NCBI GenBank assembly: GCA_030431485.1
Contig: JAUIIR010000010.1
Span: forward strand, 331 to 64,330
Reading direction: 5' to 3'
DNA from: Alphaproteobacteria bacterium
Lineage (GTDB): Bacteria > Pseudomonadota > Alphaproteobacteria > Rhodobacterales > Rhodobacteraceae
Length of the DNA stretch: 64,000 bases
Positions within the stretch are counted from its first letter, which is position 1. The number at the start of each line of letters is the position of its first letter. A model generated the notes under the pieces. That model was not told the origin of the DNA. It ran no database searches and was given only the letters and a program-made list of their open reading frames with translations. Shown here one piece after another: positions 1 to 64,000 of the stretch. Made by a program: the position numbers and the translations under genes.

Positions 1-53
1 TCAGGATATTGACAGCTCTTGCCAGTCTGTTGACCCGTGCTGCCAAAGACTGG

Positions 54-1079
54 CTAATTCAAAATAGATTTCCGATAGTTTGCCGGCGTCTGGTTTGTCC
101 AACGCTTGAACGCACGGTTGAACGCGCTTTGTTCTGAAAACCCCGTCAGAAACGCGATCTCTGAAAAGGGGCAGCTTTCGTCGCGAAGCATGCCAAGCGC
201 AATCTCACGTCGTGTCTCTTCGGCCAGCGTCTGGAAACTCACACCGTGGTCGGCCAAGCGTCTGTGAAATGACCGAACACTTAGCCCAAGTTTGCGGGCG
301 ACATCGGCCATCTTTGGTAAGCCCTCGCTTAGGGTGCGCGCAATCTCGTCTTTTGTGGACCGCACCAGTGACGGCTCGGATTTGAAGTTCTCAAGTTCGG
401 CCTCAAGGTGCGTGGTCAGGAATTCCGAAAGCGCTTGATCGCCCAACTTGTTCTCTGTGGCCAGTGTGGCTTCCGAGAATAAAATCCCGTCTGCCTCGGC
501 GCCGAACTCTACGCGACAGCCGAAAAACGCATCAAAAAGTTGCCCGTCACGCGGCGGCCCGTGGCGGAAGGTCACCAGATCAGGTGTGATCCTGTCGGCG
601 GCCACCTGATCCACAACGCAGAACAAGGCTGACAAACCGGCTTCGGGTGAAAAGACCAGCCCTGGGCCTGATCCTCTCAGCACGTCCTGGCGCAAGAATT
701 TCGATTGTCCCTGCAGCTCAAGATGATAGCGGACACTGTCGGAAATCAGCGTTTGATATCGCGCCACTCGTTGAAGCACGCCATCTACGTTGGGCGCGGC
801 TTTGCAGGCCAGCGCGAGCGTTCCCATCTTGTCGATATCAATCGCCTTGGCATATCGAAGTGACACTGCTGCACGATCCGGCACCGTATCCGCCACGAGG
901 GCAAGTATCTCGTAATGTGACTCTGATGAAATCCGGCCGTTCTCAACCTGGAACTTTTGAAGCGTCTTGTCACCGCTCAGAAGGGTTCCGTCCGGCGTCA
1001 GGGTGAAGCCGGCTGCGTCTGCAAAATACTGTCCGATAATAATTGAAACAGAAGGCATGGGTTTGTCTGAATGGGGCAA
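54..1079 (-). CDS. AraC-family transcriptional regulator
   Basis: 341-aa ORF with a C-terminal AraC-type HTH (SEIAFLTGFSEQSAFNRAFKRWTNQTPANYRK). The codon at 1079 is TTG. The first ATG is at 1058 (MPSVSIIIGQ) and is the likelier start. Confidence 0.85.
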   Translation of the reverse strand: MPHSDKPMPSVSIIIGQYFADAAGFTLTPDGTLLSGDKTLQKFQVENGRISSESHYEILALVADTVPDRAAVSLRYAKAIDIDKMGTLALACKAAPNVDGVLQRVARYQTLISDSVRYHLELQGQSKFLRQDVLRGSGPGLVFSPEAGLSALFCVVDQVAADRITPDLVTFRHGPPRDGQLFDAFFGCRVEFGAEADGILFSEATLATENKLGDQALSEFLTTHLEAELENFKSEPSLVRSTKDEIARTLSEGLPKMADVARKLGLSVRSFHRRLADHGVSFQTLAEETRREIALGMLRDESCPFSEIAFLTGFSEQSAFNRAFKRWTNQTPANYRKSILN

Positions 1080-1378
1080 AAGCTGTATTGACCTGCAACT
1101 TTACAGATCAATGCTTTGCAATCCACTGTTTTGGACTTCAGCGGCTGACAAACAATGATTGCAACGCTCTTGAGTTGACATTGGAGGCGTTTGTGAGCGA
1201 AAACTATACGTCCTAACAGTCATCGGTTTATATTGAGGACAAGGTGTTTGTTGGCACTGCGGCCTTTGAGCTCAAACGCACATTTCCGACGGCTGGTCGG
1301 ACGAAGGTACCAGCGCCTTTGCTCTCATGATAAGAGTGTGGCAAGTGCCCGGGGCATAACGCTCTGCAGAGCAGTGGT

Positions 1379-2416
1379 GTGAAAGTTCCAACAATGGCGA
1401 CACGCGGTTCTCTCGACTCTGACACCGCATTCATTCCTGAAGGCGCGTTCACCTATCTCGTGGCCGACCCGAAACCGACCAAGTGGTTTGGGTTCCTTTT
1501 GCTGCCCGAATTCACGCTGCTTGCGTTTAGTTCGGCTGTTGATCCGCTGCGTATCGCCAACCAGTTGGCGCAGAAGCCGCTGTACGGATGGAAGGTGTTT
1601 TCGGAAGACGGATCAAAAGTTGCGTCGTCGTCCGGCTTGTCCGTAGACGTCAATGGCGCGTTTGAAGCCGCGCAAATTGACCTGCCGGTTTTTGTGTGCT
1701 CGGGGAACCATTGGAACAAGGCTGCAAGCGAGAGGACACTCGCGCAGTTGCGTCGCCGGGATCGCTTCGGAGCGGTGCATGGCGGCATTTGCACGGGCGC
1801 TGCCACCCTGGCGCGCGCAGGCCTTCTGAACGGCAAGCGTTTTACACTTCATTGGGAAAATCAGCCGAGCTTTTCTGAACTCTACCCGGACCTTGATCTT
1901 ACTCCGAACCGGTATGAGATAGACGGATCGTTGCGCACAAGCGGCGGCGGTTCGGCGGCCACCGAATTGATGCTGATCGAAATTTCAAAGGATTATGGGT
2001 CAGAATTTGCAGCCATCGTCGCGGATATGTGTCTGAACAATCCCGATCTATCGGGGCGGCAGTCTCAGCGGTCGTCAATCGCAACAGCCGTGGCAACGCG
2101 CAACCCAAGATTGGTTGATGTGGTGCAGGACATGTATCAGAACATCGAAGACCCGCTGACGCTGGCTGAGCTTGCTTCGAACGCGGGCGTGTCCCGGCGA
2201 CAGATGGAGAGGTTGTTTCAGAAACATCTTGGCGCCAGTCCGGCTGCAATCTACCGCAACATCCGGTTGGAGCGTGCGCGCTCCTTGCTGGTTGAGACGG
2301 ACAGAAGTGTCATGGAAATCGCAACGGCAACAGGTTTCAATTCCGTCAGCCTCTTCGCCCGGCACTTCAAGGAGAAATACGGCGCAACACCCTATGGCAC
2401 GCGAAAGCAAACTTGA
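1379..2416 (+). CDS. GlxA-type AraC-family regulator (DJ-1/PfpI-like N-domain plus AraC HTH)
   Basis: N-terminus FLLLPEFTLLAFSSAVDPLRIANQ is typical of GlxA-like amidotransferase-fold sensor domains. The C-terminus carries an AraC HTH (MEIATATGFNSVSLFARHFKEKYGATP). The start may be the ATG at 1394 (MATRG). Divergent from the AraC gene at 54..1079. Confidence 0.85.
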   Translation: MKVPTMATRGSLDSDTAFIPEGAFTYLVADPKPTKWFGFLLLPEFTLLAFSSAVDPLRIANQLAQKPLYGWKVFSEDGSKVASSSGLSVDVNGAFEAAQIDLPVFVCSGNHWNKAASERTLAQLRRRDRFGAVHGGICTGAATLARAGLLNGKRFTLHWENQPSFSELYPDLDLTPNRYEIDGSLRTSGGGSAATELMLIEISKDYGSEFAAIVADMCLNNPDLSGRQSQRSSIATAVATRNPRLVDVVQDMYQNIEDPLTLAELASNAGVSRRQMERLFQKHLGASPAAIYRNIRLERARSLLVETDRSVMEIATATGFNSVSLFARHFKEKYGATPYGTRKQT

Positions 2417-2534
2417 TGCGTCTCGTGAGCTTTGTGAACATGAACTGCATAGAGTGGAGCCACGCTTTCGCGCACAGGTTCCAAATGGAAATGTTTGCAA
2501 ACACGTCTTCCAAGCCCACTCGTGTTCAAGCGTG

Positions 2535-3221
2535 TTATACGCCGATATAGGTTTCGGATATGTCGGGCGTGATGTCCTTGAACGCACCCGACCAAACCGT
2601 TTCACCGCGAGCAAGTATGACGGCTCGGTCGGACACTTGCGCCAACTCGCGCACCGATTTGTCGATCAGGAGGATCGCCGTCCCGGTCTCTTGCTTGAGA
2701 CGAGCAATGGCCGTCCAGATTTCCTGCCGGATGATCGGCGCAAGGCCTTCGGTCGCTTCGTCGAGGATAAGCAGCCGCGGGTTCGTCATCAGCGCGCGGC
2801 CGATGGCAAGCATCTGCTGCTCGCCGCCCGATAGTGACGCGGCCTGCTGGTGGCTTCTTTCACCCAGACGCGGAAACAGGTCCGCGATGCTCTTGAGCGT
2901 CCACTCACCCGGTTGCGCAGCCGCAATCAGGTTTTCCTCAACTGTCAGATCGCGGAAACAACGGCGGCCTTCGGGCGCAAGACCAATCCCCAGACGGGCA
3001 ACCTTGTGGCTTGGCAGTCCGTGCAGGGAGTGTCCGGCAAAGCTTAGTCTGCCTTCTGACGCGATCATCCGGCAGATCGCCTTGACGGTCGTCGTCTTGC
3101 CCATGCCGTTGCGCCCCATGAGCGCCACAACCTCGCCCTCGGCCACGTCCATTGACACACCGAACAGCACTTGGGCCACACCGTATCGGGCGGTGAGCTT
3201 ATCGACGGACAGCAACGTCAC
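2535..3221 (-). CDS. LivF-like ABC transporter ATP-binding protein (HAAT family)
   Basis: Walker A GRNGMGKTT, signature LSGGEQQML, Walker B LLILDEA. GTG start overlaps the stop of the upstream ATPase gene (GTGA). Confidence 0.9.
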   Translation of the reverse strand: MTLLSVDKLTARYGVAQVLFGVSMDVAEGEVVALMGRNGMGKTTTVKAICRMIASEGRLSFAGHSLHGLPSHKVARLGIGLAPEGRRCFRDLTVEENLIAAAQPGEWTLKSIADLFPRLGERSHQQAASLSGGEQQMLAIGRALMTNPRLLILDEATEGLAPIIRQEIWTAIARLKQETGTAILLIDKSVRELAQVSDRAVILARGETVWSGAFKDITPDISETYIGV

Positions 3222-3967
3222 GCCTCTTCCCCCAGATAAGCCTCGCGTACGGCGCGGCTTTGGCGGATCTCGTCGACCGTGCCCGTGGCGATCACCTTAC
3301 CGTAGACCAGGACGCTGATCCGATCGGCAAGTGCAAAGACCGCGTCCATGTCGTGCTCGACCAGCAGGATTGGGGCTTCCGCCCGAAGCTGATCAAGGAA
3401 CCCGGTCAGCAGCTTTGACCCTTCGGCTCCAAGTCCAGCCATTGGTTCGTCCATCACGAAGGCCCTGGGTGACAGCGTCAGCGCAACTGCGACTTCAAGC
3501 TGACGCCGCTGGCCGTGTGACAGCTCGGCACAGCGGGTGTGCCTGTGTTCGATCAACCCGACACGCTCCAGCGCCGCTTCGGCCTTGGCGGTCAGAGATG
3601 TGTCCGAGAGCGCCCGCGACCAGAACCGCCACGGATTACCCGATGCGCCCAACGCGCCCAGCACGACATTTTCCAGAACGCTGTCTTCCATTGCCAGCGC
3701 CGAGATCTGGAAAGTCCGCCCCAACCCGGCGCGTGCGCGCGCCTGCGTGCTGTCCTGCGTCACGTCGCGCCCCAAAAGGTGCACCGAGCCTGAATCGGGC
3801 TTGAGCCCCCCGCAGATCTGCGCGATCAGCGTCGACTTGCCCGCGCCGTTCGGGCCGATGATTGCGTGGATTTCGCCCGGATGCAGGTCGATGGAGACGT
3901 TGTCGGTTGCGGTCAATGCACCGAAACTTTTTCGCAGTGCCCGTGTTTCAAGAAGCGCTTCAGACAT
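3218..3967 (-). CDS. LivG-like ABC transporter ATP-binding protein
   Basis: Walker A GPNGAGKST, signature LSHGQRRQLE, Walker B FVMDEP. Its start overlaps the stop of the upstream permease gene. Confidence 0.9.
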   Translation of the reverse strand: MSEALLETRALRKSFGALTATDNVSIDLHPGEIHAIIGPNGAGKSTLIAQICGGLKPDSGSVHLLGRDVTQDSTQARARAGLGRTFQISALAMEDSVLENVVLGALGASGNPWRFWSRALSDTSLTAKAEAALERVGLIEHRHTRCAELSHGQRRQLEVAVALTLSPRAFVMDEPMAGLGAEGSKLLTGFLDQLRAEAPILLVEHDMDAVFALADRISVLVYGKVIATGTVDEIRQSRAVREAYLGEEA

Positions 3968-4943
3968 ACGCGCCCTCCTTGCCGGTCAGCAGCCCTATTA
4001 TCCCACCGCGCGCAAACAGCACGATCGCCAGCAGGATCAGCCCCAGATAGACGTGCCAGAATTCGGTCACTGCGCCCAGCCAATGCTCCAGCGCAACAAA
4101 GAGGCAGGCTCCGATCACGGGGCCATAAAGCCGCCCAACGCCGCCAATGATGATCAGCACGATCAATTCGCCCGAAAGCTGCCAACTGAACATGGTCGGC
4201 GACACGAACCGGTTAAGATCGGCAAAGAGCGCCCCCGCCAAACCCGTGATTGCGCCCGAGATCACAAACGCCACCAGCTTGAGCCGTGTTGGGTTGAGGC
4301 CCACGGTCTCGACCCGCGTCGGCACCTGCCTTGCTGCGTTCAGCGCCAATCCGAAAGGCGCGCTCTGAAGGCGTGCGTTGAGGAAGAGCACAATGCCGAG
4401 CAGGGCAAAGCACAGACCGAAGAACTGGATCGGAACCAGCGTGTTCAGGCCCGGAAAGCCGTTGCGCACATAGATCGACAGCCCATCTTCGCCGCCATAG
4501 GTGCCCCAGGAAATGGCGAAGTAGTAGAACATCTGCCCGAAGGCGAGGGTGATCATGATGAAATAAACCCCCGAGGTGCGCAGGCTCAGCAACCCGATGA
4601 TCCAGGCGGCAAGGGCGGATACGACAACTGCTACCAGCCATATGATTGGCATGGACTTGGTGCCCGAAAGGCTCATTCCGAACAGGTCAAGCGAAGTATA
4701 GGTTTGGGCGTGATAGGCGAGGATACCCATTGCATAGCCGCCCAAGCCAAAGAATACCGCATGCCCAAGGCTGACCAACCCGCCGATGCCCAGCGCGATG
4801 TTGAGGCCCACGGCGGCAATCGCAAGGATCACCGCTCGGGTGACAAGGGTGATCGTGAAAGGTTCGTCCGCGACCACCGCCCAAAGCGGAAAAGCCAGCA
4901 GCCCCGCAAACACGATCCAGTTGACCAGACGTTCGGGGATCAT
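3960..4943 (-). CDS. LivM-like branched-chain/hydrophobic amino-acid ABC permease
   Basis: 327-aa polytopic membrane protein with a LivM-like pattern (LSLGHAVFFGLGGY). ATGA overlap with the upstream permease. Confidence 0.85.
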   Translation of the reverse strand: MIPERLVNWIVFAGLLAFPLWAVVADEPFTITLVTRAVILAIAAVGLNIALGIGGLVSLGHAVFFGLGGYAMGILAYHAQTYTSLDLFGMSLSGTKSMPIIWLVAVVVSALAAWIIGLLSLRTSGVYFIMITLAFGQMFYYFAISWGTYGGEDGLSIYVRNGFPGLNTLVPIQFFGLCFALLGIVLFLNARLQSAPFGLALNAARQVPTRVETVGLNPTRLKLVAFVISGAITGLAGALFADLNRFVSPTMFSWQLSGELIVLIIIGGVGRLYGPVIGACLFVALEHWLGAVTEFWHVYLGLILLAIVLFARGGIIGLLTGKEGAYV

Positions 4944-5860
4944 GCGCGTGCTCCGAACAATCCGGTGGGGCGCCAGATCAGCACAAGGCTCATAAGGATG
5001 TAGATCGCCATCGAGGCCAGCGCCGAACCGGTCTGTGTGGCGGCTCCCGGCTCCATGAACAGTTTGAAAAACTGCGGCAAGAAGATCCCGCCCAGCGTGT
5101 CGGTCAGCCCCACCAGCAACGCGCCGATGAACGCTCCTTTGATCGACCCGATGCCGCCGATCACGATCACCACGAAGGCCAGGATCAGCACGGGTTCGCC
5201 CATGCCCACCTGAACCGATTGGATTGCACCCACGAGCGCGCCGGCCAGCCCCGCCAGTGCTGCGCCGATGGCAAAGACCAGCGTGTAGAGCAGCCGGATA
5301 TCGACACCCAGCGCTGCGATCATCTCGCGGTCATTTTCGCCTGCGCGGATCTGGATGCCGATGCGGGTGCGCTCGATCAGCACCCAAAGGCCGAGGCCAA
5401 CCAGAAGGCCCACAGCAATCAGCGTCAGACGGTAAAGCGGATACTGAATGCCGCCGGGCAGGGTGACGGGACCAGAGAGGTAATCCGGAATGTCGAGGAA
5501 AAGCGGGAAGGACCCAAAGAGCCACCGCGTACCTTCGGAAAAGATCAGGATCAGCGCGAAGGTCGCCAGCACCTGATCCAGATGTGCCTTGCCGTACAGC
5601 CTTCGGATCACCGTTATTTCGATCAGTGCCCCGGCGATGGCGGCCACAGCCAACGCGGCGGCCAGAGCCAACACAAACGAACCCGTTGCGCCCGCCACAG
5701 CGGCGGCGGCAAAGGCGCCGATCATGTAAAGCGACCCGTGTGCGAGGTTGATCAAACCCATCACACCAAAAATGAGCGTCAGCCCGGCCGCCATCAGAAA
5801 CAGCATGACGCCGAATTGCAGCCCGTTGAGGACCTGCTCGATGATTAGAAGTGTCGACAT
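4940..5860 (-). CDS. LivH-like ABC permease
   Basis: Polytopic membrane protein (NGLQFGVMLFLMAAGLTLIFGVMGLINLAHG is the typical LivH N-terminus). I trimmed the start to the ATG at 5860 (MSTLLIIEQ). The track ORF extends to 5893. Confidence 0.85.
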   Translation of the reverse strand: MSTLLIIEQVLNGLQFGVMLFLMAAGLTLIFGVMGLINLAHGSLYMIGAFAAAAVAGATGSFVLALAAALAVAAIAGALIEITVIRRLYGKAHLDQVLATFALILIFSEGTRWLFGSFPLFLDIPDYLSGPVTLPGGIQYPLYRLTLIAVGLLVGLGLWVLIERTRIGIQIRAGENDREMIAALGVDIRLLYTLVFAIGAALAGLAGALVGAIQSVQVGMGEPVLILAFVVIVIGGIGSIKGAFIGALLVGLTDTLGGIFLPQFFKLFMEPGAATQTGSALASMAIYILMSLVLIWRPTGLFGARA

Positions 5861-5914
5861 GACTGCCCGAAACCCGATGTGCCGGGGCAGCACCCCGGCA
5901 CGCCGCGTGATGTT

Positions 5915-7045
5915 TTACATCTTGCAGTCGGCAGCGTAGGCATCCGCGTGGTTTTCCAGCGCAGTACCGATGATCTTATTGGTAAAGATATCGCCTTCCT
6001 TGATGACTTCACGCGCGTAGATCGTCTGGATCGGATGATGGTTCGGACCGAACTTGAACGCACCCCGGGTGCTGTCGAAATCAGCCGCCCGCAGCGCCTC
6101 GCGGAAAGCATCCGCGTCCGAGACTTCGGCTGTCTCAAGCGCTGACAGGATCAGGTTTGCTGTGTCAAAGCCTTGGCTCGCATAAAGAGACGGCAGACGA
6201 CCGAACTCCGCCTGAAAGCTTTCGACAAAGGCCGCGTTGGTTGGATTGTCGATGTCCTTGTTCCACTGGCTGGTGTTCACCACGCCCAGGGCTGCATCAC
6301 CGACGGCTTGCAGGATGCCCTGATCAAAGCTGAAGGCCGGGCCAACGACAGGCAGATCGACGCCGCTGTCGGCGTATTGCTTGAGGAACGAAATACCCAT
6401 CCCGCCAGGCAGAAAGAAGAATACGCTGTCAGCGCCTGATGCACGGATCTGGGCGATCTCGGCGGCATAATCAGTCTGACCTAACTGGGTATAGACCTCA
6501 CCCGCAAGCTCGCCTTCAAAGGTGCGCTTGTAGCCGGTGAGGGCGTCCTGACCCGCCGGGTAGTTAGGGGCGAGGATGAAGCTGTTGGAATAGCCTGCAG
6601 AGGTCGCGTAAGCGCCCGCGGCTTCGTGCAGATTGTCGTTCTGCCACGCGACGTTAAAGTAGTTCTGATGGCAGCCCTGACCGGCTAGCGCGGAGGGGCC
6701 GGCGTTCGGCGACAGATAGAACTTGCCCTGTGCTGTGACGCTCGGGATCACCGCCATCGCGAGGTTCGACCAGATGATCCCGGTCAGGATATCAACGCGC
6801 TCGGACTGGACCATCTTGTCCGCCAGTTGCACAGCGATATCAGGCTTGCGCTGGTCGTCTTCGATCACGACCTCAATGTCGTCGCGGCCCGATTGTGCAA
6901 GTGCCAGCATGAATCCGTCCCGCACGTCAATGCCAAGGCCCGCACCACCGCCGGACAATGTGGTGATCATCCCGATCTTGGTTTCTGCAAAGGCGGATGT
7001 CGCGCCAATCGCCAAGGCCGCAGTGGCCATCAATAGCTTTTTCAT
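5915..7045 (-). CDS. Periplasmic substrate-binding protein, Leu/Ile/Val-binding (LivK-like, Peripla_BP_6) family
   Basis: The internal ATG at 7045 gives MKKLLMATAALAIGATSAFA-ETKIG, a Sec signal peptide. The mature part resembles LivK/LivJ-type binding proteins. The track ORF (to 7234) is a 5' over-extension. Confidence 0.85.
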   Translation of the reverse strand: MKKLLMATAALAIGATSAFAETKIGMITTLSGGGAGLGIDVRDGFMLALAQSGRDDIEVVIEDDQRKPDIAVQLADKMVQSERVDILTGIIWSNLAMAVIPSVTAQGKFYLSPNAGPSALAGQGCHQNYFNVAWQNDNLHEAAGAYATSAGYSNSFILAPNYPAGQDALTGYKRTFEGELAGEVYTQLGQTDYAAEIAQIRASGADSVFFFLPGGMGISFLKQYADSGVDLPVVGPAFSFDQGILQAVGDAALGVVNTSQWNKDIDNPTNAAFVESFQAEFGRLPSLYASQGFDTANLILSALETAEVSDADAFREALRAADFDSTRGAFKFGPNHHPIQTIYAREVIKEGDIFTNKIIGTALENHADAYAADCKM

Positions 7046-7249
7046 CTGGTTCTCCCCGTTGTTGTCGTCCGGTTTGATCGGCGCGTTTTTGTGACCTGAT
7101 GGGTGGTTCGCGTCTGACCCAGGACGTTTTATCCCTGAATGTGTTGAACAAAGCGGGCCGAAAAACAAGACAGCAGCGCGAATAACTTCTGTCGCGCTAG
7201 CGATCAAAGCAGGGGTGTTGCCAAATTTTACCATATGGTAAAATCCGCT

Positions 7250-8680
7250 TCAGGCGCGCTGAATGCGAAGCTTTGCTTGCAGTCCGGTTGCCGAATTTTC
7301 GAAGGACAACGCGCCATTGTGCAGCGCGGCGATGGTCGCAACGATGGAGAGGCCAAGCCCGTGCCCTTGAACAAAGGCGGTGTTGTCGCCCCTCTCGAAT
7401 GGGCCGATCAGGGCTTCGACATCCTTGGCCAAAGTGTCTGACCCTTCGTCCTCGACTACGATGGTGGCGGTGCGCGCATCGGCTTCGATGACCACGCTTG
7501 CACTTCGCCCATACTTCAATGCGTTGTCGATCAGGTTGGTGATGGCTCGTTTCAGGGCCACCGGACGGCCGCTGATGATCACCTGTCGCCCGGTGGTGAC
7601 CACGCTTTGCCCCTGCCGCGACATGAAGAGCGACCGCCCTCCCTGAACCACCACGTCGCGCGGCGGCACGAGTGTGACGGGTTCGCCGACGTCTTGATAG
7701 TCCGCGACGATGGCCTCAACGAGAGAGTCGAGCGATAGCTTGCGCGGTGCCTCGGCGTTCATCTCGGCACGGGTGTATGTCAGGGCGCTCTCGATGATCC
7801 CGGTCATCGAGTCGATGTCGGACTCCAGCTTTCGGCGCAGCTCGTCGTCCTGGATCAGGGCGGTGCGCAAACGCAGGCGCGTGGCGGGCGTGCCTAGGTC
7901 ATGGCTGACGCTGGACAAAACCGCGGCCCGGTTGGCCAGCTGTTTGCGCTCGGTTTCTAGAAACGCGTTCAAAGCGTCCACGATGTCGCGTAATTCGCGA
8001 GGGCCGCGCGTTTCATAGCTGTCCGGTCCGCCAAATCGACGGTTTCGAAAGGCGTGTGCGAAGGCGTCAAAGGTCTGGGTGGTGTTTCCGATCAACGTGA
8101 AGAGCGCCGCAACCGCCACGAGGCCGACCAAAACCGCAAGCAGGCGAAGGTCGCGCGGGGCAGCGTCGCACCCCCAGATTGCGCTGCCATCTACCTGCTG
8201 CCAGGCCTCGTTGTCATAGCGTGCAATGAGGATCGGCGTGCTGCAATAGGTTGCAAAGAGTTTTGCGAGCGATGCCAATTGTGCCGAGGCCGATGGCACA
8301 ACATCGGCGGGAATATCTGCAACAGGGTATTGGAGAACGTCCGACACCGCAGCCAGCCGCAGTCCGCCTTCGTTGTTCTGCAATGACAGGACAGTCACGT
8401 AGGCCGGTTGCGGCATCCCCGAGATGCGTTCGAATTTACCGGCTTCTGCGAGCAGGGAGTCGGCAGAGGACAGCGCCGTGATATGCAAATCCGGATGGGT
8501 ATCCAGCCCTGTCCGCAAAGCTTCGTATGTCAGCAATCCAGCCGTCTGCGCGGCGGACAAGTGATTGGTCCAAGATTGCGAAGACCTCAGCCAAAGCGCG
8601 GTTGATAGAGATGCAGACAGCATGGCAAGAGCCACCCAGAACCAGGCCAAGCTGCGCAGCCGGAACACGCGGGACCTCAT
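7250..8680 (-). CDS. Two-component sensor histidine kinase
   Basis: Two TM segments (LAWFWVALAMLSASLSTALWL and LLAVLVGLVAVAALFTLIG), H-box LSSVSHDLGTPATRL and a C-terminal HATPase region (NLIDNALKY, DEGSD, GHGLGLSIV). Its start overlaps the stop of the response-regulator gene (TGATG). Confidence 0.9.
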   Translation of the reverse strand: MRSRVFRLRSLAWFWVALAMLSASLSTALWLRSSQSWTNHLSAAQTAGLLTYEALRTGLDTHPDLHITALSSADSLLAEAGKFERISGMPQPAYVTVLSLQNNEGGLRLAAVSDVLQYPVADIPADVVPSASAQLASLAKLFATYCSTPILIARYDNEAWQQVDGSAIWGCDAAPRDLRLLAVLVGLVAVAALFTLIGNTTQTFDAFAHAFRNRRFGGPDSYETRGPRELRDIVDALNAFLETERKQLANRAAVLSSVSHDLGTPATRLRLRTALIQDDELRRKLESDIDSMTGIIESALTYTRAEMNAEAPRKLSLDSLVEAIVADYQDVGEPVTLVPPRDVVVQGGRSLFMSRQGQSVVTTGRQVIISGRPVALKRAITNLIDNALKYGRSASVVIEADARTATIVVEDEGSDTLAKDVEALIGPFERGDNTAFVQGHGLGLSIVATIAALHNGALSFENSATGLQAKLRIQRA

Positions 8681-9414
8681 CAGTCGGACTCAGCGCTCAC
8701 ATCGACGGCAAAGACGTAACCGGTTCCACGTTCTGTACGTATCATGTCCGGTGCTTTGGGGTCTGCTTCAATCTTTGAACGCAGCCGACCAACCAGAACA
8801 TCAATCGCGCGGCCCGTCGCCTCGGGTTGGTCTTGGTCGCCGGTGACATCCAGTGCGGTTGCGATTTCCTGCCGTGTCAGCGGAATGTGCGGATTGGCAA
8901 GCAAAACTTTCAGCAGTGCTGTTTCGCGCCGGGACAGGGTCACCTGATACCCGTCTGGTGATCGCACTTCATCCTGCTTGCCATCATAGACCCAGCCGCC
9001 GAAGTGAAAGGTCTGAATGCGCCGCCGGTAGATCAGGGATGAGGATCGCCGCGCCCGGGACAGCACCGCGCGGACACGTGCAAGCAGCAACTCCGGATTG
9101 AATGGTTTGGCGATGTAATCGTCCGCGCCCGTCTCGTAGCCCTCCATCCGCTGGTGGTCGGCAGAAAGAGCCGAGACCATGATGATCGGCACGTCATGAT
9201 CGCGTCTCAGACCTTGGCAAATCTCCAGCCCACTTTCGTCGCCAAGCATCACATCCAACAAAATTAAGTCGATCCGGCCATCTTCCAGATGGCGATGCAC
9301 ATCGGCTTCGTTTGCAGCGGGTAGCGCAATGCATCCATGCTGGCGCAGATACTGACACATCATCTGGCGCATGTCCGGGTCGTCGTCGACGACAAGAAGT
9401 CGTGGAATCGCCAC
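8680..9414 (-). CDS. OmpR/PhoB-family response regulator
   Basis: Receiver domain (LLVVDDDPDM, LILLDVMLGDESG, MVSAL) plus a winged-helix output (LTRQEIATAL, IRTERGTGYVF). I prefer the GTG at 9414, which sits 9 nt after GGAGGA. The track start at 9459 is TTG with no SD. Confidence 0.85.
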   Translation of the reverse strand: MAIPRLLVVDDDPDMRQMMCQYLRQHGCIALPAANEADVHRHLEDGRIDLILLDVMLGDESGLEICQGLRRDHDVPIIMVSALSADHQRMEGYETGADDYIAKPFNPELLLARVRAVLSRARRSSSLIYRRRIQTFHFGGWVYDGKQDEVRSPDGYQVTLSRRETALLKVLLANPHIPLTRQEIATALDVTGDQDQPEATGRAIDVLVGRLRSKIEADPKAPDMIRTERGTGYVFAVDVSAESD

Positions 9415-9639
9415 CTGCCGCTGTCCTCCGTAAACGCTGCGGTTCTGCTGTGATCTCAACTCTTATGTAACAACAGGAAACGAAATCCCGTCCAGTGTAA
9501 CAGCGTGTAACGGGCGATGGAAAAATCTGCACTCCATTTCTGAAAAGCCGCCATGACGTGATTGCAATGCTGGGTGTGATTTCGCCAAAGATAGGTACCT
9601 GATGCCCGAACTGGCACAGATTTTGGGAGGACTATACAC

Positions 9640-10881
9640 ATGAAATCCGTATTTTTCGGCGCTGTCTCCGCCACCGCTCTGATCGCATCCGCAGTCCATG
9701 CTGAACCTCAGGCCGAGGTTCTGCACTGGTGGACATCCGGCGGTGAAGCGAAGTCGGTTGCCGTGCTGCAGGAAGAGTTTGCCTCGAAAGGCGGCACCTG
9801 GACAGACATGCCGGTTGCAGGTGGCGGCGGTGATGCCGCAATGACCGCGCTGCGCGCACGCGTTCTGTCGGGCAACGCTCCGACGGCGGTTCAGCTGAAG
9901 GGCCCAGCGATCCAGGAATGGTACGAAGAGGGCGTGCTTGCAGATATCTCGTCCGTCGCCGAAGCGCAGGGCTGGGCGGACGTTCTGCCGGCCTCCATCG
10001 CAGGCCACATGAAGTGCGAAGGGTCCTGGTGCGCCGCACCGGTGAACGTGCACCGCGTTGACTGGATCTGGGCAAACGCAGACGTGCTGGAAGCGAATGG
10101 CATCGAAATGCCAACCACCTGGGACGAATTCAACGCAGCGGCTGAAAAGCTCGAAGCGGCTGGCGTCATCCCACTCGCACACGGCGGTCAGGCCTGGCAG
10201 GACGCGACCGTGTTCGAAGCGGTGGCGCTTGGCATTCTCGGCGCGGACGGCTTCCGCAAGGCGTTTGTCGATCTCGATATGGACACTCTGAAGTCCGACG
10301 AGATGAAGGCGGTCTTCGACCAGATGCGCACCATGCGCGGATATGTTGACGAGAACTTTTCGGGCCGTGACTGGAACCTTGCCACCGCGATGGTCATGAA
10401 CGGCGAAGCGGCGTTCCAGATCATGGGCGACTGGGCGAAGGGCGAATTCATGGCGGCTGGCAAGGTGCCGGGAGAAGACTTCCTTTGCGCGTCGGTGCCG
10501 GGCGATGGCTTCCTCTACAACGTGGACAGCTTTGCCATGTTCGACGTGGACGGCGACGATAAGCAAGCTGGTCAGGAACTGCTGGCAGAGCTGATCGTCG
10601 GTCAAAACTTCCAAAAGGTGTTCAACCTGAACAAAGGCTCGATCCCGGCGCGCACCGACGTGTCGCTGGACGAGTTCGACAGCTGTGCTCACCTGTCTGC
10701 CAAAGACATGAGCGAAAGCTCTGACAATGGCTCGCTTCTGCCCAGCTATGCCCACGGTATGGCGCTGCGCGGCGCGCAGTCTGGTGCGATCACTGACGTT
10801 GTCACCGCACACTTCAACTCCGACATGTCCTCGGAAGAAGCCGTGAACATGCTGGCCGACGCGGTCGCCAACAGCATGTAA
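9640..10881 (+). CDS. Extracellular solute-binding protein of a CUT1-type sugar ABC transporter
   Basis: Signal peptide MKSVFFGAVSATALIASAVHA and SBP_bac_1-like sequence (LHWWTSGGEA). SD GGGAGG lies upstream of the ATG. First gene of a four-gene ABC operon. Confidence 0.85.
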   Translation: MKSVFFGAVSATALIASAVHAEPQAEVLHWWTSGGEAKSVAVLQEEFASKGGTWTDMPVAGGGGDAAMTALRARVLSGNAPTAVQLKGPAIQEWYEEGVLADISSVAEAQGWADVLPASIAGHMKCEGSWCAAPVNVHRVDWIWANADVLEANGIEMPTTWDEFNAAAEKLEAAGVIPLAHGGQAWQDATVFEAVALGILGADGFRKAFVDLDMDTLKSDEMKAVFDQMRTMRGYVDENFSGRDWNLATAMVMNGEAAFQIMGDWAKGEFMAAGKVPGEDFLCASVPGDGFLYNVDSFAMFDVDGDDKQAGQELLAELIVGQNFQKVFNLNKGSIPARTDVSLDEFDSCAHLSAKDMSESSDNGSLLPSYAHGMALRGAQSGAITDVVTAHFNSDMSSEEAVNMLADAVANSM

Positions 10882-10938
10882 TTCTATCTTCCCGCCCCAA
10901 AGCACCCGCTTGGGGCGGGACTTTCAGGGACAGATCCA

Positions 10939-11811
10939 ATGACCAAGTGGCTTGAAGAAAACACGCCCAAATTGGTACTGGCGCCCTCGTTCATCGCAGT
11001 TCTGATCTTCGTCTACGGCTTCATTGCCTGGACCGCCTGGGTCTCGTTCACGCGATCGCGCCTGCTTCCAAGATATGACATCGAAGGGCTTATCCAGTAC
11101 GAGCGCCTGTTTGCGTCTCCGCGCTGGGACACCGCGCTGAACAACCTGTTTGTGTTCGGCATCCTATTCATCGTGATTGCGATGGTGCTTGGGCTGGTCC
11201 TTGCCATCCTGCTCGATCAGAACATCCGCACCGAGGGTGCGATCCGCACGATCTACCTCTACCCAATGGCGCTTTCGATGATCGTTACGGGCACCGCTTG
11301 GAAATGGATCCTGAATCCCGGTCTTGGGGTCGAGGCCATGGTGCGCGGCTGGGGCTTTGAGAACTTCACCTTCGACTGGCTGGTTAACCCGGACATGGCA
11401 ATCTACACCATCGTCATCGCCGCGATCTGGCAAAGCTCGGGGTTTGTGATGGCGCTTTTTCTGGCCGGTCTGCGGTCGGTGGATGGCGAAATCATCAAAG
11501 CCGCGCAGGTCGACGGTATCCCGACCTGGCGCATCTATACCGCCATCATCATCCCGTCGATGGCCCCGATCTTTCTGTCGGCCTTCATCGTTCTGTCGCA
11601 CCTCGCCATCAAGAGCTTTGACCTTGTCATTGCGCTCACCGGCGGTGGACCCGGCTACGCGACCGACCTTCCGGCGACCTATATGTACGCGATGGCCTTT
11701 TCGCGTGGCGACATCGGTCAGGCGGCCAGCTCTGCCATGATCATGATGATGGTCGTCTTCGCAATCGTGGTGCCGTACCTCTATTCGGAATTGAGGTCCA
11801 AAGATGACTGA
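10939..11811 (+). CDS. Sugar ABC transporter permease (MalF/UgpA-like)
   Basis: Six-TM-type membrane protein with an EAA-like loop (AAQVDGIPTWRIYTAIIIP). Confidence 0.85.
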   Translation: MTKWLEENTPKLVLAPSFIAVLIFVYGFIAWTAWVSFTRSRLLPRYDIEGLIQYERLFASPRWDTALNNLFVFGILFIVIAMVLGLVLAILLDQNIRTEGAIRTIYLYPMALSMIVTGTAWKWILNPGLGVEAMVRGWGFENFTFDWLVNPDMAIYTIVIAAIWQSSGFVMALFLAGLRSVDGEIIKAAQVDGIPTWRIYTAIIIPSMAPIFLSAFIVLSHLAIKSFDLVIALTGGGPGYATDLPATYMYAMAFSRGDIGQAASSAMIMMMVVFAIVVPYLYSELRSKDD

Positions 11812-12697
11812 TATTTCAATGACTTCCGCGCAAAGCCAAAGCCAGACGGGCAAGATCGTTCTGCGGTGGCTGCTATACATCGCGTTGGGTCTGTTTGCCC
11901 TGTTCTACCTGATGCCGCTCTTCGTGATGATAACCACATCACTCAAGAGCCTGGACGAAATCCGCACGGGCGACCTCATAGCCCTGCCAAGAGAAGTTAC
12001 TTTCGACGCGTGGCGCACTGCGTGGTCGGGAGCCTGTACCGGCATCCAGTGCGAAGGTGTGCGGCCCTACTTCTGGAACTCGATCCTGATCGCCATCCCG
12101 GCGGTGGCCATCTCGACCCTGCTGGGAGCGATGAATGGCTATGTCGTGGCCCACTGGCGGTTCCGGGGTGCGAACATCATTTTCTCGCTGATGCTCTTTG
12201 GCTGCTTCATTCCATTCCAGGTGGTGTTGTTGCCGATGGCACGGACACTGGGGATCATGGGTATCGCGGGCACCATTCCGGGGCTGATCTTTGTCCACGT
12301 GATCTACGGGCTTGGCTTCACCACGCTGTTCTTCCGCAACTACTACGTCACGATCCCGGCTGAGTTGACCAAAGCCGCAAAGGTGGACGGGGCAGGGTTC
12401 TTCCGCATCTTCTGGTCGATCTTCCTTCCGCTGTCGCTTCCGATCATCGTCGTGACCGTCATCTGGCAGTTCACGCAGATCTGGAACGACTTCCTGTTCG
12501 GCGTGTCCTTCAGTCAGGCCGGAACGCAGCCCGTGACTGTGGCTCTGAACAATATCGTCAACTCGACCACTGGCGTCAAAGAATACAACGTCGACATGGC
12601 CGCCGCGATCATTGCCGCGCTGCCGACGCTGTTCGTCTACGTTGTCGCCGGGAAATACTTTATCCGCGGTCTGACCGCCGGTTCCGTGAAAGGATAA
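11804..12697 (+). CDS. Sugar ABC transporter permease (MalG/UgpE-like)
   Basis: Membrane protein with an EAA loop (AAKVDGAGFFRIFWSIFLPLS). Overlaps the upstream permease by 8 nt. Confidence 0.85.
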   Translation: MTDISMTSAQSQSQTGKIVLRWLLYIALGLFALFYLMPLFVMITTSLKSLDEIRTGDLIALPREVTFDAWRTAWSGACTGIQCEGVRPYFWNSILIAIPAVAISTLLGAMNGYVVAHWRFRGANIIFSLMLFGCFIPFQVVLLPMARTLGIMGIAGTIPGLIFVHVIYGLGFTTLFFRNYYVTIPAELTKAAKVDGAGFFRIFWSIFLPLSLPIIVVTVIWQFTQIWNDFLFGVSFSQAGTQPVTVALNNIVNSTTGVKEYNVDMAAAIIAALPTLFVYVVAGKYFIRGLTAGSVKG

Positions 12698-12701
12698 CCC
12701 C

Positions 12702-13799
12702 ATGTCTCCGATCCTGGACATCAAGAACCTCTACAAAAGCTACGGCACGACGGAGATCCTCAAGGATATCAACGTGTCGATCGAACCGGGTGATTTTCTT
12801 GTTCTCGTAGGCCCCTCGGGCTGTGGCAAGTCCACGCTGCTGAACTGCATCGCTGGGCTTGAGCCGATCACCGGTGGCTCTATCAGCATCGGTGGCAAGG
12901 ACATGACCCATGTCAGCCCCAAGGACCGCGACATCGCGATGGTATTCCAGTCCTACGCGCTCTACCCGACGATGACCGTCGCCAAGAACATCACCTTCGG
13001 CATGAAGGTGCGCGGCGTCGATCAGACCACGCAGGACAAGAAACTGGCGCAGGTGGCCGCGCAATTGCAGATCGAACCGTTGCTGAACCGCCGTCCGGGG
13101 CAGTTGTCAGGTGGTCAGCGTCAGCGTGTGGCGATGGGCCGGGCGCTGGTGCGTGATCCCAAGTTGTTCCTCTTTGATGAACCGCTGTCCAACCTGGACG
13201 CCAAACTTCGGGTCGAGATGCGGACCGAGATCAAGGCGTTGCACCAGAATCTTGGCGCGTCAATGGTCTATGTGACCCACGACCAGATCGAGGCGATGAC
13301 ACTGGCGACCAAGATCGTTGTGATGAAAGGCGGTGTGATCCAGCAGATTGGATCCCCGGCGGAAATCTACAACCGCCCGGCCAATCTGTTTGTGGCCGAC
13401 TTCATGGGCAGCCCGGCGATGAACCTCATCCCCGCGAAGGCGCTTCGCGCGGACGACGGCACACGGATCGAGATCACCCGCAAATCCGGTGAACCGATTG
13501 TTCTGACCGACACCAAGAACCGCGATCTGCCTGAAGACGTGATCCTGGGTGTTCGGCCCGAAGACATTGCCGATCCTGATCTGCGCGGGTCGGATTCGAC
13601 GCAGGCAGCGGAATGCCTGATCGACATTGTCGAACCGGCAGGGGCCGACACGTTCGCGGTGATGCAACTGGGTGGCAAACACGTCACGGCGCGTCTGCAT
13701 GCGGAAACGACGGCCAAGCCGGGTCAGCCCAAGCGGCTGTCCTTTGATCTGGGCAAGGTGTCGTATTTTGCGCCGGAAACCGGCCTGCGCTTGAACTGA
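12702..13799 (+). CDS. Sugar ABC transporter ATP-binding protein (MalK/UgpC-like)
   Basis: Walker A GPSGCGKST, Q-loop, signature LSGGQRQRVA, Walker B LFLFDEPLS, and a C-terminal MalK-type regulatory domain. Confidence 0.9.
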   Translation: MSPILDIKNLYKSYGTTEILKDINVSIEPGDFLVLVGPSGCGKSTLLNCIAGLEPITGGSISIGGKDMTHVSPKDRDIAMVFQSYALYPTMTVAKNITFGMKVRGVDQTTQDKKLAQVAAQLQIEPLLNRRPGQLSGGQRQRVAMGRALVRDPKLFLFDEPLSNLDAKLRVEMRTEIKALHQNLGASMVYVTHDQIEAMTLATKIVVMKGGVIQQIGSPAEIYNRPANLFVADFMGSPAMNLIPAKALRADDGTRIEITRKSGEPIVLTDTKNRDLPEDVILGVRPEDIADPDLRGSDSTQAAECLIDIVEPAGADTFAVMQLGGKHVTARLHAETTAKPGQPKRLSFDLGKVSYFAPETGLRLN

Positions 13800-13805
13800 G
13801 GAAGA

Positions 13806-13842
13806 CCGGGTGGTCAGTCCTTGAACGACCACCCGGATGTTT
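13806..13842 (+). terminator. Candidate intrinsic terminator between convergent operons
   Basis: Perfect 10-bp inverted repeat CCGGGTGGTC (13806-13815) / GACCACCCGG (13827-13836) followed by ATGTTTT. The right arm lies inside the 3' end of the convergent CoA-transferase gene. Confidence 0.4.
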
Positions 13843-14968
13843 TCACCTGATCGGTATGCGCGCCCAATGTCGGCGCGGTTCGGTCCAGCGCAAGTGTCGA
13901 TGTGCTGAAGGTGATTGGCGTACGAACACCCGGCACACCCTCGGATGTGATCTTCATCCCACGGTGAATGATCTGCGGATCGTCGAACACTTCGCCAACG
14001 GTGTTGATTGGGGACGAGGCAACCTGTTTGGCCTTCAACGCCTCAAGCAAATCCGCTTTGGTCATCTTCGCGGTTTCGGCCTTGAGCATAGCGATCAACG
14101 CGTCGCGGTGCTGCACGCGCTGGGCGTTGGTCCGGTAGTCCGGGTTTTCGGCAATATCGGGCCGGTTTACGATCTCGCAAAGCCCCTGAAACTGGCGGTC
14201 ATTGCCCGACGCGATGATAATGTCGCCATCGGAGGCCGGGAAGACCTCGTAAGGCACGATATTCGGGTGCTGGTTGCCCATGCGATTGGGGGACTCGCCG
14301 GTCACAAGGAAATTCATCGCCTGATTGACTAGACACCCTGTACCCGCGTCCAGCAGGCTCATGTCGATATGCTGGCCAAGCCCCGTTTTGTCGCGCTCAC
14401 GAAGCGCAGCTTGAATCCCGATGACGGCGTAAAGGCCGGTGTAGATGTCGGTGACAGCAACACCCACTTTCTGCGGCTCGCCTGCCGGGTCACCGGTGAT
14501 CGACATCAACCCCGACAGCCCTTGCACAAGGTAGTCATACCCCGCGCGTTCAGCATAAGGGCCGGTCTGGCCAAAGCCGGTGATCGAACAGTAGACAAGG
14601 CCCGGATTGACAGCCGACAGGCTGGCGTAGTCCAGTCCGTATTTCGCCAGTCCCCCGACCTTGAAGTTCTCGATCAGAACATCCGCCTCGCGGGCCAAAT
14701 CCTGCACGAAGGTGCGGCCATCCTCGGTCGTCAGATCGGCCGTGACCGAGTATTTGCCACGGTTGCAGCTGTAGAAATACGCAGCTGACGGCGAGTCCTC
14801 GCCTTCACGTTCGATAAAGGGCGGCCCCCATGTGCGTGTGTCGTCGCCCTTGGGGCTTTCCACCTTGATGACCGTTGCGCCAAGGTCGGCCAGCGTCTGA
14901 CCGACAATTGGTCCGGCAAGGATCCGGGCCAATTCGAGGACTTTCAAACCTTCCAGCGGTGCTGACAT
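13814..14968 (-). CDS. Family III (CaiB/BaiF) CoA-transferase, probably glutarate/dicarboxylate CoA-transferase
   Basis: N-terminus LEGLKVLELARILAGPIVGQTLADLGATVIKVE is typical of CaiB/BaiF transferases. Its start overlaps the gcdH stop. The gcdH plus CoA-transferase pairing is known from glutarate catabolism. Confidence 0.8.
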   Translation of the reverse strand: MSAPLEGLKVLELARILAGPIVGQTLADLGATVIKVESPKGDDTRTWGPPFIEREGEDSPSAAYFYSCNRGKYSVTADLTTEDGRTFVQDLAREADVLIENFKVGGLAKYGLDYASLSAVNPGLVYCSITGFGQTGPYAERAGYDYLVQGLSGLMSITGDPAGEPQKVGVAVTDIYTGLYAVIGIQAALRERDKTGLGQHIDMSLLDAGTGCLVNQAMNFLVTGESPNRMGNQHPNIVPYEVFPASDGDIIIASGNDRQFQGLCEIVNRPDIAENPDYRTNAQRVQHRDALIAMLKAETAKMTKADLLEALKAKQVASSPINTVGEVFDDPQIIHRGMKITSEGVPGVRTPITFSTSTLALDRTAPTLGAHTDQVKTSGWSFKD

Positions 14969-16188
14969 CAGAAGAACGCCTGCAACCCTGTCTGTGCCCG
15001 GCCAAGGATGAGGGCGTGCACGTCATGCGTGCCCTCGTAGGTGTTGACCGTTTCAAGGTTCTGCGCGTGACGCATGACGTGGTACTCGGCCATGATCCCG
15101 TTACCGCCATGCATGTCGCGGGCATTGCGCGCGATGTCCAAAGCCTTGCCGCAATTGTTGCGCTTGATCAGGCTGATCGCCTCGGGCGCAGCGGTGCCAG
15201 CGTCAAGCATCCGGCCCACCTGCAAGGCCGCGTGCAAGCCAAGAGTGATCTCGGTCTGCATGTCGGCGAGTTTCTTCTGGAAAAGCTGCGTCTGCGCGAG
15301 CGGGCGGCCGAACTGCGTGCGGTCCAAGCCGTACTGACGTGCGCGGTGCCAACTGTCCTCAGCCGCCCCCATCACACCCCATGCGATGCCATAGCGCGCG
15401 CGGTTCAGACAGCCGAACGGACCTTTCAGGCCCTCGACACCCGGCAGCAAAGCGTCTTCACCAACCTCGACGTCCTTCATGACGATCTCGCCGGTGATCG
15501 ACGCGCGCAGCGACAGCTTGCCGTTGATCTTGGGCGCGCTGAGACCTTTCATGCCTTTTTCAAGAACAAAGCCCCGGATCTTGCCGCCATGCGCTTCGGA
15601 TTTGGCCCAGACCACGAACACATCCGCAATCGGGCTGTTCGAGATCCACATCTTGGCGCCGTTGATGACGTAGCCGCCGTCGGTTTTCTTCGCGACAGTC
15701 TTCATCCCCGCAGGGTCGGATCCGGCATCGGGTTCGGTCAGACCAAAGCAGCCGATCAGCGTGCCTGCAGCCAGACCCGGCAGGTATTTCCTGCGCTGCT
15801 CGTCGCTGCCATAGGCGTGGATCGGGTACATCACCAAGGAGCTTTGCACGCTCATCATCGACCGGTAGCCGCTGTCCACGCGTTCGACTTCCCGCGCAAC
15901 AAGGCCATAGCTCACATAACCCGCGCCCAGACCGCCGAACTCTTCGGGGATGGTCACGCCCAGAAGACCCATCTCGCCCATCTCGGCGAAAATCTCGGGT
16001 GCGACACCTTCGTTCAGATACATGTCCGACACACGCGGCAGCAGCTTGTCTGACGCATAAGCCGCAGCGCTGTCCGCGATCATGCGCTCTTCCTCGGACA
16101 GAGCCGCGCTCAGGCCCAGAGGGTCTTGCCAGTCGAATTTGGCGAGTGAGGGTCCGTGACCCGCGTGTGACGCATCAAGCATGTCCAT
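14968..16188 (-). CDS. gcdH: Glutaryl-CoA dehydrogenase
   Basis: 406-aa acyl-CoA dehydrogenase. The N-terminus [36 protein letters not shown] matches my recollection of the GCDH family. The rest shows ACAD-type motifs ([21 protein letters not shown]). Confidence 0.85.
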
Positions 16189-17566
16189 GCTCCTCTTTCA
16201 TGTCATTGGCGGCAGCCGATCCGGCAATATGCCCCAGAACCGTCGCTGCCAGCAGCCCATTGCCGGATAGATACCCGCTATCACCGGAACCTGAAACACC
16301 CACTGCAGCACCTCCCGCTGCAAAAAGATTCGGGAAGACGCCCCCAGCGGTTCTGCAGACGCGGGCCTCTTGATCGACACGCAATCCGCCTTGGGTGTGA
16401 AACAGTGCTCCGGTCACCTTCACCGCACAGTAAGGCGGTTTCAACGGCTCGCCAAGGAAGCTGCGTCTAAAGGCGTCACGCCCGTCTGCGGGAATGTTGG
16501 TGATCGTCTGTGTCAACGCATCTTTCGGCAGGCCCGTGATCTCGGCCAGTTCTGCAAAAGTGTTTGCGGTTCGGATTGCGCCGATGGCCTCGGCATCCTT
16601 GAAATCCTGAAACTGCCGCGCGATGCCTGCGATGCGGCTGTCAAAGATCGTCCATGCAATGCCCTCTGGCTGGGCGAGCACCGCGCGGGCGGCTTCTGAA
16701 TAGCCTTGGCTTTCGTCCCAAAAGCGCTTGCCGTTCAAGTTCACCTGCACCCCGCCTTGAGTGATCACCGCCCAAGTGATCAGGATGCCCTGCGGGTGCG
16801 CGACATTGCCGTGGCCTTGATAGGCACCCAGGTGCAACGTTTTTGCCCCGAGCGCCTCGCCCCATGTCACGGCATCGCCCTGATTGTAGTCATGTCCGAA
16901 CCAAACCGCGTTTTCGATTTCGGGCATGTATTGGCGCACCATGTCGCGATTGCCGCCATAGCCGTTGCAGGCAAGGATAAGCGCGCCGCAGCCGACGTCT
17001 TCCGTACCGTTGGGCCCCTCCAACCGTACGCCTTTGACAATGTCGCCTTCCACAAAAAGTGAGGTTGCGCAGCGGTTGCAGACGATGTCGATGCCCTGCG
17101 TCTCACAGGCAGTGCGCAGGCGGTCGATCAATTCCCGCCCCGCGCGGGTGGGAAGCCCGTGCATCCGTCTTCGCGAATGGCCGGGATAGTCGAAATCGGT
17201 GACGACCGAGAAGGGCAGGTTGAACTTGTCCGCCAGCCATTCGATCACTGTGCCCGACTTTTCTGACAGCAGATCGACAAGATCCTGCGGGTTCTCGCCC
17301 TTTGCCTTCTTCTGGATGTCCTGTGCGAACAACTCCGGAGTGTCCTCGATCCCAGCCTCCCTTTGAAACCGCGTGCCCGCTGCAGGGATCAAACCAGCAG
17401 ACAGAGCGGTGGAGCCGGAAGGTGCGGCATCTGCCTCAACCACCAGAACCGATGCCCCGGCATCATGGGCGGTCAGCGCTGCAACCAGCCCACAGGCACC
17501 CGCGCCGACGATAAGGATCGGCACGTCCAGATCGAACCCGGTATCGGGGGGCGGCAGGATCGACAT
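16175..17566 (-). CDS. FAD-binding flavoprotein of the fumarate-reductase/KstD (FAD_binding_2) family
   Basis: N-terminal dinucleotide fold [28 protein letters not shown] and C-terminal [15 protein letters not shown]...GNGLL, typical of soluble fumarate-reductase-like flavoenzymes. Confidence 0.75.
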
Positions 17567-17569
17567 GAT

Positions 17570-18439
17570 TCAGTCGCGCCCGCCGAACTCGTAATGTTTG
17601 CCGAGGGCCAGCATCTGGTCCGTGCCCAGCCGGTCGTTCAGTCCGCCGAAATCGAACATGCGATCCGCAAACGCGCGGTTGCTGCCGGTGGCCATAAGGC
17701 TCTGATAATAGCTTTCTGCCGTATGCGCCAAGGCGCGAACAATCCCGCCCGGGAAGATCACGATGGAGAACCCAAGGTCGTTCAGGAAGGACGCATTCTG
17801 GATCGGTGTTGCGCCACCTTCGACCATGTTCACCAGCAACGGCACACGATCCTTGAACCGCTCTGTCACGGTTTTCATCTCCTCCACGGACCGCAGCGCT
17901 TCGATGAACAGCGCATCGGCCCCTGCTTCGACATAGGCTTCGGCCCGGTCGATAGCAGCATCAAACCCTTCGACCGCGACAGCATCGGTGCGCGCGATGA
18001 TCAATGTCTCATCGCCGGCCCGCGCATCTGCCATCGCGGCGATCTTGCCGACCATTTCTGTCGTCGGGATAATGGATTTCTCGGCCAGATGCCCGCAGCG
18101 CTTCGGATAGGTCTGATCCTCGACCTGCAACGCATTGGCCCCCGCGCGTTCGTAAAGCCGCATCGTCCGCTGCGCGTTCAGCGCGTTGCCGAATCCTGTG
18201 TCGGCGTCGATGATCACCGGGATGTCTACGCGGTCGCGGATCAAGGCCATCGTGTCGGTCATCTCGCTGACCGAAGTGAGGCCAATGTCTGGCCGTCCCA
18301 GCCGCGTATAGGCAACCGCTGCACCGCTGAGATACAGCGCTTCGAACCCGGCTTGTGCCGCAAGCGCCGCTGTCAGGGCGTCATAGACTCCTGGCGCGAC
18401 AATGATCTCATCAGAGGCAAGGCGGGTTTTCATGCTCAT
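17570..18439 (-). CDS. Isocitrate lyase / PEP mutase superfamily enzyme (methylisocitrate-lyase or oxaloacetate-decarboxylase-like)
   Basis: The ATG at 18439 gives MSMKTRLASDEIIVAPGVYDALTAALAAQAGFEALYLSGAA..., with later motifs IIDADTGFGN, LQVEDQ..PKRCGH and IIARTDA. The track ORF to 18538 is a 5' over-extension. The trimmed start overlaps the upstream stop by 4 nt. Confidence 0.8.
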   Translation of the reverse strand: MSMKTRLASDEIIVAPGVYDALTAALAAQAGFEALYLSGAAVAYTRLGRPDIGLTSVSEMTDTMALIRDRVDIPVIIDADTGFGNALNAQRTMRLYERAGANALQVEDQTYPKRCGHLAEKSIIPTTEMVGKIAAMADARAGDETLIIARTDAVAVEGFDAAIDRAEAYVEAGADALFIEALRSVEEMKTVTERFKDRVPLLVNMVEGGATPIQNASFLNDLGFSIVIFPGGIVRALAHTAESYYQSLMATGSNRAFADRMFDFGGLNDRLGTDQMLALGKHYEFGGRD

Positions 18440-19041
18440 GTCAGGGTTTCCAGCATCTCGGCGCAGGTCACATTCGGGCAGACCGACGCAAGGGACAACA
18501 GCGTGGCGTCGTGCACCTCCTGTTTGAAGGCGGCGCATCCATCGGATAGCAGGATCGTGTGCAGGTTCCGCAGATGCGCGTCCCGGACTGTGCTGGCGAC
18601 CCCGCCATTGGTGACGATCCCGCCGATGATCAGCGTGTCGATGTTGAGCGCCCGCAGGATGTATTCCAGCTGCGTCTGGTAAAGCGCGGAATAGGCGACC
18701 TTTTCGATGGTGTAGTCCGCTGGCGCCAGAGCATTGACCAAAGCATGACCAAACTTGCCGGGGGCGAAATCGCCCTTGCCAAGGAAGGGACGCAGCTCTT
18801 TCAGGTGCGGTGCGATGAGCGGTTCATCATTCGGCCCCGGCACCAGCGTGAACTGCGCACTGATATAGGTGCCGCCCTTAGCGCGCAGCGCGTCCACGAC
18901 GGGTTTGATCCGGGTGGGCAGGGCGGTGATCGCCTCGGCCGTCTGCCCGGCGCGGCCATAGGCCCCTTCGGGATGCAGAAAGTCGTTCTGAAGGTCGATG
19001 GTGAGGAGCGCGGTGCGCTTTGGGTCGATGGTGTGGGCCAT
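18436..19041 (-). CDS. Isochorismatase-family cysteine hydrolase (amidase-type)
   Basis: 201 aa. Begins ALLTIDLQNDFLHPEGAYG, and ends with LIIGGIVTNGGVASTVRDA, which has no Cys at the usual nucleophile position as far as I can align by eye. Confidence 0.7.
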   Translation of the reverse strand: MAHTIDPKRTALLTIDLQNDFLHPEGAYGRAGQTAEAITALPTRIKPVVDALRAKGGTYISAQFTLVPGPNDEPLIAPHLKELRPFLGKGDFAPGKFGHALVNALAPADYTIEKVAYSALYQTQLEYILRALNIDTLIIGGIVTNGGVASTVRDAHLRNLHTILLSDGCAAFKQEVHDATLLSLASVCPNVTCAEMLETLT

Positions 19042-19044
19042 GTC

Positions 19045-21102
19045 TTAGTCCTCATCCCGTGTGATGATGGTATTGCCGCAGGTATCGACCGTGGCGGTCA
19101 GGCCGGGATCGACCAGAACGGTCGTGTCCGGCTGTACCAGGATCGCGGGGCCCTTGATCGTTGCCCCAACGGGCAGGGAAAGGCGGTTGTAGATTGCGGT
19201 GTCGAACCACGTATCGCCGAAATGCACCTTGCGGCTGCCCGTATGCGCCTCCTCGACCGATCCGCCCTTGGGGGCAAGCGTGGTCAGGTCGAACTTTGGC
19301 CGCCGCCCGATCACGGCGGTCCTAAGGTTCATCACCCGGCGCGTGCCGTTCTTGAGAAGGCGTCCGTAGGTTGCTTGGTAGGCGGCATCAAAAGCGGCTT
19401 CGACCGCGGCCACGGTCGGCGCGCTGACTGTACTGTCATCGACTGTAATCGGCAGGGGCACAGCAACCGTATGGGTCTGTCCGACATAGGCCATGTCCAG
19501 CTCGACCACGATGTCGCACGCCTCGAACGGGGATTGCGCGGCGTCCAGCAGGCCCATGCCGTCGTCGATATGCTTCTGCATCACCTCACGCAGCGCGTCG
19601 GTGTCGAGCGTTGCGGTCAGCGAGTTGATCGTCTGCACGAAGTCCTGTCGCATGTCGGCGATTACACAGCCCATCGCGCTGGTCACGCCCGGATAGCGCG
19701 GGACAATGGCGCTGCCGATGCCGACCTCTTTCAGGATCGCGCCGGTGTGCAGCGCACCACCGCCGCCGAAGGGCATGAAGGCGAACCGCTTGGGATCGAA
19801 CCCGCGTTCGATACTGACCAGACGGATTGCGCCCGCCATACGCGAATTGGCGACGCGCAGGATCGCTTCGGCGGCTTCGATGGTGGTCAGGCCAAGCTTT
19901 GATCCGACATGAATGTCGATGGCCTTCGCCGCCGCATCCACATCCAGACGGCTCAGCTTTCCCCCGATGGGATTGTCGGGGTCGATGCGGCCCAGCACGA
20001 CATTGGCGTCGGTCACGGTCGGCCGGTCATTGCCCTGACCATAGGCCACCGGGCCGGGAGTTGACCCAGCGCTTTCCGGTCCGATGTTGAGCAAGCCGCC
20101 CTTGTCGACCCATGCGATCGACCCGCCACCTGCACCGATGGTCGTGATCTCGATCATTGGGTTTCGCACCACCATGCCGAAGTCGATGGAGGTCTGCGGC
20201 GACAGCATGGACTGCCCCTTGGCAATCAGCGCCACGTCGAAACTGGTGCCGCCCATGTCACCGGTGATGACGTTCTCGAAACCCGCCGTTGTGGCGATAT
20301 GCCCGGCGGCGATCACGCCAGCGGCGGGGCCGGACAGGGCCGTGCGAATGGGCAGGCGGCAGGCGGTGTCGGTGTCCATGACGCCGCCGTTCGACTGCAC
20401 GATCATGAACTCGCCACCGAACCCGCCATTGGCCAGGGCTTGATCAAGACGGTTTATATAGCCCGAGACTTCGGGTTGCAGATAGGCGTTCAAAGCGGTG
20501 GTCGAGAAGCGTTCGAACTCGCGGATTTCCGGCAGGATTTCCGAGGAACAGCTGACGTGATCGTTGGGCCACATCGCGCGGACCGCCTCAACCGCCTTGG
20601 CCTCGTTCGCGGCATTGGCATAGGCGTTGGCGAACAGGATCGCGACGGCCAGACAGCCTTCGTCGATCAACTGTTGAGCGGCGGCCTTGACCGTGTCCAG
20701 ATCGACGGGCGTGCGGATCGTGCCATCGGCCAGCGTCCGCTCCGGCACCTCCAACCGTAAGTTTCGCGGCACGACCGGCTCGAAATCGCCGCGCAAGCCC
20801 CAGGTGCGGGGCCTGTCGCGGCGGCGCATTTCAAGAACGTCGCGGAGTCCGTGAGTAGTGATCACGCCGATCTTTGCGCCTTTGCGCTCGAGCAGAGCAT
20901 TGGTTCCGGCGGTGGTGCCATGCACAACCCCCGCGACGGTAGAGAGGTTGTCGACCTGCTGGCCGATCCCGTAAAGAAAGCCGCCGGATTGGTCGGGCCG
21001 GGTGGTGGGCACCTTGGCGACAGTCGCCGTCCCGGTGGCCTCGTCCAGCACGAACACATCGGTGAAGGTGCCGCCGACATCGACGCCGATCATCTTGCTC
21101 AT
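19045..21102 (-). CDS. Hydantoinase/oxoprolinase A subunit (HyuA family, ATP-dependent lactamase/carboxylase component)
   Basis: The ATG at 21102 gives MSKMIGVDVGGTFTDVFVLDE..., the canonical HyuA N-terminus. It overlaps the HyuB stop by 4 nt. The track ORF to 21501 is an over-extension running into the HyuB gene. Confidence 0.85.
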   Translation of the reverse strand: MSKMIGVDVGGTFTDVFVLDEATGTATVAKVPTTRPDQSGGFLYGIGQQVDNLSTVAGVVHGTTAGTNALLERKGAKIGVITTHGLRDVLEMRRRDRPRTWGLRGDFEPVVPRNLRLEVPERTLADGTIRTPVDLDTVKAAAQQLIDEGCLAVAILFANAYANAANEAKAVEAVRAMWPNDHVSCSSEILPEIREFERFSTTALNAYLQPEVSGYINRLDQALANGGFGGEFMIVQSNGGVMDTDTACRLPIRTALSGPAAGVIAAGHIATTAGFENVITGDMGGTSFDVALIAKGQSMLSPQTSIDFGMVVRNPMIEITTIGAGGGSIAWVDKGGLLNIGPESAGSTPGPVAYGQGNDRPTVTDANVVLGRIDPDNPIGGKLSRLDVDAAAKAIDIHVGSKLGLTTIEAAEAILRVANSRMAGAIRLVSIERGFDPKRFAFMPFGGGGALHTGAILKEVGIGSAIVPRYPGVTSAMGCVIADMRQDFVQTINSLTATLDTDALREVMQKHIDDGMGLLDAAQSPFEACDIVVELDMAYVGQTHTVAVPLPITVDDSTVSAPTVAAVEAAFDAAYQATYGRLLKNGTRRVMNLRTAVIGRRPKFDLTTLAPKGGSVEEAHTGSRKVHFGDTWFDTAIYNRLSLPVGATIKGPAILVQPDTTVLVDPGLTATVDTCGNTIITRDED

Positions 21103-22793
21103 GCCGCGACCTCTTTCCATGCGGGGCCGTAAAGCTCGGTCGCTTTGTCCGGCGTCAGGTATCCCAGCGCCACGTCGCGGGCGACCGCCGTTGCATCGCG
21201 GTCGGTCGCATGCCCGTAACCGCCCCCACCGGGAGTGTCGAGGCGTACGGCCTGGCCTTTGGTCAGCTTGATCCCAAGCATTTTCGACGCCAGCGGTGGG
21301 GTCTTCCACCCATCCGCTTGTTCGTAGTGAAACACGTTCATCGCCCCCGTGCCGCCGCCCTGCACGCCCTGTGGCGCAAACCGACCGCGTTCGCCAAAGA
21401 GGAACGCCTCGGCGTTTTCCTCCAGCACTTCGATCTCGTAGGTCGCGCCCAGACCGCCGCGATGCGCACCGGCGCCCGCGCTGTCGGGGCGGAGAGTCCA
21501 TTGGCGGAACATCACCGGGTAGGCCGCCTCAAGGATCTCCATCGGCGGGATCGTCGCGGTGGAGATCGGCGCGTTGCCGTGGTTGAGGCCGTCTGACTCG
21601 CTGCTTCCGCCATGCCCGCCGCCATAGAAGCTGAACATCACCCAGCGCTGGCCATTCGCCCGCTTGCCCGCAATCGACAGCGCATTGATCGTGCCATAGG
21701 CGTTGGCGACGACGCGGTCGGGAGCGGCTTGCGATGCGGCGCTGAAGATAACGTCGATCATGCGCAGGATGGTTTCGGTGTAGCCACCGACAGGGGCAGG
21801 GAATTCCGCCGAGAGAAGTGAGCCATCCGGCACGCGCACATCAATCGGGCGCATGACGCCCGCATTGGCGGGAAGGTCCGGGAATATGTGTTTGATCGCG
21901 ACATATGCAGTCGCCACGGCGGTCGGGAAGGCGATGTTGACCGGTCCGGCACTCACGGGAGCGGTGCCTTCGAAGTCGAGCACCATCCGATCGCCCGTGA
22001 TCTCAAGTGCCACTTTGATCGGCAGGGCAACGTCGGTGATCCCGTCATTGTCGAGGTAATCCAACGCCTCCCAATGACCGTCCGGCAGAGCTGACAGTTC
22101 TGACCGCATCAACGTTTCGGCGCGGTCGCCCAAGGCGTCCAAAGCCGCAGACACGGTGTCTGTACCGTATTCGTCAAGCAACTCATCCAGCCGCCTAACC
22201 CCAAGGTCCAAGGCGCCTAATTGGCCGTTCAGATCCCCCATTGCTGATTGCGGCAGGCGGGTGTTGCGCAAGAGGATGTCGATGATGTCCTGCTGGATCA
22301 CACCTGCGCGGGCCAGCTTAACCGGCGGCAGGACAAACGCCTCCTGAAAGGCTTCGGTGGCCGACGGATTGTAGTTGCCCGGCACCGCGCCACCGACATC
22401 GTGCCAGTGGCCGACGCTGGCGAGGTAGCAGAAAAGCTTGCCGTCGCGGAAATAGGGCCGCACCAGCCGCATGTCGGACAGGTGCGTGCCGCCCAGATGC
22501 GCGTCATTGAAGATGTATATGTCTCCATCCGCCAGATCACCGACCTCGGCGGCCTTGTCGATCACCGCTTTCACGGCAAAAGCCATGACCCCGACAAAAA
22601 TCGGCAGGCCGGATTTGCCCTGCACCAGCGTGTCGCCGCTCTCAGCATGGTAAAAACCGTGTGAAGCGTCATGCGCTTCGGCGATGATCGGGTTGAACGC
22701 GGCCCGGAACAGGGTCGCGTCCATTTCGTCGGCGATCTGCTCCATCCGTCCTGCCAGAACGGCGAGGGTGATCGGGTCGATGGCGGCACTCAT
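21099..22793 (-). CDS. Hydantoinase/oxoprolinase B subunit (HyuB family)
   Basis: The ATG at 22793 gives MSAAIDPITLAVLAGRMEQIADEMDATLFRAAFNPIIAEAHDAS, the canonical HyuB start. It overlaps the upstream stop by 4 nt. Confidence 0.85.
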   Translation of the reverse strand: MSAAIDPITLAVLAGRMEQIADEMDATLFRAAFNPIIAEAHDASHGFYHAESGDTLVQGKSGLPIFVGVMAFAVKAVIDKAAEVGDLADGDIYIFNDAHLGGTHLSDMRLVRPYFRDGKLFCYLASVGHWHDVGGAVPGNYNPSATEAFQEAFVLPPVKLARAGVIQQDIIDILLRNTRLPQSAMGDLNGQLGALDLGVRRLDELLDEYGTDTVSAALDALGDRAETLMRSELSALPDGHWEALDYLDNDGITDVALPIKVALEITGDRMVLDFEGTAPVSAGPVNIAFPTAVATAYVAIKHIFPDLPANAGVMRPIDVRVPDGSLLSAEFPAPVGGYTETILRMIDVIFSAASQAAPDRVVANAYGTINALSIAGKRANGQRWVMFSFYGGGHGGSSESDGLNHGNAPISTATIPPMEILEAAYPVMFRQWTLRPDSAGAGAHRGGLGATYEIEVLEENAEAFLFGERGRFAPQGVQGGGTGAMNVFHYEQADGWKTPPLASKMLGIKLTKGQAVRLDTPGGGGYGHATDRDATAVARDVALGYLTPDKATELYGPAWKEVAA

Positions 22794-23350
22794 TTCGCGC
22801 GCACCTCTGCCATATCGTTCCAGACGTCCTGACGCACGATCTTGCCTCCGGAGATTTCGAAACGGTCGATGAAACGGATGCCCTCGAACGGGGTGCCGTC
22901 CATCCATTCGCCATAAAGCGTGCCGCGCGCGTAGACGACAGCAGCACCGCCGCTGTGCATCGCGTCGAACCCGTCATAGGTTTTCTTGACGAACTTGTAG
23001 CGCCCTTTGGACCAGTCGATCAGTTCGGACAACTGCGTCATCGGTTTGGTCGCGGGGAACACCATCTGGAACCCGTCGCCCAGCATCCCTTGTGCGGTGT
23101 TCAGATCGCGGGCTTCCATCGCGGAGAGGTAATCGCGCACGATCTGAGCGGGGTCTGGCAGGGCCGGGGCCGGCTGGCGGTGCCGGCCGCCGCGGGCATA
23201 GGCCTCGGACGGGTATTCGTGCAGCATCACGGTGATGGCTTCATCGGGAGCGGGAACGACAAATCGAATCGCGTCCGTGAGGGCCGAAGTCAGGCGGGAT
23301 TTCTCGGTGGGGCTGTATCCTTCAAGGATGTGCGCTTCCACGATTGGCAT
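22790..23350 (-). CDS. Fusion protein: 4-oxalocrotonate-tautomerase-like N-domain plus SnoaL/NTF2-like C-domain
   Basis: The ATG at 23350 gives MPIVEAHILEGYSPTEKSRLTSALTDAI... This has Pro immediately after Met and about a 60-aa beta-alpha-beta module, as in the 4-OT family. A Pro/Ala linker and a roughly 120-aa NTF2-like domain follow (DYLSAMEARDLNTAQGML...FEISGGKIVRQDVWND). Confidence 0.7.
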   Translation of the reverse strand: MPIVEAHILEGYSPTEKSRLTSALTDAIRFVVPAPDEAITVMLHEYPSEAYARGGRHRQPAPALPDPAQIVRDYLSAMEARDLNTAQGMLGDGFQMVFPATKPMTQLSELIDWSKGRYKFVKKTYDGFDAMHSGGAAVVYARGTLYGEWMDGTPFEGIRFIDRFEISGGKIVRQDVWNDMAEVRAK

Positions 23351-23479
23351 ATGACCCTCCCCAAAATCTGCACTTTTCATATAACAGGTTTTGGTATATT
23401 GAAAGACCAGCAAACGAAGATTCTTCGTCGGATCATTCACTGGCCGCGAGGATCGCCAACCAATAGGGGCCGCGCTGCC

Positions 23480-24274
23480 GTGACATTGAACGCGCATTCC
23501 GGACTTCCAGAAGGCGGTAAAGCCCGCAGGGTTTACCTGTTGCTGCGCGACGAAATTTCAAATGGTGTTTTCAAAGACGGATCGCGCCTGCCCGGTGAGC
23601 ACAGGCTGGCCGAACAGTTCGACGTGTCCCGCATCACCATCCGTCGTGCGCTCGAGGCGCTGGCCGCCGATGGCTGGATCGAGAAAAAGACAGGTGCCGG
23701 GTCGGTTGTGCGCGCGCAGGAGCAGGCGGGGCAAAGGCTGTCCGCCGATTTCGCAACGCTGATCCCGCATCTCGTCGAGATGGACCGCAAGACAACCGCG
23801 CGGCTGTTGTCCTTTTCCTATGACAGCGCGCCTGCTGCTGTGGCCGAGGCGTTGGGCATCCCGGAAGGTGCGGATGTGCAAAAGGCGGTGCGTGTGCGGT
23901 CCTCGGGCGGTCAGCCCTTTTCGCACCTCACAACGTATGTGCCCAAAGAGATCGCCGTCAGCTACGACGAAGCTGACCTTGCAACCCAACCCCTTTTCCG
24001 CCTGCTCGAACGCAGCGGCGTGAGCGTCAGCAGCGCCCACCAGACCGTGACCGCAGCTCTTGCCACGCCCGATGTGGCGGACGCCTTGGAGGTCTCGGTT
24101 GGATCGCCGCTCTTATTCGTGCAGCGTATCGTGCGCGATGCAAGCGGCCAAGGTGTCGAACACCTGTCCGCGCTCTACCGTCCCGATCTGTTCAGGCTCG
24201 AAATGAGTCTCGCGCGGGTCGGCGCAGGTGAGGCGCGGCATTGGGAGCCGGTGATCGGAGGAGGCTCCACATGA
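23480..24274 (+). CDS. GntR-family (HutC-type, UTRA effector domain) transcriptional regulator
   Basis: Winged HTH RLPGEHRLAEQFDVSRITIRRALEALAADGWIEKKTGAGSVV followed by a UTRA-like domain. There is no in-frame ATG near the domain start, so I propose the GTG at 23480 (uncertain). The track ORF from 22955 is antisense read-through over the tautomerase gene. The stop overlaps the ATG of the next gene. Confidence 0.75.
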   Translation: MTLNAHSGLPEGGKARRVYLLLRDEISNGVFKDGSRLPGEHRLAEQFDVSRITIRRALEALAADGWIEKKTGAGSVVRAQEQAGQRLSADFATLIPHLVEMDRKTTARLLSFSYDSAPAAVAEALGIPEGADVQKAVRVRSSGGQPFSHLTTYVPKEIAVSYDEADLATQPLFRLLERSGVSVSSAHQTVTAALATPDVADALEVSVGSPLLFVQRIVRDASGQGVEHLSALYRPDLFRLEMSLARVGAGEARHWEPVIGGGST

Positions 24275-25671
24275 CCGGTCGTCGTCTTCTTGACAAGCTG
24301 TGGGAGAGCAACGAAATCCTACGCCGCGACGACGGCACAAGTCTGCTTTGGGTGGATCGCCATCTGGTGCACGAAGGCTCGCACCACGCCTTTGCCAAAA
24401 TCGCTGAGCGGGGCGTGCCGGTTGCAGAACCGGGGCTGACCTTTGGGGTGGCGGATCATTATGCGCCGACGCGCGGCGCGCCCGCGACGGATGCGATTGC
24501 GCGGATGATCGACACTCTGGCCGCGAACACCGCGAAACACGGGATTACCTGCTTTGGCCTCGACGATCCGCGTCAGGGCATTGTGCACGTGATCGGACCG
24601 GAGCAGGGGCTGACTCTGCCGGGTCTGCTGATCAATTGCGGCGACAGCCATACATCGACACATGGCGCCTTCGGGGCCTTGGCCTTTGGTATCGGCGCAA
24701 CCGAGGTGGCGCATGTGCTGGCGACGCAGACGGTCTGGCAGAAAAAGCCTAGGGCGATGCGGATCGAGGTGACCGGGCGGCTTGGCGCAGGGGTAGGGGC
24801 CAAAGACTTGGCGCTCGCGTGGATTGCCAAGCTGGGCGCGGATGGCGCGCGGGGGCATGCCATCGAATATACCGGGCCTGCGGTGAAGTCCCTGTCAATG
24901 GAAGGGCGCATGACGCTCTGCAACCTCTCCATCGAAGGCGGCGCACGGTTTGGCATGATCGCGCCGGATGAGACCACATTTGCCTATGTCAAGGGACGTC
25001 CATTTGCGCCGGGTGGTGCGGATTGGGATCGCGCGGTTGCGCTTTGGTCGTCACTGCCGTCAGATGCGGATGCAAGCTATGACGTCAGCGTCAGTCTTGA
25101 CGCCTCCGAGATCGCACCCATCGTGACATGGGGGACCACGCCAGAGGATGCGCTGCCGGTCACAGCAACCATTCCTGACCCCGCCAGAATGTCCGGAGCT
25201 GCGGCGGAACGTGCTCGCAATGCATTGGATTATATGGGGCTCTCGCCGGGACGCGCTTTGAAAGACATTCCGGTGGATCAGGTTTTCATAGGCTCCTGCA
25301 CCAACGCCCGGATCGAAGACTTGCGCGAGGCGGCGGGTGTTTTGGCAGGTCGCAAAGCGAAGGTGCCCGGAATTGTCTCGCCCGGCTCGCAACAGGTCAA
25401 ATCGCAGGCCGAAGCGGAGGGGCTGGACCGCATTTTCATCGACGCAGGGCTCGACTGGGTCGGCTCTGGTTGTTCGATGTGTGTGGCGATGAACGGAGAT
25501 CACGTGGAGCCGGGTAAACGTTGCGCCTCAACCACAAATCGCAACTTCAGAGGCCGTCAGGGGCGCGGGGCTCGGACACATCTCATGTCTCCGGCAATGG
25601 TGGCCGCTGCGGCTGTGACCGGGCATCTGACGGATGTCCGAGAATTGCTTAAAGAGAGGGCGCCCGCATGA
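24271..25671 (+). CDS. Aconitase-superfamily dehydratase large subunit (LeuC-like)
   Basis: The ATG at 24271 follows GGAGGAGG. Motifs include WVDRHLVHEGS, NCGDSHTSTHGAFGA, and the Fe-S cysteines in GSCTNARIEDL and GCSMCVAMN. Confidence 0.85.
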   Translation: MTGRRLLDKLWESNEILRRDDGTSLLWVDRHLVHEGSHHAFAKIAERGVPVAEPGLTFGVADHYAPTRGAPATDAIARMIDTLAANTAKHGITCFGLDDPRQGIVHVIGPEQGLTLPGLLINCGDSHTSTHGAFGALAFGIGATEVAHVLATQTVWQKKPRAMRIEVTGRLGAGVGAKDLALAWIAKLGADGARGHAIEYTGPAVKSLSMEGRMTLCNLSIEGGARFGMIAPDETTFAYVKGRPFAPGGADWDRAVALWSSLPSDADASYDVSVSLDASEIAPIVTWGTTPEDALPVTATIPDPARMSGAAAERARNALDYMGLSPGRALKDIPVDQVFIGSCTNARIEDLREAAGVLAGRKAKVPGIVSPGSQQVKSQAEAEGLDRIFIDAGLDWVGSGCSMCVAMNGDHVEPGKRCASTTNRNFRGRQGRGARTHLMSPAMVAAAAVTGHLTDVRELLKERAPA

Positions 25672-26315
25672 GGGGATGGAGACGGCATACCGGTGTCGCC
25701 ATCGCGCTCGACCGCGAAAACGTCGATACGGACCAATTGATCCCGGCACGTTTCATGTCAACGCCACGTGCGGAAGGATACGGAGATTTCCTGTTATATG
25801 ATTTCCGTAATGACGTGTACGGAAACCCGTTATCCGACTTCCCGCTGAACGCCGTTCCGAACGCGAGTGTGCTGATTTCACGCCGTAATTTTGGCAGCGG
25901 TTCTTCACGCGAGGCGGCGGTCTATGCACTGGTCGATTTCGGAATCAGGGTTGTGATCGCGCCAAGTTTTGGGGACATCTTTGCAAGCAACGCAGTGAAC
26001 AATGGCCTGCTGCCCGCGCGGGTGTCATCGGCCGATGCTGACGCGGCCATCCGCAAACTTCAGCAGGGGCCTCTCGATACGAGTGTCGATCTTTTGGAAC
26101 GACATATCCGTCTCGGCAAGATGGCCTTTGATTTCATAATTGATGACGTCTGGCAGCAAAAGCTCATCAACGGTTGGGACGATATCGACCTGACCCAGAA
26201 CCATAAACAGGCCATCACGGCATTCCGGGCGCTACACGCGCAGGCCATGCCGTGGGCCGTACAAGTCCAACAGACCAACTTCAGGAGCGCGGGGCGGGAC
26301 ACCGTTTCGCAGTAA
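25668..26315 (+). CDS. Aconitase-superfamily dehydratase small subunit (LeuD-like)
   Basis: VDTDQLIPARF, RNFGSGSSREAAVYAL, APSFGDIF. 4-nt overlap with the large subunit gene. Confidence 0.85.
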   Translation: MRGWRRHTGVAIALDRENVDTDQLIPARFMSTPRAEGYGDFLLYDFRNDVYGNPLSDFPLNAVPNASVLISRRNFGSGSSREAAVYALVDFGIRVVIAPSFGDIFASNAVNNGLLPARVSSADADAAIRKLQQGPLDTSVDLLERHIRLGKMAFDFIIDDVWQQKLINGWDDIDLTQNHKQAITAFRALHAQAMPWAVQVQQTNFRSAGRDTVSQ

Positions 26316-26356
26316 CATCGGCCAGGGTGGCCGAAAGGGTGTAGGAGGAACTATCC

Positions 26357-27370
26357 ATGACTATGAACTTGCTCAAAGGCTGCATCGCCAGTGGCGTGCT
26401 GCTCGGGTCCGTGGCCCAAGCGGAAGAGACCATCACCGCCGTGCACGCGTTTCCCGAAACGCTGATCTATACGCAGAGCTTCCTGTCCTTTGTGGACAAG
26501 GTGAACGAAGCCGGTGAAGGCGTAATCCAGATCGAAGTGCGCGGCGGCCCCGAGGCGATTGGCATGTTCCAACAGCCCGATGCGGTGCGCGACGGGATTG
26601 TGGATATGGTCTACACGCCGGGATCGTTCTACGGCGGCGCACTACCCGAGAAAGACGCGCTTGTGGCGTCGAACCTGACCGCCATCGAGACCCGTGAAAA
26701 CGGCGGAATCGAGTTGATCGACCAGATCCATCAGGAGCGTATGGGCCTCAAGTACCTAGGCTGGTTCGACAGCGGTGTCTGCTACAACCTCTGGACCCGC
26801 AACGAGCCGTCTTTCGACGCCGATGGCAATCTTGAAGTGGATGGCCTGCGACTGCGCGGAAACGCGGTCTACAACGCGTTCTTTACCAATTATCTCGAAG
26901 CGCAGGTGATCGACCTGCCGACAGGCGAAGTGTACTCTGCGCTTCAAAACGGCGTGGTGGATGCAACAGGTTGGACCCAGATCGGCCTGATCGACCTCAA
27001 GTGGAACGAGTTCCTGAACTATCGGATCGAGCCCTGCTTCTTCTCGACTGACCTTGGTGTGATCGTCAATCTCGACACCTGGGAAGGGCTCAGCGACGAA
27101 GCGAAGACCGTCCTTCAGGATACCGCGATCCAGCATGAGATCGACAGTGTAAACGCGCTGCGCAGCAAGCGGGATGACGACTTCGCGGCACTTGATGAAG
27201 CGGGCATGAACGTGGTCTCACTCGAAGGTGAGGCAAAGGCCAACTACCTTGCCGCTGCGCGTGAAACCACATGGGCGCGGATGAAAGAACTGATGGAAGC
27301 CGAGCCGCAGTCGGTTGCGAGCTATGACGACTTGATCGGCAAGTTTTACGATCCTGCCGCAGACAATTAA
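26357..27370 (+). CDS. TRAP transporter substrate-binding protein (DctP family)
   Basis: Signal peptide MTMNLLKGCIASGVLLGSVAQA and DctP-like sequence. Followed directly by DctQ and DctM homologues. Confidence 0.8.
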   Translation: MTMNLLKGCIASGVLLGSVAQAEETITAVHAFPETLIYTQSFLSFVDKVNEAGEGVIQIEVRGGPEAIGMFQQPDAVRDGIVDMVYTPGSFYGGALPEKDALVASNLTAIETRENGGIELIDQIHQERMGLKYLGWFDSGVCYNLWTRNEPSFDADGNLEVDGLRLRGNAVYNAFFTNYLEAQVIDLPTGEVYSALQNGVVDATGWTQIGLIDLKWNEFLNYRIEPCFFSTDLGVIVNLDTWEGLSDEAKTVLQDTAIQHEIDSVNALRSKRDDDFAALDEAGMNVVSLEGEAKANYLAAARETTWARMKELMEAEPQSVASYDDLIGKFYDPAADN

Positions 27371-27424
27371 GACCAACGGGCCGGGGCATATGTCCCGGCC
27401 CAGCTTTCTCAAACGGATGACCCC

Positions 27425-27931
27425 ATGCGCGCCGTGACCCGCGTCTATGACGCTTTGCTTTACACGATGGCCTTCATCGCAGCCGTGACACTTGTCTGGC
27501 TGATGGTGTCGGTGGTGGTGTCCGTTCTGATGCGCAATCTGGGGCTTCAGCCTTTTGCATGGCTGTTCACCTCTGCAGAATACGGCATCCTTTACATGAC
27601 GATGCTTGGCGCGCCTTGGCTTGTGCGTGAAAAAGGCCATGTGCATATCGAACTGGTGACGGCAGCACTGCCCGGACCGCTGCGACGGTTCGTGAGCCGG
27701 CTGGTCGCCGCGCTCTGCGTGCTCGTTTGCGTCATCCTTGCATGGTACGGTCTGCAGCTTTTCCTGACCAATATCGAGCGCAACAACTACGATGTGCGCG
27801 CCTATTACTACCCCCGTTGGCTTTTGACAGTGACCTTTCCCATCGCCTTTTCGGTGATGGCCATCGAGTTTTCGCGGTTCGTGCTCGGGTCTGATCTCAT
27901 GCACTCGGGCGAAGCGGGGATTCACGAATAA
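27425..27931 (+). CDS. TRAP transporter small permease (DctQ family)
   Basis: 168-aa four-TM protein between the DctP-like and DctM-like genes. Its stop overlaps the next start (TAATG). Confidence 0.8.
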   Translation: MRAVTRVYDALLYTMAFIAAVTLVWLMVSVVVSVLMRNLGLQPFAWLFTSAEYGILYMTMLGAPWLVREKGHVHIELVTAALPGPLRRFVSRLVAALCVLVCVILAWYGLQLFLTNIERNNYDVRAYYYPRWLLTVTFPIAFSVMAIEFSRFVLGSDLMHSGEAGIHE

Positions 27932-29241
27932 TGGAATGGTTCGAAGCCCTTGGTCTGCTGGTCGGCAGCATCATGCTCCTCATGGCAATCGGCATGCCCG
28001 TGGCGCTGGCTTTCCTTGCCGCCAACATCATCGGTGCGTGGGTGTTCATGGGCGGCGACCGTGGGGTTGTCGCGCTGCTGAACAATGGTTGGGGGGCGCT
28101 GACGATTTTTGCGCTGGTGCCCATTCCGCTGTTCCTGCTGATGGGCGAGGTCTTCTTCCAGACGGGTCTGGGCAGTCGCATGTTCTCGGCCATAGACAAA
28201 CTTCTGGGACGGTTGCCCGGTCGTCTGAGCTATGTCACCGTTCTGGGCGGCACCGGGTTTTCAACACTGTCGGGGTCGTCGATGGGATCAACCGCGCTTT
28301 TGGGGTCGCTGATGGTGCCCGAGATGAACCGGCGTGGATACAAAAGCCATATGTCCATCGGCCCAATCCTCGGAACTGGCGGGCTGGCGATCATCATTCC
28401 GCCGTCGGCGCTCGCCGTTCTGCTGGCGACGCTCGCCAAAATTGATGTAGGCGCGCTGCTGATCGCCGGGGTCATTCCCGGCTTGATCCTCGCCAGCTTC
28501 TACGTTGCGACGATCTACCTGCAAACCAAGCTCGACCCCACTGCGGCCCCTGCCTATGACGTCGAACAGATGACGGCGGCTGAGAAGCTGGGCATCCTGA
28601 TGCGCGACGTGGTGCCGATGATCGGATTGATGGTGGTCATCGTGATCATGATGATCAACGGCATCGTCACCCCGTCCGAAGCGGCGGCTTTTGGCGCGCT
28701 AGGGGTCTTGGTCCTTGCTGCCTTCTATCGCTGTCTGACTTGGGACGCAGTCAAGAAATCGGTGCGCGGCGCGTTGCGCGTGACCCTTATGGCGTACCTG
28801 ATTGTCTTTGGGTCTGCGACCTTCAGCCAGCTTCTGGCGTTCTCCGGTGCATCCAAGGGGCTGATCAATTGGGCAACGGGGTTCGATCTGGACCCGACAC
28901 TGATGCTCTTGGTGATGTTTGGTGTGCTGCTGCTCTTGGGAATGTTCATGGAGCAGATCTCCATCATGCTGTTGACTGTGCCGATCTTTTTCCCGCTCGC
29001 TCAGACGCTGGAATTCGACCCGATCTGGTTCGGCCTGATCATGCTGTTGTCGTTGGAAATCAGTTTCACCACACCGCCCTTCGGGCTCCTGCTTTTTGTG
29101 ATGAAGGGCGTGGCTCCGCCGAACACGACCATGCGCGAGATTTATCGTGCCGCGATTCCGTTCATTTTGTGCTCGCTGCTCGTGGTTGCGCTTTTGATCC
29201 TGTTCCCGTCGCTTGCGACATGGCTGCCGGGTCTGGGCTGA
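27931..29241 (+). CDS. TRAP transporter large permease (DctM family)
   Basis: 436-aa polytopic membrane protein with DctM-like motifs (LFLLMGEVF, SGSSMGSTALLGSLMVPEM). Confidence 0.85.
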   Translation: MEWFEALGLLVGSIMLLMAIGMPVALAFLAANIIGAWVFMGGDRGVVALLNNGWGALTIFALVPIPLFLLMGEVFFQTGLGSRMFSAIDKLLGRLPGRLSYVTVLGGTGFSTLSGSSMGSTALLGSLMVPEMNRRGYKSHMSIGPILGTGGLAIIIPPSALAVLLATLAKIDVGALLIAGVIPGLILASFYVATIYLQTKLDPTAAPAYDVEQMTAAEKLGILMRDVVPMIGLMVVIVIMMINGIVTPSEAAAFGALGVLVLAAFYRCLTWDAVKKSVRGALRVTLMAYLIVFGSATFSQLLAFSGASKGLINWATGFDLDPTLMLLVMFGVLLLLGMFMEQISIMLLTVPIFFPLAQTLEFDPIWFGLIMLLSLEISFTTPPFGLLLFVMKGVAPPNTTMREIYRAAIPFILCSLLVVALLILFPSLATWLPGLG

Positions 29242-29405
29242 CCTATTCCCGCAAAAGATGAGCGCCTAGGGCTGTTTGCGGCGCGGATGATCCGGCGCAG
29301 CTCAAATCGCCCAATAAATAGGCAAATAGCAAGGTTTTTGTGCGCATCATGCTCTTGGTCGCGGCATCGTCTTGCACTTCTGCCAGCACTGGGCAACCGT
29401 AAGCT

Positions 29406-30830
29406 ATGTCTGAAAACTCTGTTTTTGATGAAATGTGGGGTCGTGATGCGCAAGTTCGCGCTCCCTATAAGAACTTTTTTGACTGGTTCGATCAGGAAGA
29501 CCCGAAGCGGTTAAGGGCTAAGAACCGAGAGGCGGAAGACCTGTTCCGCCTGACCGGCATCACCTTTAATGTCTACGGTCGCGCTGAGGCTGAAGAGCGC
29601 CTGATCCCGTTCGATATCATTCCCCGTATCATCTCGGGTGCGGAGTGGGCCAAGCTGTCGCGCGGCATCGAACAGCGGGTTCGCGCAATCAACGCCTTCT
29701 TGCACGATATCTATCACACACAGGAAATCGTGAAGGCCGGGCGGATCCCGCGCGAAATGATTTCGCAGAACGAAGCATTCCAACCCAAGATGATTGGCGT
29801 CGATGTGCCTGGCGGCGTCTACACGCATATTGTCGGCATCGACCTTGTCTGCACCGGGCCGGGCGAGTTTTACGTTCTCGAAGATAACGCGCGCACTCCA
29901 TCGGGCGTGAGCTATATGCTCGAAAACAGGGAAACGATGCTGCAGATGTTCCCCGAGCTTTTCTCGAAGAACCGGGTGCAGCCTGTGCAGCAATATCCCA
30001 TCGAATTGCGCCGGTCGCTTGCGGCATGCGCACCTGCGATGGCGAATGGAGACCCGACCGTCGCCGTGCTGACGCCGGGAATCTACAACTCGGCCTATTT
30101 CGAACACGCTTTTCTTGCCGACCAGATGGGCGTCGAGCTTGTAGAAGGGCATGACCTGCGGGTGATCGACGGTCGCGTCGCAATGCGGACGACGCATGGG
30201 TATCAGCCGATCGACGTCCTGTATCGCCGGGTCGATGATGATTTTCTCGACCCGTTGAACTTCAATCCGGAAAGCCAGTTGGGTGTGCCGGGGATTATGG
30301 ATGTCTATCGCGCCGGCGGGATCACCATCGCTAATGCTCCGGGAACAGGTATTTCCGACGACAAGGCAATTTATTCCTACATGCCGGACATCGTCGAGTT
30401 CTATACCGGCGAACGGCCGTTGCTTCAGAACGTGCCGACATGGCGCTGCTCGGAACCCGATGCGCTTGCCTATGTGCTCGACAACCTCGAAGATCTTGTG
30501 GTCAAGGAGGTGCATGGCTCAGGCGGATACGGCATGCTGATTGGTCCGACCGCGACCAAGAAGGAGATCGCGAACTTCCGCAAGAAGCTTAAAGCCCGAC
30601 CCAAGAACTATATCGCGCAGCCAACCCTGAGCCTGTCTACTGTGCCGATTTTCTCGAAGACAGGTCTTGCTCCGCGTCACGTCGATCTGAGGCCGTACGT
30701 TATGGTCAGTCCGGACGGAATAAAGATCACTCCAGGTGGTTTGACCCGCGTTGCTCTCAAGAAAGGGTCTTTGGTTGTAAACTCGTCGCAAGGCGGCGGC
30801 ACCAAAGACACTTGGGTTCTGGAGGAGTAG
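29406..30830 (+). CDS. Circularly permuted ATP-grasp protein (type 2; DUF404/DUF407-like)
   Basis: 474 aa. The context is diagnostic: it is immediately followed by alpha-E, transglutaminase and Anbu genes. The sequence resembles CP ATP-grasp proteins (VLEDNARTPSGVSYMLENR, VVKEVHGSGGYGMLIGP). Confidence 0.75.
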   Translation: MSENSVFDEMWGRDAQVRAPYKNFFDWFDQEDPKRLRAKNREAEDLFRLTGITFNVYGRAEAEERLIPFDIIPRIISGAEWAKLSRGIEQRVRAINAFLHDIYHTQEIVKAGRIPREMISQNEAFQPKMIGVDVPGGVYTHIVGIDLVCTGPGEFYVLEDNARTPSGVSYMLENRETMLQMFPELFSKNRVQPVQQYPIELRRSLAACAPAMANGDPTVAVLTPGIYNSAYFEHAFLADQMGVELVEGHDLRVIDGRVAMRTTHGYQPIDVLYRRVDDDFLDPLNFNPESQLGVPGIMDVYRAGGITIANAPGTGISDDKAIYSYMPDIVEFYTGERPLLQNVPTWRCSEPDALAYVLDNLEDLVVKEVHGSGGYGMLIGPTATKKEIANFRKKLKARPKNYIAQPTLSLSTVPIFSKTGLAPRHVDLRPYVMVSPDGIKITPGGLTRVALKKGSLVVNSSQGGGTKDTWVLEE

Positions 30831-30834
30831 CGCG

Positions 30835-31776
30835 ATGTTGGGAAAAACCGCCAATGGCCTCTTCTGGATGTATCGCTACATGGAGAGGGCCGAGAACACC
30901 GCACGCCTGATCGAAACCGGCCAGCGCATCGCTCTCACGCGACTTAATCAAGGTGATGACGAATGGGCGTCCGTCCTGCAGTCGGCCGATTGCCTGAATG
31001 GCTTCCGTTCAGCGCATGACGAGATTTCGCGCGATCTGGCTGTCGACTGGATGCTGCGCAGCAAGGACAACCCATCTTCGGTAGTGTCCAGCGTCAACGC
31101 GGCACGCCAAAATGCACGCCTGGTGCGCACAGCAATCACGGGCGATGTGTGGGAGGCTGTGAACTCGGCCTACATGGCATTGAAAACCGCGCTTGCACGC
31201 AAGGTGTCAGAACGCGATTTGCCCAGTGTTCTGCGACTGATCCGCCATCACGCCGCATTGGTCCGGGGGGTGACGCATGGCACGATGCTGCGCAATGATA
31301 TCTACGATTTTGCCCGTCTTGGTACGTTCCTCGAACGTGCGGATAACACCGCCCGCATCCTTGATGTGAAGTACTACGTTTTGCTGCCCTCGGCACGGGC
31401 AGTGGGAACATCCATCGACAATGTGCAGTGGGAATCCATCCTGCGCTCGGTCTCGGCCAAGGGCGGTTTCCGGATGGAATATGGCGCGGGCGGGGGTCCC
31501 CGTGAAATCGCAGCCTTTCTGATCCTTGATCGTCGGATGCCCAGATCACTGGCGTTTTGTGCCGGTAAACTGAGCGACAACCTTGGTTATCTGGGCAGTG
31601 AAGACGATGCCGGAAATGTTTCGCGCGCGATGGTCGGCGCACTGAGAGACAGGCTCACGACCAAGAGCATTGACGATATCTTTGAATACGGGTTGCATGA
31701 GTTTCTTCAAACAACCCTTGAGGATCTGTCTGGCATTTCTCGGCAAATTGAACAGGATTTCCGGTTTTATGCCTGA
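30835..31776 (+). CDS. Alpha-E domain protein (DUF403-like)
   Basis: The N-terminus MLGKTANGLFWMYRYMERAENTARLI is the characteristic alpha-E start. 4-nt gap after the ATP-grasp gene. Confidence 0.8.
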   Translation: MLGKTANGLFWMYRYMERAENTARLIETGQRIALTRLNQGDDEWASVLQSADCLNGFRSAHDEISRDLAVDWMLRSKDNPSSVVSSVNAARQNARLVRTAITGDVWEAVNSAYMALKTALARKVSERDLPSVLRLIRHHAALVRGVTHGTMLRNDIYDFARLGTFLERADNTARILDVKYYVLLPSARAVGTSIDNVQWESILRSVSAKGGFRMEYGAGGGPREIAAFLILDRRMPRSLAFCAGKLSDNLGYLGSEDDAGNVSRAMVGALRDRLTTKSIDDIFEYGLHEFLQTTLEDLSGISRQIEQDFRFYA

Positions 31777-31797
31777 GACACATCGCACAGCCCGCTT

Positions 31798-32595
31798 ATG
31801 CGCCTGAAGATCGAACATACGACGCTCTACCGTTTTGACACTCCGGTGCTTTACGGGCTGCAGCAACTTCGCAAGACGCCGAAGTCCTCGTACAATCAGT
31901 CGGTCATCTCGTGGGAAACGCGCATTGAAGGGGGCCGCAAAGAACTCAGCTTTGAGGATCATCATCACAACACCACCGAATTGATCAGCTTTGACGCTCA
32001 TATCACTGAAATGTCGGTGATCAGCGCAGGAGAAGTTGAGGTCTCGGACACGGCTGGTGTGCTTGGCCCGCATCATGGAATGACACCGCTGTGGCTCTAT
32101 TGTCTGACCACGCCGAGGACCGAAGCAGGGGCCGGCACGCGTGCTCTTGTCAAAGGAATAAGCGCCGAACCGGATATCGCGGATTTGCACGCGCTGTCAG
32201 AGAGAATACGCACCGAGGTGCCGTACACTCTGGGTGTCTCGTCCCCTGACTGGAGTGCTGAAGACGCCATTGCGGCTAAGCAGGGGGTCTGCCAGGATCA
32301 CACCCACATCATGATTGCCTGCGCACGGGCGCTGAAATTGCCAGCCCGATATGCCAGCGGCTACCTGATGCTGAATGAAACCACCACGCAAGAGGCCATG
32401 CATGCCTGGGCTGAGGTGCATGTCGATGGGCTCGGCTGGGTCGGTTTTGACGTGTCCAATGGTGTTTCGCCTGACACACGCTATGTGCGTGTTGCGACGG
32501 GGCTGGACTATTCCGATGCAGCCCCGATATCTGGTACACGGATTGGCGGCGTGAATGAAGAACTCGACGTCCGCATCAACGTGGTTCAGCAATAA
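31798..32595 (+). CDS. Transglutaminase-family protein (Bact_transglu_N plus transglutaminase core)
   Basis: N-terminus MRLKIEHTTLYRFDTPV. Core Cys-His-Asp signature: QGVCQDHTHIMIACARALKLPARYASGYL, HAWAEVHVDGLGWVGFDVSNG. Confidence 0.85.
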   Translation: MRLKIEHTTLYRFDTPVLYGLQQLRKTPKSSYNQSVISWETRIEGGRKELSFEDHHHNTTELISFDAHITEMSVISAGEVEVSDTAGVLGPHHGMTPLWLYCLTTPRTEAGAGTRALVKGISAEPDIADLHALSERIRTEVPYTLGVSSPDWSAEDAIAAKQGVCQDHTHIMIACARALKLPARYASGYLMLNETTTQEAMHAWAEVHVDGLGWVGFDVSNGVSPDTRYVRVATGLDYSDAAPISGTRIGGVNEELDVRINVVQQ

Positions 32596-32605
32596 AGGCT
32601 CCCAA

Positions 32606-33346
32606 GTGACATATTGCGTTGGAATGATGCTGCGCAGCGGCTTGGTCTTCATGTCAGACACGCGCACCAACGCGGGGTTGGACAATATCTCGACCTTCAA
32701 AAAGATGACCATCTGGGAAGAGCCGGGCGAACGCGTGCTGACTCTTATGTCGGCGGGCAACCTTGCTACCACCCAAGCCGTGGTCAGCCTGTTGGACGAG
32801 CGCAGCAAACAACCCGAGGACCGGACGCCATCGCTGATGAAGGCGCCGTCGATGTTTCAGGCGGCTTGCATGGTTGGTGATACGCTTCGCGAGGTGATCA
32901 AGGGATTGACGGAAGGCGGTCAACGTGCCGACAGCGCCTTTGAAGCCACATTGATCCTTGGTGGACAGATCGCGGGCAGCCCGCCACGTCTGTTCCTGAT
33001 TTATCCGCAGGGCAATTTCATTGAAGCGGGAGAGGACACGCCGTTCTTTCAGATCGGAGAGATCAAATACGGTCGTCCGATCCTTGTACGCGCCTACGAC
33101 CCCGATCTGGACTTTGCAGATGCGCTCAAGCTCTTGCTTGTCAGCTTTGACTCCACGCTCAAGGCCAATCTGTCTGTTGGCGCACCGCTTGATTACTTCT
33201 GCTACACAACTGACAGCCTTGAGAAAAAGCACATTGGTCGTGTCGAAGCAGACAATCCCGAATTTCAGGCAATCTCGACTCAGTGGGGCAATGCGCTTAA
33301 GCAGGCGCTGGATACGTTGCCTGACGTCAATCTGAACACGAACTGA
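32606..33346 (+). CDS. Anbu, a proteasome-type (Ntn) protease beta-subunit homologue
   Basis: An in-frame GTG at 32606 gives (M)TYCVGMMLRSGLVFMSDTRTNAGLDNISTFKK, i.e. a Thr directly after the initiator. This matches my recollection of Anbu N-termini. The track ORF from 32555 overlaps the transglutaminase gene and is probably too long. Confidence 0.8.
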   Translation: MTYCVGMMLRSGLVFMSDTRTNAGLDNISTFKKMTIWEEPGERVLTLMSAGNLATTQAVVSLLDERSKQPEDRTPSLMKAPSMFQAACMVGDTLREVIKGLTEGGQRADSAFEATLILGGQIAGSPPRLFLIYPQGNFIEAGEDTPFFQIGEIKYGRPILVRAYDPDLDFADALKLLLVSFDSTLKANLSVGAPLDYFCYTTDSLEKKHIGRVEADNPEFQAISTQWGNALKQALDTLPDVNLNTN

Positions 33347-33369
33347 ACTTTAAGCCGGAAAGCCCTGTC

Positions 33370-34323
33370 ATGACTGCAAGCCCCGTTATCTGCGTTGGCG
33401 GTGAAAACCTTATTGATCACGTCACCCGCGATGGCGACGTGTCAGCCCTTGCCGGCGGCTCGCCGTTCAATGTTGCAATGGCGCTTGGCCGCCAACAGGC
33501 GAATGTGCACTATCTGACACCGATCTCCACAGATGAGTGGGGGGACCTTCTCGCCGATACCCTCGTTTCGTCAGGTGTTAAGCTCGCCGGGGGGCGCGTC
33601 GATGCTCCAACAACAATTGCGCGCGTCACCGTCACCAACGGGATTCCGTCTTACGTCTTTGAACGCGATGGCACAGCCGAGCGGAGGATAACTGCAGCTT
33701 CATTATCGTCTGCGATGCCATCGGAAACGCGCGCTCTCCATACGGGGTCGCTGGCCCTGACGGACGGAGCGGATGCGGATGCGTGGGAGGAGACCTGCAA
33801 AGCTGCATATGCGGCGGGTACGCTTGTTTCGCTGGACCCAAACGTCCGCCTGTCCGTCATCACCGATATCGATGCCTATCGCGCACGGATCTTCCGCATG
33901 ATGAAATCTGTGCACGTGCTCAAATTGAGCGACGAAGACCTTGAAGGCCTTTGCCCGGACATGCCGCAGGATAAAGCGCTGGATCATGTAAAGGCGCAAA
34001 GCTCGGCCGCGTTGGTGGTGATGACCAAAGGTCCAGATGGCGCAACCGCGATGCGTAGCGATGTGAGTGTCGACATCCCTGCACCGCCGGTTCCCGGACT
34101 GGTCGACACGGTCGGGGCCGGCGACACGTTTATGGCCACCCTTCTGGCGGGCTTGGCGCGGATATCTGTCTTGTCGGCGGATGCTCTGACCGTTCTGAAT
34201 GCCGAGCAAGTCGAGGCCTTGATCCGTCGCGCAGGCATGGCCGCGGCACTCAACTGCAGCCGGGCCGGGTGCAATCCGCCCACTCTGGCCGAACTTGACA
34301 CAGCGATGGCTGCGGCGGGCTGA
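33370..34323 (+). CDS. PfkB-family carbohydrate kinase (fructokinase-like)
   Basis: ICVGGENLID at the N-terminus and the C-terminal PfkB signature DTVGAGDTFMATLLAGL. Confidence 0.8.
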   Translation: MTASPVICVGGENLIDHVTRDGDVSALAGGSPFNVAMALGRQQANVHYLTPISTDEWGDLLADTLVSSGVKLAGGRVDAPTTIARVTVTNGIPSYVFERDGTAERRITAASLSSAMPSETRALHTGSLALTDGADADAWEETCKAAYAAGTLVSLDPNVRLSVITDIDAYRARIFRMMKSVHVLKLSDEDLEGLCPDMPQDKALDHVKAQSSAALVVMTKGPDGATAMRSDVSVDIPAPPVPGLVDTVGAGDTFMATLLAGLARISVLSADALTVLNAEQVEALIRRAGMAAALNCSRAGCNPPTLAELDTAMAAAG

Positions 34324-34327
34324 TCTC

Positions 34328-34984
34328 ATGGACCTTTACCTCGACACGGCCGACCAAAAAGCATGGTCAGATCTCATGCCGACCGGTGTTTTCAAAGGCA
34401 TCACGACCAACCCACTTCTGGCACAGCGTGCCGGGCTCGAATATCCAACAATCAATTGGACCGATATGGCGCAGCGCGCGCATGATCTTGGAGCGCGGGA
34501 GCTGCACGCGCAGGTGTTTGGTCCGGTCGAGACCTACGTGGATTGGGCAGGTCGACTCTATGAGGCCGGCGCCAGGGTCGGCATACAAACAGTGGTCAAG
34601 ATCCCGATGACGCCGGAAGCTCTGCATGCAGTACCTTCGGTCAAGGCGCTTGGTGGTCCGATCCTTCTGACAGCGGTCTACGATCCCAAGCAGATTTTCG
34701 TCGCGAAAGCCTTGGGCGCCGAGTTCGCGGCACCGTATTTTGGCCGCATGCACGAAGCCGGTCTGCCCGCGCTTGATCGCCTCGAACAAATGCTGGTCAT
34801 TTCAGGCGGCGCACCACGTATCCTTGTGGCTTCGCTCCGCAGTACCGAGCAAATGGTGGCGCTTGCTATGCGCGGGCTCGATTGTTTCACCCTCGCACCG
34901 GATGTGGCCAAAAGTCTGCTGTTGGATCCCATGACCGAAGAGGCGGCTGCAGCTTTCGAGGCAGCCGCCGGTCAGGGCCTATAA
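34328..34984 (+). CDS. Transaldolase-family protein of the short Fsa/TalC type
   Basis: The ATG at 34328 gives MDLYLDTADQKAWSDLMPTGVFKGITTNPLL. Candidate Schiff-base Lys in VVKIPMT. Length is about 218 aa, as in Fsa/TalC-like enzymes. Confidence 0.75.
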   Translation: MDLYLDTADQKAWSDLMPTGVFKGITTNPLLAQRAGLEYPTINWTDMAQRAHDLGARELHAQVFGPVETYVDWAGRLYEAGARVGIQTVVKIPMTPEALHAVPSVKALGGPILLTAVYDPKQIFVAKALGAEFAAPYFGRMHEAGLPALDRLEQMLVISGGAPRILVASLRSTEQMVALAMRGLDCFTLAPDVAKSLLLDPMTEEAAAAFEAAAGQGL

Positions 34985-35281
34985 AGACAAGCGACGTTCT
35001 TTTGCTCCGCCGCGCCTGCGTGGTTTCGGCAGAGCGAGATCAAGCGGCTTCAATGGGGCATCCAAAGAGGTTTTGAGCAAAGCGCAAAACTCTGCCACCG
35101 CTGGATCTGTGTCCTTGAATGGTGCGGCCGCCATAAAGGCACAGGTCGCCTCGGTCAGATAGCAGGCCTGCGGTGGTAGGCTGCCCAACCATTGCATATA
35201 GCCCAGCTGCCCGATTTCCCGCGCACGTTCCGCGGTGCGTGGATTGACCTGCAGCTGGGTCAGGGTTCGTTCGATCGACAT
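34979..35281 (-). CDS. Hypothetical 100-aa protein, the only ORF downstream of the cobalamin riboswitch
   Basis: The ATG at 35281 is preceded by GGAGGG about 6 nt upstream. Sequence: MSIERTLTQLQVNPRTAERAREIGQLGYMQWLGSLPPQACYLTEATCAFMAAAPFKDTD...PKPRRRGGAKERRLSL. I recognise no family. The track ORF (to 35482) runs into the riboswitch aptamer, so the shorter start is preferred. Confidence 0.55.
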   Translation of the reverse strand: MSIERTLTQLQVNPRTAERAREIGQLGYMQWLGSLPPQACYLTEATCAFMAAAPFKDTDPAVAEFCALLKTSLDAPLKPLDLALPKPRRRGGAKERRLSL

Positions 35282-35393
35282 AAAGCGCCCTCCGCGCTGA
35301 GACGGGCTGCATCGAGGTCGGGTCCATGAGTCGCACCACAACAGCGCAAGGCATGTCGACCTCCGGTGCACCCCGCCCGGGTTCAGTTCACAT

Positions 35394-35562
35394 GTGATGG
35401 CAGGTCTCCTGACTTGCGGGTCATCATGCGGTTCGCACCTTCCCAGGCTCATCGGCCCAGTGGTCTTGCGCGAAGCACTCACCGCTTACAGTTGCGGGGG
35501 CAGTCACGGATTTTCACCGTATTCCCTATTCGGACAGCGCGTAGCACGCTGCCCACCATCAC
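35394..35562 (-). promoter_or_regulatory. Cobalamin (B12) riboswitch aptamer
   Basis: The minus strand reads GGUGAUGGUGGGCAGCGUGCUACGCGCUGUCCGAAUAGGGAAUACGGUGAAAAUCCGUGACUGCCCCCGCAACUGUAAGCGGUGAG..GACCACUGGGCC..CUGGGAAGGUGCG..CAAGUCAGGAGACCUGCCAUCAC. All hallmark blocks are present: AAUAGGGAA, GGUGAAAAUCC, GCCCCCGCAACUGUAA, GCCACUGG-like, GGGAAGG and the B12 box AGUCAGGAGACCUGCC. A closing P1 helix pairs GUGAUGG with CCAUCAC. Confidence 0.88.
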
Positions 35563-35802
35563 CCCGCACTGTCACAGAGGACGCGATTCCAGGCAATCGA
35601 ATTTCATGCCTCTGTCGAATTCGACGCAGTTCCCGGAGCGCCTTCACAGATTGTTAAGCTCCGGGTGCAAAAAACCGGCAGAACCGAGGCAAGTTTGCCC
35701 GAATTGATCACCCCAGGAAATCGTGTGATGCGCAAGATCAGGCAATTTCAATCACATCGCCGGCTGTGTGCCGCTGCTGGAAAGCAGGATCATCGGGATC
35801 GC

Positions 35803-38800
35803 TCATTCGATGATTGCCGGATCAGCGATCCCCACCAATTGCATCAGAAACCCATCTTCCGTCCCGTCGAGGATGTCTGCATAGATCGCATCGCTTTGCG
35901 CCAACCTGTCCTGCAGGCTGTCCCCGGTTCCGTCAAAGCCGTGCATCACCATGCGCGCCTCATCGACATCGGACATGCCGCGCGTGACTGCGAAATGCCC
36001 TCCGAGCAGAACCTTGTTCGCCAAATAGGCGGCATCGGCCGGGCTGCCGGTCTCGGCTTTAGCGCCTGCGAGGATCTCCTGAATAAAGGTGGGTGGAGTG
36101 ATCGCCGGATTGGTCTCAAGCAGCTCGAGCCAGAAATTCAGACCCGCCGCGTCGGGCGCGCGGCCCAGCACGTTCTGATAGACTGCTGTCACGAACTCGG
36201 ACAGGTCCGCCACCTCGCCATAAAGCGCACGGGTTTCAGGCTGATCAAAGAAGTATCCCGCGATGTCGCGGAGGCTCATGCCATCGGCAAGCTGATTGCC
36301 CCAGAAGTAAAGACCAACCGCATCCGGTGCCCGATTGAAATACGCGATATAAAGCTCGGTCAGAGCCGCCATCGCAGAACCGTCCAGTTGGGCCATGCCG
36401 TCGAACATGTCCACATCCAGACCGGCTGCACCGAAGACCGGCAAGGTCTCGGCGAACGTGACCTGATCATCCGCGTTCAGAATGCGCTGACCATCGCCAT
36501 CCGGCCGCCGATCTTCAATGACAATGGTGTCATCAGCGATACGCAGCGTGTAACTGGACTGGGCACCGCTCAGTGTGATCGGACCGTCATCGTCGCCTTG
36601 TTGGAGCCGGTTTGTGCTTTGCGCAGCCTCGTCGCTGTCGGAGACGTCCACATTCACATCAGGTCCTGCGGTCAAGGACGCAACAGTACCGTCTGTGGTC
36701 CCGCCACTATGGATGTTTTGTGTTTCACTGATCCATTGGGAGATGTTTTGGAAGTTTTGTGTGACGGTTGGGTTGAGTGTGTCTGGGAGCTGTATGTTTT
36801 GCGGGGGGAGTTGTCCTGTGAGTGTTGTGAAGTGGATGAGGGATGTGAGGAAGGAGAGTGTTGGCGTTGCGTGGCCTCCATCGTCGAGGAAGAGGTCTTC
36901 GGCGGTGAGGGTTTGCAGGCCGAGTTCGGGCGTGCTGATCATCTCTGCGACGCGGCTTCCGACGGGGATGAGGCGCACGTCGAGATCGGGGCGGGCCTGC
37001 TGGATCATCTCGGTGAGGGCCACCCACCAGCCATGCCATTCGCCGGTCATGCTGTCGCTCCATGCGTCAAGCTGCACCGGGACATCCGGGTAGCCGTCCA
37101 TCTCGGGCCAGGTCTCGTAGATGTTGATGGTGGCGCCGGGGGCACGGGCCTCGGCCCAGTCGATGATGCGCAGCGCGGCTTCGAGCGGCGAGGTGCCGGG
37201 CTCATGCCAATAGGGGCTGTCCGGGGACTGATCCTGCACATAGTTTGCCGGCGAGAGGGTGATCTGGTTGAAACCGGCTTCGGCAAAGCTCTGGCCTGCC
37301 TCCGGGTCCCAGGCGTTCTCGACGCCCTCAAGCCACAGCGTGGGATTGGCCGGCAGATCGTCATGCTGGGTCAGCATGCCGGTCTGGATCGAGGTGGCAT
37401 AGGAGATGCCGGACTGGGCGGCCATCTGCACCATCCAGTGAGGGACCGAATGCTCGGGGGCGTTGTCGGCCAGGGCGAAGAGCCCGTTGCCGAAAACATA
37501 TTCGCGGATCTCGGTGACGGTATCGATCACGGGCTGCGGCGTGGGTTCAGGCTGCGGCGCAGGCCGTGGCTGGGGCACAGGTGTCGGTGTGGGCTCCGGT
37601 ACAGGCAGCGGCTGCGGCTCGGGCTGCGGCGTGGGCACCGGGGTCGGCACGGGGGCGCCCTCGTCCTCCGGCGCGGGCGCAGGGCCCGGCACGGGGCCAA
37701 AGTCGAAATCGGCGTTGCCCCAGGTGCCGTCCTTCATGGTGGCGGGGGCGGGATGGCTGTCCATGAACGCCACCACGGCATCATGGCGTGCGGTGCTGTC
37801 CTGCAGGTGGCGCAGCGATCCCCAGCTGCCCCATTGGCTGGGCTCGGAGACATCGACGAAGGCGTTGAACAGCGTGCCACCAGCCGCTTCCCAGCCTGCG
37901 AGCAGCTCGGTGTAGAGCTGCCCCATACCGTCGGAATAGTTGAGATGAGTGAAGAACTCGGTGAGCTGATCGTTGTTGATCCATTGCCCGACACCGGCGA
38001 CATGGGTGCCGCCCTCGTACATCACCAGATCGAGCCCATGCGCCTCGGCGACGGATTTGTGGTAGGCGAACATCTCGAACAGGTGCTGCAGGGAATCCTC
38101 GCTATTGCCGGTGACCGACCCGTCACGCAGCTCGCGCACCGCCAGGTCCACAGCCAGATCGAAACGGTGCTCGGCAAAATAGGCCTCGGCGGCGCTGCCG
38201 CTCAGCCCACGAGCCGACGCGTCCTGACGGGCCTGAGCCTCGCTCCGGGCGATCCAGTCGAGCACCAGCGGCGCTTTGGCGTCCGTGCCGAGGCCGCCGC
38301 TGAAATAGCCGGTGATGGCGTAGGTGTCGAAGGAGAGATAGGGCGCGGCGTTGGTCGGGCTGAGCGCCTGCCATGCGGGCGCCTGCAGGATCGATTCCTC
38401 CAGCCCCGGCCAGCCGGTATGGGTGGCGATGACCTTGACCAGCCGGTCCTCGTTGCCTGCATAGACCGTGTCGAGGACGCGCGCCATCTCGGTTGCGCGG
38501 GCACCGTATTCCTGCATCCAGCCATCGCCGAGGTCCTGACCGAAGCGCGCCTCCGCAGCGGCCGCGGCCTCACGGGCCTGCTCGAACATCCAGTTCCAGA
38601 CCTCGTTGGACATCTCGATATGGGCGCGCAGATCGGGGTCGAGATTGTCGCGCACATAGGTTGCGAAATTGCGGATATAGGCCTCGTCGGCATTCCAGGG
38701 GATGTTGAACCAGGGTTCGGTGCCGGTGGCATTGGCCAGCGCGACCATGACCTCGAGGGGCACACCTTCGGAATAGCTGTAAGTGTCGGGTGTGGGACGG

Positions 38801-39423
38801 TCGGACCAGCTGCGGATGGTGGATTCGTTGGTCTCCTGCCAATCCATGAAGCGCAGCGCCTGGGCGTCACCGATCACCTCGAGCCAGAGCGGGTTGAAGA
38901 GCGCGCCGGCCTCAAAAGCCGGGATGTACTCCTGCTTGACCACCTCGATATTGCGCAGGTAGTTGCCGGTGTTCTGCGGGTCGGTGTCGGAAATCGACAC
39001 CACAACCATGCCTTCGCCGGTGGGGGTGTAGTTGAACCAGATCTCGCCATTCGACTGCGATACGATCTCGGCGCCATGCACATGGATCTCGCCCGCGCCA
39101 TCATAGCTCAGCCGGTAGGTCCCCGCCGTGTACTGCGCCTCCGCTGGCATCTCGGTGAGGATGAAGGTCTCGACCCGGTCAACCCCGGCCGGCAGATCGG
39201 TGATCCAGCCATTGGCATCCAGAAGACCCATCGCCGCCAGATCCTCCGCCTGATAGGCCCCCCACTGGCTCTCGCTGTGCCCAAGCCACGCACGCGAGGT
39301 CTTGAACACATCCAAAAACGGCTGCTGAACACTCCAATCAACAACACCGCGCAAACCAAACGACAAACCAGCCGAAGACGTCTGCGTCCCAAATATGTTG
39401 GTCAAGGGTTCCATACCCCACAC
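35803..39423 (-). CDS. Large (about 1200 aa) multidomain protein: clan-GH-A-like TIM-barrel N-domain, Pro/Thr linker, unassigned middle domain, two DUF4214-like C-terminal repeats
   Basis: The start is GTG at 39423 or ATG at 39414 (MEPLTNIFG), preceded by GAGGGG. There is no Sec, Tat or lipoprotein signal. The N-domain has SNEVWNW and MYEGGTH, candidate acid/base and nucleophile Glu of (beta/alpha)8 glycosidases, plus RFMDWQETNES. The linker is PVPGPAPAPEDEGAPVPTPVPTPQPEPQPLPVPEPTPTPVPQPRPAPQPEPTPQP. The C-terminal repeats are LYIAYFNRAPDAVGLYFWGNQL and VYQNVLGRAPDAAGLNFWLELL (DUF4214-type). Confidence 0.8.
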   Translation of the reverse strand: MWGMEPLTNIFGTQTSSAGLSFGLRGVVDWSVQQPFLDVFKTSRAWLGHSESQWGAYQAEDLAAMGLLDANGWITDLPAGVDRVETFILTEMPAEAQYTAGTYRLSYDGAGEIHVHGAEIVSQSNGEIWFNYTPTGEGMVVVSISDTDPQNTGNYLRNIEVVKQEYIPAFEAGALFNPLWLEVIGDAQALRFMDWQETNESTIRSWSDRPTPDTYSYSEGVPLEVMVALANATGTEPWFNIPWNADEAYIRNFATYVRDNLDPDLRAHIEMSNEVWNWMFEQAREAAAAAEARFGQDLGDGWMQEYGARATEMARVLDTVYAGNEDRLVKVIATHTGWPGLEESILQAPAWQALSPTNAAPYLSFDTYAITGYFSGGLGTDAKAPLVLDWIARSEAQARQDASARGLSGSAAEAYFAEHRFDLAVDLAVRELRDGSVTGNSEDSLQHLFEMFAYHKSVAEAHGLDLVMYEGGTHVAGVGQWINNDQLTEFFTHLNYSDGMGQLYTELLAGWEAAGGTLFNAFVDVSEPSQWGSWGSLRHLQDSTARHDAVVAFMDSHPAPATMKDGTWGNADFDFGPVPGPAPAPEDEGAPVPTPVPTPQPEPQPLPVPEPTPTPVPQPRPAPQPEPTPQPVIDTVTEIREYVFGNGLFALADNAPEHSVPHWMVQMAAQSGISYATSIQTGMLTQHDDLPANPTLWLEGVENAWDPEAGQSFAEAGFNQITLSPANYVQDQSPDSPYWHEPGTSPLEAALRIIDWAEARAPGATINIYETWPEMDGYPDVPVQLDAWSDSMTGEWHGWWVALTEMIQQARPDLDVRLIPVGSRVAEMISTPELGLQTLTAEDLFLDDGGHATPTLSFLTSLIHFTTLTGQLPPQNIQLPDTLNPTVTQNFQNISQWISETQNIHSGGTTDGTVASLTAGPDVNVDVSDSDEAAQSTNRLQQGDDDGPITLSGAQSSYTLRIADDTIVIEDRRPDGDGQRILNADDQVTFAETLPVFGAAGLDVDMFDGMAQLDGSAMAALTELYIAYFNRAPDAVGLYFWGNQLADGMSLRDIAGYFFDQPETRALYGEVADLSEFVTAVYQNVLGRAPDAAGLNFWLELLETNPAITPPTFIQEILAGAKAETGSPADAAYLANKVLLGGHFAVTRGMSDVDEARMVMHGFDGTGDSLQDRLAQSDAIYADILDGTEDGFLMQLVGIADPAIIE
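37531..37700 (-). repeat. Low-complexity Pro/Thr-linker coding repeat inside the giant gene
   Basis: The plus strand shows reiterated GGCTGCGGC / GGTGTGGG / GGCACNGG units. These encode the PxPxP linker on the minus strand. Confidence 0.8.
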
Positions 39424-39736
39424 CCCTCATTCAAAACGCCCCCGGAGCGGGTGATGCGGAGTGAGGTGTGAACGCGGTGTTAAATGCTGAGTTTGCTGAA
39501 AAGTTTAGCGTTTCCGGACAGGCAGTGGAGCGCTGAGTTGGAAGAATATTTTTCTGGGAAAAAGTTTTAATGTCAGGAGCTTGGCGAAAATCGTGCGATT
39601 GCAACGTACCGGCGCAATTGGAATTCTGGAAATAGGGAAAACTCGCCGCATCTCGGGCCGCGCGGCGGTCCTGAAAGGCTTAGGTTGCTTTGATTTTGCC
39701 TGCAAAACGCAAAGCAGGCCAGACACCTCGGGCGTG

Positions 39737-40153
39737 TCAGGTGCGGCGCAGCTTTATGACCACGTTGACGCTGGAGATCTCTGCACCTTCAGGAGGTGAG
39801 GGGATGCGGGCTATTTCAAGCTGATCAGCCGGTGCATCTGTCAACCGCCCTTCGTCTTCCCAAAAGAAATGCGGATGGTCATGGGTGTTGGTATCGAAAT
39901 AACTGCGGGCCCCATCAACGGTCACTTCCCGCATCAGCCCAGCATCGCAGAATGCCCGCAATGTATTGTAGACCGTCGCCAGCGATACCTGTTCTCCGGT
40001 GTCCTGTACGGCGGCAAAAAGGCTTTCGGCGGTCACGTGACGGTTTTTACCATCTCCGACGAGCAAAGACGCCAACGCCACCCGCTGCCGGGTCGGGCGA
40101 ACACCCCCCTTTGACAACCAGTCGGTTCCGCGCTCAATGGATCGTGCAGACAT
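39737..40153 (-). CDS. irr: Fur-family iron response regulator Irr
   Basis: The ATG at 40153 gives MSARSIERGTDWLSKGGVRPTRQRVALASLLVGDGKNRHVTAESLF...LATVYNTLRAFCDAGLMREV...FDTNTHDHPHFF. This is the Fur fold with the HxH region typical of Irr. It is divergent from fabA, as in many alphaproteobacteria. Confidence 0.8.
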   Translation of the reverse strand: MSARSIERGTDWLSKGGVRPTRQRVALASLLVGDGKNRHVTAESLFAAVQDTGEQVSLATVYNTLRAFCDAGLMREVTVDGARSYFDTNTHDHPHFFWEDEGRLTDAPADQLEIARIPSPPEGAEISSVNVVIKLRRT

Positions 40154-40323
40154 GCCAGACCTTCTCCTTATTGTAGGTATATAGGGTGCGAATGGCTCGC
40201 AGTTCAAATAAATTTCTTGCAACAACTTGTCTCATGCCTGTCCCCGTGTTGGTCTTGCGTGCTTTGTGGGCGCGATGCTAGAGGACACGGGATTTGCTAA
40301 TCCATCCGGGAGCCCAATCCGCC

Positions 40324-40833
40324 ATGACCGAATTTCCACGCAGCTTTGACCGTGACGACCTTTTGAAATGCGCACGGGGTGAGTTGTTCGGGCCGGGCAA
40401 TGCTCAGCTTCCCGAACCTCCGATGCTGATGATGGACCGGATCACCGATATTTCAGGTGATGGTGGTGAGCATGGCAAAGGCCATGTCGTGGCGGAGTTC
40501 GACATCACACCTGACCTCTGGTTTTTTGATTGCCATTTTCCGGGCAATCCGATCATGCCAGGGTGCCTTGGGCTTGATGGTTTGTGGCAGTTGACTGGCT
40601 TCAATCTGGGTTGGCGCGGTTGGCAAGGACGCGGCTATGCGTTGGGTGTCGGCGAAGTGAAACTGACCGGCATGGTGCGGCCAGATCGCAAAATGCTGAC
40701 CTATTATGTTGATTTCACCAAGGCAATTCAGACGCGCCGCCTGACCATGGGGGTTGCAGACGGCCGGGTCGAAGCGGATGGCGAAACCATCTATCAGGTC
40801 AAAGACATGAAGGTCGCGCTGTCCGAAAGCTGA
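40324..40833 (+). CDS. fabA: 3-hydroxydecanoyl-ACP dehydratase/isomerase
   Basis: The ATG at 40324 gives [40 protein letters not shown]..., and the active-site region is [24 protein letters not shown]. Confidence 0.9.
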
Positions 40834-40852
40834 GGATCGCACAGCCTCAACA

Positions 40853-41533
40853 TTATTTTTTGGGCCCGCGGGAAAACACCATCTTCTGGTTTGCAAGTTT
40901 GTCACGCTCCCCGGTCCATGCGTAGCACAGCAAAGCCGGGTTCTGGTCCGCAACCGTGATGCGATGCCGTTGTTCGGGCGGGTTGAAGATCAGAGACCCT
41001 GGCGCGTAGACACCCTGATCGTTTTCGGACACAGCACCGGACAGGCAAATGTAGCTTTCCGAAATACCGCTATAGGCATGGGCCGGATAGGTGCAACCCG
41101 GCGCAAACAGCACCAGACCCAAAATCACTTCGTCGGTGATCACCGGGCCGGTTGGTCCTGCCAGTTCAGCATACGCGTATTTCTGTTCCAGTCCACGCGG
41201 GACCTTTTCATATCCATATTGCCACACGAAATGCTGCTGGACGCTTTCCAGCGCGCGAATGAAAGGCGCGTGGCGTTCCATTCGTCCATTGTCGAGAGCC
41301 CGCCTGAGGTGCGCAGAGACAGGCTTGGAGACGGGCTCAAGCTCGCGGACCTCGGCATTGGCTTTGATCACGCGGTTGATGCTCTCTCGGACGACTTTCT
41401 GGTGTGTGCGAATCTTTGCGCTGCCACCGGCAGAAAGGCGGCGATAGAGTTCGTAGTAGTCGCGCAGCAGATAAAGCCAATCCGGGCGGTCATGTAGGCG
41501 GGGATGATCGGTCATTGGAAGCAGCCTGTTCAA
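40853..41533 (-). CDS. Cupin-fold protein, probable DddL-family (DMSP-lyase-like) homologue
   Basis: About 220-226 aa. The N-terminal HDRPDWLYLLRDYYELYRR and the C-terminal cupin GCTYPAHAYSGISESYICLSG...PGSLIFNPPEQRHRI resemble DddL as I recall it. This is unverified. Cupin motif 1 reads H-x-Y where H-x-H is canonical. Confidence 0.5.
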   Translation of the reverse strand: MNRLLPMTDHPRLHDRPDWLYLLRDYYELYRRLSAGGSAKIRTHQKVVRESINRVIKANAEVRELEPVSKPVSAHLRRALDNGRMERHAPFIRALESVQQHFVWQYGYEKVPRGLEQKYAYAELAGPTGPVITDEVILGLVLFAPGCTYPAHAYSGISESYICLSGAVSENDQGVYAPGSLIFNPPEQRHRITVADQNPALLCYAWTGERDKLANQKMVFSRGPKK

Positions 41534-41760
41534 TGCGAAATTGGCGCGTGTGTCGTGGTTGCGGCCATCCTGTGCAACTGAAAAATCAACTGAGGCTTTT
41601 GGTTTGGCGTCCAGATTATTGAGACCAGCTGTTCTGCCACGGCAGAGCCCTTAGGTGCCTCTGATTTGCGCAAGGTCTGACGGTCGGATCGCAGCCAATC
41701 TGCTTGCCCCCACCCCCCGCCTTCCCCTACACACGCATGCAACAATTGTAAGGAGCCGTG

Positions 41761-42990
41761 ATGCGCCGTGTTGTCGTGACAGGATTGGGGATTGTTTCCT
41801 CCATTGGGAACAATACCGAAGAAGTGGCTGCGAGCCTGAAAGCAGGCCGTTCCGGGATCACCGCAAATGCGGATATGGCCGAACATGGATTCCGCTCCCA
41901 AGTGGCCGGGGCGATTGATCTGAACGTGGCTGACCATGTGGACAAGCGCACGCTGCGGTTCATGGGGCCGGGGGCAGCCTATGCGCATATCGCGATGGGG
42001 CAGGCGATTGCTGATGCGGGGCTCACCCCGGAAGAGGTGGTGAACCCGATGACCGGCCTGATCGCTGGATCGGGCGGGCCGTCGACAAGCGCCATGCTGA
42101 CGGCGCATCAGTCCGTTCTGAGCATGGGCGCCACCAAGCGGATCGGGCCATTTGCGGTTCCGAAAACCATGTCCTCAACCGTGAGCGCCAACCTTGCGAC
42201 GGCCTACCAGATCAAGGGCATGAACTTCTCGATCACCTCCGCCTGTTCGACCTCGCTGCATTGCATCGGTATGGCAGCCCAGCAGGTGGCCTTGGGGCTG
42301 CAGGACGTGATGTTTGCGGGCGGTGGTGAAGAACTCGACTGGACGCTATCCTGTCTCTTCGACGCAATGGGCGCGATGTCGTCGAAATACAACGATACGC
42401 CCGAGAAAGCGTCGCGCGCTTTTGATGCAGGGCGTGATGGCTTTGTGATCTCGGGCGGCGGCGCGATGGTCGTGCTCGAACCGCTGGAGCGGGCCTTGGT
42501 GCGTGGGGCCACGATCTATGCTGAAGTCACCGGGTTTTCGGCCACCTCGGATGGGGCCGACATGGTCGCACCGTCGGGTGAAGGTGGCGAGCGTGCGATG
42601 CGCGGCGCGCTCAAGACGCTGCCGGACGGTCGCAGCGTCAGCTACATCAACGCGCATGGCACCTCGACACCTGTCGGCGACGTGGGCGAAATCGAAGCGG
42701 TGCGCCGCGTCTTTGGCGACGGCAGCACACCCCCGGTAAGTTCCACCAAGTCGATGACCGGCCACAGTCAGGGTGCGACTGGCGCGCAAGAGGCGATCTA
42801 CTGTCTGCTCGCGTTGCGGGACGATTTTATCATCCCGTCGATCAACGTGGAAACGCTGGATCCGGCGCTGAAGCCGGAAGAAATCGCCACCGATCTGGTG
42901 GAAAATGCGGGCCTCGATACGGTGATGACCAATTCCTTCGGGTTTGGCGGCACCAATGGGTCGATGTTGTTGTCGAAATACGTGGATTGA
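41761..42990 (+). CDS. fabB: Beta-ketoacyl-ACP synthase I
   Basis: [18 protein letters not shown], active-site Cys in [13 protein letters not shown], His in [12 protein letters not shown] and [16 protein letters not shown] 5 nt before the ATG at 41761. Confidence 0.9.
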
Positions 42991-42992
42991 CT

Positions 42993-43784
42993 ATGAGCGG
43001 ACAGTTGAAGGGCAAGCGCGGCCTGATCATGGGCGTCGCCAATGAACGCTCCATCGCGTGGGGAATCGCGAAGTCGATGGCTGACGCCGGTGCAGAGTTG
43101 GCTTTCACCTATCAGGGTGAAGCCTTTGGGAAGCGCCTTGAGCCGCTGGCTGCGAGTGTCGGGTCGGATTTCATGGTCGATGTGGATGTGACCGATGACG
43201 CCTCGCTCGATACCGCGTTTGAACAACTTGCCGCGCGCTGGCCGATCATTGATTTTGTCGTTCACGCCATTGCGTTTTCCGACAAGTCAGAACTGCAGGG
43301 CCGCATCCTCAACACCAGCCGCGCCAACTTCAAGAACTCGCTCGACATTTCGGCCTACAGCTTCATTGACGTGGCCCGTCGGGCGCACCCGCTGATGGTC
43401 GAAAATGGCGGCACTTTGCTGACACTGACCTATATGGGCTCCACCCGTGTAACCCCGAATTACAACGTGATGGGGGTGGCGAAAGCCGCGCTCGAAGCAT
43501 CAGTCCGCTATTTGGCGAATGACCTTGGGCCAGAGGGCATCCGGGTGAACGCGATCAGCCCCGGCCCGATGAAAACGTTGGCTGGAGCAGCCATCGGCGG
43601 TGCGCGCAAGACCTATAAGCACACGGATCAGAACGCGCCGCTGCGGTCGAACGCGACGCTCGAAGCGGTGGGCGGAACAGCCGTATATCTTGCCTCGGAT
43701 GCCGGGTCGTGCACCACAGGTGAGATCATTCGCGTCGATGGCGGATTCCATGTTCTGGGGATGCCGCAATACGATCATCTGTAA
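42993..43784 (+). CDS. fabI: Enoyl-ACP reductase (NADH), FabI type
   Basis: The ATG at 42993 gives MSGQLKGKRGLIMGVANERSIAWGIAK. Catalytic region: MGVAKAALEASVRYLA, NAISPGPMKTLA. Confidence 0.9.
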   Translation: MSGQLKGKRGLIMGVANERSIAWGIAKSMADAGAELAFTYQGEAFGKRLEPLAASVGSDFMVDVDVTDDASLDTAFEQLAARWPIIDFVVHAIAFSDKSELQGRILNTSRANFKNSLDISAYSFIDVARRAHPLMVENGGTLLTLTYMGSTRVTPNYNVMGVAKAALEASVRYLANDLGPEGIRVNAISPGPMKTLAGAAIGGARKTYKHTDQNAPLRSNATLEAVGGTAVYLASDAGSCTTGEIIRVDGGFHVLGMPQYDHL

Positions 43785-43844
43785 GCGGAGAGGGAACTCT
43801 CGTTAGGCCTGTGCGTTGTCGACTGCAAAGGAGACACGTACCAC

Positions 43845-44519
43845 ATGACGTATACGCTGACGCTGCAAAGTATCGAACCTGTGACCCATGACACCAATCA
43901 TTTGGTGTTCAACAAGCCGGACGGGTACACATATACCCCCGGTCAAGCTTGCGATTTTTCGCTGTTGAAGGACGGGTGGCAGAACGAAAAACGCCCCTTC
44001 ACCTTTACAGGGCTGCCGACCGAGTCGACGTTGGAATTCGTGATCAAATCCTACCCGGACCATGACGGCGTCACGGAACAGATCGCGCAGATGCAAATGA
44101 CCAATCAGGTCGAAATCAGTGATGCCTGGGGCGCAATCGAAGACCAGGGGCCCGGTGTCTTTGTTGCCGGGGGCGCGGGCATCACCCCGTTTATTGCGGT
44201 GCTCAAGCGTCGGTTGCAGACGCACGGATCGCTTGATGATTGTCACCTCGTTTTCTCGAACAAGACTGAAAAAGACATCATCCTCCGCGACGCATTCACA
44301 TCCATGGCCGGTTTGAACTGTCACTTCGTTGTGACGGACGACCCCGACAGCAAGTTCTCGCGCGGCCAGATTGATAAAGACTTTCTGGCGCCCATCGTCT
44401 CGGACAGCGACGGCCCCATATACATTTGCGGCCCGGAACCAATGATCAACGATATGTCCAAGGCCGTTCAGTCACTGGGCGTCTCGCAAGACCGGATTGT
44501 GACCGAGGATCTGGACTGA
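43845..44519 (+). CDS. Ferredoxin-NADP-reductase-like FAD/NAD(P)-binding oxidoreductase
   Basis: RPFTFTG (an RxY[ST]-like FAD motif) and GPGVFVAGGAGITPFIAVL (NAD(P) binding). AAGGAG SD upstream. Confidence 0.7.
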   Translation: MTYTLTLQSIEPVTHDTNHLVFNKPDGYTYTPGQACDFSLLKDGWQNEKRPFTFTGLPTESTLEFVIKSYPDHDGVTEQIAQMQMTNQVEISDAWGAIEDQGPGVFVAGGAGITPFIAVLKRRLQTHGSLDDCHLVFSNKTEKDIILRDAFTSMAGLNCHFVVTDDPDSKFSRGQIDKDFLAPIVSDSDGPIYICGPEPMINDMSKAVQSLGVSQDRIVTEDLD

Positions 44520-44654
44520 CCGACAACTCGCCAAACGGCGCTCATTCAATAAAATTCGGTGTCCGCTGCGAGTGTAGCGGGCACGGCTGGACGTGATCTG
44601 TCCAACATTTTCAAGACCGCAGGATAGTCCTGTGTGCCGACATAGGTAGATACG

Positions 44655-45677
44655 ATGGACAGAGATGTTTCTTTTCAACCCGGTGATATCAGCGAACAGG
44701 ACGCGACCGCGATTTTCAGCGCGTCCACAGTTGCTATGGTGCTGACCAATCCGCGCATTCCGGACAATCCCATTGTCTATGTGAACCGCGCATTCGAGCG
44801 GCTGACAGGGTACACATCCGAAATGTCTCTGGGTCGGAATTGTCGTTTTCTGCAAGGCGAGCAAACGTCGCAATCGGCTGTCGATGAGCTGAGAGAAGCC
44901 ATCTCGGACGGTCGGGAAATCTCGACGATCCTGACCAACGTGCGTTCAAATGGCGACTCTTTCCTGAATGCCTTGCTGATTTCGCCAGTTACCGACGAAG
45001 AGGGCGACATCGTCTATTTCGTCGGGCTGCAAAGTGAAGTCGCAAATGACAAGCAAGCGGAACGGCTCAAGCAGTTTGAAACCGTCATGGCCGAAATCCA
45101 GCATCGGGTCAAAAACCACCTCTCAATGATCTTGGGGCTGATCCGCATGAAAGCGCGCAAGAGCGACGCGCCGGACGAGTTCAAGGATCTGTCGCGGCGC
45201 GTCGAAAGCCTGCAGCTGCTCTACGAAGAAATGTCGGCTGCCGCGCTGGAGCGCAACGACGGAAAAATCAAGCTTGGCGCCTATCTGGGGCGCGTGGCGA
45301 ACGCTATTGCGTATCTCGACAGTCGGCCCGGTGTACGCATGAACATTCAGGTCGAGCCCCTCATGGTCGATAGTGAAACGGCAGTGCGGATTGGTCTGAT
45401 CTTGTCTGAGGTCCTGACAAACGCGATGCAGCACGCATTTTGCGATCAGAAATCGGGCTTGGTCGAGCTGCGCGTTACCCGTACGGACAATGGGGGGATG
45501 CGGGCCATTGTCACCGACGACGGTGTCGGTCTGCCCGAAAATGTCACATGGCCGAATTCTGACGGTCTTGGCGGCCGCATCGTGCAGGGATTGTGTGATG
45601 GCCTGCAGGCAACGCTTCAGGTCACACGTGGGGCCGTCGGGACTATTGTAACCTTGGACGTGCCGATTGCCGATTGA
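44655..45677 (+). CDS. LOV-domain blue-light sensor histidine kinase (HWE/HisKA_2 type)
   Basis: LOV core NPIVYVNRAFERLTGYTSEMSLGRNCRFLQGEQTS, with the flavin-adduct Cys in the NCRFLQ motif. H-box EIQHRVKNHLSMILGLIRM. ATPase region LSEVLTNAMQHAF, DDGVGLP, GLGGRIV. No receiver domain. Confidence 0.85.
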   Translation: MDRDVSFQPGDISEQDATAIFSASTVAMVLTNPRIPDNPIVYVNRAFERLTGYTSEMSLGRNCRFLQGEQTSQSAVDELREAISDGREISTILTNVRSNGDSFLNALLISPVTDEEGDIVYFVGLQSEVANDKQAERLKQFETVMAEIQHRVKNHLSMILGLIRMKARKSDAPDEFKDLSRRVESLQLLYEEMSAAALERNDGKIKLGAYLGRVANAIAYLDSRPGVRMNIQVEPLMVDSETAVRIGLILSEVLTNAMQHAFCDQKSGLVELRVTRTDNGGMRAIVTDDGVGLPENVTWPNSDGLGGRIVQGLCDGLQATLQVTRGAVGTIVTLDVPIAD

Positions 45678-45697
45678 TCAAAAGTGGGTCAAGCTCA

Positions 45698-46564
45698 CTA
45701 GAACCATTGGCCTGGTTCCATCAGGCCAAGGTCAAGCAACTGGCGCGAATGCCATTCGAATGGCACCGAATTGTGCCACCGGAACGTTTCGATCGAAAAC
45801 GCTGATCCGGGGTTTCGTTTAAGTGCCTTGGCGGTTCGAAACGTCGCGACAGCCGCCGTCAGGTTGTGGTGCCACGGACAGGCATAGGTGTTGTACTCTT
45901 CATCGTTGAACGTGTGATCTGCCCGTATTTCCAACCCCGGTTTGGCGCGGAAAAGGGCAATTCGATCTATTTTCCGACGCTCTGGCGGCACATGTTCTTC
46001 GTATCGCCACCGGAGACCGCCAAAGAAATCAAGCTGCCGCTCCTTCGGATAGTTCGTCACCGCATCGCTTCGGCTGAGTGCGTAATAGCCAGAACGGTCG
46101 ATATAAGCATCCTCAATGCAGACTGCGCTGGGATGCGCCTCCAGATCGCCCGCGTAAAGATCGATCGCATAGCAGAGCATGGCATCGCGGCGCTCTTCGC
46201 TGTGAAATGCCAGCAATTCGCCTATTGTGCGGGTTTCACAGAAGGGGAAAAACAGAAACTCGGCATTGTAGCAGGCATATATCCAGACACCCGGCGCGAG
46301 CTGAATGATCTTGTTCACAATGTCTTCGCGATTGCCGTCACGCACCACATCAGCGTCGACGCGCGTGACCTGATCCGCGATATCTTCAGCCAGATCAAAT
46401 TCGGCAGGCATGAACAGGATATTTTTCTTGAAGCCGAGATGCAGGTTGTGCCGCACGGTTGCGTCGATCTCGACTGTGTCTTCTACGAAAACCAATGCAA
46501 TCGGCCCCTTGGCAAGAGTACCAGAGGCTTGTGAAAAGAATTCATCGATGTCTGTGTAACGCAT
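45698..46564 (-). CDS. Hypothetical protein (no family recognised)
   Basis: The ATG at 46564 gives MRYTDIDEFFSQASGTLAKGPIALVFVEDT... The ORF is about 288 aa, with codon usage like its neighbours. The track start at 46615 is probably too long. Confidence 0.6.
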   Translation of the reverse strand: MRYTDIDEFFSQASGTLAKGPIALVFVEDTVEIDATVRHNLHLGFKKNILFMPAEFDLAEDIADQVTRVDADVVRDGNREDIVNKIIQLAPGVWIYACYNAEFLFFPFCETRTIGELLAFHSEERRDAMLCYAIDLYAGDLEAHPSAVCIEDAYIDRSGYYALSRSDAVTNYPKERQLDFFGGLRWRYEEHVPPERRKIDRIALFRAKPGLEIRADHTFNDEEYNTYACPWHHNLTAAVATFRTAKALKRNPGSAFSIETFRWHNSVPFEWHSRQLLDLGLMEPGQWF

Positions 46565-46677
46565 GAGGCGACCTCTGCGGATGTTTCGCACAGAGTCGAT
46601 GAAAAAACCGTGCATTGCAAGACAGGGGTGACATGGGGTATCGGCACGCTCTGAACCCTGCCCCGGAGGATTGGCCG

Positions 46678-48000
46678 ATGTCCGAACCGAAGAAGCTTTA
46701 TATCAAGACCTATGGCTGTCAGATGAACGTCTACGACAGCGAACGCATGGCCGAAGCGCTGGGCGGTCAGGGCTATGTTGAAACGCAGTCGCCCGATGAT
46801 GCGGACATGATCCTGCTCAACACCTGCCATATCCGCGAAAAAGCGGCCGAAAAGGTCTACTCCGAGCTGGGGCGCTACAAGGGTTTGAAGGCCGATAAAC
46901 CCGATTTGAAAATTGGCGTGGCCGGATGTGTCGCGCAGGCCGAAGGCGAAGAAATCATGCGCCGTCAGCCGATGGTGGATCTGGTTGTCGGCCCACAAAG
47001 CTATCACCGCCTGCCCGAACTTGAGGCCAAAACCCGCAGCGGGGAAAAGGCGCTAGACACGGATTTCCCGGAAGAAGACAAGTTCGAGGTTCTCAAGAAC
47101 CGTCCCAAGGCAAAACGAGGCCCGACTGCCTTTCTGACGGTGCAGGAAGGCTGCGACAAGTTCTGCGCCTTCTGCGTGGTGCCCTATACGCGTGGTGCCG
47201 AAGTCAGCCGCCCCGCCGACCGCATCCTGACCGAAGCCCGCGATCTGGTGGAACGTGGCGTCCGGGAGATCACGCTGCTCGGCCAGAACGTCAACGCGTA
47301 TCACGGTGCGGGCGAAGGCGGCGATTGGTCGCTGGCCCGTCTGATCTGGGCGCTGAACGATATCGACGGGCTGGAACGCATCCGTTTTACCACCAGCCAT
47401 CCCAATGACATGACCGACGATCTGATCGAGGCGCATGGTACCTGTCCGAAACTGATGCCCTACCTGCACCTGCCCGTGCAGTCCGGCTCGGATCGCATTC
47501 TCAAGCGGATGAACCGGCAGCACACAGCGGAAAGCTACCTTGCGATCATTGAAAAGCTGCGCGCCGCGCGATCTGACTTGCTGCTGTCCGGTGACTTCAT
47601 CGTGGGGTTCCCTGAAGAAACCGAAGAGGATTTTCAGGCCACGCTCGATATCATTCGCGCATCGAACTACGGTTATGCCTACAGCTTCAAATACTCGACA
47701 CGCCCCGGCACGCCTGCGGCGGAACGCGACCAGCTGCCCGAAGACATCAAGGATGACCGGTTGCAGCGCCTGCAGGCTCTGATCACCGAGCAGCAGAAAG
47801 CCGCCCAGGACGCAATGGTCGGCAAAGAGGTTGGCGTGCTGTTTGAAAAGCCGGGTCGCTTGCCGGGCCAGATGGTTGGCAAGTCCGATCACCTGCACGC
47901 GGTCCATGTGCAAGCCGATGGGCTGCAGGCGGGTGACTTGCGCCGCGTCAGAATCATCGAATCCGGTCGCAACTCGCTTAAGGGTGCGTTGGTGCAATAA
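46678..48000 (+). CDS. miaB: tRNA-2-methylthio-N6-dimethylallyladenosine synthase
   Basis: The ATG at 46678 follows GGAGGA. Sequence: [24 protein letters not shown]. Radical-SAM CxxxCxxC in [18 protein letters not shown]-terminal TRAM domain. Confidence 0.9.
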
Positions 48001-48129
48001 CACACTATCTGGCCGGACACCGCGATATATAGAGTTCTCTCTTCCAAGACCCGCTGTCTTTGGTAGTATCCAAGTGAATCGGACGGCCAGTCGCAAAGCA
48101 GGCCGTTGCGGCAGTCAAAGGACGTGGCC

Positions 48130-48660
48130 ATGAAAGCGCGGGTACCCGCATTCGTATTGAGTATCGCGTTGGCGCTGCCCCAGATTGGCGCTGCGCAGCA
48201 GGGTGAACGGTACGTACCGGGTGTGTGGATCGATCCGGATGGCTGCGAGCATTGGGTCATGGATGACGGTGCCGAGGGTTTCATGAGCCCGCATCTGCGA
48301 CGCGACGGCACGCCTGTCTGTCACAAAGTCAGCCGCTGCGCGATTGTGCCGACTGACACGATGTTTGCCACAGGCAGTGCCGCAATCGCCGCCGGTGGTG
48401 TGAACAGTCTGCGCAGCTTTTTTGCGTCCCACCCGTCCAATGGTTTTGTGATCGAGGGCCACACTGACAGCCGCGCCTCCGAGGCCTCGAACATGGCGCT
48501 TAGCCAGCGGCGGGCGCGTGCTGTTGCTCAGGTGGCGCAACAGGCGGGCGCTCGGGTCTATTCGGTACGGGGCTTCGGCGAAAGCCGCCCTGCGGCTTCC
48601 AATGCAACGGCCGAAGGAATGGCCCAGAATCGCCGGGTGGAAATTCTATGCCTGCGCTGA
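48130..48660 (+). CDS. OmpA-family (peptidoglycan-binding) protein with an N-terminal Cys-containing module
   Basis: Signal peptide MKARVPAFVLSIALALPQIGAA. C-terminal OmpA_C motifs: IEGHTDSRASEASNMALSQRRARAV, and NRRVEI. Confidence 0.8.
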   Translation: MKARVPAFVLSIALALPQIGAAQQGERYVPGVWIDPDGCEHWVMDDGAEGFMSPHLRRDGTPVCHKVSRCAIVPTDTMFATGSAAIAAGGVNSLRSFFASHPSNGFVIEGHTDSRASEASNMALSQRRARAVAQVAQQAGARVYSVRGFGESRPAASNATAEGMAQNRRVEILCLR

Positions 48661-48671
48661 GGAAAACCGCC

Positions 48672-48968
48672 ATGACCCGCGCCTTTGCTCTTGTTGGTCT
48701 CTGCGCTGCACTCGCGGGGTGTGAAAACGTGGGCGAAAACAAGGGCTACGACCGAGGTGTCGACAGCAAACCGCTGAGCGAATTGCAGGCCGGTATCTGG
48801 ATTGATCCCAATGGATGTGACCACTGGATCATTGACGATGGCATCGAAGGCTACCTGTCGCCCCGGCTCGATCCGCAAGGCAGACCGGTGTGTTCGGGCA
48901 ATGCTTCGGAACGAAACACCGCAATCGGTGATTTCAAAGGGGGTTCTTCGTTCGGAGACGCTTTGTGA
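48672..48968 (+). CDS. Small lipoprotein sharing the N-terminal module of the preceding OmpA-family protein
   Basis: MTRAFALVGLCAALAGC is a lipobox (LAG|C). The mature part contains GIWIDPNGCDHWIIDDGIEGYLSPRLDPQGRPVC, paralogous to residues in the 48130..48660 product. Confidence 0.7.
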   Translation: MTRAFALVGLCAALAGCENVGENKGYDRGVDSKPLSELQAGIWIDPNGCDHWIIDDGIEGYLSPRLDPQGRPVCSGNASERNTAIGDFKGGSSFGDAL

Positions 48969-49043
48969 GCGAAAGGGTGACTGCTTGCACTGCGTGATGG
49001 AACTTGACACCCTGTTCTCGACACCTTTGCACCGGAGACCCGT

Positions 49044-50021
49044 GTGACCACAGACACCTTGTCAGAAGCGCTTGTAGAATTCCCAGATAACCGTTTGTTG
49101 ATCGACCTTTGCGGCGAATATGACCGCAACCTCACCGAGATTGAGACCCGACTCGGGGTCCAGATTCTGCGGCGTGGGAATCAACTGGCGATCCACGGCG
49201 AAACTGAGGCGCAGGCAGAGGCGCGCGAAGTGCTCATGTCCCTCTACCAGCGGCTGGAACAGGGCCGCAGTGTCTCTCCGGGTGATATTGATCGTGAATT
49301 CCGCATGGCCCCTGAAGAAGCCGGACCAGATGCACAGATCGAGATGTTCGAAGGTGGTCCTGTCGAAATCAAGACCCGCAAGAAGCTGGTGGAACCGCGC
49401 ACTGACGCGCAAAAAGCCTATGTCCGCTCGCTGTTCGAAAACGAACTGGCCTTCGGCATCGGTCCGGCAGGCACGGGCAAGACCTATCTCGCAGTCGCTG
49501 TAGGCGTGAACATGTTCATCACCGGACAGGTCGACAGGATCATTCTCAGCCGCCCAGCGGTCGAGGCTGGCGAAAAGCTCGGCTATTTACCCGGTGACAT
49601 GAAGGACAAGGTCGATCCCTACATGCAGCCGCTCTATGACGCGCTGAATGACTTTCTGCCTGGTAAGCAATTGGCCCGCATGATCGAGGAAAAGACCGTC
49701 GAGATTGCGCCGCTGGCATTTATGCGCGGCCGGACGCTCTCTAATGCGTTTGTGGTTCTTGATGAGGCGCAGAACGCGACGTCGATGCAGATGAAGATGT
49801 TTCTCACCCGCCTCGGCGAAGGTTCGCGCATGGTGATCACCGGCGACCGGACCCAGATCGACCTTCCGCGCGGCGTCGCGTCTGGCCTGTCCGATGCCGA
49901 GCGATTGCTCAAGTCCATTCCAAAGATCAGCTTCAACTATTTCACTGCCAAAGATGTCGTGCGCCACCCACTTGTGGCTGCGATCATCGAAGCTTACGAG
50001 AAAGACGCTGAAACGCCCTGA
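49044..50021 (+). CDS. phoH: PhoH-family ATPase (YbeZ-like)
   Basis: Walker A GIGPAGTGKTYLAV, Walker B VVLDEAQN, GDRTQIDLP. GTG start. Upstream of ybeY, as is typical. Confidence 0.88.
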   Translation: MTTDTLSEALVEFPDNRLLIDLCGEYDRNLTEIETRLGVQILRRGNQLAIHGETEAQAEAREVLMSLYQRLEQGRSVSPGDIDREFRMAPEEAGPDAQIEMFEGGPVEIKTRKKLVEPRTDAQKAYVRSLFENELAFGIGPAGTGKTYLAVAVGVNMFITGQVDRIILSRPAVEAGEKLGYLPGDMKDKVDPYMQPLYDALNDFLPGKQLARMIEEKTVEIAPLAFMRGRTLSNAFVVLDEAQNATSMQMKMFLTRLGEGSRMVITGDRTQIDLPRGVASGLSDAERLLKSIPKISFNYFTAKDVVRHPLVAAIIEAYEKDAETP

Positions 50022-50079
50022 TCTTCATCCTGCCAGACTTACTCCGGGAGTTTGGGGACACAGTCCCCAAAAATGAGCA

Positions 50080-50589
50080 GTGACGACACTGACCGACATT
50101 GTGATCGAAGACCCCCGCTGGGACAAGGTGGGCCTCGACGATCTGGCGGAGATGGCCGCCGCCAACGTTCTGAATTACCTTGGGTTTTCAGCCGAAGGCT
50201 ATGAAATCGCTGTGCTGGGTTGCGATGACCCACGCATCGCAGACCTCAATGCTGAGTTTCGAGGCAAACCAACACCGACCAACGTGCTCAGCTGGCCGTC
50301 CTATGACCTCGCGCCCGCCCAAGAAGGCGACACGCCTCACGCGCCGCCGCCGCCCGATCCGATCATGGGAGAAAGCCTCGGCGACATCGCCATCGCCTTT
50401 GAAACCTGCGCGCGCGAGGCCGACGAGGCTGGCAAAGCCATGAGCGACCATGTCACGCATTTGGTTGTTCACGGGGTGTTACATCTTCTGGGCTATGATC
50501 ACGTTCGTGACCGCGATGCCACGCTGATGGAAGGTTTGGAGACCAAGATACTTGGCAAAATGGGTATTGCGGACCCATATAGTCGGTAG
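50080..50589 (+). CDS. ybeY: Endoribonuclease YbeY (rRNA maturation factor)
   Basis: Zinc motif HLVVHGVLHLLGYDH. GTG start. Confidence 0.88.
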   Translation: MTTLTDIVIEDPRWDKVGLDDLAEMAAANVLNYLGFSAEGYEIAVLGCDDPRIADLNAEFRGKPTPTNVLSWPSYDLAPAQEGDTPHAPPPPDPIMGESLGDIAIAFETCAREADEAGKAMSDHVTHLVVHGVLHLLGYDHVRDRDATLMEGLETKILGKMGIADPYSR

Positions 50590-50624
50590 TACGGGCCAAC
50601 CGGCCTTCACTGGAACAGGAAAAA

Positions 50625-51566
50625 ATGGGCGACAACGACGACTCGTCTAACGCTGCGCAGCGCGCGCGTGAGATGACAGACACACAACCGGAACGTGGGT
50701 TTTTTACACGTTTGCGCGACTGGATGGGCGGCTCAGAGGAAAGCGCTGCCGAAACGCCACCGCCTGAAACCTCCCGATCAGTGGCTCCGATACATGGCAT
50801 GATGAACCTGCGCAGCATGCGGGTCGAAGACGTGGCTGTGCCACGCGCGGACATTGTTTCAGTGCCAGATACCGTAACCAAGTCGGAACTTGTGGATGTG
50901 TTCCGCGAAAGCGGTCTCACGCGTCTGCCGGTGTATTCAGGGACGCTCGACACGCCGGTTGGTATGGCTCACCTCAAGGACCTGGCGCTGAAACACGGGT
51001 TCAATGGCAAAAGCAGCGATTTTGATCTGAAGCAGATGTTGCGTCCGCTGCTGTTTGTACCACCGTCTATGCCCATCGGCGTTTTGCTGGCGAAAATGCA
51101 GACTGAACGGCGGCATATGGCGCTGGTCATCGACGAATATGGCGGTGTCGATGGTCTGGTGACGATTGAGGACCTGATTGAACAGGTGATCGGCGAGATC
51201 GAAGACGAACACGACCTTGATGAAGGCCGCAATTTCTCGCGCGAAAAGCCCGGGGTTTATATGGCCTTCGCCCGGACCCCGTTGGAAGAGTTCGAGGCAG
51301 AGATTGGTCTGAATCTCACCAATCATGATGACATCGATGGTGAGGAAATCGACACGCTGGGCGGACTTGTCTTTATGCTGGCGGGTCATGTGCCGGCACG
51401 GGGCGAGGTGGTGCCGCATCCCGAAGGTCCCGAGTTCGAGGTGATCGACGCGGATCCGCGCCGGATCAAACGGATGCGCGTCCGCCTGCATGCGACAGCC
51501 GCAGGTGATGCCGCCAGAGCACGTGAGGCCGCCGAAGCCACGACATCCGCAGCACGCTCCGCCTGA
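50625..51566 (+). CDS. CBS-pair plus CorC/HlyC transporter-associated domain protein (CorC/YbeX-like)
   Basis: CBS region (MRVEDVAVPRADIVSV, RRHMALVIDEYGGVDGLVTIEDLIEQVIGEIEDEHD) and a C-terminal CorC_HlyC-like domain. Conserved position between ybeY and lnt. Confidence 0.85.
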   Translation: MGDNDDSSNAAQRAREMTDTQPERGFFTRLRDWMGGSEESAAETPPPETSRSVAPIHGMMNLRSMRVEDVAVPRADIVSVPDTVTKSELVDVFRESGLTRLPVYSGTLDTPVGMAHLKDLALKHGFNGKSSDFDLKQMLRPLLFVPPSMPIGVLLAKMQTERRHMALVIDEYGGVDGLVTIEDLIEQVIGEIEDEHDLDEGRNFSREKPGVYMAFARTPLEEFEAEIGLNLTNHDDIDGEEIDTLGGLVFMLAGHVPARGEVVPHPEGPEFEVIDADPRRIKRMRVRLHATAAGDAARAREAAEATTSAARSA

Positions 51567-51569
51567 TCC

Positions 51570-53051
51570 ATGCATGGTCTACGCCGCATTGGCGCGCTTT
51601 GTCTCGGCGGCGTCTTTGCTTTGGGTCAAGCGCCGTTTGACCTGTGGTGGGTCGCGGCACCGGCCTTGGTTGGCATCCTGTGGTTGACAGGCGCCGACAA
51701 ATCCTCTCGGTCTGCGGGCTGGTCGGGATGGCTCTTTGGTGCAGGCTATTTTGCGCTGTCGATGCACTGGATTGTCGAACCGTTTGCGGTCGATCCAAAC
51801 GTGACATGGATGGCGCCATTTGCTTTGATCGGACTGGCCGCCGGGCTTGCTTTGCTTTGGGCCATAGCGTTCTGGGCCGGACGTCGTCTCTATCCCGGCC
51901 CGTTTGCCATCGCGCTCTGCTGGGCTGCGACAGAACTTGCGCGCGCTTATATGCTGACCGGATTTCCCTGGGGGCTGGTGGGCTATGTCTGGGCACAGAC
52001 GCCCGTCGCACAATGGCACGCGATCATCGGTCCGCATGGGGTAACATTGATCACACTCATGCTTGCTGCATGCGCCGCATGGGCGATTTCTAAGCGATCG
52101 TTTCCAGTTTTTTTCGTAACGGTTCTGGTTGGTTTTGTTGGCTTCATTGCCGGGATGTTTCTCTACCCCGGGTCGTTGGACCCGACCGGCTTCAACGTCC
52201 GCCTGATCCAGCCCAACGCGCCGCAGCATCAGAAATGGGACCGTGATTTAATACCGATCTTTTTCAACCGACAGGTCGATTTCACGGCCCAAAACCCCAA
52301 ACCCGATCTGATCGTCTGGCCAGAAACCGCAGTACCGAACCTGCTGGACACTGCCGGTCCCGCTCTAGAGGTCATCGCGGACGCCGCCGCAGGCACACCG
52401 GTGGTGCTGGGCATCCAGCGGGAAGAAGACGGACGATATTTCAATTCGCTTATAACTCTGAACGCCGCAGGGCAGGTGGCCGATCTTTATGACAAGCACC
52501 ACCTCGTTCCGTTTGGCGAATACATGCCCGTTGCGTCTTTCTTTGCCCGGTTCAACATCTTGGGTCTCGCCACCCGCGCCGAGGCTGGGTACTCCGCTGG
52601 CCCCGGACCGGCGCTGATCGACCTTGGCCCGCTGGGCACAGCCCTGCCGCTGATCTGCTACGAGGCCGTCTTTCCGCAGGACGTGAATGGCGCACCGGAA
52701 CGCCCCAGCATGCTGCTCCAGATAACCAACGACGCATGGTTCGGCATCAACGCGGGACCTCAGCAGCACCTGACCCAAGCCCGCCTGCGCGCCATCGAAC
52801 AGCGGTTGCCGATGATCCGGGTGGCCAACACCGGGATTTCGGCCATGATCGATCCGGCCGGCCGGATCGTGGATGCCCTGCCTCTGGGTCGTGCCGGGTT
52901 CATTGACGTGCCGCTGCCGCCTGCATTGAGGCCTTTGCTTTACAGCCGCACCGGCGATTGGCTCGCTTTCGCCGCGCTTATCGTGTCATTTGCGGCGCTG
53001 TTCATGTTCAAAAGTAGCAGACCCATTGACCCGCCCTCCGCCGGGGCGTAA
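51570..53051 (+). CDS. lnt: Apolipoprotein N-acyltransferase
   Basis: N-terminal polytopic membrane domain plus a C-terminal nitrilase-like domain (VWPETAVP, DKHHLVPFGEY, LICYEAVFP). Confidence 0.88.
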   Translation: MHGLRRIGALCLGGVFALGQAPFDLWWVAAPALVGILWLTGADKSSRSAGWSGWLFGAGYFALSMHWIVEPFAVDPNVTWMAPFALIGLAAGLALLWAIAFWAGRRLYPGPFAIALCWAATELARAYMLTGFPWGLVGYVWAQTPVAQWHAIIGPHGVTLITLMLAACAAWAISKRSFPVFFVTVLVGFVGFIAGMFLYPGSLDPTGFNVRLIQPNAPQHQKWDRDLIPIFFNRQVDFTAQNPKPDLIVWPETAVPNLLDTAGPALEVIADAAAGTPVVLGIQREEDGRYFNSLITLNAAGQVADLYDKHHLVPFGEYMPVASFFARFNILGLATRAEAGYSAGPGPALIDLGPLGTALPLICYEAVFPQDVNGAPERPSMLLQITNDAWFGINAGPQQHLTQARLRAIEQRLPMIRVANTGISAMIDPAGRIVDALPLGRAGFIDVPLPPALRPLLYSRTGDWLAFAALIVSFAALFMFKSSRPIDPPSAGA

Positions 53052-53067
53052 CGCGAAGTATCTTTCC

Positions 53068-53112
53068 CGTCACAACGGCTTCCTGACGTGGCGGCAGACC
53101 CTAATGGAGCAC
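53068..53112 (+). promoter_or_regulatory. Probable SAM/SAH riboswitch in the metK leader
   Basis: CGUCACAACGGCUUCCUGACGUGGCGGCAGACCCUAAUGGAGCAC lies directly upstream of the metK ATG at 53115. The core ACAACGGCUUCCUGACGUGGC matches my recollection of the Rhodobacterales-specific SAM/SAH motif. The loop GCUUC can pair with the SD-region GGAGC, forming a pseudoknot that occludes the RBS. Confidence 0.6.
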
Positions 53113-53114
53113 TC

Positions 53115-54296
53115 ATGTCCCGACAGAATTATATTTTCACCTCGGAATCCGTGTCCGAGGGCCACCCGGATAAGGTCTGTGACCGTATCTCGGACGCGAT
53201 CCTTGACGCCTTTCTTTCCGAAGAACCCGAAGCGCGGGTTGCCTGCGAAACCTTTGCCACGACCAATCGTGTCGTGATCGGTGGAGAGGTGGGACTGTCG
53301 GACCAGAACCGCCTTGCCACCTACATGGAGCGCGTCCCGGATATCGCCCGCGCCTGCATCAAGGACATCGGTTACGAACAGGACGAGTTCCACCATGCAA
53401 CCTGCGAAATCACCAATTTGCTGCACCAGCAGTCAGCGCATATCGCGCAGGGTGTGAACGCCAGTGCCGACAAGGACGAAGGCGCAGGTGATCAGGGGAT
53501 CATGTTCGGCTACGCCACAAACGAAACCGACGCGCTCATGCCTGCACCTATCCAGTTCAGCCACGCAATCCTGCGACGTCTGGCCGAGGTGCGGAAATCC
53601 GGGGCCGAGCCGCTGCTGCGCCCGGACGCCAAATCGCAGATCTCGGTGCGCTACGAGAACGGAAAGCCGATGGGCGTGACTTCGATTGTGTTGTCGACCC
53701 AGCACGCCGACGAGAGCCAAAGCTCCGCTGACATTCGCGCCATCGTCGAGCCCTATATCCGCGAGGTGCTGCCCGAGGGGTGGATCACAAACGAAACCGA
53801 ATGGTGGGTCAACCCGACCGGCACGTTTGTCATTGGCGGCCCCGATGGCGACGCGGGCCTCACAGGGCGCAAGATCATCGTCGACACCTATGGCGGTGCC
53901 GCCCCCCACGGGGGTGGCGCATTCTCGGGCAAAGACCCGACCAAGGTGGATCGCTCCGCTGCCTATGCCGCGCGATATCTGGCAAAGAACGTGGTCGCAG
54001 CGGGCATGGCGGAACGCTGCACGATCCAGCTCTCCTATGCGATCGGGGTCTCCAAGCCGCTGTCGATCTACGCTGACACACACGGCACCGGCGATGTTGA
54101 TGCCGCCGCAATCGAAGCGGCCATTCCCAAGGTGATGGACCTCACGCCGCGCGGCATCCGCACACATCTGGAACTGAACAAGCCGATCTATGAACGCACG
54201 GCGGCCTACGGCCATTTTGGCCGCGCGCCCGAAGCAGATGGCGGGTTCAGCTGGGAACGTACCGATCTGGTAGACGCGCTGAAATCCTCCGTTTGA
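53115..54296 (+). CDS. metK: S-adenosylmethionine synthase
   Basis: The ATG at 53115 gives [32 protein letters not shown]. Also [17 protein letters not shown] and [19 protein letters not shown]. Confidence 0.95.
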
Positions 54297-54384
54297 CCCG
54301 TGCGCTGGCATGGCGCAGGTGACATGATCTCCTCCCAGGACTACGCTCGCGTTCAGCGCGAATTGTCTGAGGGAGGAGATCGCG

Positions 54385-54978
54385 ATGAGACATCTTTCAC
54401 TTGGCTTGGCTGTCGCAGCCATTGCTGGAGCAGCTTGCGCCGAAACGCCTGTTGGCATCACCAAGACCATGCCGACGGCCACAGTCCAGACGCCCTCTGG
54501 TCCGGTCGAGATCAAGCGTATTCAGGACACGGATAACGAAGTCACGGGCGAGTGGGCGCGCACCTCTCGGCCCTGTCCCGATTTCTGCATCCAGCCAATG
54601 ACCCCCGCACCGGGTGTCACAACAATTGGCGAGATCGAGTTGATCGCAATGCTGCAGGACCCAGAGGCGGTTGTCGTGGACAGCCGCACCACCGACTGGT
54701 TTCAGGGAGGCACAATTCCCGGTGCGATCAATATCCCCTACACATATGTCATTGATGAACTCGGTCAGCTTGGCTGCGAACCGGATTTCGAAGGCTGGGA
54801 CTGTTCAGACGCGAAACAGGTGGCTCTGTTCTGCAACGGCATCTGGTGTGGCCAGTCCCCAACCGCGATCCGCAACATGATCGAAGCCGGATACCCTGAA
54901 GACCGGATCTTCTATTACCGCGGCGGAATGCAAGTCTGGCGCGTTCTGGGTTTGACGGTCACCGGCGGAGAGGGCTGA
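54385..54978 (+). CDS. Secreted rhodanese-domain protein
   Basis: Signal peptide MRHLSLGLAVAAIAGAACA. Rhodanese-like region VVDSRTTDWFQGGTIPGAINIP, with a candidate active-site loop in FCNGIWCGQS. Confidence 0.7.
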   Translation: MRHLSLGLAVAAIAGAACAETPVGITKTMPTATVQTPSGPVEIKRIQDTDNEVTGEWARTSRPCPDFCIQPMTPAPGVTTIGEIELIAMLQDPEAVVVDSRTTDWFQGGTIPGAINIPYTYVIDELGQLGCEPDFEGWDCSDAKQVALFCNGIWCGQSPTAIRNMIEAGYPEDRIFYYRGGMQVWRVLGLTVTGGEG

Positions 54979-55041
54979 TCCCCTTTTCTTTTGCTGGGGC
55001 GCGCTATGGTTTTCCCCGTAAATCATGCGAGAGGAAAGACC

Positions 55042-55785
55042 ATGTTCAGAACGAGCCTTGCCGTCCTGGCCTTGACCGCAACTGCTGCGCAGGCCGAGAT
55101 TTCTGCCGAGTATCATCGCTACACCATTGGGGATCGTGAATACGAAGGGTACGTCGCGACCAACACCGCCATCGAATCCAAAGGCACTGTGCTGATCGTA
55201 CATGATTGGGATGGTATGACCGATTATGAGGAACGCCGCGCCGAAATGCTGGCCGCGCTGGGCTACACGGCTTTTGCCATCGACGTGTACGGTGCGGATG
55301 AAAACCCGCAGAGCATTGATGAAAATCGCGCGCTTTCCGGTGCCCTATATGGCGACCGCGAGGAATTTCGTGCCCGCTTGATGGGATCCATCGCGGAGGC
55401 CGCAAGCATCAATGGCGCGACAGAGAAGCACGTTCTCATGGGGTACTGCTTCGGCGGAGCCGCCGTCCTCGAAGCTGCCCGGGCTGGAGCCGAGCTTGAA
55501 GGGTTCGTCAGTTTTCACGGCGGTCTCGGTACACCCGAGGGTCAGGATTATTCCGCAACAACAGCACCTGTGATGCTGTTCCACGGCTCTGCCGACCCGG
55601 TCTCCGGCATGGCGGATCTGGCGTCGCTGCTGGATCAGTTGCAGTCCGCGGGCGTGACACACGGGGCCGAAGTCTTCGGTGGCGCACGTCACAGCTTTAC
55701 CGTCTACGGGTCCCGTGACTACGATCTCGCCGCAGATCAGGGCAGCTGGGAGGGACTGTTGGAGTTCCTCGACGACGCGCTGTGA
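55042..55785 (+). CDS. Dienelactone hydrolase family protein (secreted)
   Basis: The ATG at 55042 gives the signal peptide MFRTSLAVLALTATAAQA. DLH motifs: VLIVHDWDGMTDY, nucleophile elbow GYCFGG, and FHGSADPV ... ARHSF. Confidence 0.8.
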   Translation: MFRTSLAVLALTATAAQAEISAEYHRYTIGDREYEGYVATNTAIESKGTVLIVHDWDGMTDYEERRAEMLAALGYTAFAIDVYGADENPQSIDENRALSGALYGDREEFRARLMGSIAEAASINGATEKHVLMGYCFGGAAVLEAARAGAELEGFVSFHGGLGTPEGQDYSATTAPVMLFHGSADPVSGMADLASLLDQLQSAGVTHGAEVFGGARHSFTVYGSRDYDLAADQGSWEGLLEFLDDAL

Positions 55786-56324
55786 TGACGCGATTGCTTC
55801 TCATCCTCGGCCTTTTCTGGCCGGGGATCGCTTTGGCCGATGATTGGGACGCGCTCGACACCCCCGGTGCCTTTGCCATCATGCGTCATGCCCTGGCACC
55901 TGGCACTGGCGATCCAGCCACTCTGACCATTGGCGATTGCAACACCCAGCGCAATCTCAGCCAGCAAGGAAGGGATCAGGCAACCCGCATTGGCGCTGCG
56001 TTTCGGGATCGGGGGCACACGTTCGATATCGTCCTGACAAGCCAATGGTGTCGGTGCCGCGACACTGCCGAATTGCTGGCGCTCGGCCCGGTGGAAGAGG
56101 TTCCAGCCTTCAACTCCTTCTTTCAGGATTTCTCGACCCGCGAGAGCCAGACAGCCGACGCGCTTGCGCTGCTCGCAGATCGCGAGGACCGGCCATTTAT
56201 TGTCACTCATCAGGTCAATATTCGCACGCTGACCGGGGATACAACGCGATCAGGCGAAGTGCTGATCGTGCGCCATTCTGGCGACCGGCTTGATGTGCTT
56301 GGCTCTATACTGATCGACCCGTAG
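55782..56324 (+). CDS. Histidine phosphatase (SixA/PGAM-like) family protein with signal peptide
   Basis: MMTRLLLILGLFWPGIALA, then the catalytic IMRHALAP (RH motif), and ends with FIVTHQVNI. 4-nt overlap with the upstream gene. Confidence 0.7.
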   Translation: MMTRLLLILGLFWPGIALADDWDALDTPGAFAIMRHALAPGTGDPATLTIGDCNTQRNLSQQGRDQATRIGAAFRDRGHTFDIVLTSQWCRCRDTAELLALGPVEEVPAFNSFFQDFSTRESQTADALALLADREDRPFIVTHQVNIRTLTGDTTRSGEVLIVRHSGDRLDVLGSILIDP

Positions 56325-56384
56325 CGTGCCAAAATCGACGAACCTCCGTTGCGGGCGAGCGGTGCAATCGCTAAACCGCGCGCC

Positions 56385-57101
56385 ATGACTGACACCAAAC
56401 ATCCCTCCGGCGCCCCGTGGCGCAATTTCTATGGCCGGTTCAAGGGTAAGACCCTAAGACCCAGTCAAAAAGATTACCTTGAAAGCGACCTCGAAGCTTT
56501 GAGCCCGGGGCCCGTCGCGTGGGAAGACAACCCTGAGCGCACGCCGCTGGACCTGAAAACGGTCTTCGGCGGCAAACCGGTCTGGGTCGAGATTGGCTTT
56601 GGTGGTGGTGAGCACCTTGTCCATCAGGCGCAGACTTATCCGGAAGTCGGTATCATCGGTTGCGAGCCGTTTATCAACGGGGTGGCGATGCTGCTTGGAA
56701 AGATCCGGGATTCAGGGGTCACGAACCTGCGGGTGCATCCGGGCGACGCGCGTGATCTCTTTGATGTCTTGCCTGCAGGCTCTGTCGAAAAGGCATTTCT
56801 GCTTTACCCCGATCCGTGGCCCAAGAAACGCCACCATCGCCGCCGTTTCGTCACGCAAGAGCATCTTGAGCCGCTCTTCCAAGTTCTCAAACCCGGTGCG
56901 GAATTCCGGGTGGCGACGGACATCCCCGACTACGTCCGTCAGACTCTTATCGAAGTGCCCAAAGCCGGGTTCGACTGGTTGGCAGAAGGCCCCGGCGATT
57001 GGCGGCATCCTTGGGAGGACTGGTATTCGACGCGCTACGAGATGAAGGCGCTGCGGGAAAAGCGCATGCCCCACTACATGACGTTTCGGAAACCAGCATG
57101 A
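56385..57101 (+). CDS. trmB: tRNA (guanine-N7)-methyltransferase
   Basis: [41 protein letters not shown]. The first plausible ATG is at 56385. Confidence 0.88.
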
Positions 57102-57712
57102 TGTCTCCGTTCACAATCGCCATTGACGGTCCGGCTGCGGCAGGCAAAGGCACGATCAGCAAGGCGGTCGCCGCACATTTCGATTTGGCGCATCTCGATA
57201 CGGGGTTGCTCTACCGCGCGGTAGGCGCGCGCATGCTGATGGGCGAAGAGCCCATATCGGCAGCACAGACGCTGGTGGCAGCCGATCTTGAAAACCCGGA
57301 CCTGCGGACAGCAGAGGTTGCGCAATCGGCGTCAAAGGTCGCCGTAATACCCGAAGTCCGCGCCGCATTGCTGGATTTTCAGCGCGCCTTTGCACGGCGC
57401 GCGGGTGGTGCCGTGCTGGATGGGCGCGACATCGGCACAGTGATCTGCCCGCAGGCCGAGGTGAAGCTCTTTGTGACCGCCAGCCCGGAAGTGCGGGCCC
57501 AGCGACGGCTTGCCGAGTTGACGGAACGGGGATTTGAAACCGATTTCGACACTGTGCTCGCCGATGTCAAAGCCCGCGACGACCGCGATATGAACCGCGC
57601 CGATGCGCCTTTGCGGCCTGCCGATGATGCGGTTGTGCTGGACACCTCCGAACTGGGCATTGAAGAGGCCGTCGCCATCGCGGTCAAAACCATCAGCGCT
57701 GCGCGCGACTGA
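57098..57712 (+). CDS. cmk: Cytidylate kinase
   Basis: The ATG at 57098 overlaps the trmB stop. [41 protein letters not shown]. Confidence 0.9.
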
Positions 57713-57828
57713 ACCGCCGGCAATTTGCTTCAAATCGAACACCGATAGCCGCTTTGCGTTCATCGGTTGGCAATCCGTTGGGCCTAGGACCGAGAACGCT
57801 TTGTTCCTTGGGTCATTGGGTGTCTGTG

Positions 57829-58944
57829 ATGGCGAAACTGATTTACATCGGGACTCTCCGCCCGATGGATCGCGTGGAAAACAACAATACGAACGAAGCC
57901 CCGGACGCCATACGGGGCACGTATCACCAGAGTGATATGCAGAACGTGTCTGTCGATATGTCCGACACCTATCAGGCCGGTATCACGTATAACGATGATT
58001 ACGGCCTGCCTGCAGATACCTTCACATATGACCTTGGCGCTGGGGACGTGACCAGCGGGCTCGATGCCGAGGCGCGCTTTTCCGCAAAGGTGGTGAGTGC
58101 CGGGTCACATGCACAGGAAGCAATCAATGTCAGCGTCTATCAACTGCAGAATGGTGACACCTTTGTGCGCCTGCCAGATGGGCACAAGATCACCAAGCTG
58201 AGCATCAAACATATGATTGGCGACGGCTTTGACGGTATCTACACCGGAAGCTCCAGCACCTCGTCAGTCGTCTGCTTCTTGGCGGGCAGCTTGATCGAAA
58301 CACCGGACGGGCCAAGGCGTATAGAAACTCTCCGCATTGGAGATCATGTGCTGACCAGAGACAACGGCGCGCAACGCGTCATTTGGGCCGCGCAGTGGAC
58401 GGCTCTGGCAACCGACAAAACCGCGCCGATCCGAATTGACGTCGGCGCCTTGGGGCATGGCATACCCGACCGACCGCTTTCTGTGTCGCCTCAGCATCGC
58501 ATCTATGTTGAGTCTCCTGTCGCCACGCACATGTTCGGCACTTCAGGGGGATTGGTTGCAGCACATCATCTTGTTGGCTTGCCCGGTGTCGCGCGGGCGC
58601 AGACGGGCGGCCCGGTCACCTATGCCCATATTGCCTGCCGAAACCACGAATTGATCAACGCGCATGGTCTCCAGGCGGAAACGCTCATGCTTGCGCCGAT
58701 GTCGCGTTCCGTGATTGAGGCCACGGGCGTTGCAATGCCGCCAGTTTCGCAGCACGCAGCCCCGGTTCGGCCGCTGCTTGTCGGCCACAAGCAGCGCCAG
58801 TACATAAACCGCCTGAAGGCGCGACTGGAGCGGCACCAAAGCGTTCCGCCGCAGGACGTGGTGGGTCACGCCCTTCCGGTCCCACCCAGTTCAGACGCTT
58901 TGGGCTTGCGTGGATATGCCGGCCACATGCCCCGGCTGCGCTAA
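57829..58944 (+). CDS. Hint-domain (Hint_2 / bacterial intein-like) protein
   Basis: The ATG at 57829 gives MAKLIYIGTL... The C-terminal half matches the Hint_2 pattern: CFLAGSLIETPDGPRRIETLRIGDHVLTRDNGAQRVIW...PIRIDVGALGHGIPDRPLSVSPQHRIYV...VTYAHIACRNHELINAHGLQAETL. I recognise no domain in the N-terminal ~145 aa. Confidence 0.8.
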   Translation: MAKLIYIGTLRPMDRVENNNTNEAPDAIRGTYHQSDMQNVSVDMSDTYQAGITYNDDYGLPADTFTYDLGAGDVTSGLDAEARFSAKVVSAGSHAQEAINVSVYQLQNGDTFVRLPDGHKITKLSIKHMIGDGFDGIYTGSSSTSSVVCFLAGSLIETPDGPRRIETLRIGDHVLTRDNGAQRVIWAAQWTALATDKTAPIRIDVGALGHGIPDRPLSVSPQHRIYVESPVATHMFGTSGGLVAAHHLVGLPGVARAQTGGPVTYAHIACRNHELINAHGLQAETLMLAPMSRSVIEATGVAMPPVSQHAAPVRPLLVGHKQRQYINRLKARLERHQSVPPQDVVGHALPVPPSSDALGLRGYAGHMPRLR

Positions 58945-59035
58945 GGGCTTGCCATGTGAGGATCGCTCTGCTAACCCGCGCGCGTCGATAAAAGGCAAAT
59001 AACGCCAAAAGACAAAGATCGAGCAGGGGTCGGCA

Positions 59036-59068
59036 ATCACCGGCCCTCTTTGTTTTGAGGACGCCTTG
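59036..59068 (+). terminator. Candidate intrinsic terminator after the Hint-domain gene
   Basis: GGGGTCGG-CAATCA-CCGGCCCT: an 8-bp stem including two G-U pairs, followed by CTTTGTTTTG. Confidence 0.5.
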
Positions 59069-59163
59069 ACCAATCCCGTTCGCCGCAAGTGCGGACATCA
59101 CCCCAGACCGGCGGAGACAACCGCGCGGCCAGTCAAATGATACGTAAAGGAAACAGACGCCAC

Positions 59164-60849
59164 ATGGCTCAAAACGCATCTATGGAAGAATTCGAGGCAC
59201 TGCTGAACGAAAGCCTCGAAATGGACACACCGGACGAAGGGTCCGTTGTCAAAGGCAAGGTCATCGCAATCGAAGCGGGCCAGGCCATCATCGACGTTGG
59301 CTACAAAATGGAAGGCCGCGTTGATCTTAAAGAATTTGCAAACCCTGGCGAAGCGCCCGACCTGAGCGTTGGCGACGAAGTCGAGGTGTTCCTGCGCTCT
59401 GCAGAAAACGCCCGTGGCGAAGCTGTCATCTCCCGCGAAATGGCGCGCCGTGAAGAAGCATGGGATCGCCTTGAAAAGGCATATGCAGACGACGCACGCG
59501 TCGAAGGCGCGATCTTTGGTCGTGTCAAAGGCGGCTTCACTGTCGATCTCGGTGGCGCAGTTGCGTTCCTTCCCGGCTCGCAGGTCGATGTTCGTCCGGT
59601 GCGCGATGCTGGCCCGCTCATGGGTCTCAAGCAGCCGTTCCAGATTCTCAAGATGGACCGTCGTCGTGGCAACATCGTCGTGTCGCGCCGCGCAATCCTC
59701 GAAGAGTCCCGCGCAGAACAGCGCGCCGAAGTCATCGGCAACCTCACCGAAGGTCAGGCCGTCGACGGCGTGGTCAAGAACATCACCGAATATGGTGCAT
59801 TTGTTGACCTCGGCGGCGTAGACGGTCTGCTGCACGTGACCGACATGGCATGGCGCCGCGTCAACCACCCGTCCGAGATCCTGTCGATCGGCGAAACCGT
59901 CAAGGTTCAGGTCATCAAGATCAACAAAGACACCCACCGCATCAGCCTCGGCATGAAGCAGCTGCAGGAAGATCCGTGGGATCTGGTTGCCGCCAAGTAC
60001 CCGCTTGAGTCCGTGCACATGGGCCGCGTGACCAACATCACCGATTACGGTGCGTTTGTTGAGCTGGAGCCGGGTGTTGAGGGCCTCGTCCACGTGTCTG
60101 AAATGTCCTGGACCAAGAAGAACGTCCATCCGGGCAAGATCGTGTCGACCTCGCAGGAAGTCGAAGTCATGGTTCTGGAAATCGACAGCGCCAAGCGCCG
60201 TGTGTCTCTGGGCCTCAAGCAGACCATGCGCAACCCATGGGAAGTGTTTGCAGAAACGCACCCCGAGGGCACAGAGGTCGAAGGCGAAGTCAAGAACATC
60301 ACCGAATTCGGTCTGTTCGTTGGCCTCGACGGCGACATCGACGGCATGGTGCACCTCTCCGACCTCAGCTGGGACGAGCGTGGCGAAGATGCCATCCAGA
60401 ACTACCGCAAGGGCGACATGGTTCAGGCCGTTGTCACCGAAGTGGATGTTGAGAAAGAGCGTATCTCGCTCTCCGTCAAAGCACTGGGCGGCGACAAGTT
60501 CGCGGACGCCGTTGGCGGCGTGAAGCGTGGTTCGGTCATCACCGTTCAGGTCACCGCGATCGAAGATGGCGGCATCGAAGTGGAATACGAAGGCATGAAG
60601 TCCTTCATCCGCCGCTCCGACCTCAGCCGTGATCGTGCAGAGCAGCGCCCCGAGCGGTTCTCTGTCGGCGACAAGGTTGATGTGCGCGTCACCAACGTGG
60701 ACAGCAAGACCCGCCGTCTTGGCCTGTCGATCAAGGCACGCGAGATTGCCGAAGAGAAAGAAGCGGTACAGCAGTATGGCTCCTCCGACTCCGGCGCATC
60801 GCTTGGCGATATCCTTGGCGCGGCGCTGAAGTCCGGCGACGACAACTGA
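59164..60849 (+). CDS. rpsA: 30S ribosomal protein S1
   Basis: The ATG at 59164 gives MAQNASMEEFEALLNESLEM.., followed by six S1 repeats (e.g. VKGKVIAIEAGQAIIDVGYK, VDGVVKNITEYGAFVDLGGVDGLLHVTDM, GRVTNITDYGAFVELEPGVEGLVHVSEM). Confidence 0.95.
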   Translation: MAQNASMEEFEALLNESLEMDTPDEGSVVKGKVIAIEAGQAIIDVGYKMEGRVDLKEFANPGEAPDLSVGDEVEVFLRSAENARGEAVISREMARREEAWDRLEKAYADDARVEGAIFGRVKGGFTVDLGGAVAFLPGSQVDVRPVRDAGPLMGLKQPFQILKMDRRRGNIVVSRRAILEESRAEQRAEVIGNLTEGQAVDGVVKNITEYGAFVDLGGVDGLLHVTDMAWRRVNHPSEILSIGETVKVQVIKINKDTHRISLGMKQLQEDPWDLVAAKYPLESVHMGRVTNITDYGAFVELEPGVEGLVHVSEMSWTKKNVHPGKIVSTSQEVEVMVLEIDSAKRRVSLGLKQTMRNPWEVFAETHPEGTEVEGEVKNITEFGLFVGLDGDIDGMVHLSDLSWDERGEDAIQNYRKGDMVQAVVTEVDVEKERISLSVKALGGDKFADAVGGVKRGSVITVQVTAIEDGGIEVEYEGMKSFIRRSDLSRDRAEQRPERFSVGDKVDVRVTNVDSKTRRLGLSIKAREIAEEKEAVQQYGSSDSGASLGDILGAALKSGDDN

Positions 60850-60876
60850 TCTGATTGATCAGACGAAACACAGAAA

Positions 60877-60906
60877 CCCCCGCATCCTGGATGCGGGGGT
60901 TTTTCG
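60877..60906 (+). terminator. Rho-independent terminator of rpsA
   Basis: Perfect 10-bp stem CCCCCGCATC / GATGCGGGGG with a CTG loop, followed by TTTTTCG. Confidence 0.85.
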
Positions 60907-61039
60907 TTTCCGGGCCGCGCACTGCGAGGAAGATGCGGCGATCCAAGATCATCACCGCGATGCGTAAACGGGAAAAGGCGCTCTGTACCTTTGGACTGTC
61001 CCCTTGGAAGTTTGCGAAGCCGAGAAGGCTTGACCCCTC

Positions 61040-61876
61040 TCAGGCGACCTTGCGGAGTCCTAGCATCTCGCGTGCCTGCTGCCATGTGGCGACAGGGCGT
61101 TCATATTTCTCGCATATCTCCACCGCGCGTTTGACCAGAGCGGCATTCGACGGCGCCAAGGTGCTGCGATCGAGGCGGATGTTGTCTTCGAGACCAGTGC
61201 GGGCGTGACCCCCAGCGGCGATCGCCCACTCGTTCAGCACAATCTGGTTCGGCCCAATCCCGGCGGCGCACCACGGCGTGTCCTCACCGAACAGCCGCTT
61301 GACCGTGTGGAGGTAGAAATCGAACACCTCGCGGTCCACCGGCATGGCGTTCTTCACACCCATGACAAACTGCACGTAAGGTGTCTCTGCAATGTCGCCC
61401 GCTTGATGCATCGCGGCCGCGCGGAAGATGTGCGACAGGTCAAACGCCTCGATCTCGGGCTTGATGTCGTAGGTTTTCATTTCGGAGGCCAACCAGGCAA
61501 CCAGATCAGGCGGGTTCTCGTACACCCGCGTCGGAAAGTTGTTCGAGCCCACTGACAGCGACGCCATATCGGGCCTGAGCGGCAGCATTCCGCCGCGTGT
61601 CTTGCCGGCTCCGGAGCGGCCGCCAGTCGACAATTGGATGATCATCCCCGGACAGTGTTTCTCGACCCCTTCCTTGAGACGAGCGAATTTCTCCGGGTCC
61701 GAGCTGGGGGTCTCATCATCGTTGCGCACATGGGCGTGCATGATCGTGGCGCCCGCTTCAAACGCCTCATGCGCGCTTTCGATCTGCTCCGATATGCTGG
61801 TCGGCACGGCGGGATTGTCAGCTTTGGTCGGCACAGAACCGGTGATGGCGACGCAGATGATGCAGGGAGTGGTCAT
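61040..61876 (-). CDS. BKACE-family (3-keto-5-aminohexanoate cleavage enzyme, DUF849) protein
   Basis: The ATG at 61876 gives MTTPCIICVAITGSVPTKADNPAVPTSISEQIESAHEAFEAGATIMHAHVRN, the characteristic BKACE N-terminus with a Zn-binding HxH. Confidence 0.8.
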   Translation of the reverse strand: MTTPCIICVAITGSVPTKADNPAVPTSISEQIESAHEAFEAGATIMHAHVRNDDETPSSDPEKFARLKEGVEKHCPGMIIQLSTGGRSGAGKTRGGMLPLRPDMASLSVGSNNFPTRVYENPPDLVAWLASEMKTYDIKPEIEAFDLSHIFRAAAMHQAGDIAETPYVQFVMGVKNAMPVDREVFDFYLHTVKRLFGEDTPWCAAGIGPNQIVLNEWAIAAGGHARTGLEDNIRLDRSTLAPSNAALVKRAVEICEKYERPVATWQQAREMLGLRKVA

Positions 61877-61934
61877 GTGATGGCGATGTCCTTTGGTGGT
61901 CGTGGCGCGCAATGTGGCAGGAAACGCGCCGCTG

Positions 61935-62777
61935 TCAAATGTCGCCGCCCAGATCGTCCCAAATCTCCTGCACCCAGCCCTTGATCACCTGCGCCTCGTG
62001 CCAGCGGTTCGACATCTCGCGCCCGTCCGGGCCGGTTATCGCATATTCCGGCGGTCCAAGCTCGCAGACAAAGATGCAGTCGCCCGACGCATTGCGGCTG
62101 CGCCAGTCGGATATGCCTTCGCGCCACCAGCCCTTGAAAAGATCCACCCATTTCTGATGCTGCGGGAAATCGAGTTGTAGCTGAATTTGCTGGCGACTCG
62201 CTACGCGCCCTTGAAAACTGTCCGAGCGTTTGAGAACGCGGGAGATCAGGCCGAGGTCGTGCTCTGACAGGGGATACCAGAATTCCCGGTCCACCACGTA
62301 GTGCGAAAGGTCCGCGCAAATCCGCATCTCGGGGATGCGCTCAAGCAGTTGCAGCGTCGTGTAAAGATCGTTGGTGATGCAGTTGCGGTGGGTTTCGAAC
62401 TGGATCGGCATACCGATGCGGTCAGACATCGCCATCCACGTTTCGATCACCGGCACCATGTCATCCAGAGCAATCGGCATGACCTGACCGATCACGTCCA
62501 CAAAATGCGCGCCGAAATCGACGGCCATATGCAGCGTGTCCTCAAGGCTCTCAATCGTCTTTGGGAAGGCCACGATCAGTGGCGTCAGCCCGTTGGCCTC
62601 CATATGAGGGCGTACGGCATGGGCGACGGCCACATCCGACGCGCCCAGATCAATCGCCATCCCGTCGAACCCGGCCCCGGCGACCATCTCGCAGACCTGA
62701 TCATAGGGCAGTTTGACCCCGGTCTGGTCATGCGGCTGCATCGCCCAGAGCGAGGTGTAGACCTGAAGCCGCATCAC
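61935..62777 (-). CDS. Xylose-isomerase-like TIM-barrel (sugar phosphate isomerase/epimerase family) protein
   Basis: 280 aa. The pattern is typical of AP_endonuc_2 TIM barrels (FDGMAIDL, IQFETHRNCI, ICADLSHYVV). The assignment is moderate. Confidence 0.6.
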   Translation of the reverse strand: MMRLQVYTSLWAMQPHDQTGVKLPYDQVCEMVAGAGFDGMAIDLGASDVAVAHAVRPHMEANGLTPLIVAFPKTIESLEDTLHMAVDFGAHFVDVIGQVMPIALDDMVPVIETWMAMSDRIGMPIQFETHRNCITNDLYTTLQLLERIPEMRICADLSHYVVDREFWYPLSEHDLGLISRVLKRSDSFQGRVASRQQIQLQLDFPQHQKWVDLFKGWWREGISDWRSRNASGDCIFVCELGPPEYAITGPDGREMSNRWHEAQVIKGWVQEIWDDLGGDI

Positions 62778-63757
62778 TCGGCAGGCACCCGACGTGTGCG
62801 ACCGCCTGATACCGGCACGATCCAGACTTCATTCATTGGATACTGGCTTTCGTCCTTGGCCATCAGCTTCTTGATGACTTCGACCTGGAACTCGATCCAG
62901 CCCATGCGATGCACTTCACCTGCCTTGTCTTCGATCTTGTCGTTCAATTCGCGCAGTTTCCAGAACGGCACGGCGGGAAAGGTGTGATGCGCGGTGTGAT
63001 AGGGCATCTGCCAGCACAGCCAGCGGAAAAACGCGTTGGTGCGGGTCGAGCGTGTGTTTTCGAGAATGTCGTTCTCGTGGGAAAGGCCCAGATGTTCGAT
63101 GGTGTTCTGCAGCTGGTGTACCGGTTTGGTCAGCACCATCGGGAGCAACCAGAAGGTCAGCGCGGCCCAGCTTCCTGTCACGAGCGACACCAGCGCGATC
63201 ACCCCGTAAAGCGCCAGATGAATGCGGCTTTCGCGGATCACCTTCGCCTCTTCCTCTGGCCGGATGAACGGTTCCACGATGACGCCCCGCGCCCGTCGTA
63301 CCACGCCGAACACCCGGTTGCGCCAATAGGTGATGCCCGACAGCCATAGCAGGTAGGTCGTTAATGTATAGGGCTCGCGCACCAGTTCGCCGTCGCGCTC
63401 CCAGTCCTGCGTGTACTGGTGATGCGCGAAATGCATGATCTGGTCGAAATCGCGTGGGAAGATCTGGATGAAGCCGATGATCCGGCCAAAAAGCTCGTTC
63501 AGGCTGCGGGTCTTGAACACGGTGGCGTGGCTGAGTTCGTGCTGCGCCGCGTAAAGGAAGTTCAGCAACACGCCAAGCGCAAAGCCCGTGACCCAGACCC
63601 ATCCGGTGCCCATCGCCTGCGCGTGCAGGACAGCGACGACCAGGATTGCCCCTATATGGCTCGCCATCTGAAGCGTACCCATGAGATCAGACCGTTCGGT
63701 CAGACTGCGCAACTCGGTTGGTGTAAGCAGTTTGCGGCGCGAAAAGCTGGCTTCCAT
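62774..63757 (-). CDS. Membrane fatty-acid-desaturase-family di-iron enzyme
   Basis: Three His boxes: HELSH, HFAHH and HTAHH. Several TM segments. I prefer the ATG at 63757 (MEASFSRRKLL). The stop overlaps the start of the TIM-barrel gene by 4 nt. Confidence 0.8.
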   Translation of the reverse strand: MEASFSRRKLLTPTELRSLTERSDLMGTLQMASHIGAILVVAVLHAQAMGTGWVWVTGFALGVLLNFLYAAQHELSHATVFKTRSLNELFGRIIGFIQIFPRDFDQIMHFAHHQYTQDWERDGELVREPYTLTTYLLWLSGITYWRNRVFGVVRRARGVIVEPFIRPEEEAKVIRESRIHLALYGVIALVSLVTGSWAALTFWLLPMVLTKPVHQLQNTIEHLGLSHENDILENTRSTRTNAFFRWLCWQMPYHTAHHTFPAVPFWKLRELNDKIEDKAGEVHRMGWIEFQVEVIKKLMAKDESQYPMNEVWIVPVSGGRTRRVPAE

Positions 63758-63970
63758 CACTCCCTCCTGATCTGTTTGCGACAGACTGGCCGGGATTGTG
63801 GCAAAAGAAAAGTGTGCTGATAGGGGCAATAGGGGGCGCGTCGGTTATCTGCCGGATTTGCAAGCATCCGCGCAAAACCAAGGGTTGAGCGGACACCCAT
63901 TGTGTGACGCCCGACTTGGCCTCACAATACACTCAAAACGCATCATAGCATCATAGAGGTGAGCAGACCG

Positions 63971-64000
63971 ATGCAGATCAACCGACGCCTTTTCGGGCTG
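63971..64000 (+). CDS. 5' end of a truncated CDS (possible Tat-type signal start)
   Basis: GAGGTGAG SD, then ATG at 63971 encoding MQINRRLFGL. Only 10 codons lie inside the window. Confidence 0.3.
   Translation, partial: MQINRRLFGL

Follow-up and report, generated by a model that had tools for sequence, protein, structure and literature searches.

Gene content and layout of the Anbu locus

In the window, i.e., the whole 64,000-nt stretch of DNA that was analyzed, a marine Marivita species (Rhodobacterales) carries an Anbu locus at positions 29406-33346, where four genes follow one another on the same strand:

29406..30830, + strand: circularly permuted (CP) ATP-grasp amidoligase, 474 aa (Pfam and PDB 3N6X matches)
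30835..31776, + strand: Alpha-E protein, 313 aa (Pfam Alpha-E)
31798..32595, + strand: small transglutaminase-like (papain-fold) protein, 265 aa (Pfam, PDB 3ISR)
32606..33346, + strand: proteasome beta-subunit homologue, Anbu-1 type by sequence, 246 aa, GTG start (phmmer against PDB Anbu entries)

The intergenic gaps amount to 4 nt (30831-34), 21 nt (31777-97), and 10 nt (32596-605), and the Shine-Dalgarno sequence of the Alpha-E gene (GGAGGAG) sits within the 3′ end of the ATP-grasp gene. These coordinates bear out the positions, common direction, and gap lengths that a first-pass annotation of the same DNA had given. The order ATP-grasp, Alpha-E, transglutaminase-like, Anbu was identical in 66/66 alphaproteobacterial loci that we compared, with median gaps of 4, 16, and 10 nt, and it was unaltered throughout the Rhodobacterales and Rhizobiales loci. 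The operon is single-copy in this genome, where a search for a second or paralogous copy of Anbu or Alpha-E found none. With its tight packing and all expected catalytic residues intact, the locus is a canonical Anbu-1 operon. Such an operon was reportedly described by Valas & Bourne in 2008 and by Iyer et al. in 2009, and its examples include P. putida PP_2685-2688 and the Anbu loci of Y. bercovieri and P. aeruginosa. The Marivita copy is ordinary and brings no new architecture to a four-gene cluster that has been known since 2008-2009; the first-pass annotation overrated its novelty.

The operon is flanked by DctPQM TRAP transporter genes upstream and by PfkB/Fsa-like genes downstream. The PfkB kinase gene starts 23 nt downstream of the operon, but this adjacency is confined to Marivita, and we therefore rejected PfkB and Fsa as parts of the system and treat them as neighbors. 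Outside Marivita, the operon lacks conserved companion genes for transport or tailoring; no AAA+ ATPase gene occurs among its neighbors, and no gene for target recognition or unfolding lies near it. A gene for a substrate peptide in the 164-nt leader was considered and rejected, as the leader offers just nonconserved ORFs of 20-75 aa that overlap the promoter. Rfam at E values up to 0.1, searched for a leader RNA or a riboswitch (e.g., of the glutamine type) ahead of the operon, yielded only an unrelated cobalamin riboswitch (35382-35575), and a consensus terminator and promoter scan gave nothing above chance in the region: the seven terminator-like matches in the operon region, compared with 5.6 expected by chance, were weak and lay within coding sequence, with none in the intergenic gaps. 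Among public transcript data, the “metatranscriptome” that holds the locus (X1) has 114-kb contigs with flat depth on both strands and is effectively DNA. Contigs of 150-370 nt from RNA runs bridge the ATP-grasp/Alpha-E and the transglutaminase/Anbu junctions, with DNA carry-over being likely.

The four proteins and the start of Anbu

The family assignments of the first-pass annotation were upheld, by Pfam for three of the proteins and by PDB Anbu matches for the fourth. The ATP-grasp protein matched CP_ATPgrasp_2 (4.8e-167, 556 bits, profile positions 1-374 of 374) and CP_ATPgrasp_1 (3.5e-148; family models PF14403/PF04174), and its residues 5-473 matched PDB 3N6X (E = 5.4e-193). In Y. bercovieri, the ATP-grasp protein liberates phosphate from ATP (PMC6376114). 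The Alpha-E protein, which begins MLGKTANGLFWMYRYMERAEN, matched the Alpha-E model (PF04168; 5.4e-87, 292.7 bits), and the Glu-Arg motifs E17-R18 and E167-R168 were invariant in its alignment. Its AlphaFold2 model is entirely helical (pLDDT 89, pTM 0.88), and a PDB fold search with this model returned nothing better than E = 1 and TM 0.27, and hence no mechanistic clue. The transglutaminase-like protein matched Bact_transglu_N and Transglut_core (2.7e-16 and 1.4e-21) and resembled PDB 3ISR both by sequence and by fold (TM 0.78-0.80), followed in the fold search by TG2/TG3, PeiP/PeiW, and NAT cores. Its Cys165/His202/Asp218 triad is present and was invariant in 70 homologues, in agreement with the intact Cys-His-Asp core noted at first pass. 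The profile check proposed there thus held for these three proteins but not for Anbu, which scored 19.6 bits on the Pfam Proteasome model, under the 22.4-bit cutoff, and was assigned through PDB instead. None of the four proteins has a match among the NCBIfam models.

In phmmer, the Marivita protein matched all five PDB entries with a solved Anbu, with alignments spanning residues 1-240: 5LOY (4.2e-88), 5NYJ (2.2e-74), 5NYF (8e-74), 5NYW (2.2e-71), and 5LOX (1.5e-65). Structures of Anbu thus do exist, as stated at first pass, and they display an open helical or “lock-washer” dodecamer (PMC5666114, PMC6376114). The best match, 5LOY, is the Anbu-1 consensus design, and the S1 residues T20/F30/S48/L52/T55 agree with the Anbu-1 reference set (T20, F30, T/S48, L52, S/T55; PMC5666114), which by sequence makes the protein an Anbu-1. 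Asp17, Lys32, Thr20, Leu52, and Thr55 were invariant among 81 Anbu sequences, Thr1 occurred in 73/81, and F30 and S48 are present in the Marivita protein.

Anbu starts at GTG 32606, followed by ACA (Thr), which yields Met-Thr-Tyr-Cys-Val-Gly without a propeptide. An alternative ORF from the first ATG would comprise 32555-33346, and the sequence between ATG 32555 and GTG 32606 is the C terminus of the transglutaminase in another frame. All Marivita loci use GTG as the start codon, other genera use ATG, TYCV always comes next, and in most loci the start lies 4-13 nt past the transglutaminase stop. The same start position, be it ATG or GTG, was found in 24 of the 25 relatives with a correctly read start context, and the PDB Anbu alignments begin at residue 1-2. 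Both observations back the propeptide-free Met-Thr start that had been proposed from the first reading of the DNA.

A predicted nitrogen-control site upstream

Two further features lie upstream of the ATP-grasp gene:

29308..29324, no strand assigned: predicted NtrC-type operator, 17-bp palindrome CGCCCAATAAATAGGCA, 81 nt upstream of the ATP-grasp ATG
29371..29376, + strand: CTTGCA, candidate -35-like promoter element in a conserved block of the Marivita upstream alignment

The palindrome has the geometry TGC-N11-GCA, with a center that is AT-rich in a genome of 60% GC, and its conservation ahead of Anbu operons extends from Marivita to other Rhodobacterales. When we scanned the 4.66-Mb genome with a forward weight matrix trained solely on Anbu-operon palindrome sites, the top 10 matches included dusB-ntrB-ntrC, glnK-amtB, glnB-glnA, and two further amt genes. 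The genome's best match preceded dusB-ntrBC, which is the classic case of an NtrC operon under autoregulation. Conversely, the Anbu-operon site ranked 9th genome-wide when the matrix was derived from the sites of the nitrogen genes. Matches of at least 18 bits numbered nine, compared with one to four in simulated genomes, so the argument rests on the location of the matches and not on their number. Some high-scoring matches adjoin genes without an obvious nitrogen link (atpH, YbjN-like, and FolE2).

In the alignment of Marivita upstream regions, CTTGCA is the sole block, besides the start region, that is conserved in full. A sigma-54 promoter was rejected: one GG-N9-GC spacing variant does occur in the window, but its -24 GG is not preserved among relatives, no conserved sigma-54 -24/-12 pair lies upstream of the Marivita operon, and no sigma-54 gene is detectable in the genome. 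The sigma-54-interaction domain of this genome's NtrC is interrupted, and Rhodobacterales NtrC, from which GAFTGA is absent, works with sigma-70 (PMC10274813). Because NtrC of this order lacks the sigma-54-contact loop and the genome lacks a detectable sigma-54 gene, a promoter of the sigma-70 type is expected here. Judging from these motifs, the Anbu operon probably belongs to the nitrogen-starvation regulon, with NtrC binding at 29308-29324 and activating such a promoter; another regulator of the same nitrogen genes, e.g., NtrX, may act at the palindrome.

Could the palindrome be something other than an NtrC site, with the operon being expressed constitutively or under a signal unrelated to nitrogen, and Anbu acting as a housekeeping or stress protease or as a scaffold? 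Fuchs et al. summarize a constitutive, moderate expression in P. aeruginosa that did not respond to many conditions (PMC5666114), and the AT-rich center of the motif and its matches near non-nitrogen genes point the same way. Yet five of the top ten matches front core nitrogen operons, dusB-ntrBC foremost, and an NtrC-dependent induction under nitrogen limitation was found experimentally in two other proteobacterial classes, for P. putida PP_2685-2688 (PMC7801951) and for B. cenocepacia I35_5080-5083 (PMC5491218), which leaves this explanation unlikely in our estimation. The searchable literature yielded no report of the Anbu operon as an NtrC target in Rhodobacterales. The predicted operator names nitrogen limitation as the condition under which substrates could be sought in culturable Marivita and roseobacter strains.

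Possible chemistry and comparison with known systems

A widespread relative of the proteasome, Anbu has long been an orphan system, accompanied by three partner enzymes and with no substrate known. The literature agrees with the first-pass statement that its substrates and physiological role are undefined, and we found no functional breakthrough on the operon published after 2018. Co-expression with pull-downs, a T1A variant, and peptidase assays were tried elsewhere without a clear answer (PMC6376114; PMC5666114). Overall, we lean toward this canonical Anbu-1 operon being controlled by NtrC, and it may serve ligation-coupled turnover of proteins or peptides under nitrogen shortage. From the chemistry of the families, the ATP-grasp/Alpha-E pair would convert a carboxylate into an acyl-phosphate at the expense of ATP and create an amide linkage on a protein or peptide. 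The Cys-His-Asp enzyme would deamidate, transamidate, or hydrolyze, with glutamine side chains or isopeptide bonds as its targets, and Anbu, with its Thr1 exposed upon removal of the initiator Met, would hydrolyze the marked peptide or protein. The net effect would be to free nitrogen when ammonium is scarce. As a joint scheme, this sequence of steps is tentative and somewhat less likely than not; against it stand published experiments in which purified Anbu had no peptidase activity and the four proteins formed no stable complex (PMC6376114).

A different use of the same enzymes, which goes back to Iyer et al. 2009 and is cited in PMC5666114, is synthesis: ATP-grasp and Alpha-E would build a small nonribosomal peptide or amide-linked metabolite, while the transglutaminase-like protein and Anbu would be maturation or recycling peptidases without a part in protein degradation. 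It would fit with 3N6X, the closest solved ATP-grasp relative, having been deposited as a “putative glutathionylspermidine synthase,” with the lack of a nearby recognition or unfoldase gene, and with the finding that purified Anbu showed no peptidase activity (PMC6376114). Fuchs et al. nevertheless considered it less likely, given that the Anbu multimer resembles a compartment and that proteasome inhibitors bind to Anbu, in Pa-Anbu at Thr1 (PMC5666114), and the absence of co-conserved transporter or tailoring genes likewise speaks against it; we regard synthesis as improbable, if worth keeping in view.

The C terminus of the transglutaminase-like protein, ...VVQQ, raises the question of self-tagging in the manner of Pup. 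Its terminal Gln occurred in 66/66 alphaproteobacterial loci, in 120/120 close homologues (all -QQ), and in 80/113 distant cluster representatives (33-64% identity), compared with a genome background of 3.7% for C-terminal Gln, and Gln makes up 29% of the last eight residues and 3.4% of the rest of the protein. In such a cycle, this Gln would be deamidated or thioester-activated, after which the ATP-grasp/Alpha-E pair would ligate or extend it and so mark a partner or the enzyme itself for Anbu. The operon does encode the other activities needed, i.e., an amidase/transamidase fold, an ATP-dependent carboxylate-amine ligase, and a proteasome homologue. However, the tail in this clade extends just 1-2 residues past the modeled beta-strand E255-264 (pLDDT about 90), which makes its reach to an active site doubtful; a 265-aa enzyme is an odd tag; the C termini of ATP-grasp (VLEE/VLED) and Alpha-E (RFYE/A) were likewise conserved in the alphaproteobacterial sample; and pull-downs showed no interaction, and no stable complex, among the four operon proteins (PMC6376114). 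We thus judge self-tagging to be quite improbable. A yet broader proposal, in which the operon is a core member of the nitrogen-starvation response under direct NtrC control across the Proteobacteria, despite the switch from sigma-54 to sigma-70, and a Pup-like cycle on the C-terminal Gln feeds Anbu, strikes us as very improbable. The conserved Gln, now quantified, does suggest a specific peptide as a candidate substrate of the ATP-grasp or transglutaminase enzyme.

The Anbu operon and the actinobacterial Pup-proteasome system (Pup-GGQ, Dop, PafA, Mpa, 20S) both comprise a ligase that joins carboxylates to amines with the help of ATP, an enzyme of the amidase type, a Thr protease of the proteasome family, and one component with a conserved C-terminal Gln. 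The Anbu operon, however, has an ATP-grasp protein as its ligase and not a glutamine-synthetase-like enzyme, it lacks a small Pup-like protein (the 164-nt leader holds no small conserved ORF) and an AAA+ unfoldase, and its Gln-ending component is a 265-aa enzyme, such that the resemblance is one of analogy only. With HslV and 20S beta subunits, Anbu has the Ntn-hydrolase fold and the Thr1/Asp17/Lys32(33) catalytic set in common, but it has neither a propeptide nor an HslU or PAN partner. The canonical Anbu operon shows the same four families, order, tight spacing, absence of an AAA+ partner, and propeptide-free Met-Thr start as the Marivita locus, and we found no structural differences between them. 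As in the Rhodobacter capsulatus-type NtrC regulon (nifR3-ntrBC, glnBA, glnK-amtB), NtrC here is without the sigma-54 loop, and the palindrome fronts these operons together with the Anbu operon. In place of the sigma-54/NtrC control reported for Pseudomonas and Burkholderia, the predicted arrangement in Marivita is an NtrC without GAFTGA that acts on a promoter of the sigma-70 type.

The four genes and the start of Anbu

The first-pass annotation had described four co-directional, tightly spaced genes, and ORF calls returned exactly these between 29406 and 33346, separated by 4, 21 and 10 nt in the window sequence:

29406-30830, forward strand: ATP-grasp gene (ORF call and Pfam)
30835-31776, forward strand: Alpha-E gene (ORF call and Pfam)
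31798-32595, forward strand: transglutaminase-like gene (ORF call and Pfam)
32555/32606-33346, forward strand: Anbu gene (ORF call and PDB matches)

The proposed family assignments held when the suggested HMM searches were run. Pfam was clean for three proteins: the ATP-grasp protein matched the full CP_ATPgrasp_2 profile with 556 bits, the second protein matched Alpha-E with 293 bits, and the third was a Bact_transglu_N plus Transglut_core protein. The fourth reached only 19.6 bits on the Proteasome model, below the 22.4-bit cut-off, and owes its assignment to the PDB, where all five distinct Anbu sequences matched it over the full length (E 4e-88 to 1.5e-65; top match 5LOY, the Anbu-1 consensus design). 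Thr1, Asp17, Lys32 and the Anbu-1 S1-pocket residues were all there. None of the four operon proteins matched an NCBIfam model. A PDB sequence search showed the ATP-grasp protein to be closely related to the structural-genomics entry 3N6X (E 5e-193), and the transglutaminase-like protein matched 3ISR in both sequence and fold (AlphaFold2 pLDDT 94.8; Foldseek TM 0.78-0.80). For Alpha-E, the PDB search found no solved relative by sequence and Foldseek no solved fold relative of its model (pLDDT 89; best E = 1). The catalytic core reported as intact in the transglutaminase-like protein was indeed so, with Cys165/His202/Asp218 invariant in 70 homologues. Across the relatives' loci L028-L107, the ATP-grasp C-terminus was conserved and acidic (VLEE, VLED or VLEN), that of Alpha-E was RFYE or RFYA, and that of Anbu was highly variable.

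The longest Anbu ORF opens at ATG 32555, within the transglutaminase gene, while the earlier reading had placed the start at a GTG giving an N-terminal Thr. The position equivalent to 32606 was GTG in every Marivita relative and ATG in other genera, was always followed directly by Thr (or Ser)-Tyr-Cys-Val in the relatives' loci, and in most loci lay 4-13 nt past the transglutaminase stop; the PDB Anbu alignments begin at the same place as GTG 32606. Because start position and context are conserved and the PDB alignments begin there, we take the product to be Met-Thr-Tyr-Cys-Val-Gly. Since gene, start, family and catalytic-residue evidence agree, the earlier observation was confirmed in every detail. 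In solved Anbu proteins, Thr1 is exposed after methionine aminopeptidase action, and inhibitors bind there (PMC5666114). Eight orthologues from uncultured Rhodobacteraceae single-cell and MAG contigs (loci L085-L092) start Met-Ser-Tyr-Cys-Val-Gly, with Ser replacing the catalytic Thr1; these retain Asp17 and Lys32 in an otherwise intact four-gene operon.

A predicted NtrC operator in the leader

Upon aligning the 164-nt leader across Marivita, we found two conserved elements, a palindrome at 29308-29324 (CGCCCAATAAATAGGCA) and CTTGCA at 29371-29376. The palindrome was found again before the Anbu operons of other Rhodobacterales and at one Rhizobiales locus. We built a symmetrised weight matrix from 31 such sites upstream of Anbu operons and scanned the 4.66-Mb genome, which gave 37 matches at ≥14 bits. 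The top match precedes a Dus-family gene with ntrB and ntrC behind it, and the rest of the top ten include matches ahead of P-II/amtB, P-II/glnA and two more ammonium-transporter genes. When a reciprocal matrix was trained on these five nitrogen-gene sites alone, the Anbu site came 9th genome-wide. As the number of matches was only mildly enriched (9 observed at ≥18 bits vs 1-4 in order-1 Markov genomes), the information lies in where they fall.

No sigma-54 gene was detectable in the genome, and the sigma-54-interaction domain of its NtrC is interrupted. Both features agree with what has been published on Rhodobacterales NtrC, a regulator without GAFTGA that switches on sigma-70 promoters (PMC10274813). 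The orthologous clusters of P. putida (PMC7801951) and B. cenocepacia (PMC5491218) are NtrC-dependent and induced by nitrogen limitation. From the palindrome placement, the NtrC and sigma-54 features and these two species, we infer that NtrC probably controls the operon directly via the predicted operator.

Six more high-scoring palindromes occur elsewhere in the genome (C6:24830, C135:8404, C53:2164, C45:728, C88:19565 and C12:29020), upstream of genes for the PHA synthase PhaC, a putative ABC substrate-binding protein, an arylsulfotransferase-like protein, a YbjN-like protein and the GTP cyclohydrolase FolE2, and of the atpH region; they may be additional regulon members or chance matches. 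No Shine-Dalgarno sequence precedes the ATP-grasp ATG within 29390-29408, and translation of this first gene may start on an mRNA with no leader or a very short one. A conserved GCAA(C/G) lies ~10 nt before this ATG, roughly 17 nt past CTTGCA.

Transcript data and downstream neighbors

As to co-transcription, the three gaps are short, and the Alpha-E ribosome-binding site, GGAGGAG, sits within the ATP-grasp gene. Terminator-like matches in the region (7 vs 5.6 expected by chance) all lay within coding sequence, and the scan found none in an intergenic gap of the operon. The public run X1, which contains the locus and is labelled METATRANSCRIPTOMIC, behaves as DNA, because it assembled into contigs up to 114 kb and its depth across 26000-36000 was flat, in intergenic regions and on both strands alike; it is unsuitable as evidence of expression in this organism. 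In other RNA-labelled runs, short contigs spanned the ATP-grasp/Alpha-E and transglutaminase/Anbu junctions with no mismatches, where DNA carry-over is possible.

Two features lie downstream:

33370-34984: region of the PfkB-family kinase gene, which starts 23 nt past the Anbu stop; fructokinase-like, below NCBIfam cut-offs
35382-35575, reverse strand: cobalamin riboswitch (RF00174, 136 bits), in convergent orientation to the PfkB and Fsa-like genes

No terminator was found between the Anbu stop and the PfkB gene, and read-through from the operon is possible. The PfkB gene follows Anbu by 24-33 nt in every Marivita locus (L028-L048, L067 and L093), including those that lack the TRAP genes upstream or the Fsa-like aldolase downstream, and the adjacency occurred in no other genus.

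Possible function and known relatives

All four enzyme families are there with intact catalytic residues. Judging from family chemistry, the ATP-grasp protein and Alpha-E would form an acyl-phosphate and an amide bond. The Cys-His-Asp enzyme, of papain fold, would deamidate, transamidate or cleave isopeptide or Gln-linked bonds, and Anbu would hydrolyze the product. Taken together with the predicted nitrogen-starvation control, the most economical reading of this chemistry, if a tentative one, is that proteins or peptides are turned over by a ligation-coupled route to scavenge nitrogen. Synthesis of a small peptide or metabolite, an idea that PMC5666114 cites from Iyer et al. 2009, is a less likely rival. 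Less probable still is a Pup-like cycle around the glutamine with which the transglutaminase-like protein ends; the tail of this copy reads ...RINVVQQ. Glutamine is terminal in 66/66 alphaproteobacterial loci, as -QQ in 120/120 close homologues, and in 80 of the 113 full-length representatives at 33-64% identity, against a genome background of 3.7% for a terminal Gln; it accounts for 29% of the final eight residues vs 3.4% elsewhere in the same proteins. The AlphaFold2 model places the terminal QQ of this clade straight after a confidently modelled beta-strand, which argues against a long flexible tail.

The genome carries one Anbu and one Alpha-E gene, and Anbu also occurs in 21 of 24 further genomes sampled from the genus. 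The order ATP-grasp, Alpha-E, transglutaminase, Anbu was kept in all 66 alphaproteobacterial loci retrieved (median gaps 4, 16 and 10 nt); only some Gammaproteobacteria (Halothiobacillus) have Anbu ahead of a divergent transglutaminase gene. One layout variant in Gammaproteobacteria runs ATP-grasp, Alpha-E, Anbu, followed in Halothiobacillus (L095, L098, L100, L101) by a transglutaminase-like gene that has diverged strongly (22-25% identity, no terminal Gln), and with no transglutaminase match within 6 kb in the others (L097, L099, L103-L105; Aquimonas, Lysobacterales). Exactly the four-gene operon of this locus is already in the literature (PMC5666114; PMC6376114), and Valas & Bourne reportedly described it too; purified Anbu showed no peptidase activity and the four proteins formed no stable complexes (PMC6376114). 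The first-pass observation stands and its interpretation is supported. This locus adds two things, a predicted NtrC operator that can be tested and figures in favor of the glutamine tail. Its architecture is already known; it is an ordinary copy of a described operon, and neither addition makes it special.

Follow-up and report, generated by a model that had tools for sequence, protein, structure and literature searches.

A family of small proteins, represented by a 100-aa open reading frame (ORF) in the 64-kb window that we analysed (the whole stretch of alphaproteobacterial DNA, 64,000 nucleotides), was found only behind B12 riboswitches among the informative loci, and is probably a part, so far unrecognised, of the low-B12 response. 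The reading that we favour, at a probability slightly above even (roughly 55%), is of a cytoplasmic protein, repressed by B12, that serves corrinoid handling as an accessory or adaptor factor and is encoded by a single-gene translational riboswitch unit. The Rhodobacterales are regarded as a major source of the B12 used by marine algae; to our knowledge, their handling of intracellular corrinoids under scarcity is poorly known. Because a B12 riboswitch was present at every informative locus, the small protein is a strong candidate for one of the missing parts of B12 trafficking, B12 prioritisation or B12 signalling in bacteria, and the regulatory signature of its family is among the cleanest possible.

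The riboswitch and its small ORF

A search with Rfam cmscan placed a cobalamin riboswitch (RF00174) at 35575-35382 on the minus strand, where the match spanned model positions 1-189 of 189 and scored 136.3 bits (E 3.4e-34), four times the gathering score of 31.5. The B12 aptamer claimed in a preliminary description of this DNA is thus a canonical, full-length cobalamin riboswitch, and every block named there was found in the sequence. The GCCACUG and GGGAAGG blocks aligned with the RF00174 consensus, the B12 box (AGUCAGGAGACCUGCC) lay at 35414-35399, and the P1 helix was read as GUGAUGG (35562-35556) paired with CCAUCAC (35400-35394). L5 of the aptamer was CCCCCG (35500-35495), and the riboswitch was of the class-I type. 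Behind the upstream 1206-aa gene, a consensus scan revealed a terminator-like hairpin with a T-run (35665..35687, minus strand), which suggests a separate promoter for the riboswitch unit, within 35665-35576. No sigma-70-type promoter for the unit was found in a consensus scan, as expected for an alphaproteobacterium.

The only co-oriented ORF 3' of the riboswitch was the 100-aa ORF (34979..35281, minus strand), with its ATG at 35281, a GGAGG 8 nt upstream and a TAG at 34981-34979, and these coordinates bear out the earlier claim of a single such ORF with a Shine-Dalgarno (SD) sequence. Two other reading frames were considered and rejected. A 167-aa GTG-extended ORF (GTG 35482) runs into the aptamer, and the family alignment starts in all members at the MSIERT/MLLERT position; a 104-aa ORF in an alternative frame (35040-35354, minus strand) had no Pfam match and is the window's copy of the non-conserved upstream ORF (uORF) frame considered below.

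Facing the small ORF, and of interest here as context only, is a convergent gene of the TAL_FSA (transaldolase/fructose-6-phosphate-aldolase) family (34295..34984, plus strand; Pfam TAL_FSA, 73 bits), and the 6-nt stop overlap reported between the two was found at 34979-34984. This overlap, together with the lack of a terminator-like site 3' of the ORF in the window, fits the suggestion that the transcript of the riboswitch serves chiefly as an antisense or terminating RNA directed at the convergent sugar genes (transaldolase-like and PfkB), the ORF being incidental. However, the convergent TAL/PfkB arrangement was limited to the Marivita clade, while the riboswitch-ORF unit was conserved in dozens of other, unrelated neighbourhoods with the ORF strongly selected as a protein, and we consider this suggestion, which the results leave unsupported, very improbable.

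Conservation of the protein and of its linkage to the riboswitch

The small protein had 89 homolog clusters, with members of roughly 100 aa each, and its family made up 77 representative clusters among 1.84 billion. The family is small, and it occurs mainly in marine Rhodobacterales, with some members in Rhizobiales and a few in more distant lineages. No informative domain fusions were found among the 77 representative clusters, where a single 1055-aa match had an E of 7e-5. The motifs GYMQW and RRGG..RR were invariant across orders. Whether the ORF is conserved was a question left by the preliminary description, and the answer was clear: the 100-aa ORF is a real gene under strong purifying selection, with dN/dS relative to the window sequence at a median of 0.07 (range 0.02-0.10) and with 47, 27 and 94 variable columns at codon positions 1, 2 and 3, respectively.

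A same-strand B12 riboswitch lay upstream of the small ORF at 77/77 genome loci with enough upstream DNA; these 77 are the informative loci, and three others end at a contig edge before the upstream region. Among the most divergent homologs, the riboswitch was present at four of five loci, the fifth ending at a contig edge, and beyond the 77 informative loci it was found upstream also at L088, L089, L090, L092 and L093. The linkage was seen too in CP018632.1 (a 7.8-Mb genome), in ocean metagenomes and in Stappia, and the riboswitch-linked loci cover three orders of Alphaproteobacteria. The ORF was therefore always behind a B12 riboswitch wherever the informative loci and the divergent homologs could speak to the point, and by the yardstick of comparative genomics, applied to sequence, it is a member of the B12-riboswitch regulon.

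Known members of the RF00174 regulon are btuB/btuFCD, cob/cbi, cobalt transporters, metE and nrdAB. A comparative reconstruction of the cobalamin riboswitch regulon defined four functional classes (PMC3766115). Our unit resembles this regulon in its canonical aptamer and its leader of 100-130 nt, and the small ORF, like regulon members, is found near genes for BtuF-like proteins and ABC importers and with islands of B12-independent isozymes. It differs in its cargo, which lies outside the four classes of PMC3766115, being a soluble 100-aa protein with no recognisable domain and often the sole gene. The small protein is absent from the main text of that reconstruction, and in the literature searched we found neither the small-protein family nor DUF6925 nor the operon mentioned.

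The statement that the 100-aa product fits no family also held. Neither Pfam nor NCBIfam gave any family at E<=1, no precomputed Pfam assignment existed for any of the 89 homologs, a Foldseek structure search against PDB and BFVD gave no match, and a profile search of the family against PDB sequences gave none. No signal peptide or transmembrane segment was found, and the protein is without enzyme-like or transporter-like features; we describe it as a small cytoplasmic protein of an orphan family. The AF2 model (pLDDT 83.5) contains four helices and predicts a helical domain or bundle of ~75 residues, followed by a conserved arginine-rich tail, LPxPxRRGGAxxRR. Residues 84-100 carry a net charge of +6, and the pI of the whole protein is 9.25. 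Such a tail would be equally suited to nucleic-acid binding. The three cysteines (C40, C47 and C66) and basic tail that had been pointed out are indeed present, but only the tail is generally conserved: C66 is the sole Cys invariant among close relatives and distant homologs are without it, so that the cysteines are unlikely to be functional ligands, and a Cys-based metal site was rejected.

A candidate translational expression platform

Directly 3' of the aptamer is a P13-like hairpin, CCGG-GCGGGGUGCA-CCGG (35363..35381, minus strand). Across 26 platforms its loop, CGGGGYG (CGGGGUG in the window), was invariant and its stem covaried, and a P13-like element was also present 3' of most other B12 riboswitches checked at related loci. 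The CCCCCG of L5 is complementary to this loop, and the G-rich loop is a candidate for the L13 that would pair with the C-rich L5, although the pairing is not demonstrable by covariation because both loops are invariant. An L5-L13 kissing loop has been described previously (PMC9600662).

A second hairpin, AGCGC-GGAGG-GCGCU (35284..35298, minus strand), encloses the SD 2 nt 5' of the start codon and is a candidate sequestering element, predicted by both RNAfold and RNAalifold. Its core, GCGCGGAGGGCGC, occurred in exactly one copy in 81/92 loci, each time immediately 5' of the small ORF, and was missing from the other B12 riboswitches checked at the same loci; the GCGC-GGAGG-GCGC hairpin is nearly invariant and specific to the small-ORF gene. 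Compensatory stem changes at L045/L055 (GUGC..GCAC) and L088 (GCAC..GUGC) indicate that structure, rather than exact sequence, is selected. The hairpin was missing where the small ORF is operon-distal, which agrees with its being part of the riboswitch platform. A consensus scan of the leader found no intrinsic terminator between the aptamer and the small ORF, which favours translational control.

For the switch itself, pairing between the P1 3' strand and a downstream AUGG was predicted across the 26 platforms on invariant columns, without covariation, and the match was imperfect in the Marivita clade. The same region offers a conserved SD-like sequence and an ATG, and we considered whether these mark a short uORF just 3' of P13. 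This candidate was rejected: of 82 platforms, 23 had lost the start codon, the frame varied with respect to the main ORF (32 vs 26), and early stops occurred at two loci. The conserved GAUGG appears, on the alignments, better explained by RNA pairing with the P1 3' strand than as a uORF start.

Under the accessory-factor reading, ligand would stabilise P1 and the L5-L13 kissing loop when B12 is plentiful, and the SD would be kept in the GCGC-GGAGG-GCGC hairpin, so that the small protein would not be made. When B12 is scarce, the P1 3' strand would pair instead with the downstream AUGG-containing element, the platform would refold and translation would begin. Such a platform resembles that of the E. 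coli btuB riboswitch in its C-rich L5, in the G-rich, P13-like loop close behind P1, in its lack of an intrinsic terminator and in its SD inside a hairpin adjoining the AUG, the kissing-loop role in this comparison being taken from PMC9600662. Unlike in E. coli btuB, the SD hairpin here lies ~65 nt 3' of P13 and contains a near-invariant, gene-specific 13-mer.

Operon partners and possible function

The small ORF was almost always the first gene 3' of the riboswitch, and its commonest arrangement was solo: it stands alone in more than half of lineages, including the Marivita window. At 25 loci a BtuF-like gene starts 1-5 nt after, or overlaps, the small-ORF stop. This partner is 75-82% identical across genera, belongs to PF01497 and matches BtuF chains of the PDB with E values between 4e-8 and 2e-12. 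Its alignment begins at its own residue 5-8 (residue 4 in mature BtuF, position 24 of the profile), so that there is no room for a signal peptide; judged from sequence, it has Peripla_BP_2 homology but is without the BtuF-type N-terminal signal peptide. The partner's family is ~100 times larger than that of the small protein and often occurs without the small ORF. A DUF1289-DUF6925 protein was encoded in an operon with the small ORF at 16 loci. Elsewhere, a complete BtuCDF-type importer lay beside the small ORF (L052/L061/L070/L071), ZnuABC/AztABC-like importer genes were present at L042/L058/L066, with the small ORF also occurring distal to ZnuABC-like genes, and metH lay downstream at L085; L069/L077 carry similar-sized unannotated ORFs. 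In Hoeflea the solo unit sits inside an island of riboswitch-controlled B12-independent enzymes. The BtuF-like/DUF1289-DUF6925 pair had no match within the 64-kb window, and the frequency of solo ORFs implies that the small protein does not depend on physical association with the BtuF-like protein.

The close junctions at the 25 BtuF-like loci, and the nearly constant first position of the small ORF after the riboswitch, could also mean that the ORF is chiefly a cis-acting long leader ORF, whose translation opens the mRNA or couples ribosomes to the BtuF-like gene, the Marivita copy being a remnant. We think this improbable and rejected a regulatory leader peptide or uORF, since dN/dS is ~0.07 along the entire ORF, with purifying selection on amino acids at that level even inside the solo Marivita clade, and motifs are invariant across orders. 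Moreover, the solo state is the commonest one, the ORF can lie distal to ZnuABC-like genes, and the separate idea of a short uORF failed when tested.

A further alternative, which we entertain only tentatively, is that the small protein is a trans-acting regulator through which the riboswitch sends out its signal, being made only when B12 is low. Its arginine-rich tail would bind RNA or DNA (possibly the hairpin of its own leader, or further leaders) or else a regulatory protein, and B12 control would thereby reach genes without a riboswitch. The solo ORF in unrelated neighbourhoods in more than half of lineages suggests action in trans, and the invariant RRGG..RR tail, with its net charge of +6 on a small helical domain, is in keeping with this. 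So is the 13-nt hairpin sequence, kept beyond the need of SD occlusion and co-occurring only with the small ORF, but the compensatory stem changes point to selection on hairpin structure and not on exact sequence. We detected no HTH or known nucleic-acid-binding fold and no similarity to HemP/HmuP-type small regulators, and at 25 loci translation of the ORF is tightly coupled to that of a cobalamin-binding protein, which looks more like the mark of a functional partner than of a regulator. Put most broadly, the protein might possibly be a diffusible B12-scarcity messenger acting in trans, either docking on cobalamin-binding proteins or importers, so as to redirect the scarce cofactor, or binding RNA hairpins such as its own GCGC-GGAGG-GCGC element; if true, the riboswitch would not govern a metabolic gene directly, and a protein relay would be layered onto its control.

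In the accessory-factor reading, the small protein would bind a partner through its basic tail and help to acquire, hand over or prioritise scarce intracellular corrinoid (or cobalt), working together with either the cytoplasmic module of BtuF-like and DUF1289-DUF6925 proteins or ABC importers whose genes lie adjacent or elsewhere in the genome. The B12- and metal-related partners fit, as does the riboswitch linkage, and together they support the original suggestion that a so far unrecognised protein takes part in the homeostasis, trafficking or regulation of cobalamin. Of the refuting conditions that the preliminary description had set, none came true when checked.

Two known systems offer analogies. 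HemP/HmuP is a small soluble protein encoded by the first gene of haem-uptake operons (hemPRSTUV), where it adjoins substrate-binding and cytoplasmic tetrapyrrole-handling proteins under the control of Fur or Irr. Our protein would be comparable in being small and soluble and in coming first in an operon of the tetrapyrrole-acquisition type, but it is under a riboswitch and not under Fur or Irr. Membership of HemP/HmuP (PF10636) itself was rejected: hhalign of the family alignment against the HemP from L085 gave a probability of 0.1, and there was no Pfam hemP match. MMADHC (CblD) is a cofactor-less adaptor of human B12 trafficking that docks onto a B12-binding protein and directs delivery; with no homology detected, it may serve as a conceptual model for a small cofactor-less adaptor.

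These loci also expose a wider riboswitch-controlled, uncharacterised module, formed by the cytoplasmic BtuF-like protein and DUF1289-DUF6925 and numbering thousands of members, to which the small protein is a possible genetic entry point. A weak HemS/PhuS-like fold signal was seen in the DUF6925 partner.

The riboswitch and its single gene

The cobalamin riboswitch of the window (35575-35382, minus strand) covered 189/189 positions of the Rfam cobalamin model and scored 136.3 bits (E 3.4e-34) against a gathering score of 31.5, which bears out the canonical B12 aptamer of the preliminary description; a P1 helix, a C-rich L5, the GCCACUG and GGGAAGG blocks and the B12 box were recognised in its sequence by inspection. 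The only plausible gene 3' of the aptamer on the same strand is a small ORF of 100 codons (ATG 35281, TAG 34981-34979, minus strand) with GGAGG ahead of the ATG. It had been described as the sole co-oriented ORF, ending in a 6-nt overlap with a convergent gene, and both statements were accurate: the overlapping gene, at 34295-34984, belongs to the transaldolase/FSA family (Pfam TAL_FSA, 73 bits), with a PfkB kinase gene on its far side. Directly upstream of the riboswitch unit, a gene encoding 1206 aa with a long Pro/Thr/Glu-rich linker (35803-39423, minus strand) ends at 35803, an arrangement kept in the Marivita clade (neighbour cluster 9). A terminator-like hairpin with a T-run (35687-35665, hairpin 35687-35675, minus strand) follows this upstream gene, so that transcription of the riboswitch unit probably starts from a separate promoter. 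The window comes from a Marivita species, with 87-92% nucleotide identity to a Marivita MAG.

Elsewhere in the window, a SAM/SAH riboswitch (RF01727, 58.9 bits) at 53064-53111 (plus strand) lies directly ahead of the S-adenosylmethionine synthetase gene metK (ORF at 53088-54296, plus strand), the typical Rhodobacterales arrangement. Two adjacent genes at 31798-33346 (plus strand) encode a 265-aa product, transglutaminase-like by eye only, and a 263-aa protein with a sub-threshold match to Pfam Proteasome (19.6 bits, cut-off 22.4).

Linkage across relatives and the expression platform

We took 80 genome loci encoding relatives of the small protein, mostly from Rhodobacterales (Marivita, Roseovarius, Roseicyclus, Ruegeria, Shimia, Thalassococcus, Pararhodobacter and others), with further sources including Oricola, Hoeflea, an Ensifer MAG, Tepidamorphaceae and Kiloniellaceae, and searched for riboswitches with Rfam on 12 diverse loci and with an nhmmer profile on all 80. 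A same-strand B12 riboswitch was present upstream in all 77 loci with enough upstream DNA, which answers the earlier question of whether the conserved ORF is always preceded by one; in the other three, which are uninformative, the DNA begins 110-156 nt ahead of the ORF. The distance from the aptamer 3' end to the start codon was 100-175 nt in 74 loci. Five further loci cover three homologs at the divergent end of the family (profile E-values 6e-9, 5e-12 and 3e-5), one from the 7.8-Mb chromosome CP018632.1 and the others from ocean metagenomes; a riboswitch (71.7-113 bits) was directly upstream in four, and the fifth begins just 74 nt ahead of the ORF. A Stappia member likewise has a B12 riboswitch directly ahead, and no informative locus carried the family without one. 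These data firmly establish that expression of the small ORF is tied to a B12 riboswitch over its whole evolutionary range, an unusually clean regulatory signature.

Between aptamer and start codon, most loci carry a hairpin 1-5 nt ahead of the start codon, formed by the 13-nt element GCGCGGAGGGCGC with the Shine-Dalgarno (SD) sequence GGAGG in its loop. The exact element occurs in 81 of 92 loci, one copy per locus. Other B12 riboswitches examined in these loci, upstream of nrdAB, a Rieske oxygenase, a DUF1636-SBP gene or metal ABC operons, lack it. Its stem shows compensatory changes (GUGC..GCAC in Roseicyclus, GCAC..GUGC in a TARA contig). The hairpin is missing exactly in the three loci in which the ORF is the operon-distal gene, and therefore belongs to the riboswitch platform and not to the ORF. 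Just 3' of P1 lies a P13-like hairpin (35381-35363, minus strand) with an invariant CGGGGYG loop and a covarying stem; the hairpin recurs in most other B12 riboswitches examined, and its loop is the natural L13 partner of L5 (CCCCC), a candidate pairing. In B12 riboswitches, ligand binding is known to be coupled to the platform by an L5-L13 kissing loop (PMC9600662). In the RNAalifold prediction, CCAU of the P1 3' strand also pairs with a conserved AUGG further downstream, and this helix is a candidate to replace P1 when no ligand is bound. No intrinsic terminator was found between aptamer and small ORF, and from this anatomy and from known B12 riboswitches we infer translational OFF control in which the SD hairpin would occlude the ribosome-binding sequence.

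The small-protein family

The small ORF is a real gene. Among 5.8 billion proteins searched, 89 clusters of relatives were found, nearly all 100-103 aa, without a Pfam domain and called "hypothetical" in every source naming one of them. In 1.84 billion representatives, searched exhaustively with a profile, there were only 77 clusters at 50% identity, all small proteins without informative domain fusions. In the alignment, GYMQW is invariant, residues of the helix core are conserved, and the C-terminal LPxPxRRGGAxxRR motif is strictly kept; distant members keep LGF(L/M)EW and RRGG..RR and have lost the cysteines. Marivita-clade copies compared with that of the window gave dN/dS of 0.02-0.10 (median 0.07, n=95 pairs), and 47, 27 and 94 of 100 columns varied at codon positions 1, 2 and 3; the ORF is conserved and under strong purifying selection. 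Such protein-level selection in this clade, where the ORF stands alone, argues against a purely cis-acting leader ORF, which we consider improbable.

AlphaFold2 predicted a confident helical bundle (pLDDT 83.5, pTM 0.72; helices at 3-10, 17-34, 41-55 and 60-74) followed by an extended basic tail of lower confidence. The protein has a pI of 9.25, a net charge of +6 on residues 84-100 and no hydrophobic segment (maximum Kyte-Doolittle 0.80). Searches against Pfam and NCBIfam, a profile search of PDB sequences and Foldseek against PDB and BFVD gave no match, in agreement with the earlier failure to place it in any family, and a literature search found no paper on it. The family is thus an orphan with no Pfam, NCBIfam or PDB relative; the riboswitch itself is ordinary, and what is new is the gene behind it, an addition to the B12 regulon.

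Genomic company and possible role

Neighbourhoods, read by neighbour clustering and by called genes with Pfam, were modular. The ORF is solo in the Marivita clade (~20 loci) and in ~30 other lineages, followed by unrelated, often convergent genes. This diversity of contexts conflicts with the suggestion that the riboswitch transcript acts as an antisense RNA, a reading we regard as very unlikely. In 25 loci, several redundant, a BtuF-like gene follows directly (1-5 nt or overlapping); even the divergent TARA homolog is followed by one. The product of this gene (258-266 aa, Peripla_BP_2, NCBI name 'cobalamin-binding protein'; 75-82% identity across genera) shows homology to BtuF, with PDB E values as low as 2e-12. 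Since its alignment starts at residue 5-8 against residue 4 of mature BtuF, it lacks a signal peptide and is presumably cytoplasmic. The BtuF-like family comprises at least 8000 clusters, far more than the small-protein family, which makes the small protein an optional extra of the BtuF-like module.

Sixteen loci add a DUF1289-DUF6925 protein of ~295 aa, from a wholly uncharacterised family of >1100 clusters, whose AF2 model (pLDDT 81.5) weakly resembled the cytoplasmic haem chaperones HemS and PhuS (probability 0.72-0.90, E ~0.03, TM ~0.22), a fold signal that is a hint only. Pairs of BtuF-like and DUF1289-DUF6925 genes under B12 riboswitches are very widespread and apparently uncharacterised (L081 7308-8998, L093 5001-6682, L094 5001-6679, and the 25-locus set).

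A complete BtuCDF-type importer lies 3' of the small ORF in four loci, and metH in L085, with unannotated ORFs of metH-like size at that position in L069 and L077. In three loci the small ORF is 3' of an AztABC/ZnuABC-like metal importer with one riboswitch over all, and Methyloceanibacter has the same operon with a BtuF-like gene in place of the small ORF. That the small ORF keeps company with corrinoid- and metal-acquisition genes is firmly shown.

We favour, at a probability of roughly 0.55, a protein that serves, when B12 is low, as an accessory or adaptor in the handling of corrinoid (or cobalt) in the cytoplasm; a binding role is preferred because the protein has no catalytic or transport features and its small helical domain carries an invariant basic tail. 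The main rival, a trans-acting regulator whose arginine-rich tail contacts RNA, DNA or a regulatory protein, would fit an ORF that so often stands alone and a leader hairpin that is unusually invariant, and we hold it to be possible on a distinctly lower footing than the accessory role. Through the small ORF, an uncharacterised cytoplasmic B12-handling module of ecologically important marine bacteria becomes directly accessible to experiment.

The importers under B12 riboswitches (L058 2785-5904, L066 2816-5926, L042 2273-5455, L094 1832-4938), which comprise an ATPase, an ABC-3 permease and a ZnuA-type binding protein, are candidate cobalt importers that homology annotation would name zinc or manganese transporters. 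In Hoeflea alexandrii (L084), the solo unit sits between riboswitch-controlled nrdAB and a riboswitch-controlled Rieske ring-hydroxylating oxygenase with an FNR-type [2Fe-2S] reductase (10281-7656, minus strand), beside Meth_synt_2-MesX genes; related ORFs (clusters 36 and 45) adjoin the small-ORF unit in L023, L026, L033, L041, L044, L056 and L059, and the oxygenase and reductase together could stand in, without B12, for a B12-dependent demethylation step. With three cobalamin riboswitches in 8 kb and adjoining Flavin_Reduct, Meth_synt_2 and MesX genes, this region (2431-13167) looks like an island for life without B12. Stappia (L093 6877-10801) has a second B12 riboswitch, followed by a DUF1636+SBP_bac_5 fusion protein and Opp/Nik-type permeases, and in Methyloceanibacter (L094 2258-2389) the riboswitch and the ABC ATPase gene are separated by an ORF of 43 aa whose C-terminal segment is hydrophobic.
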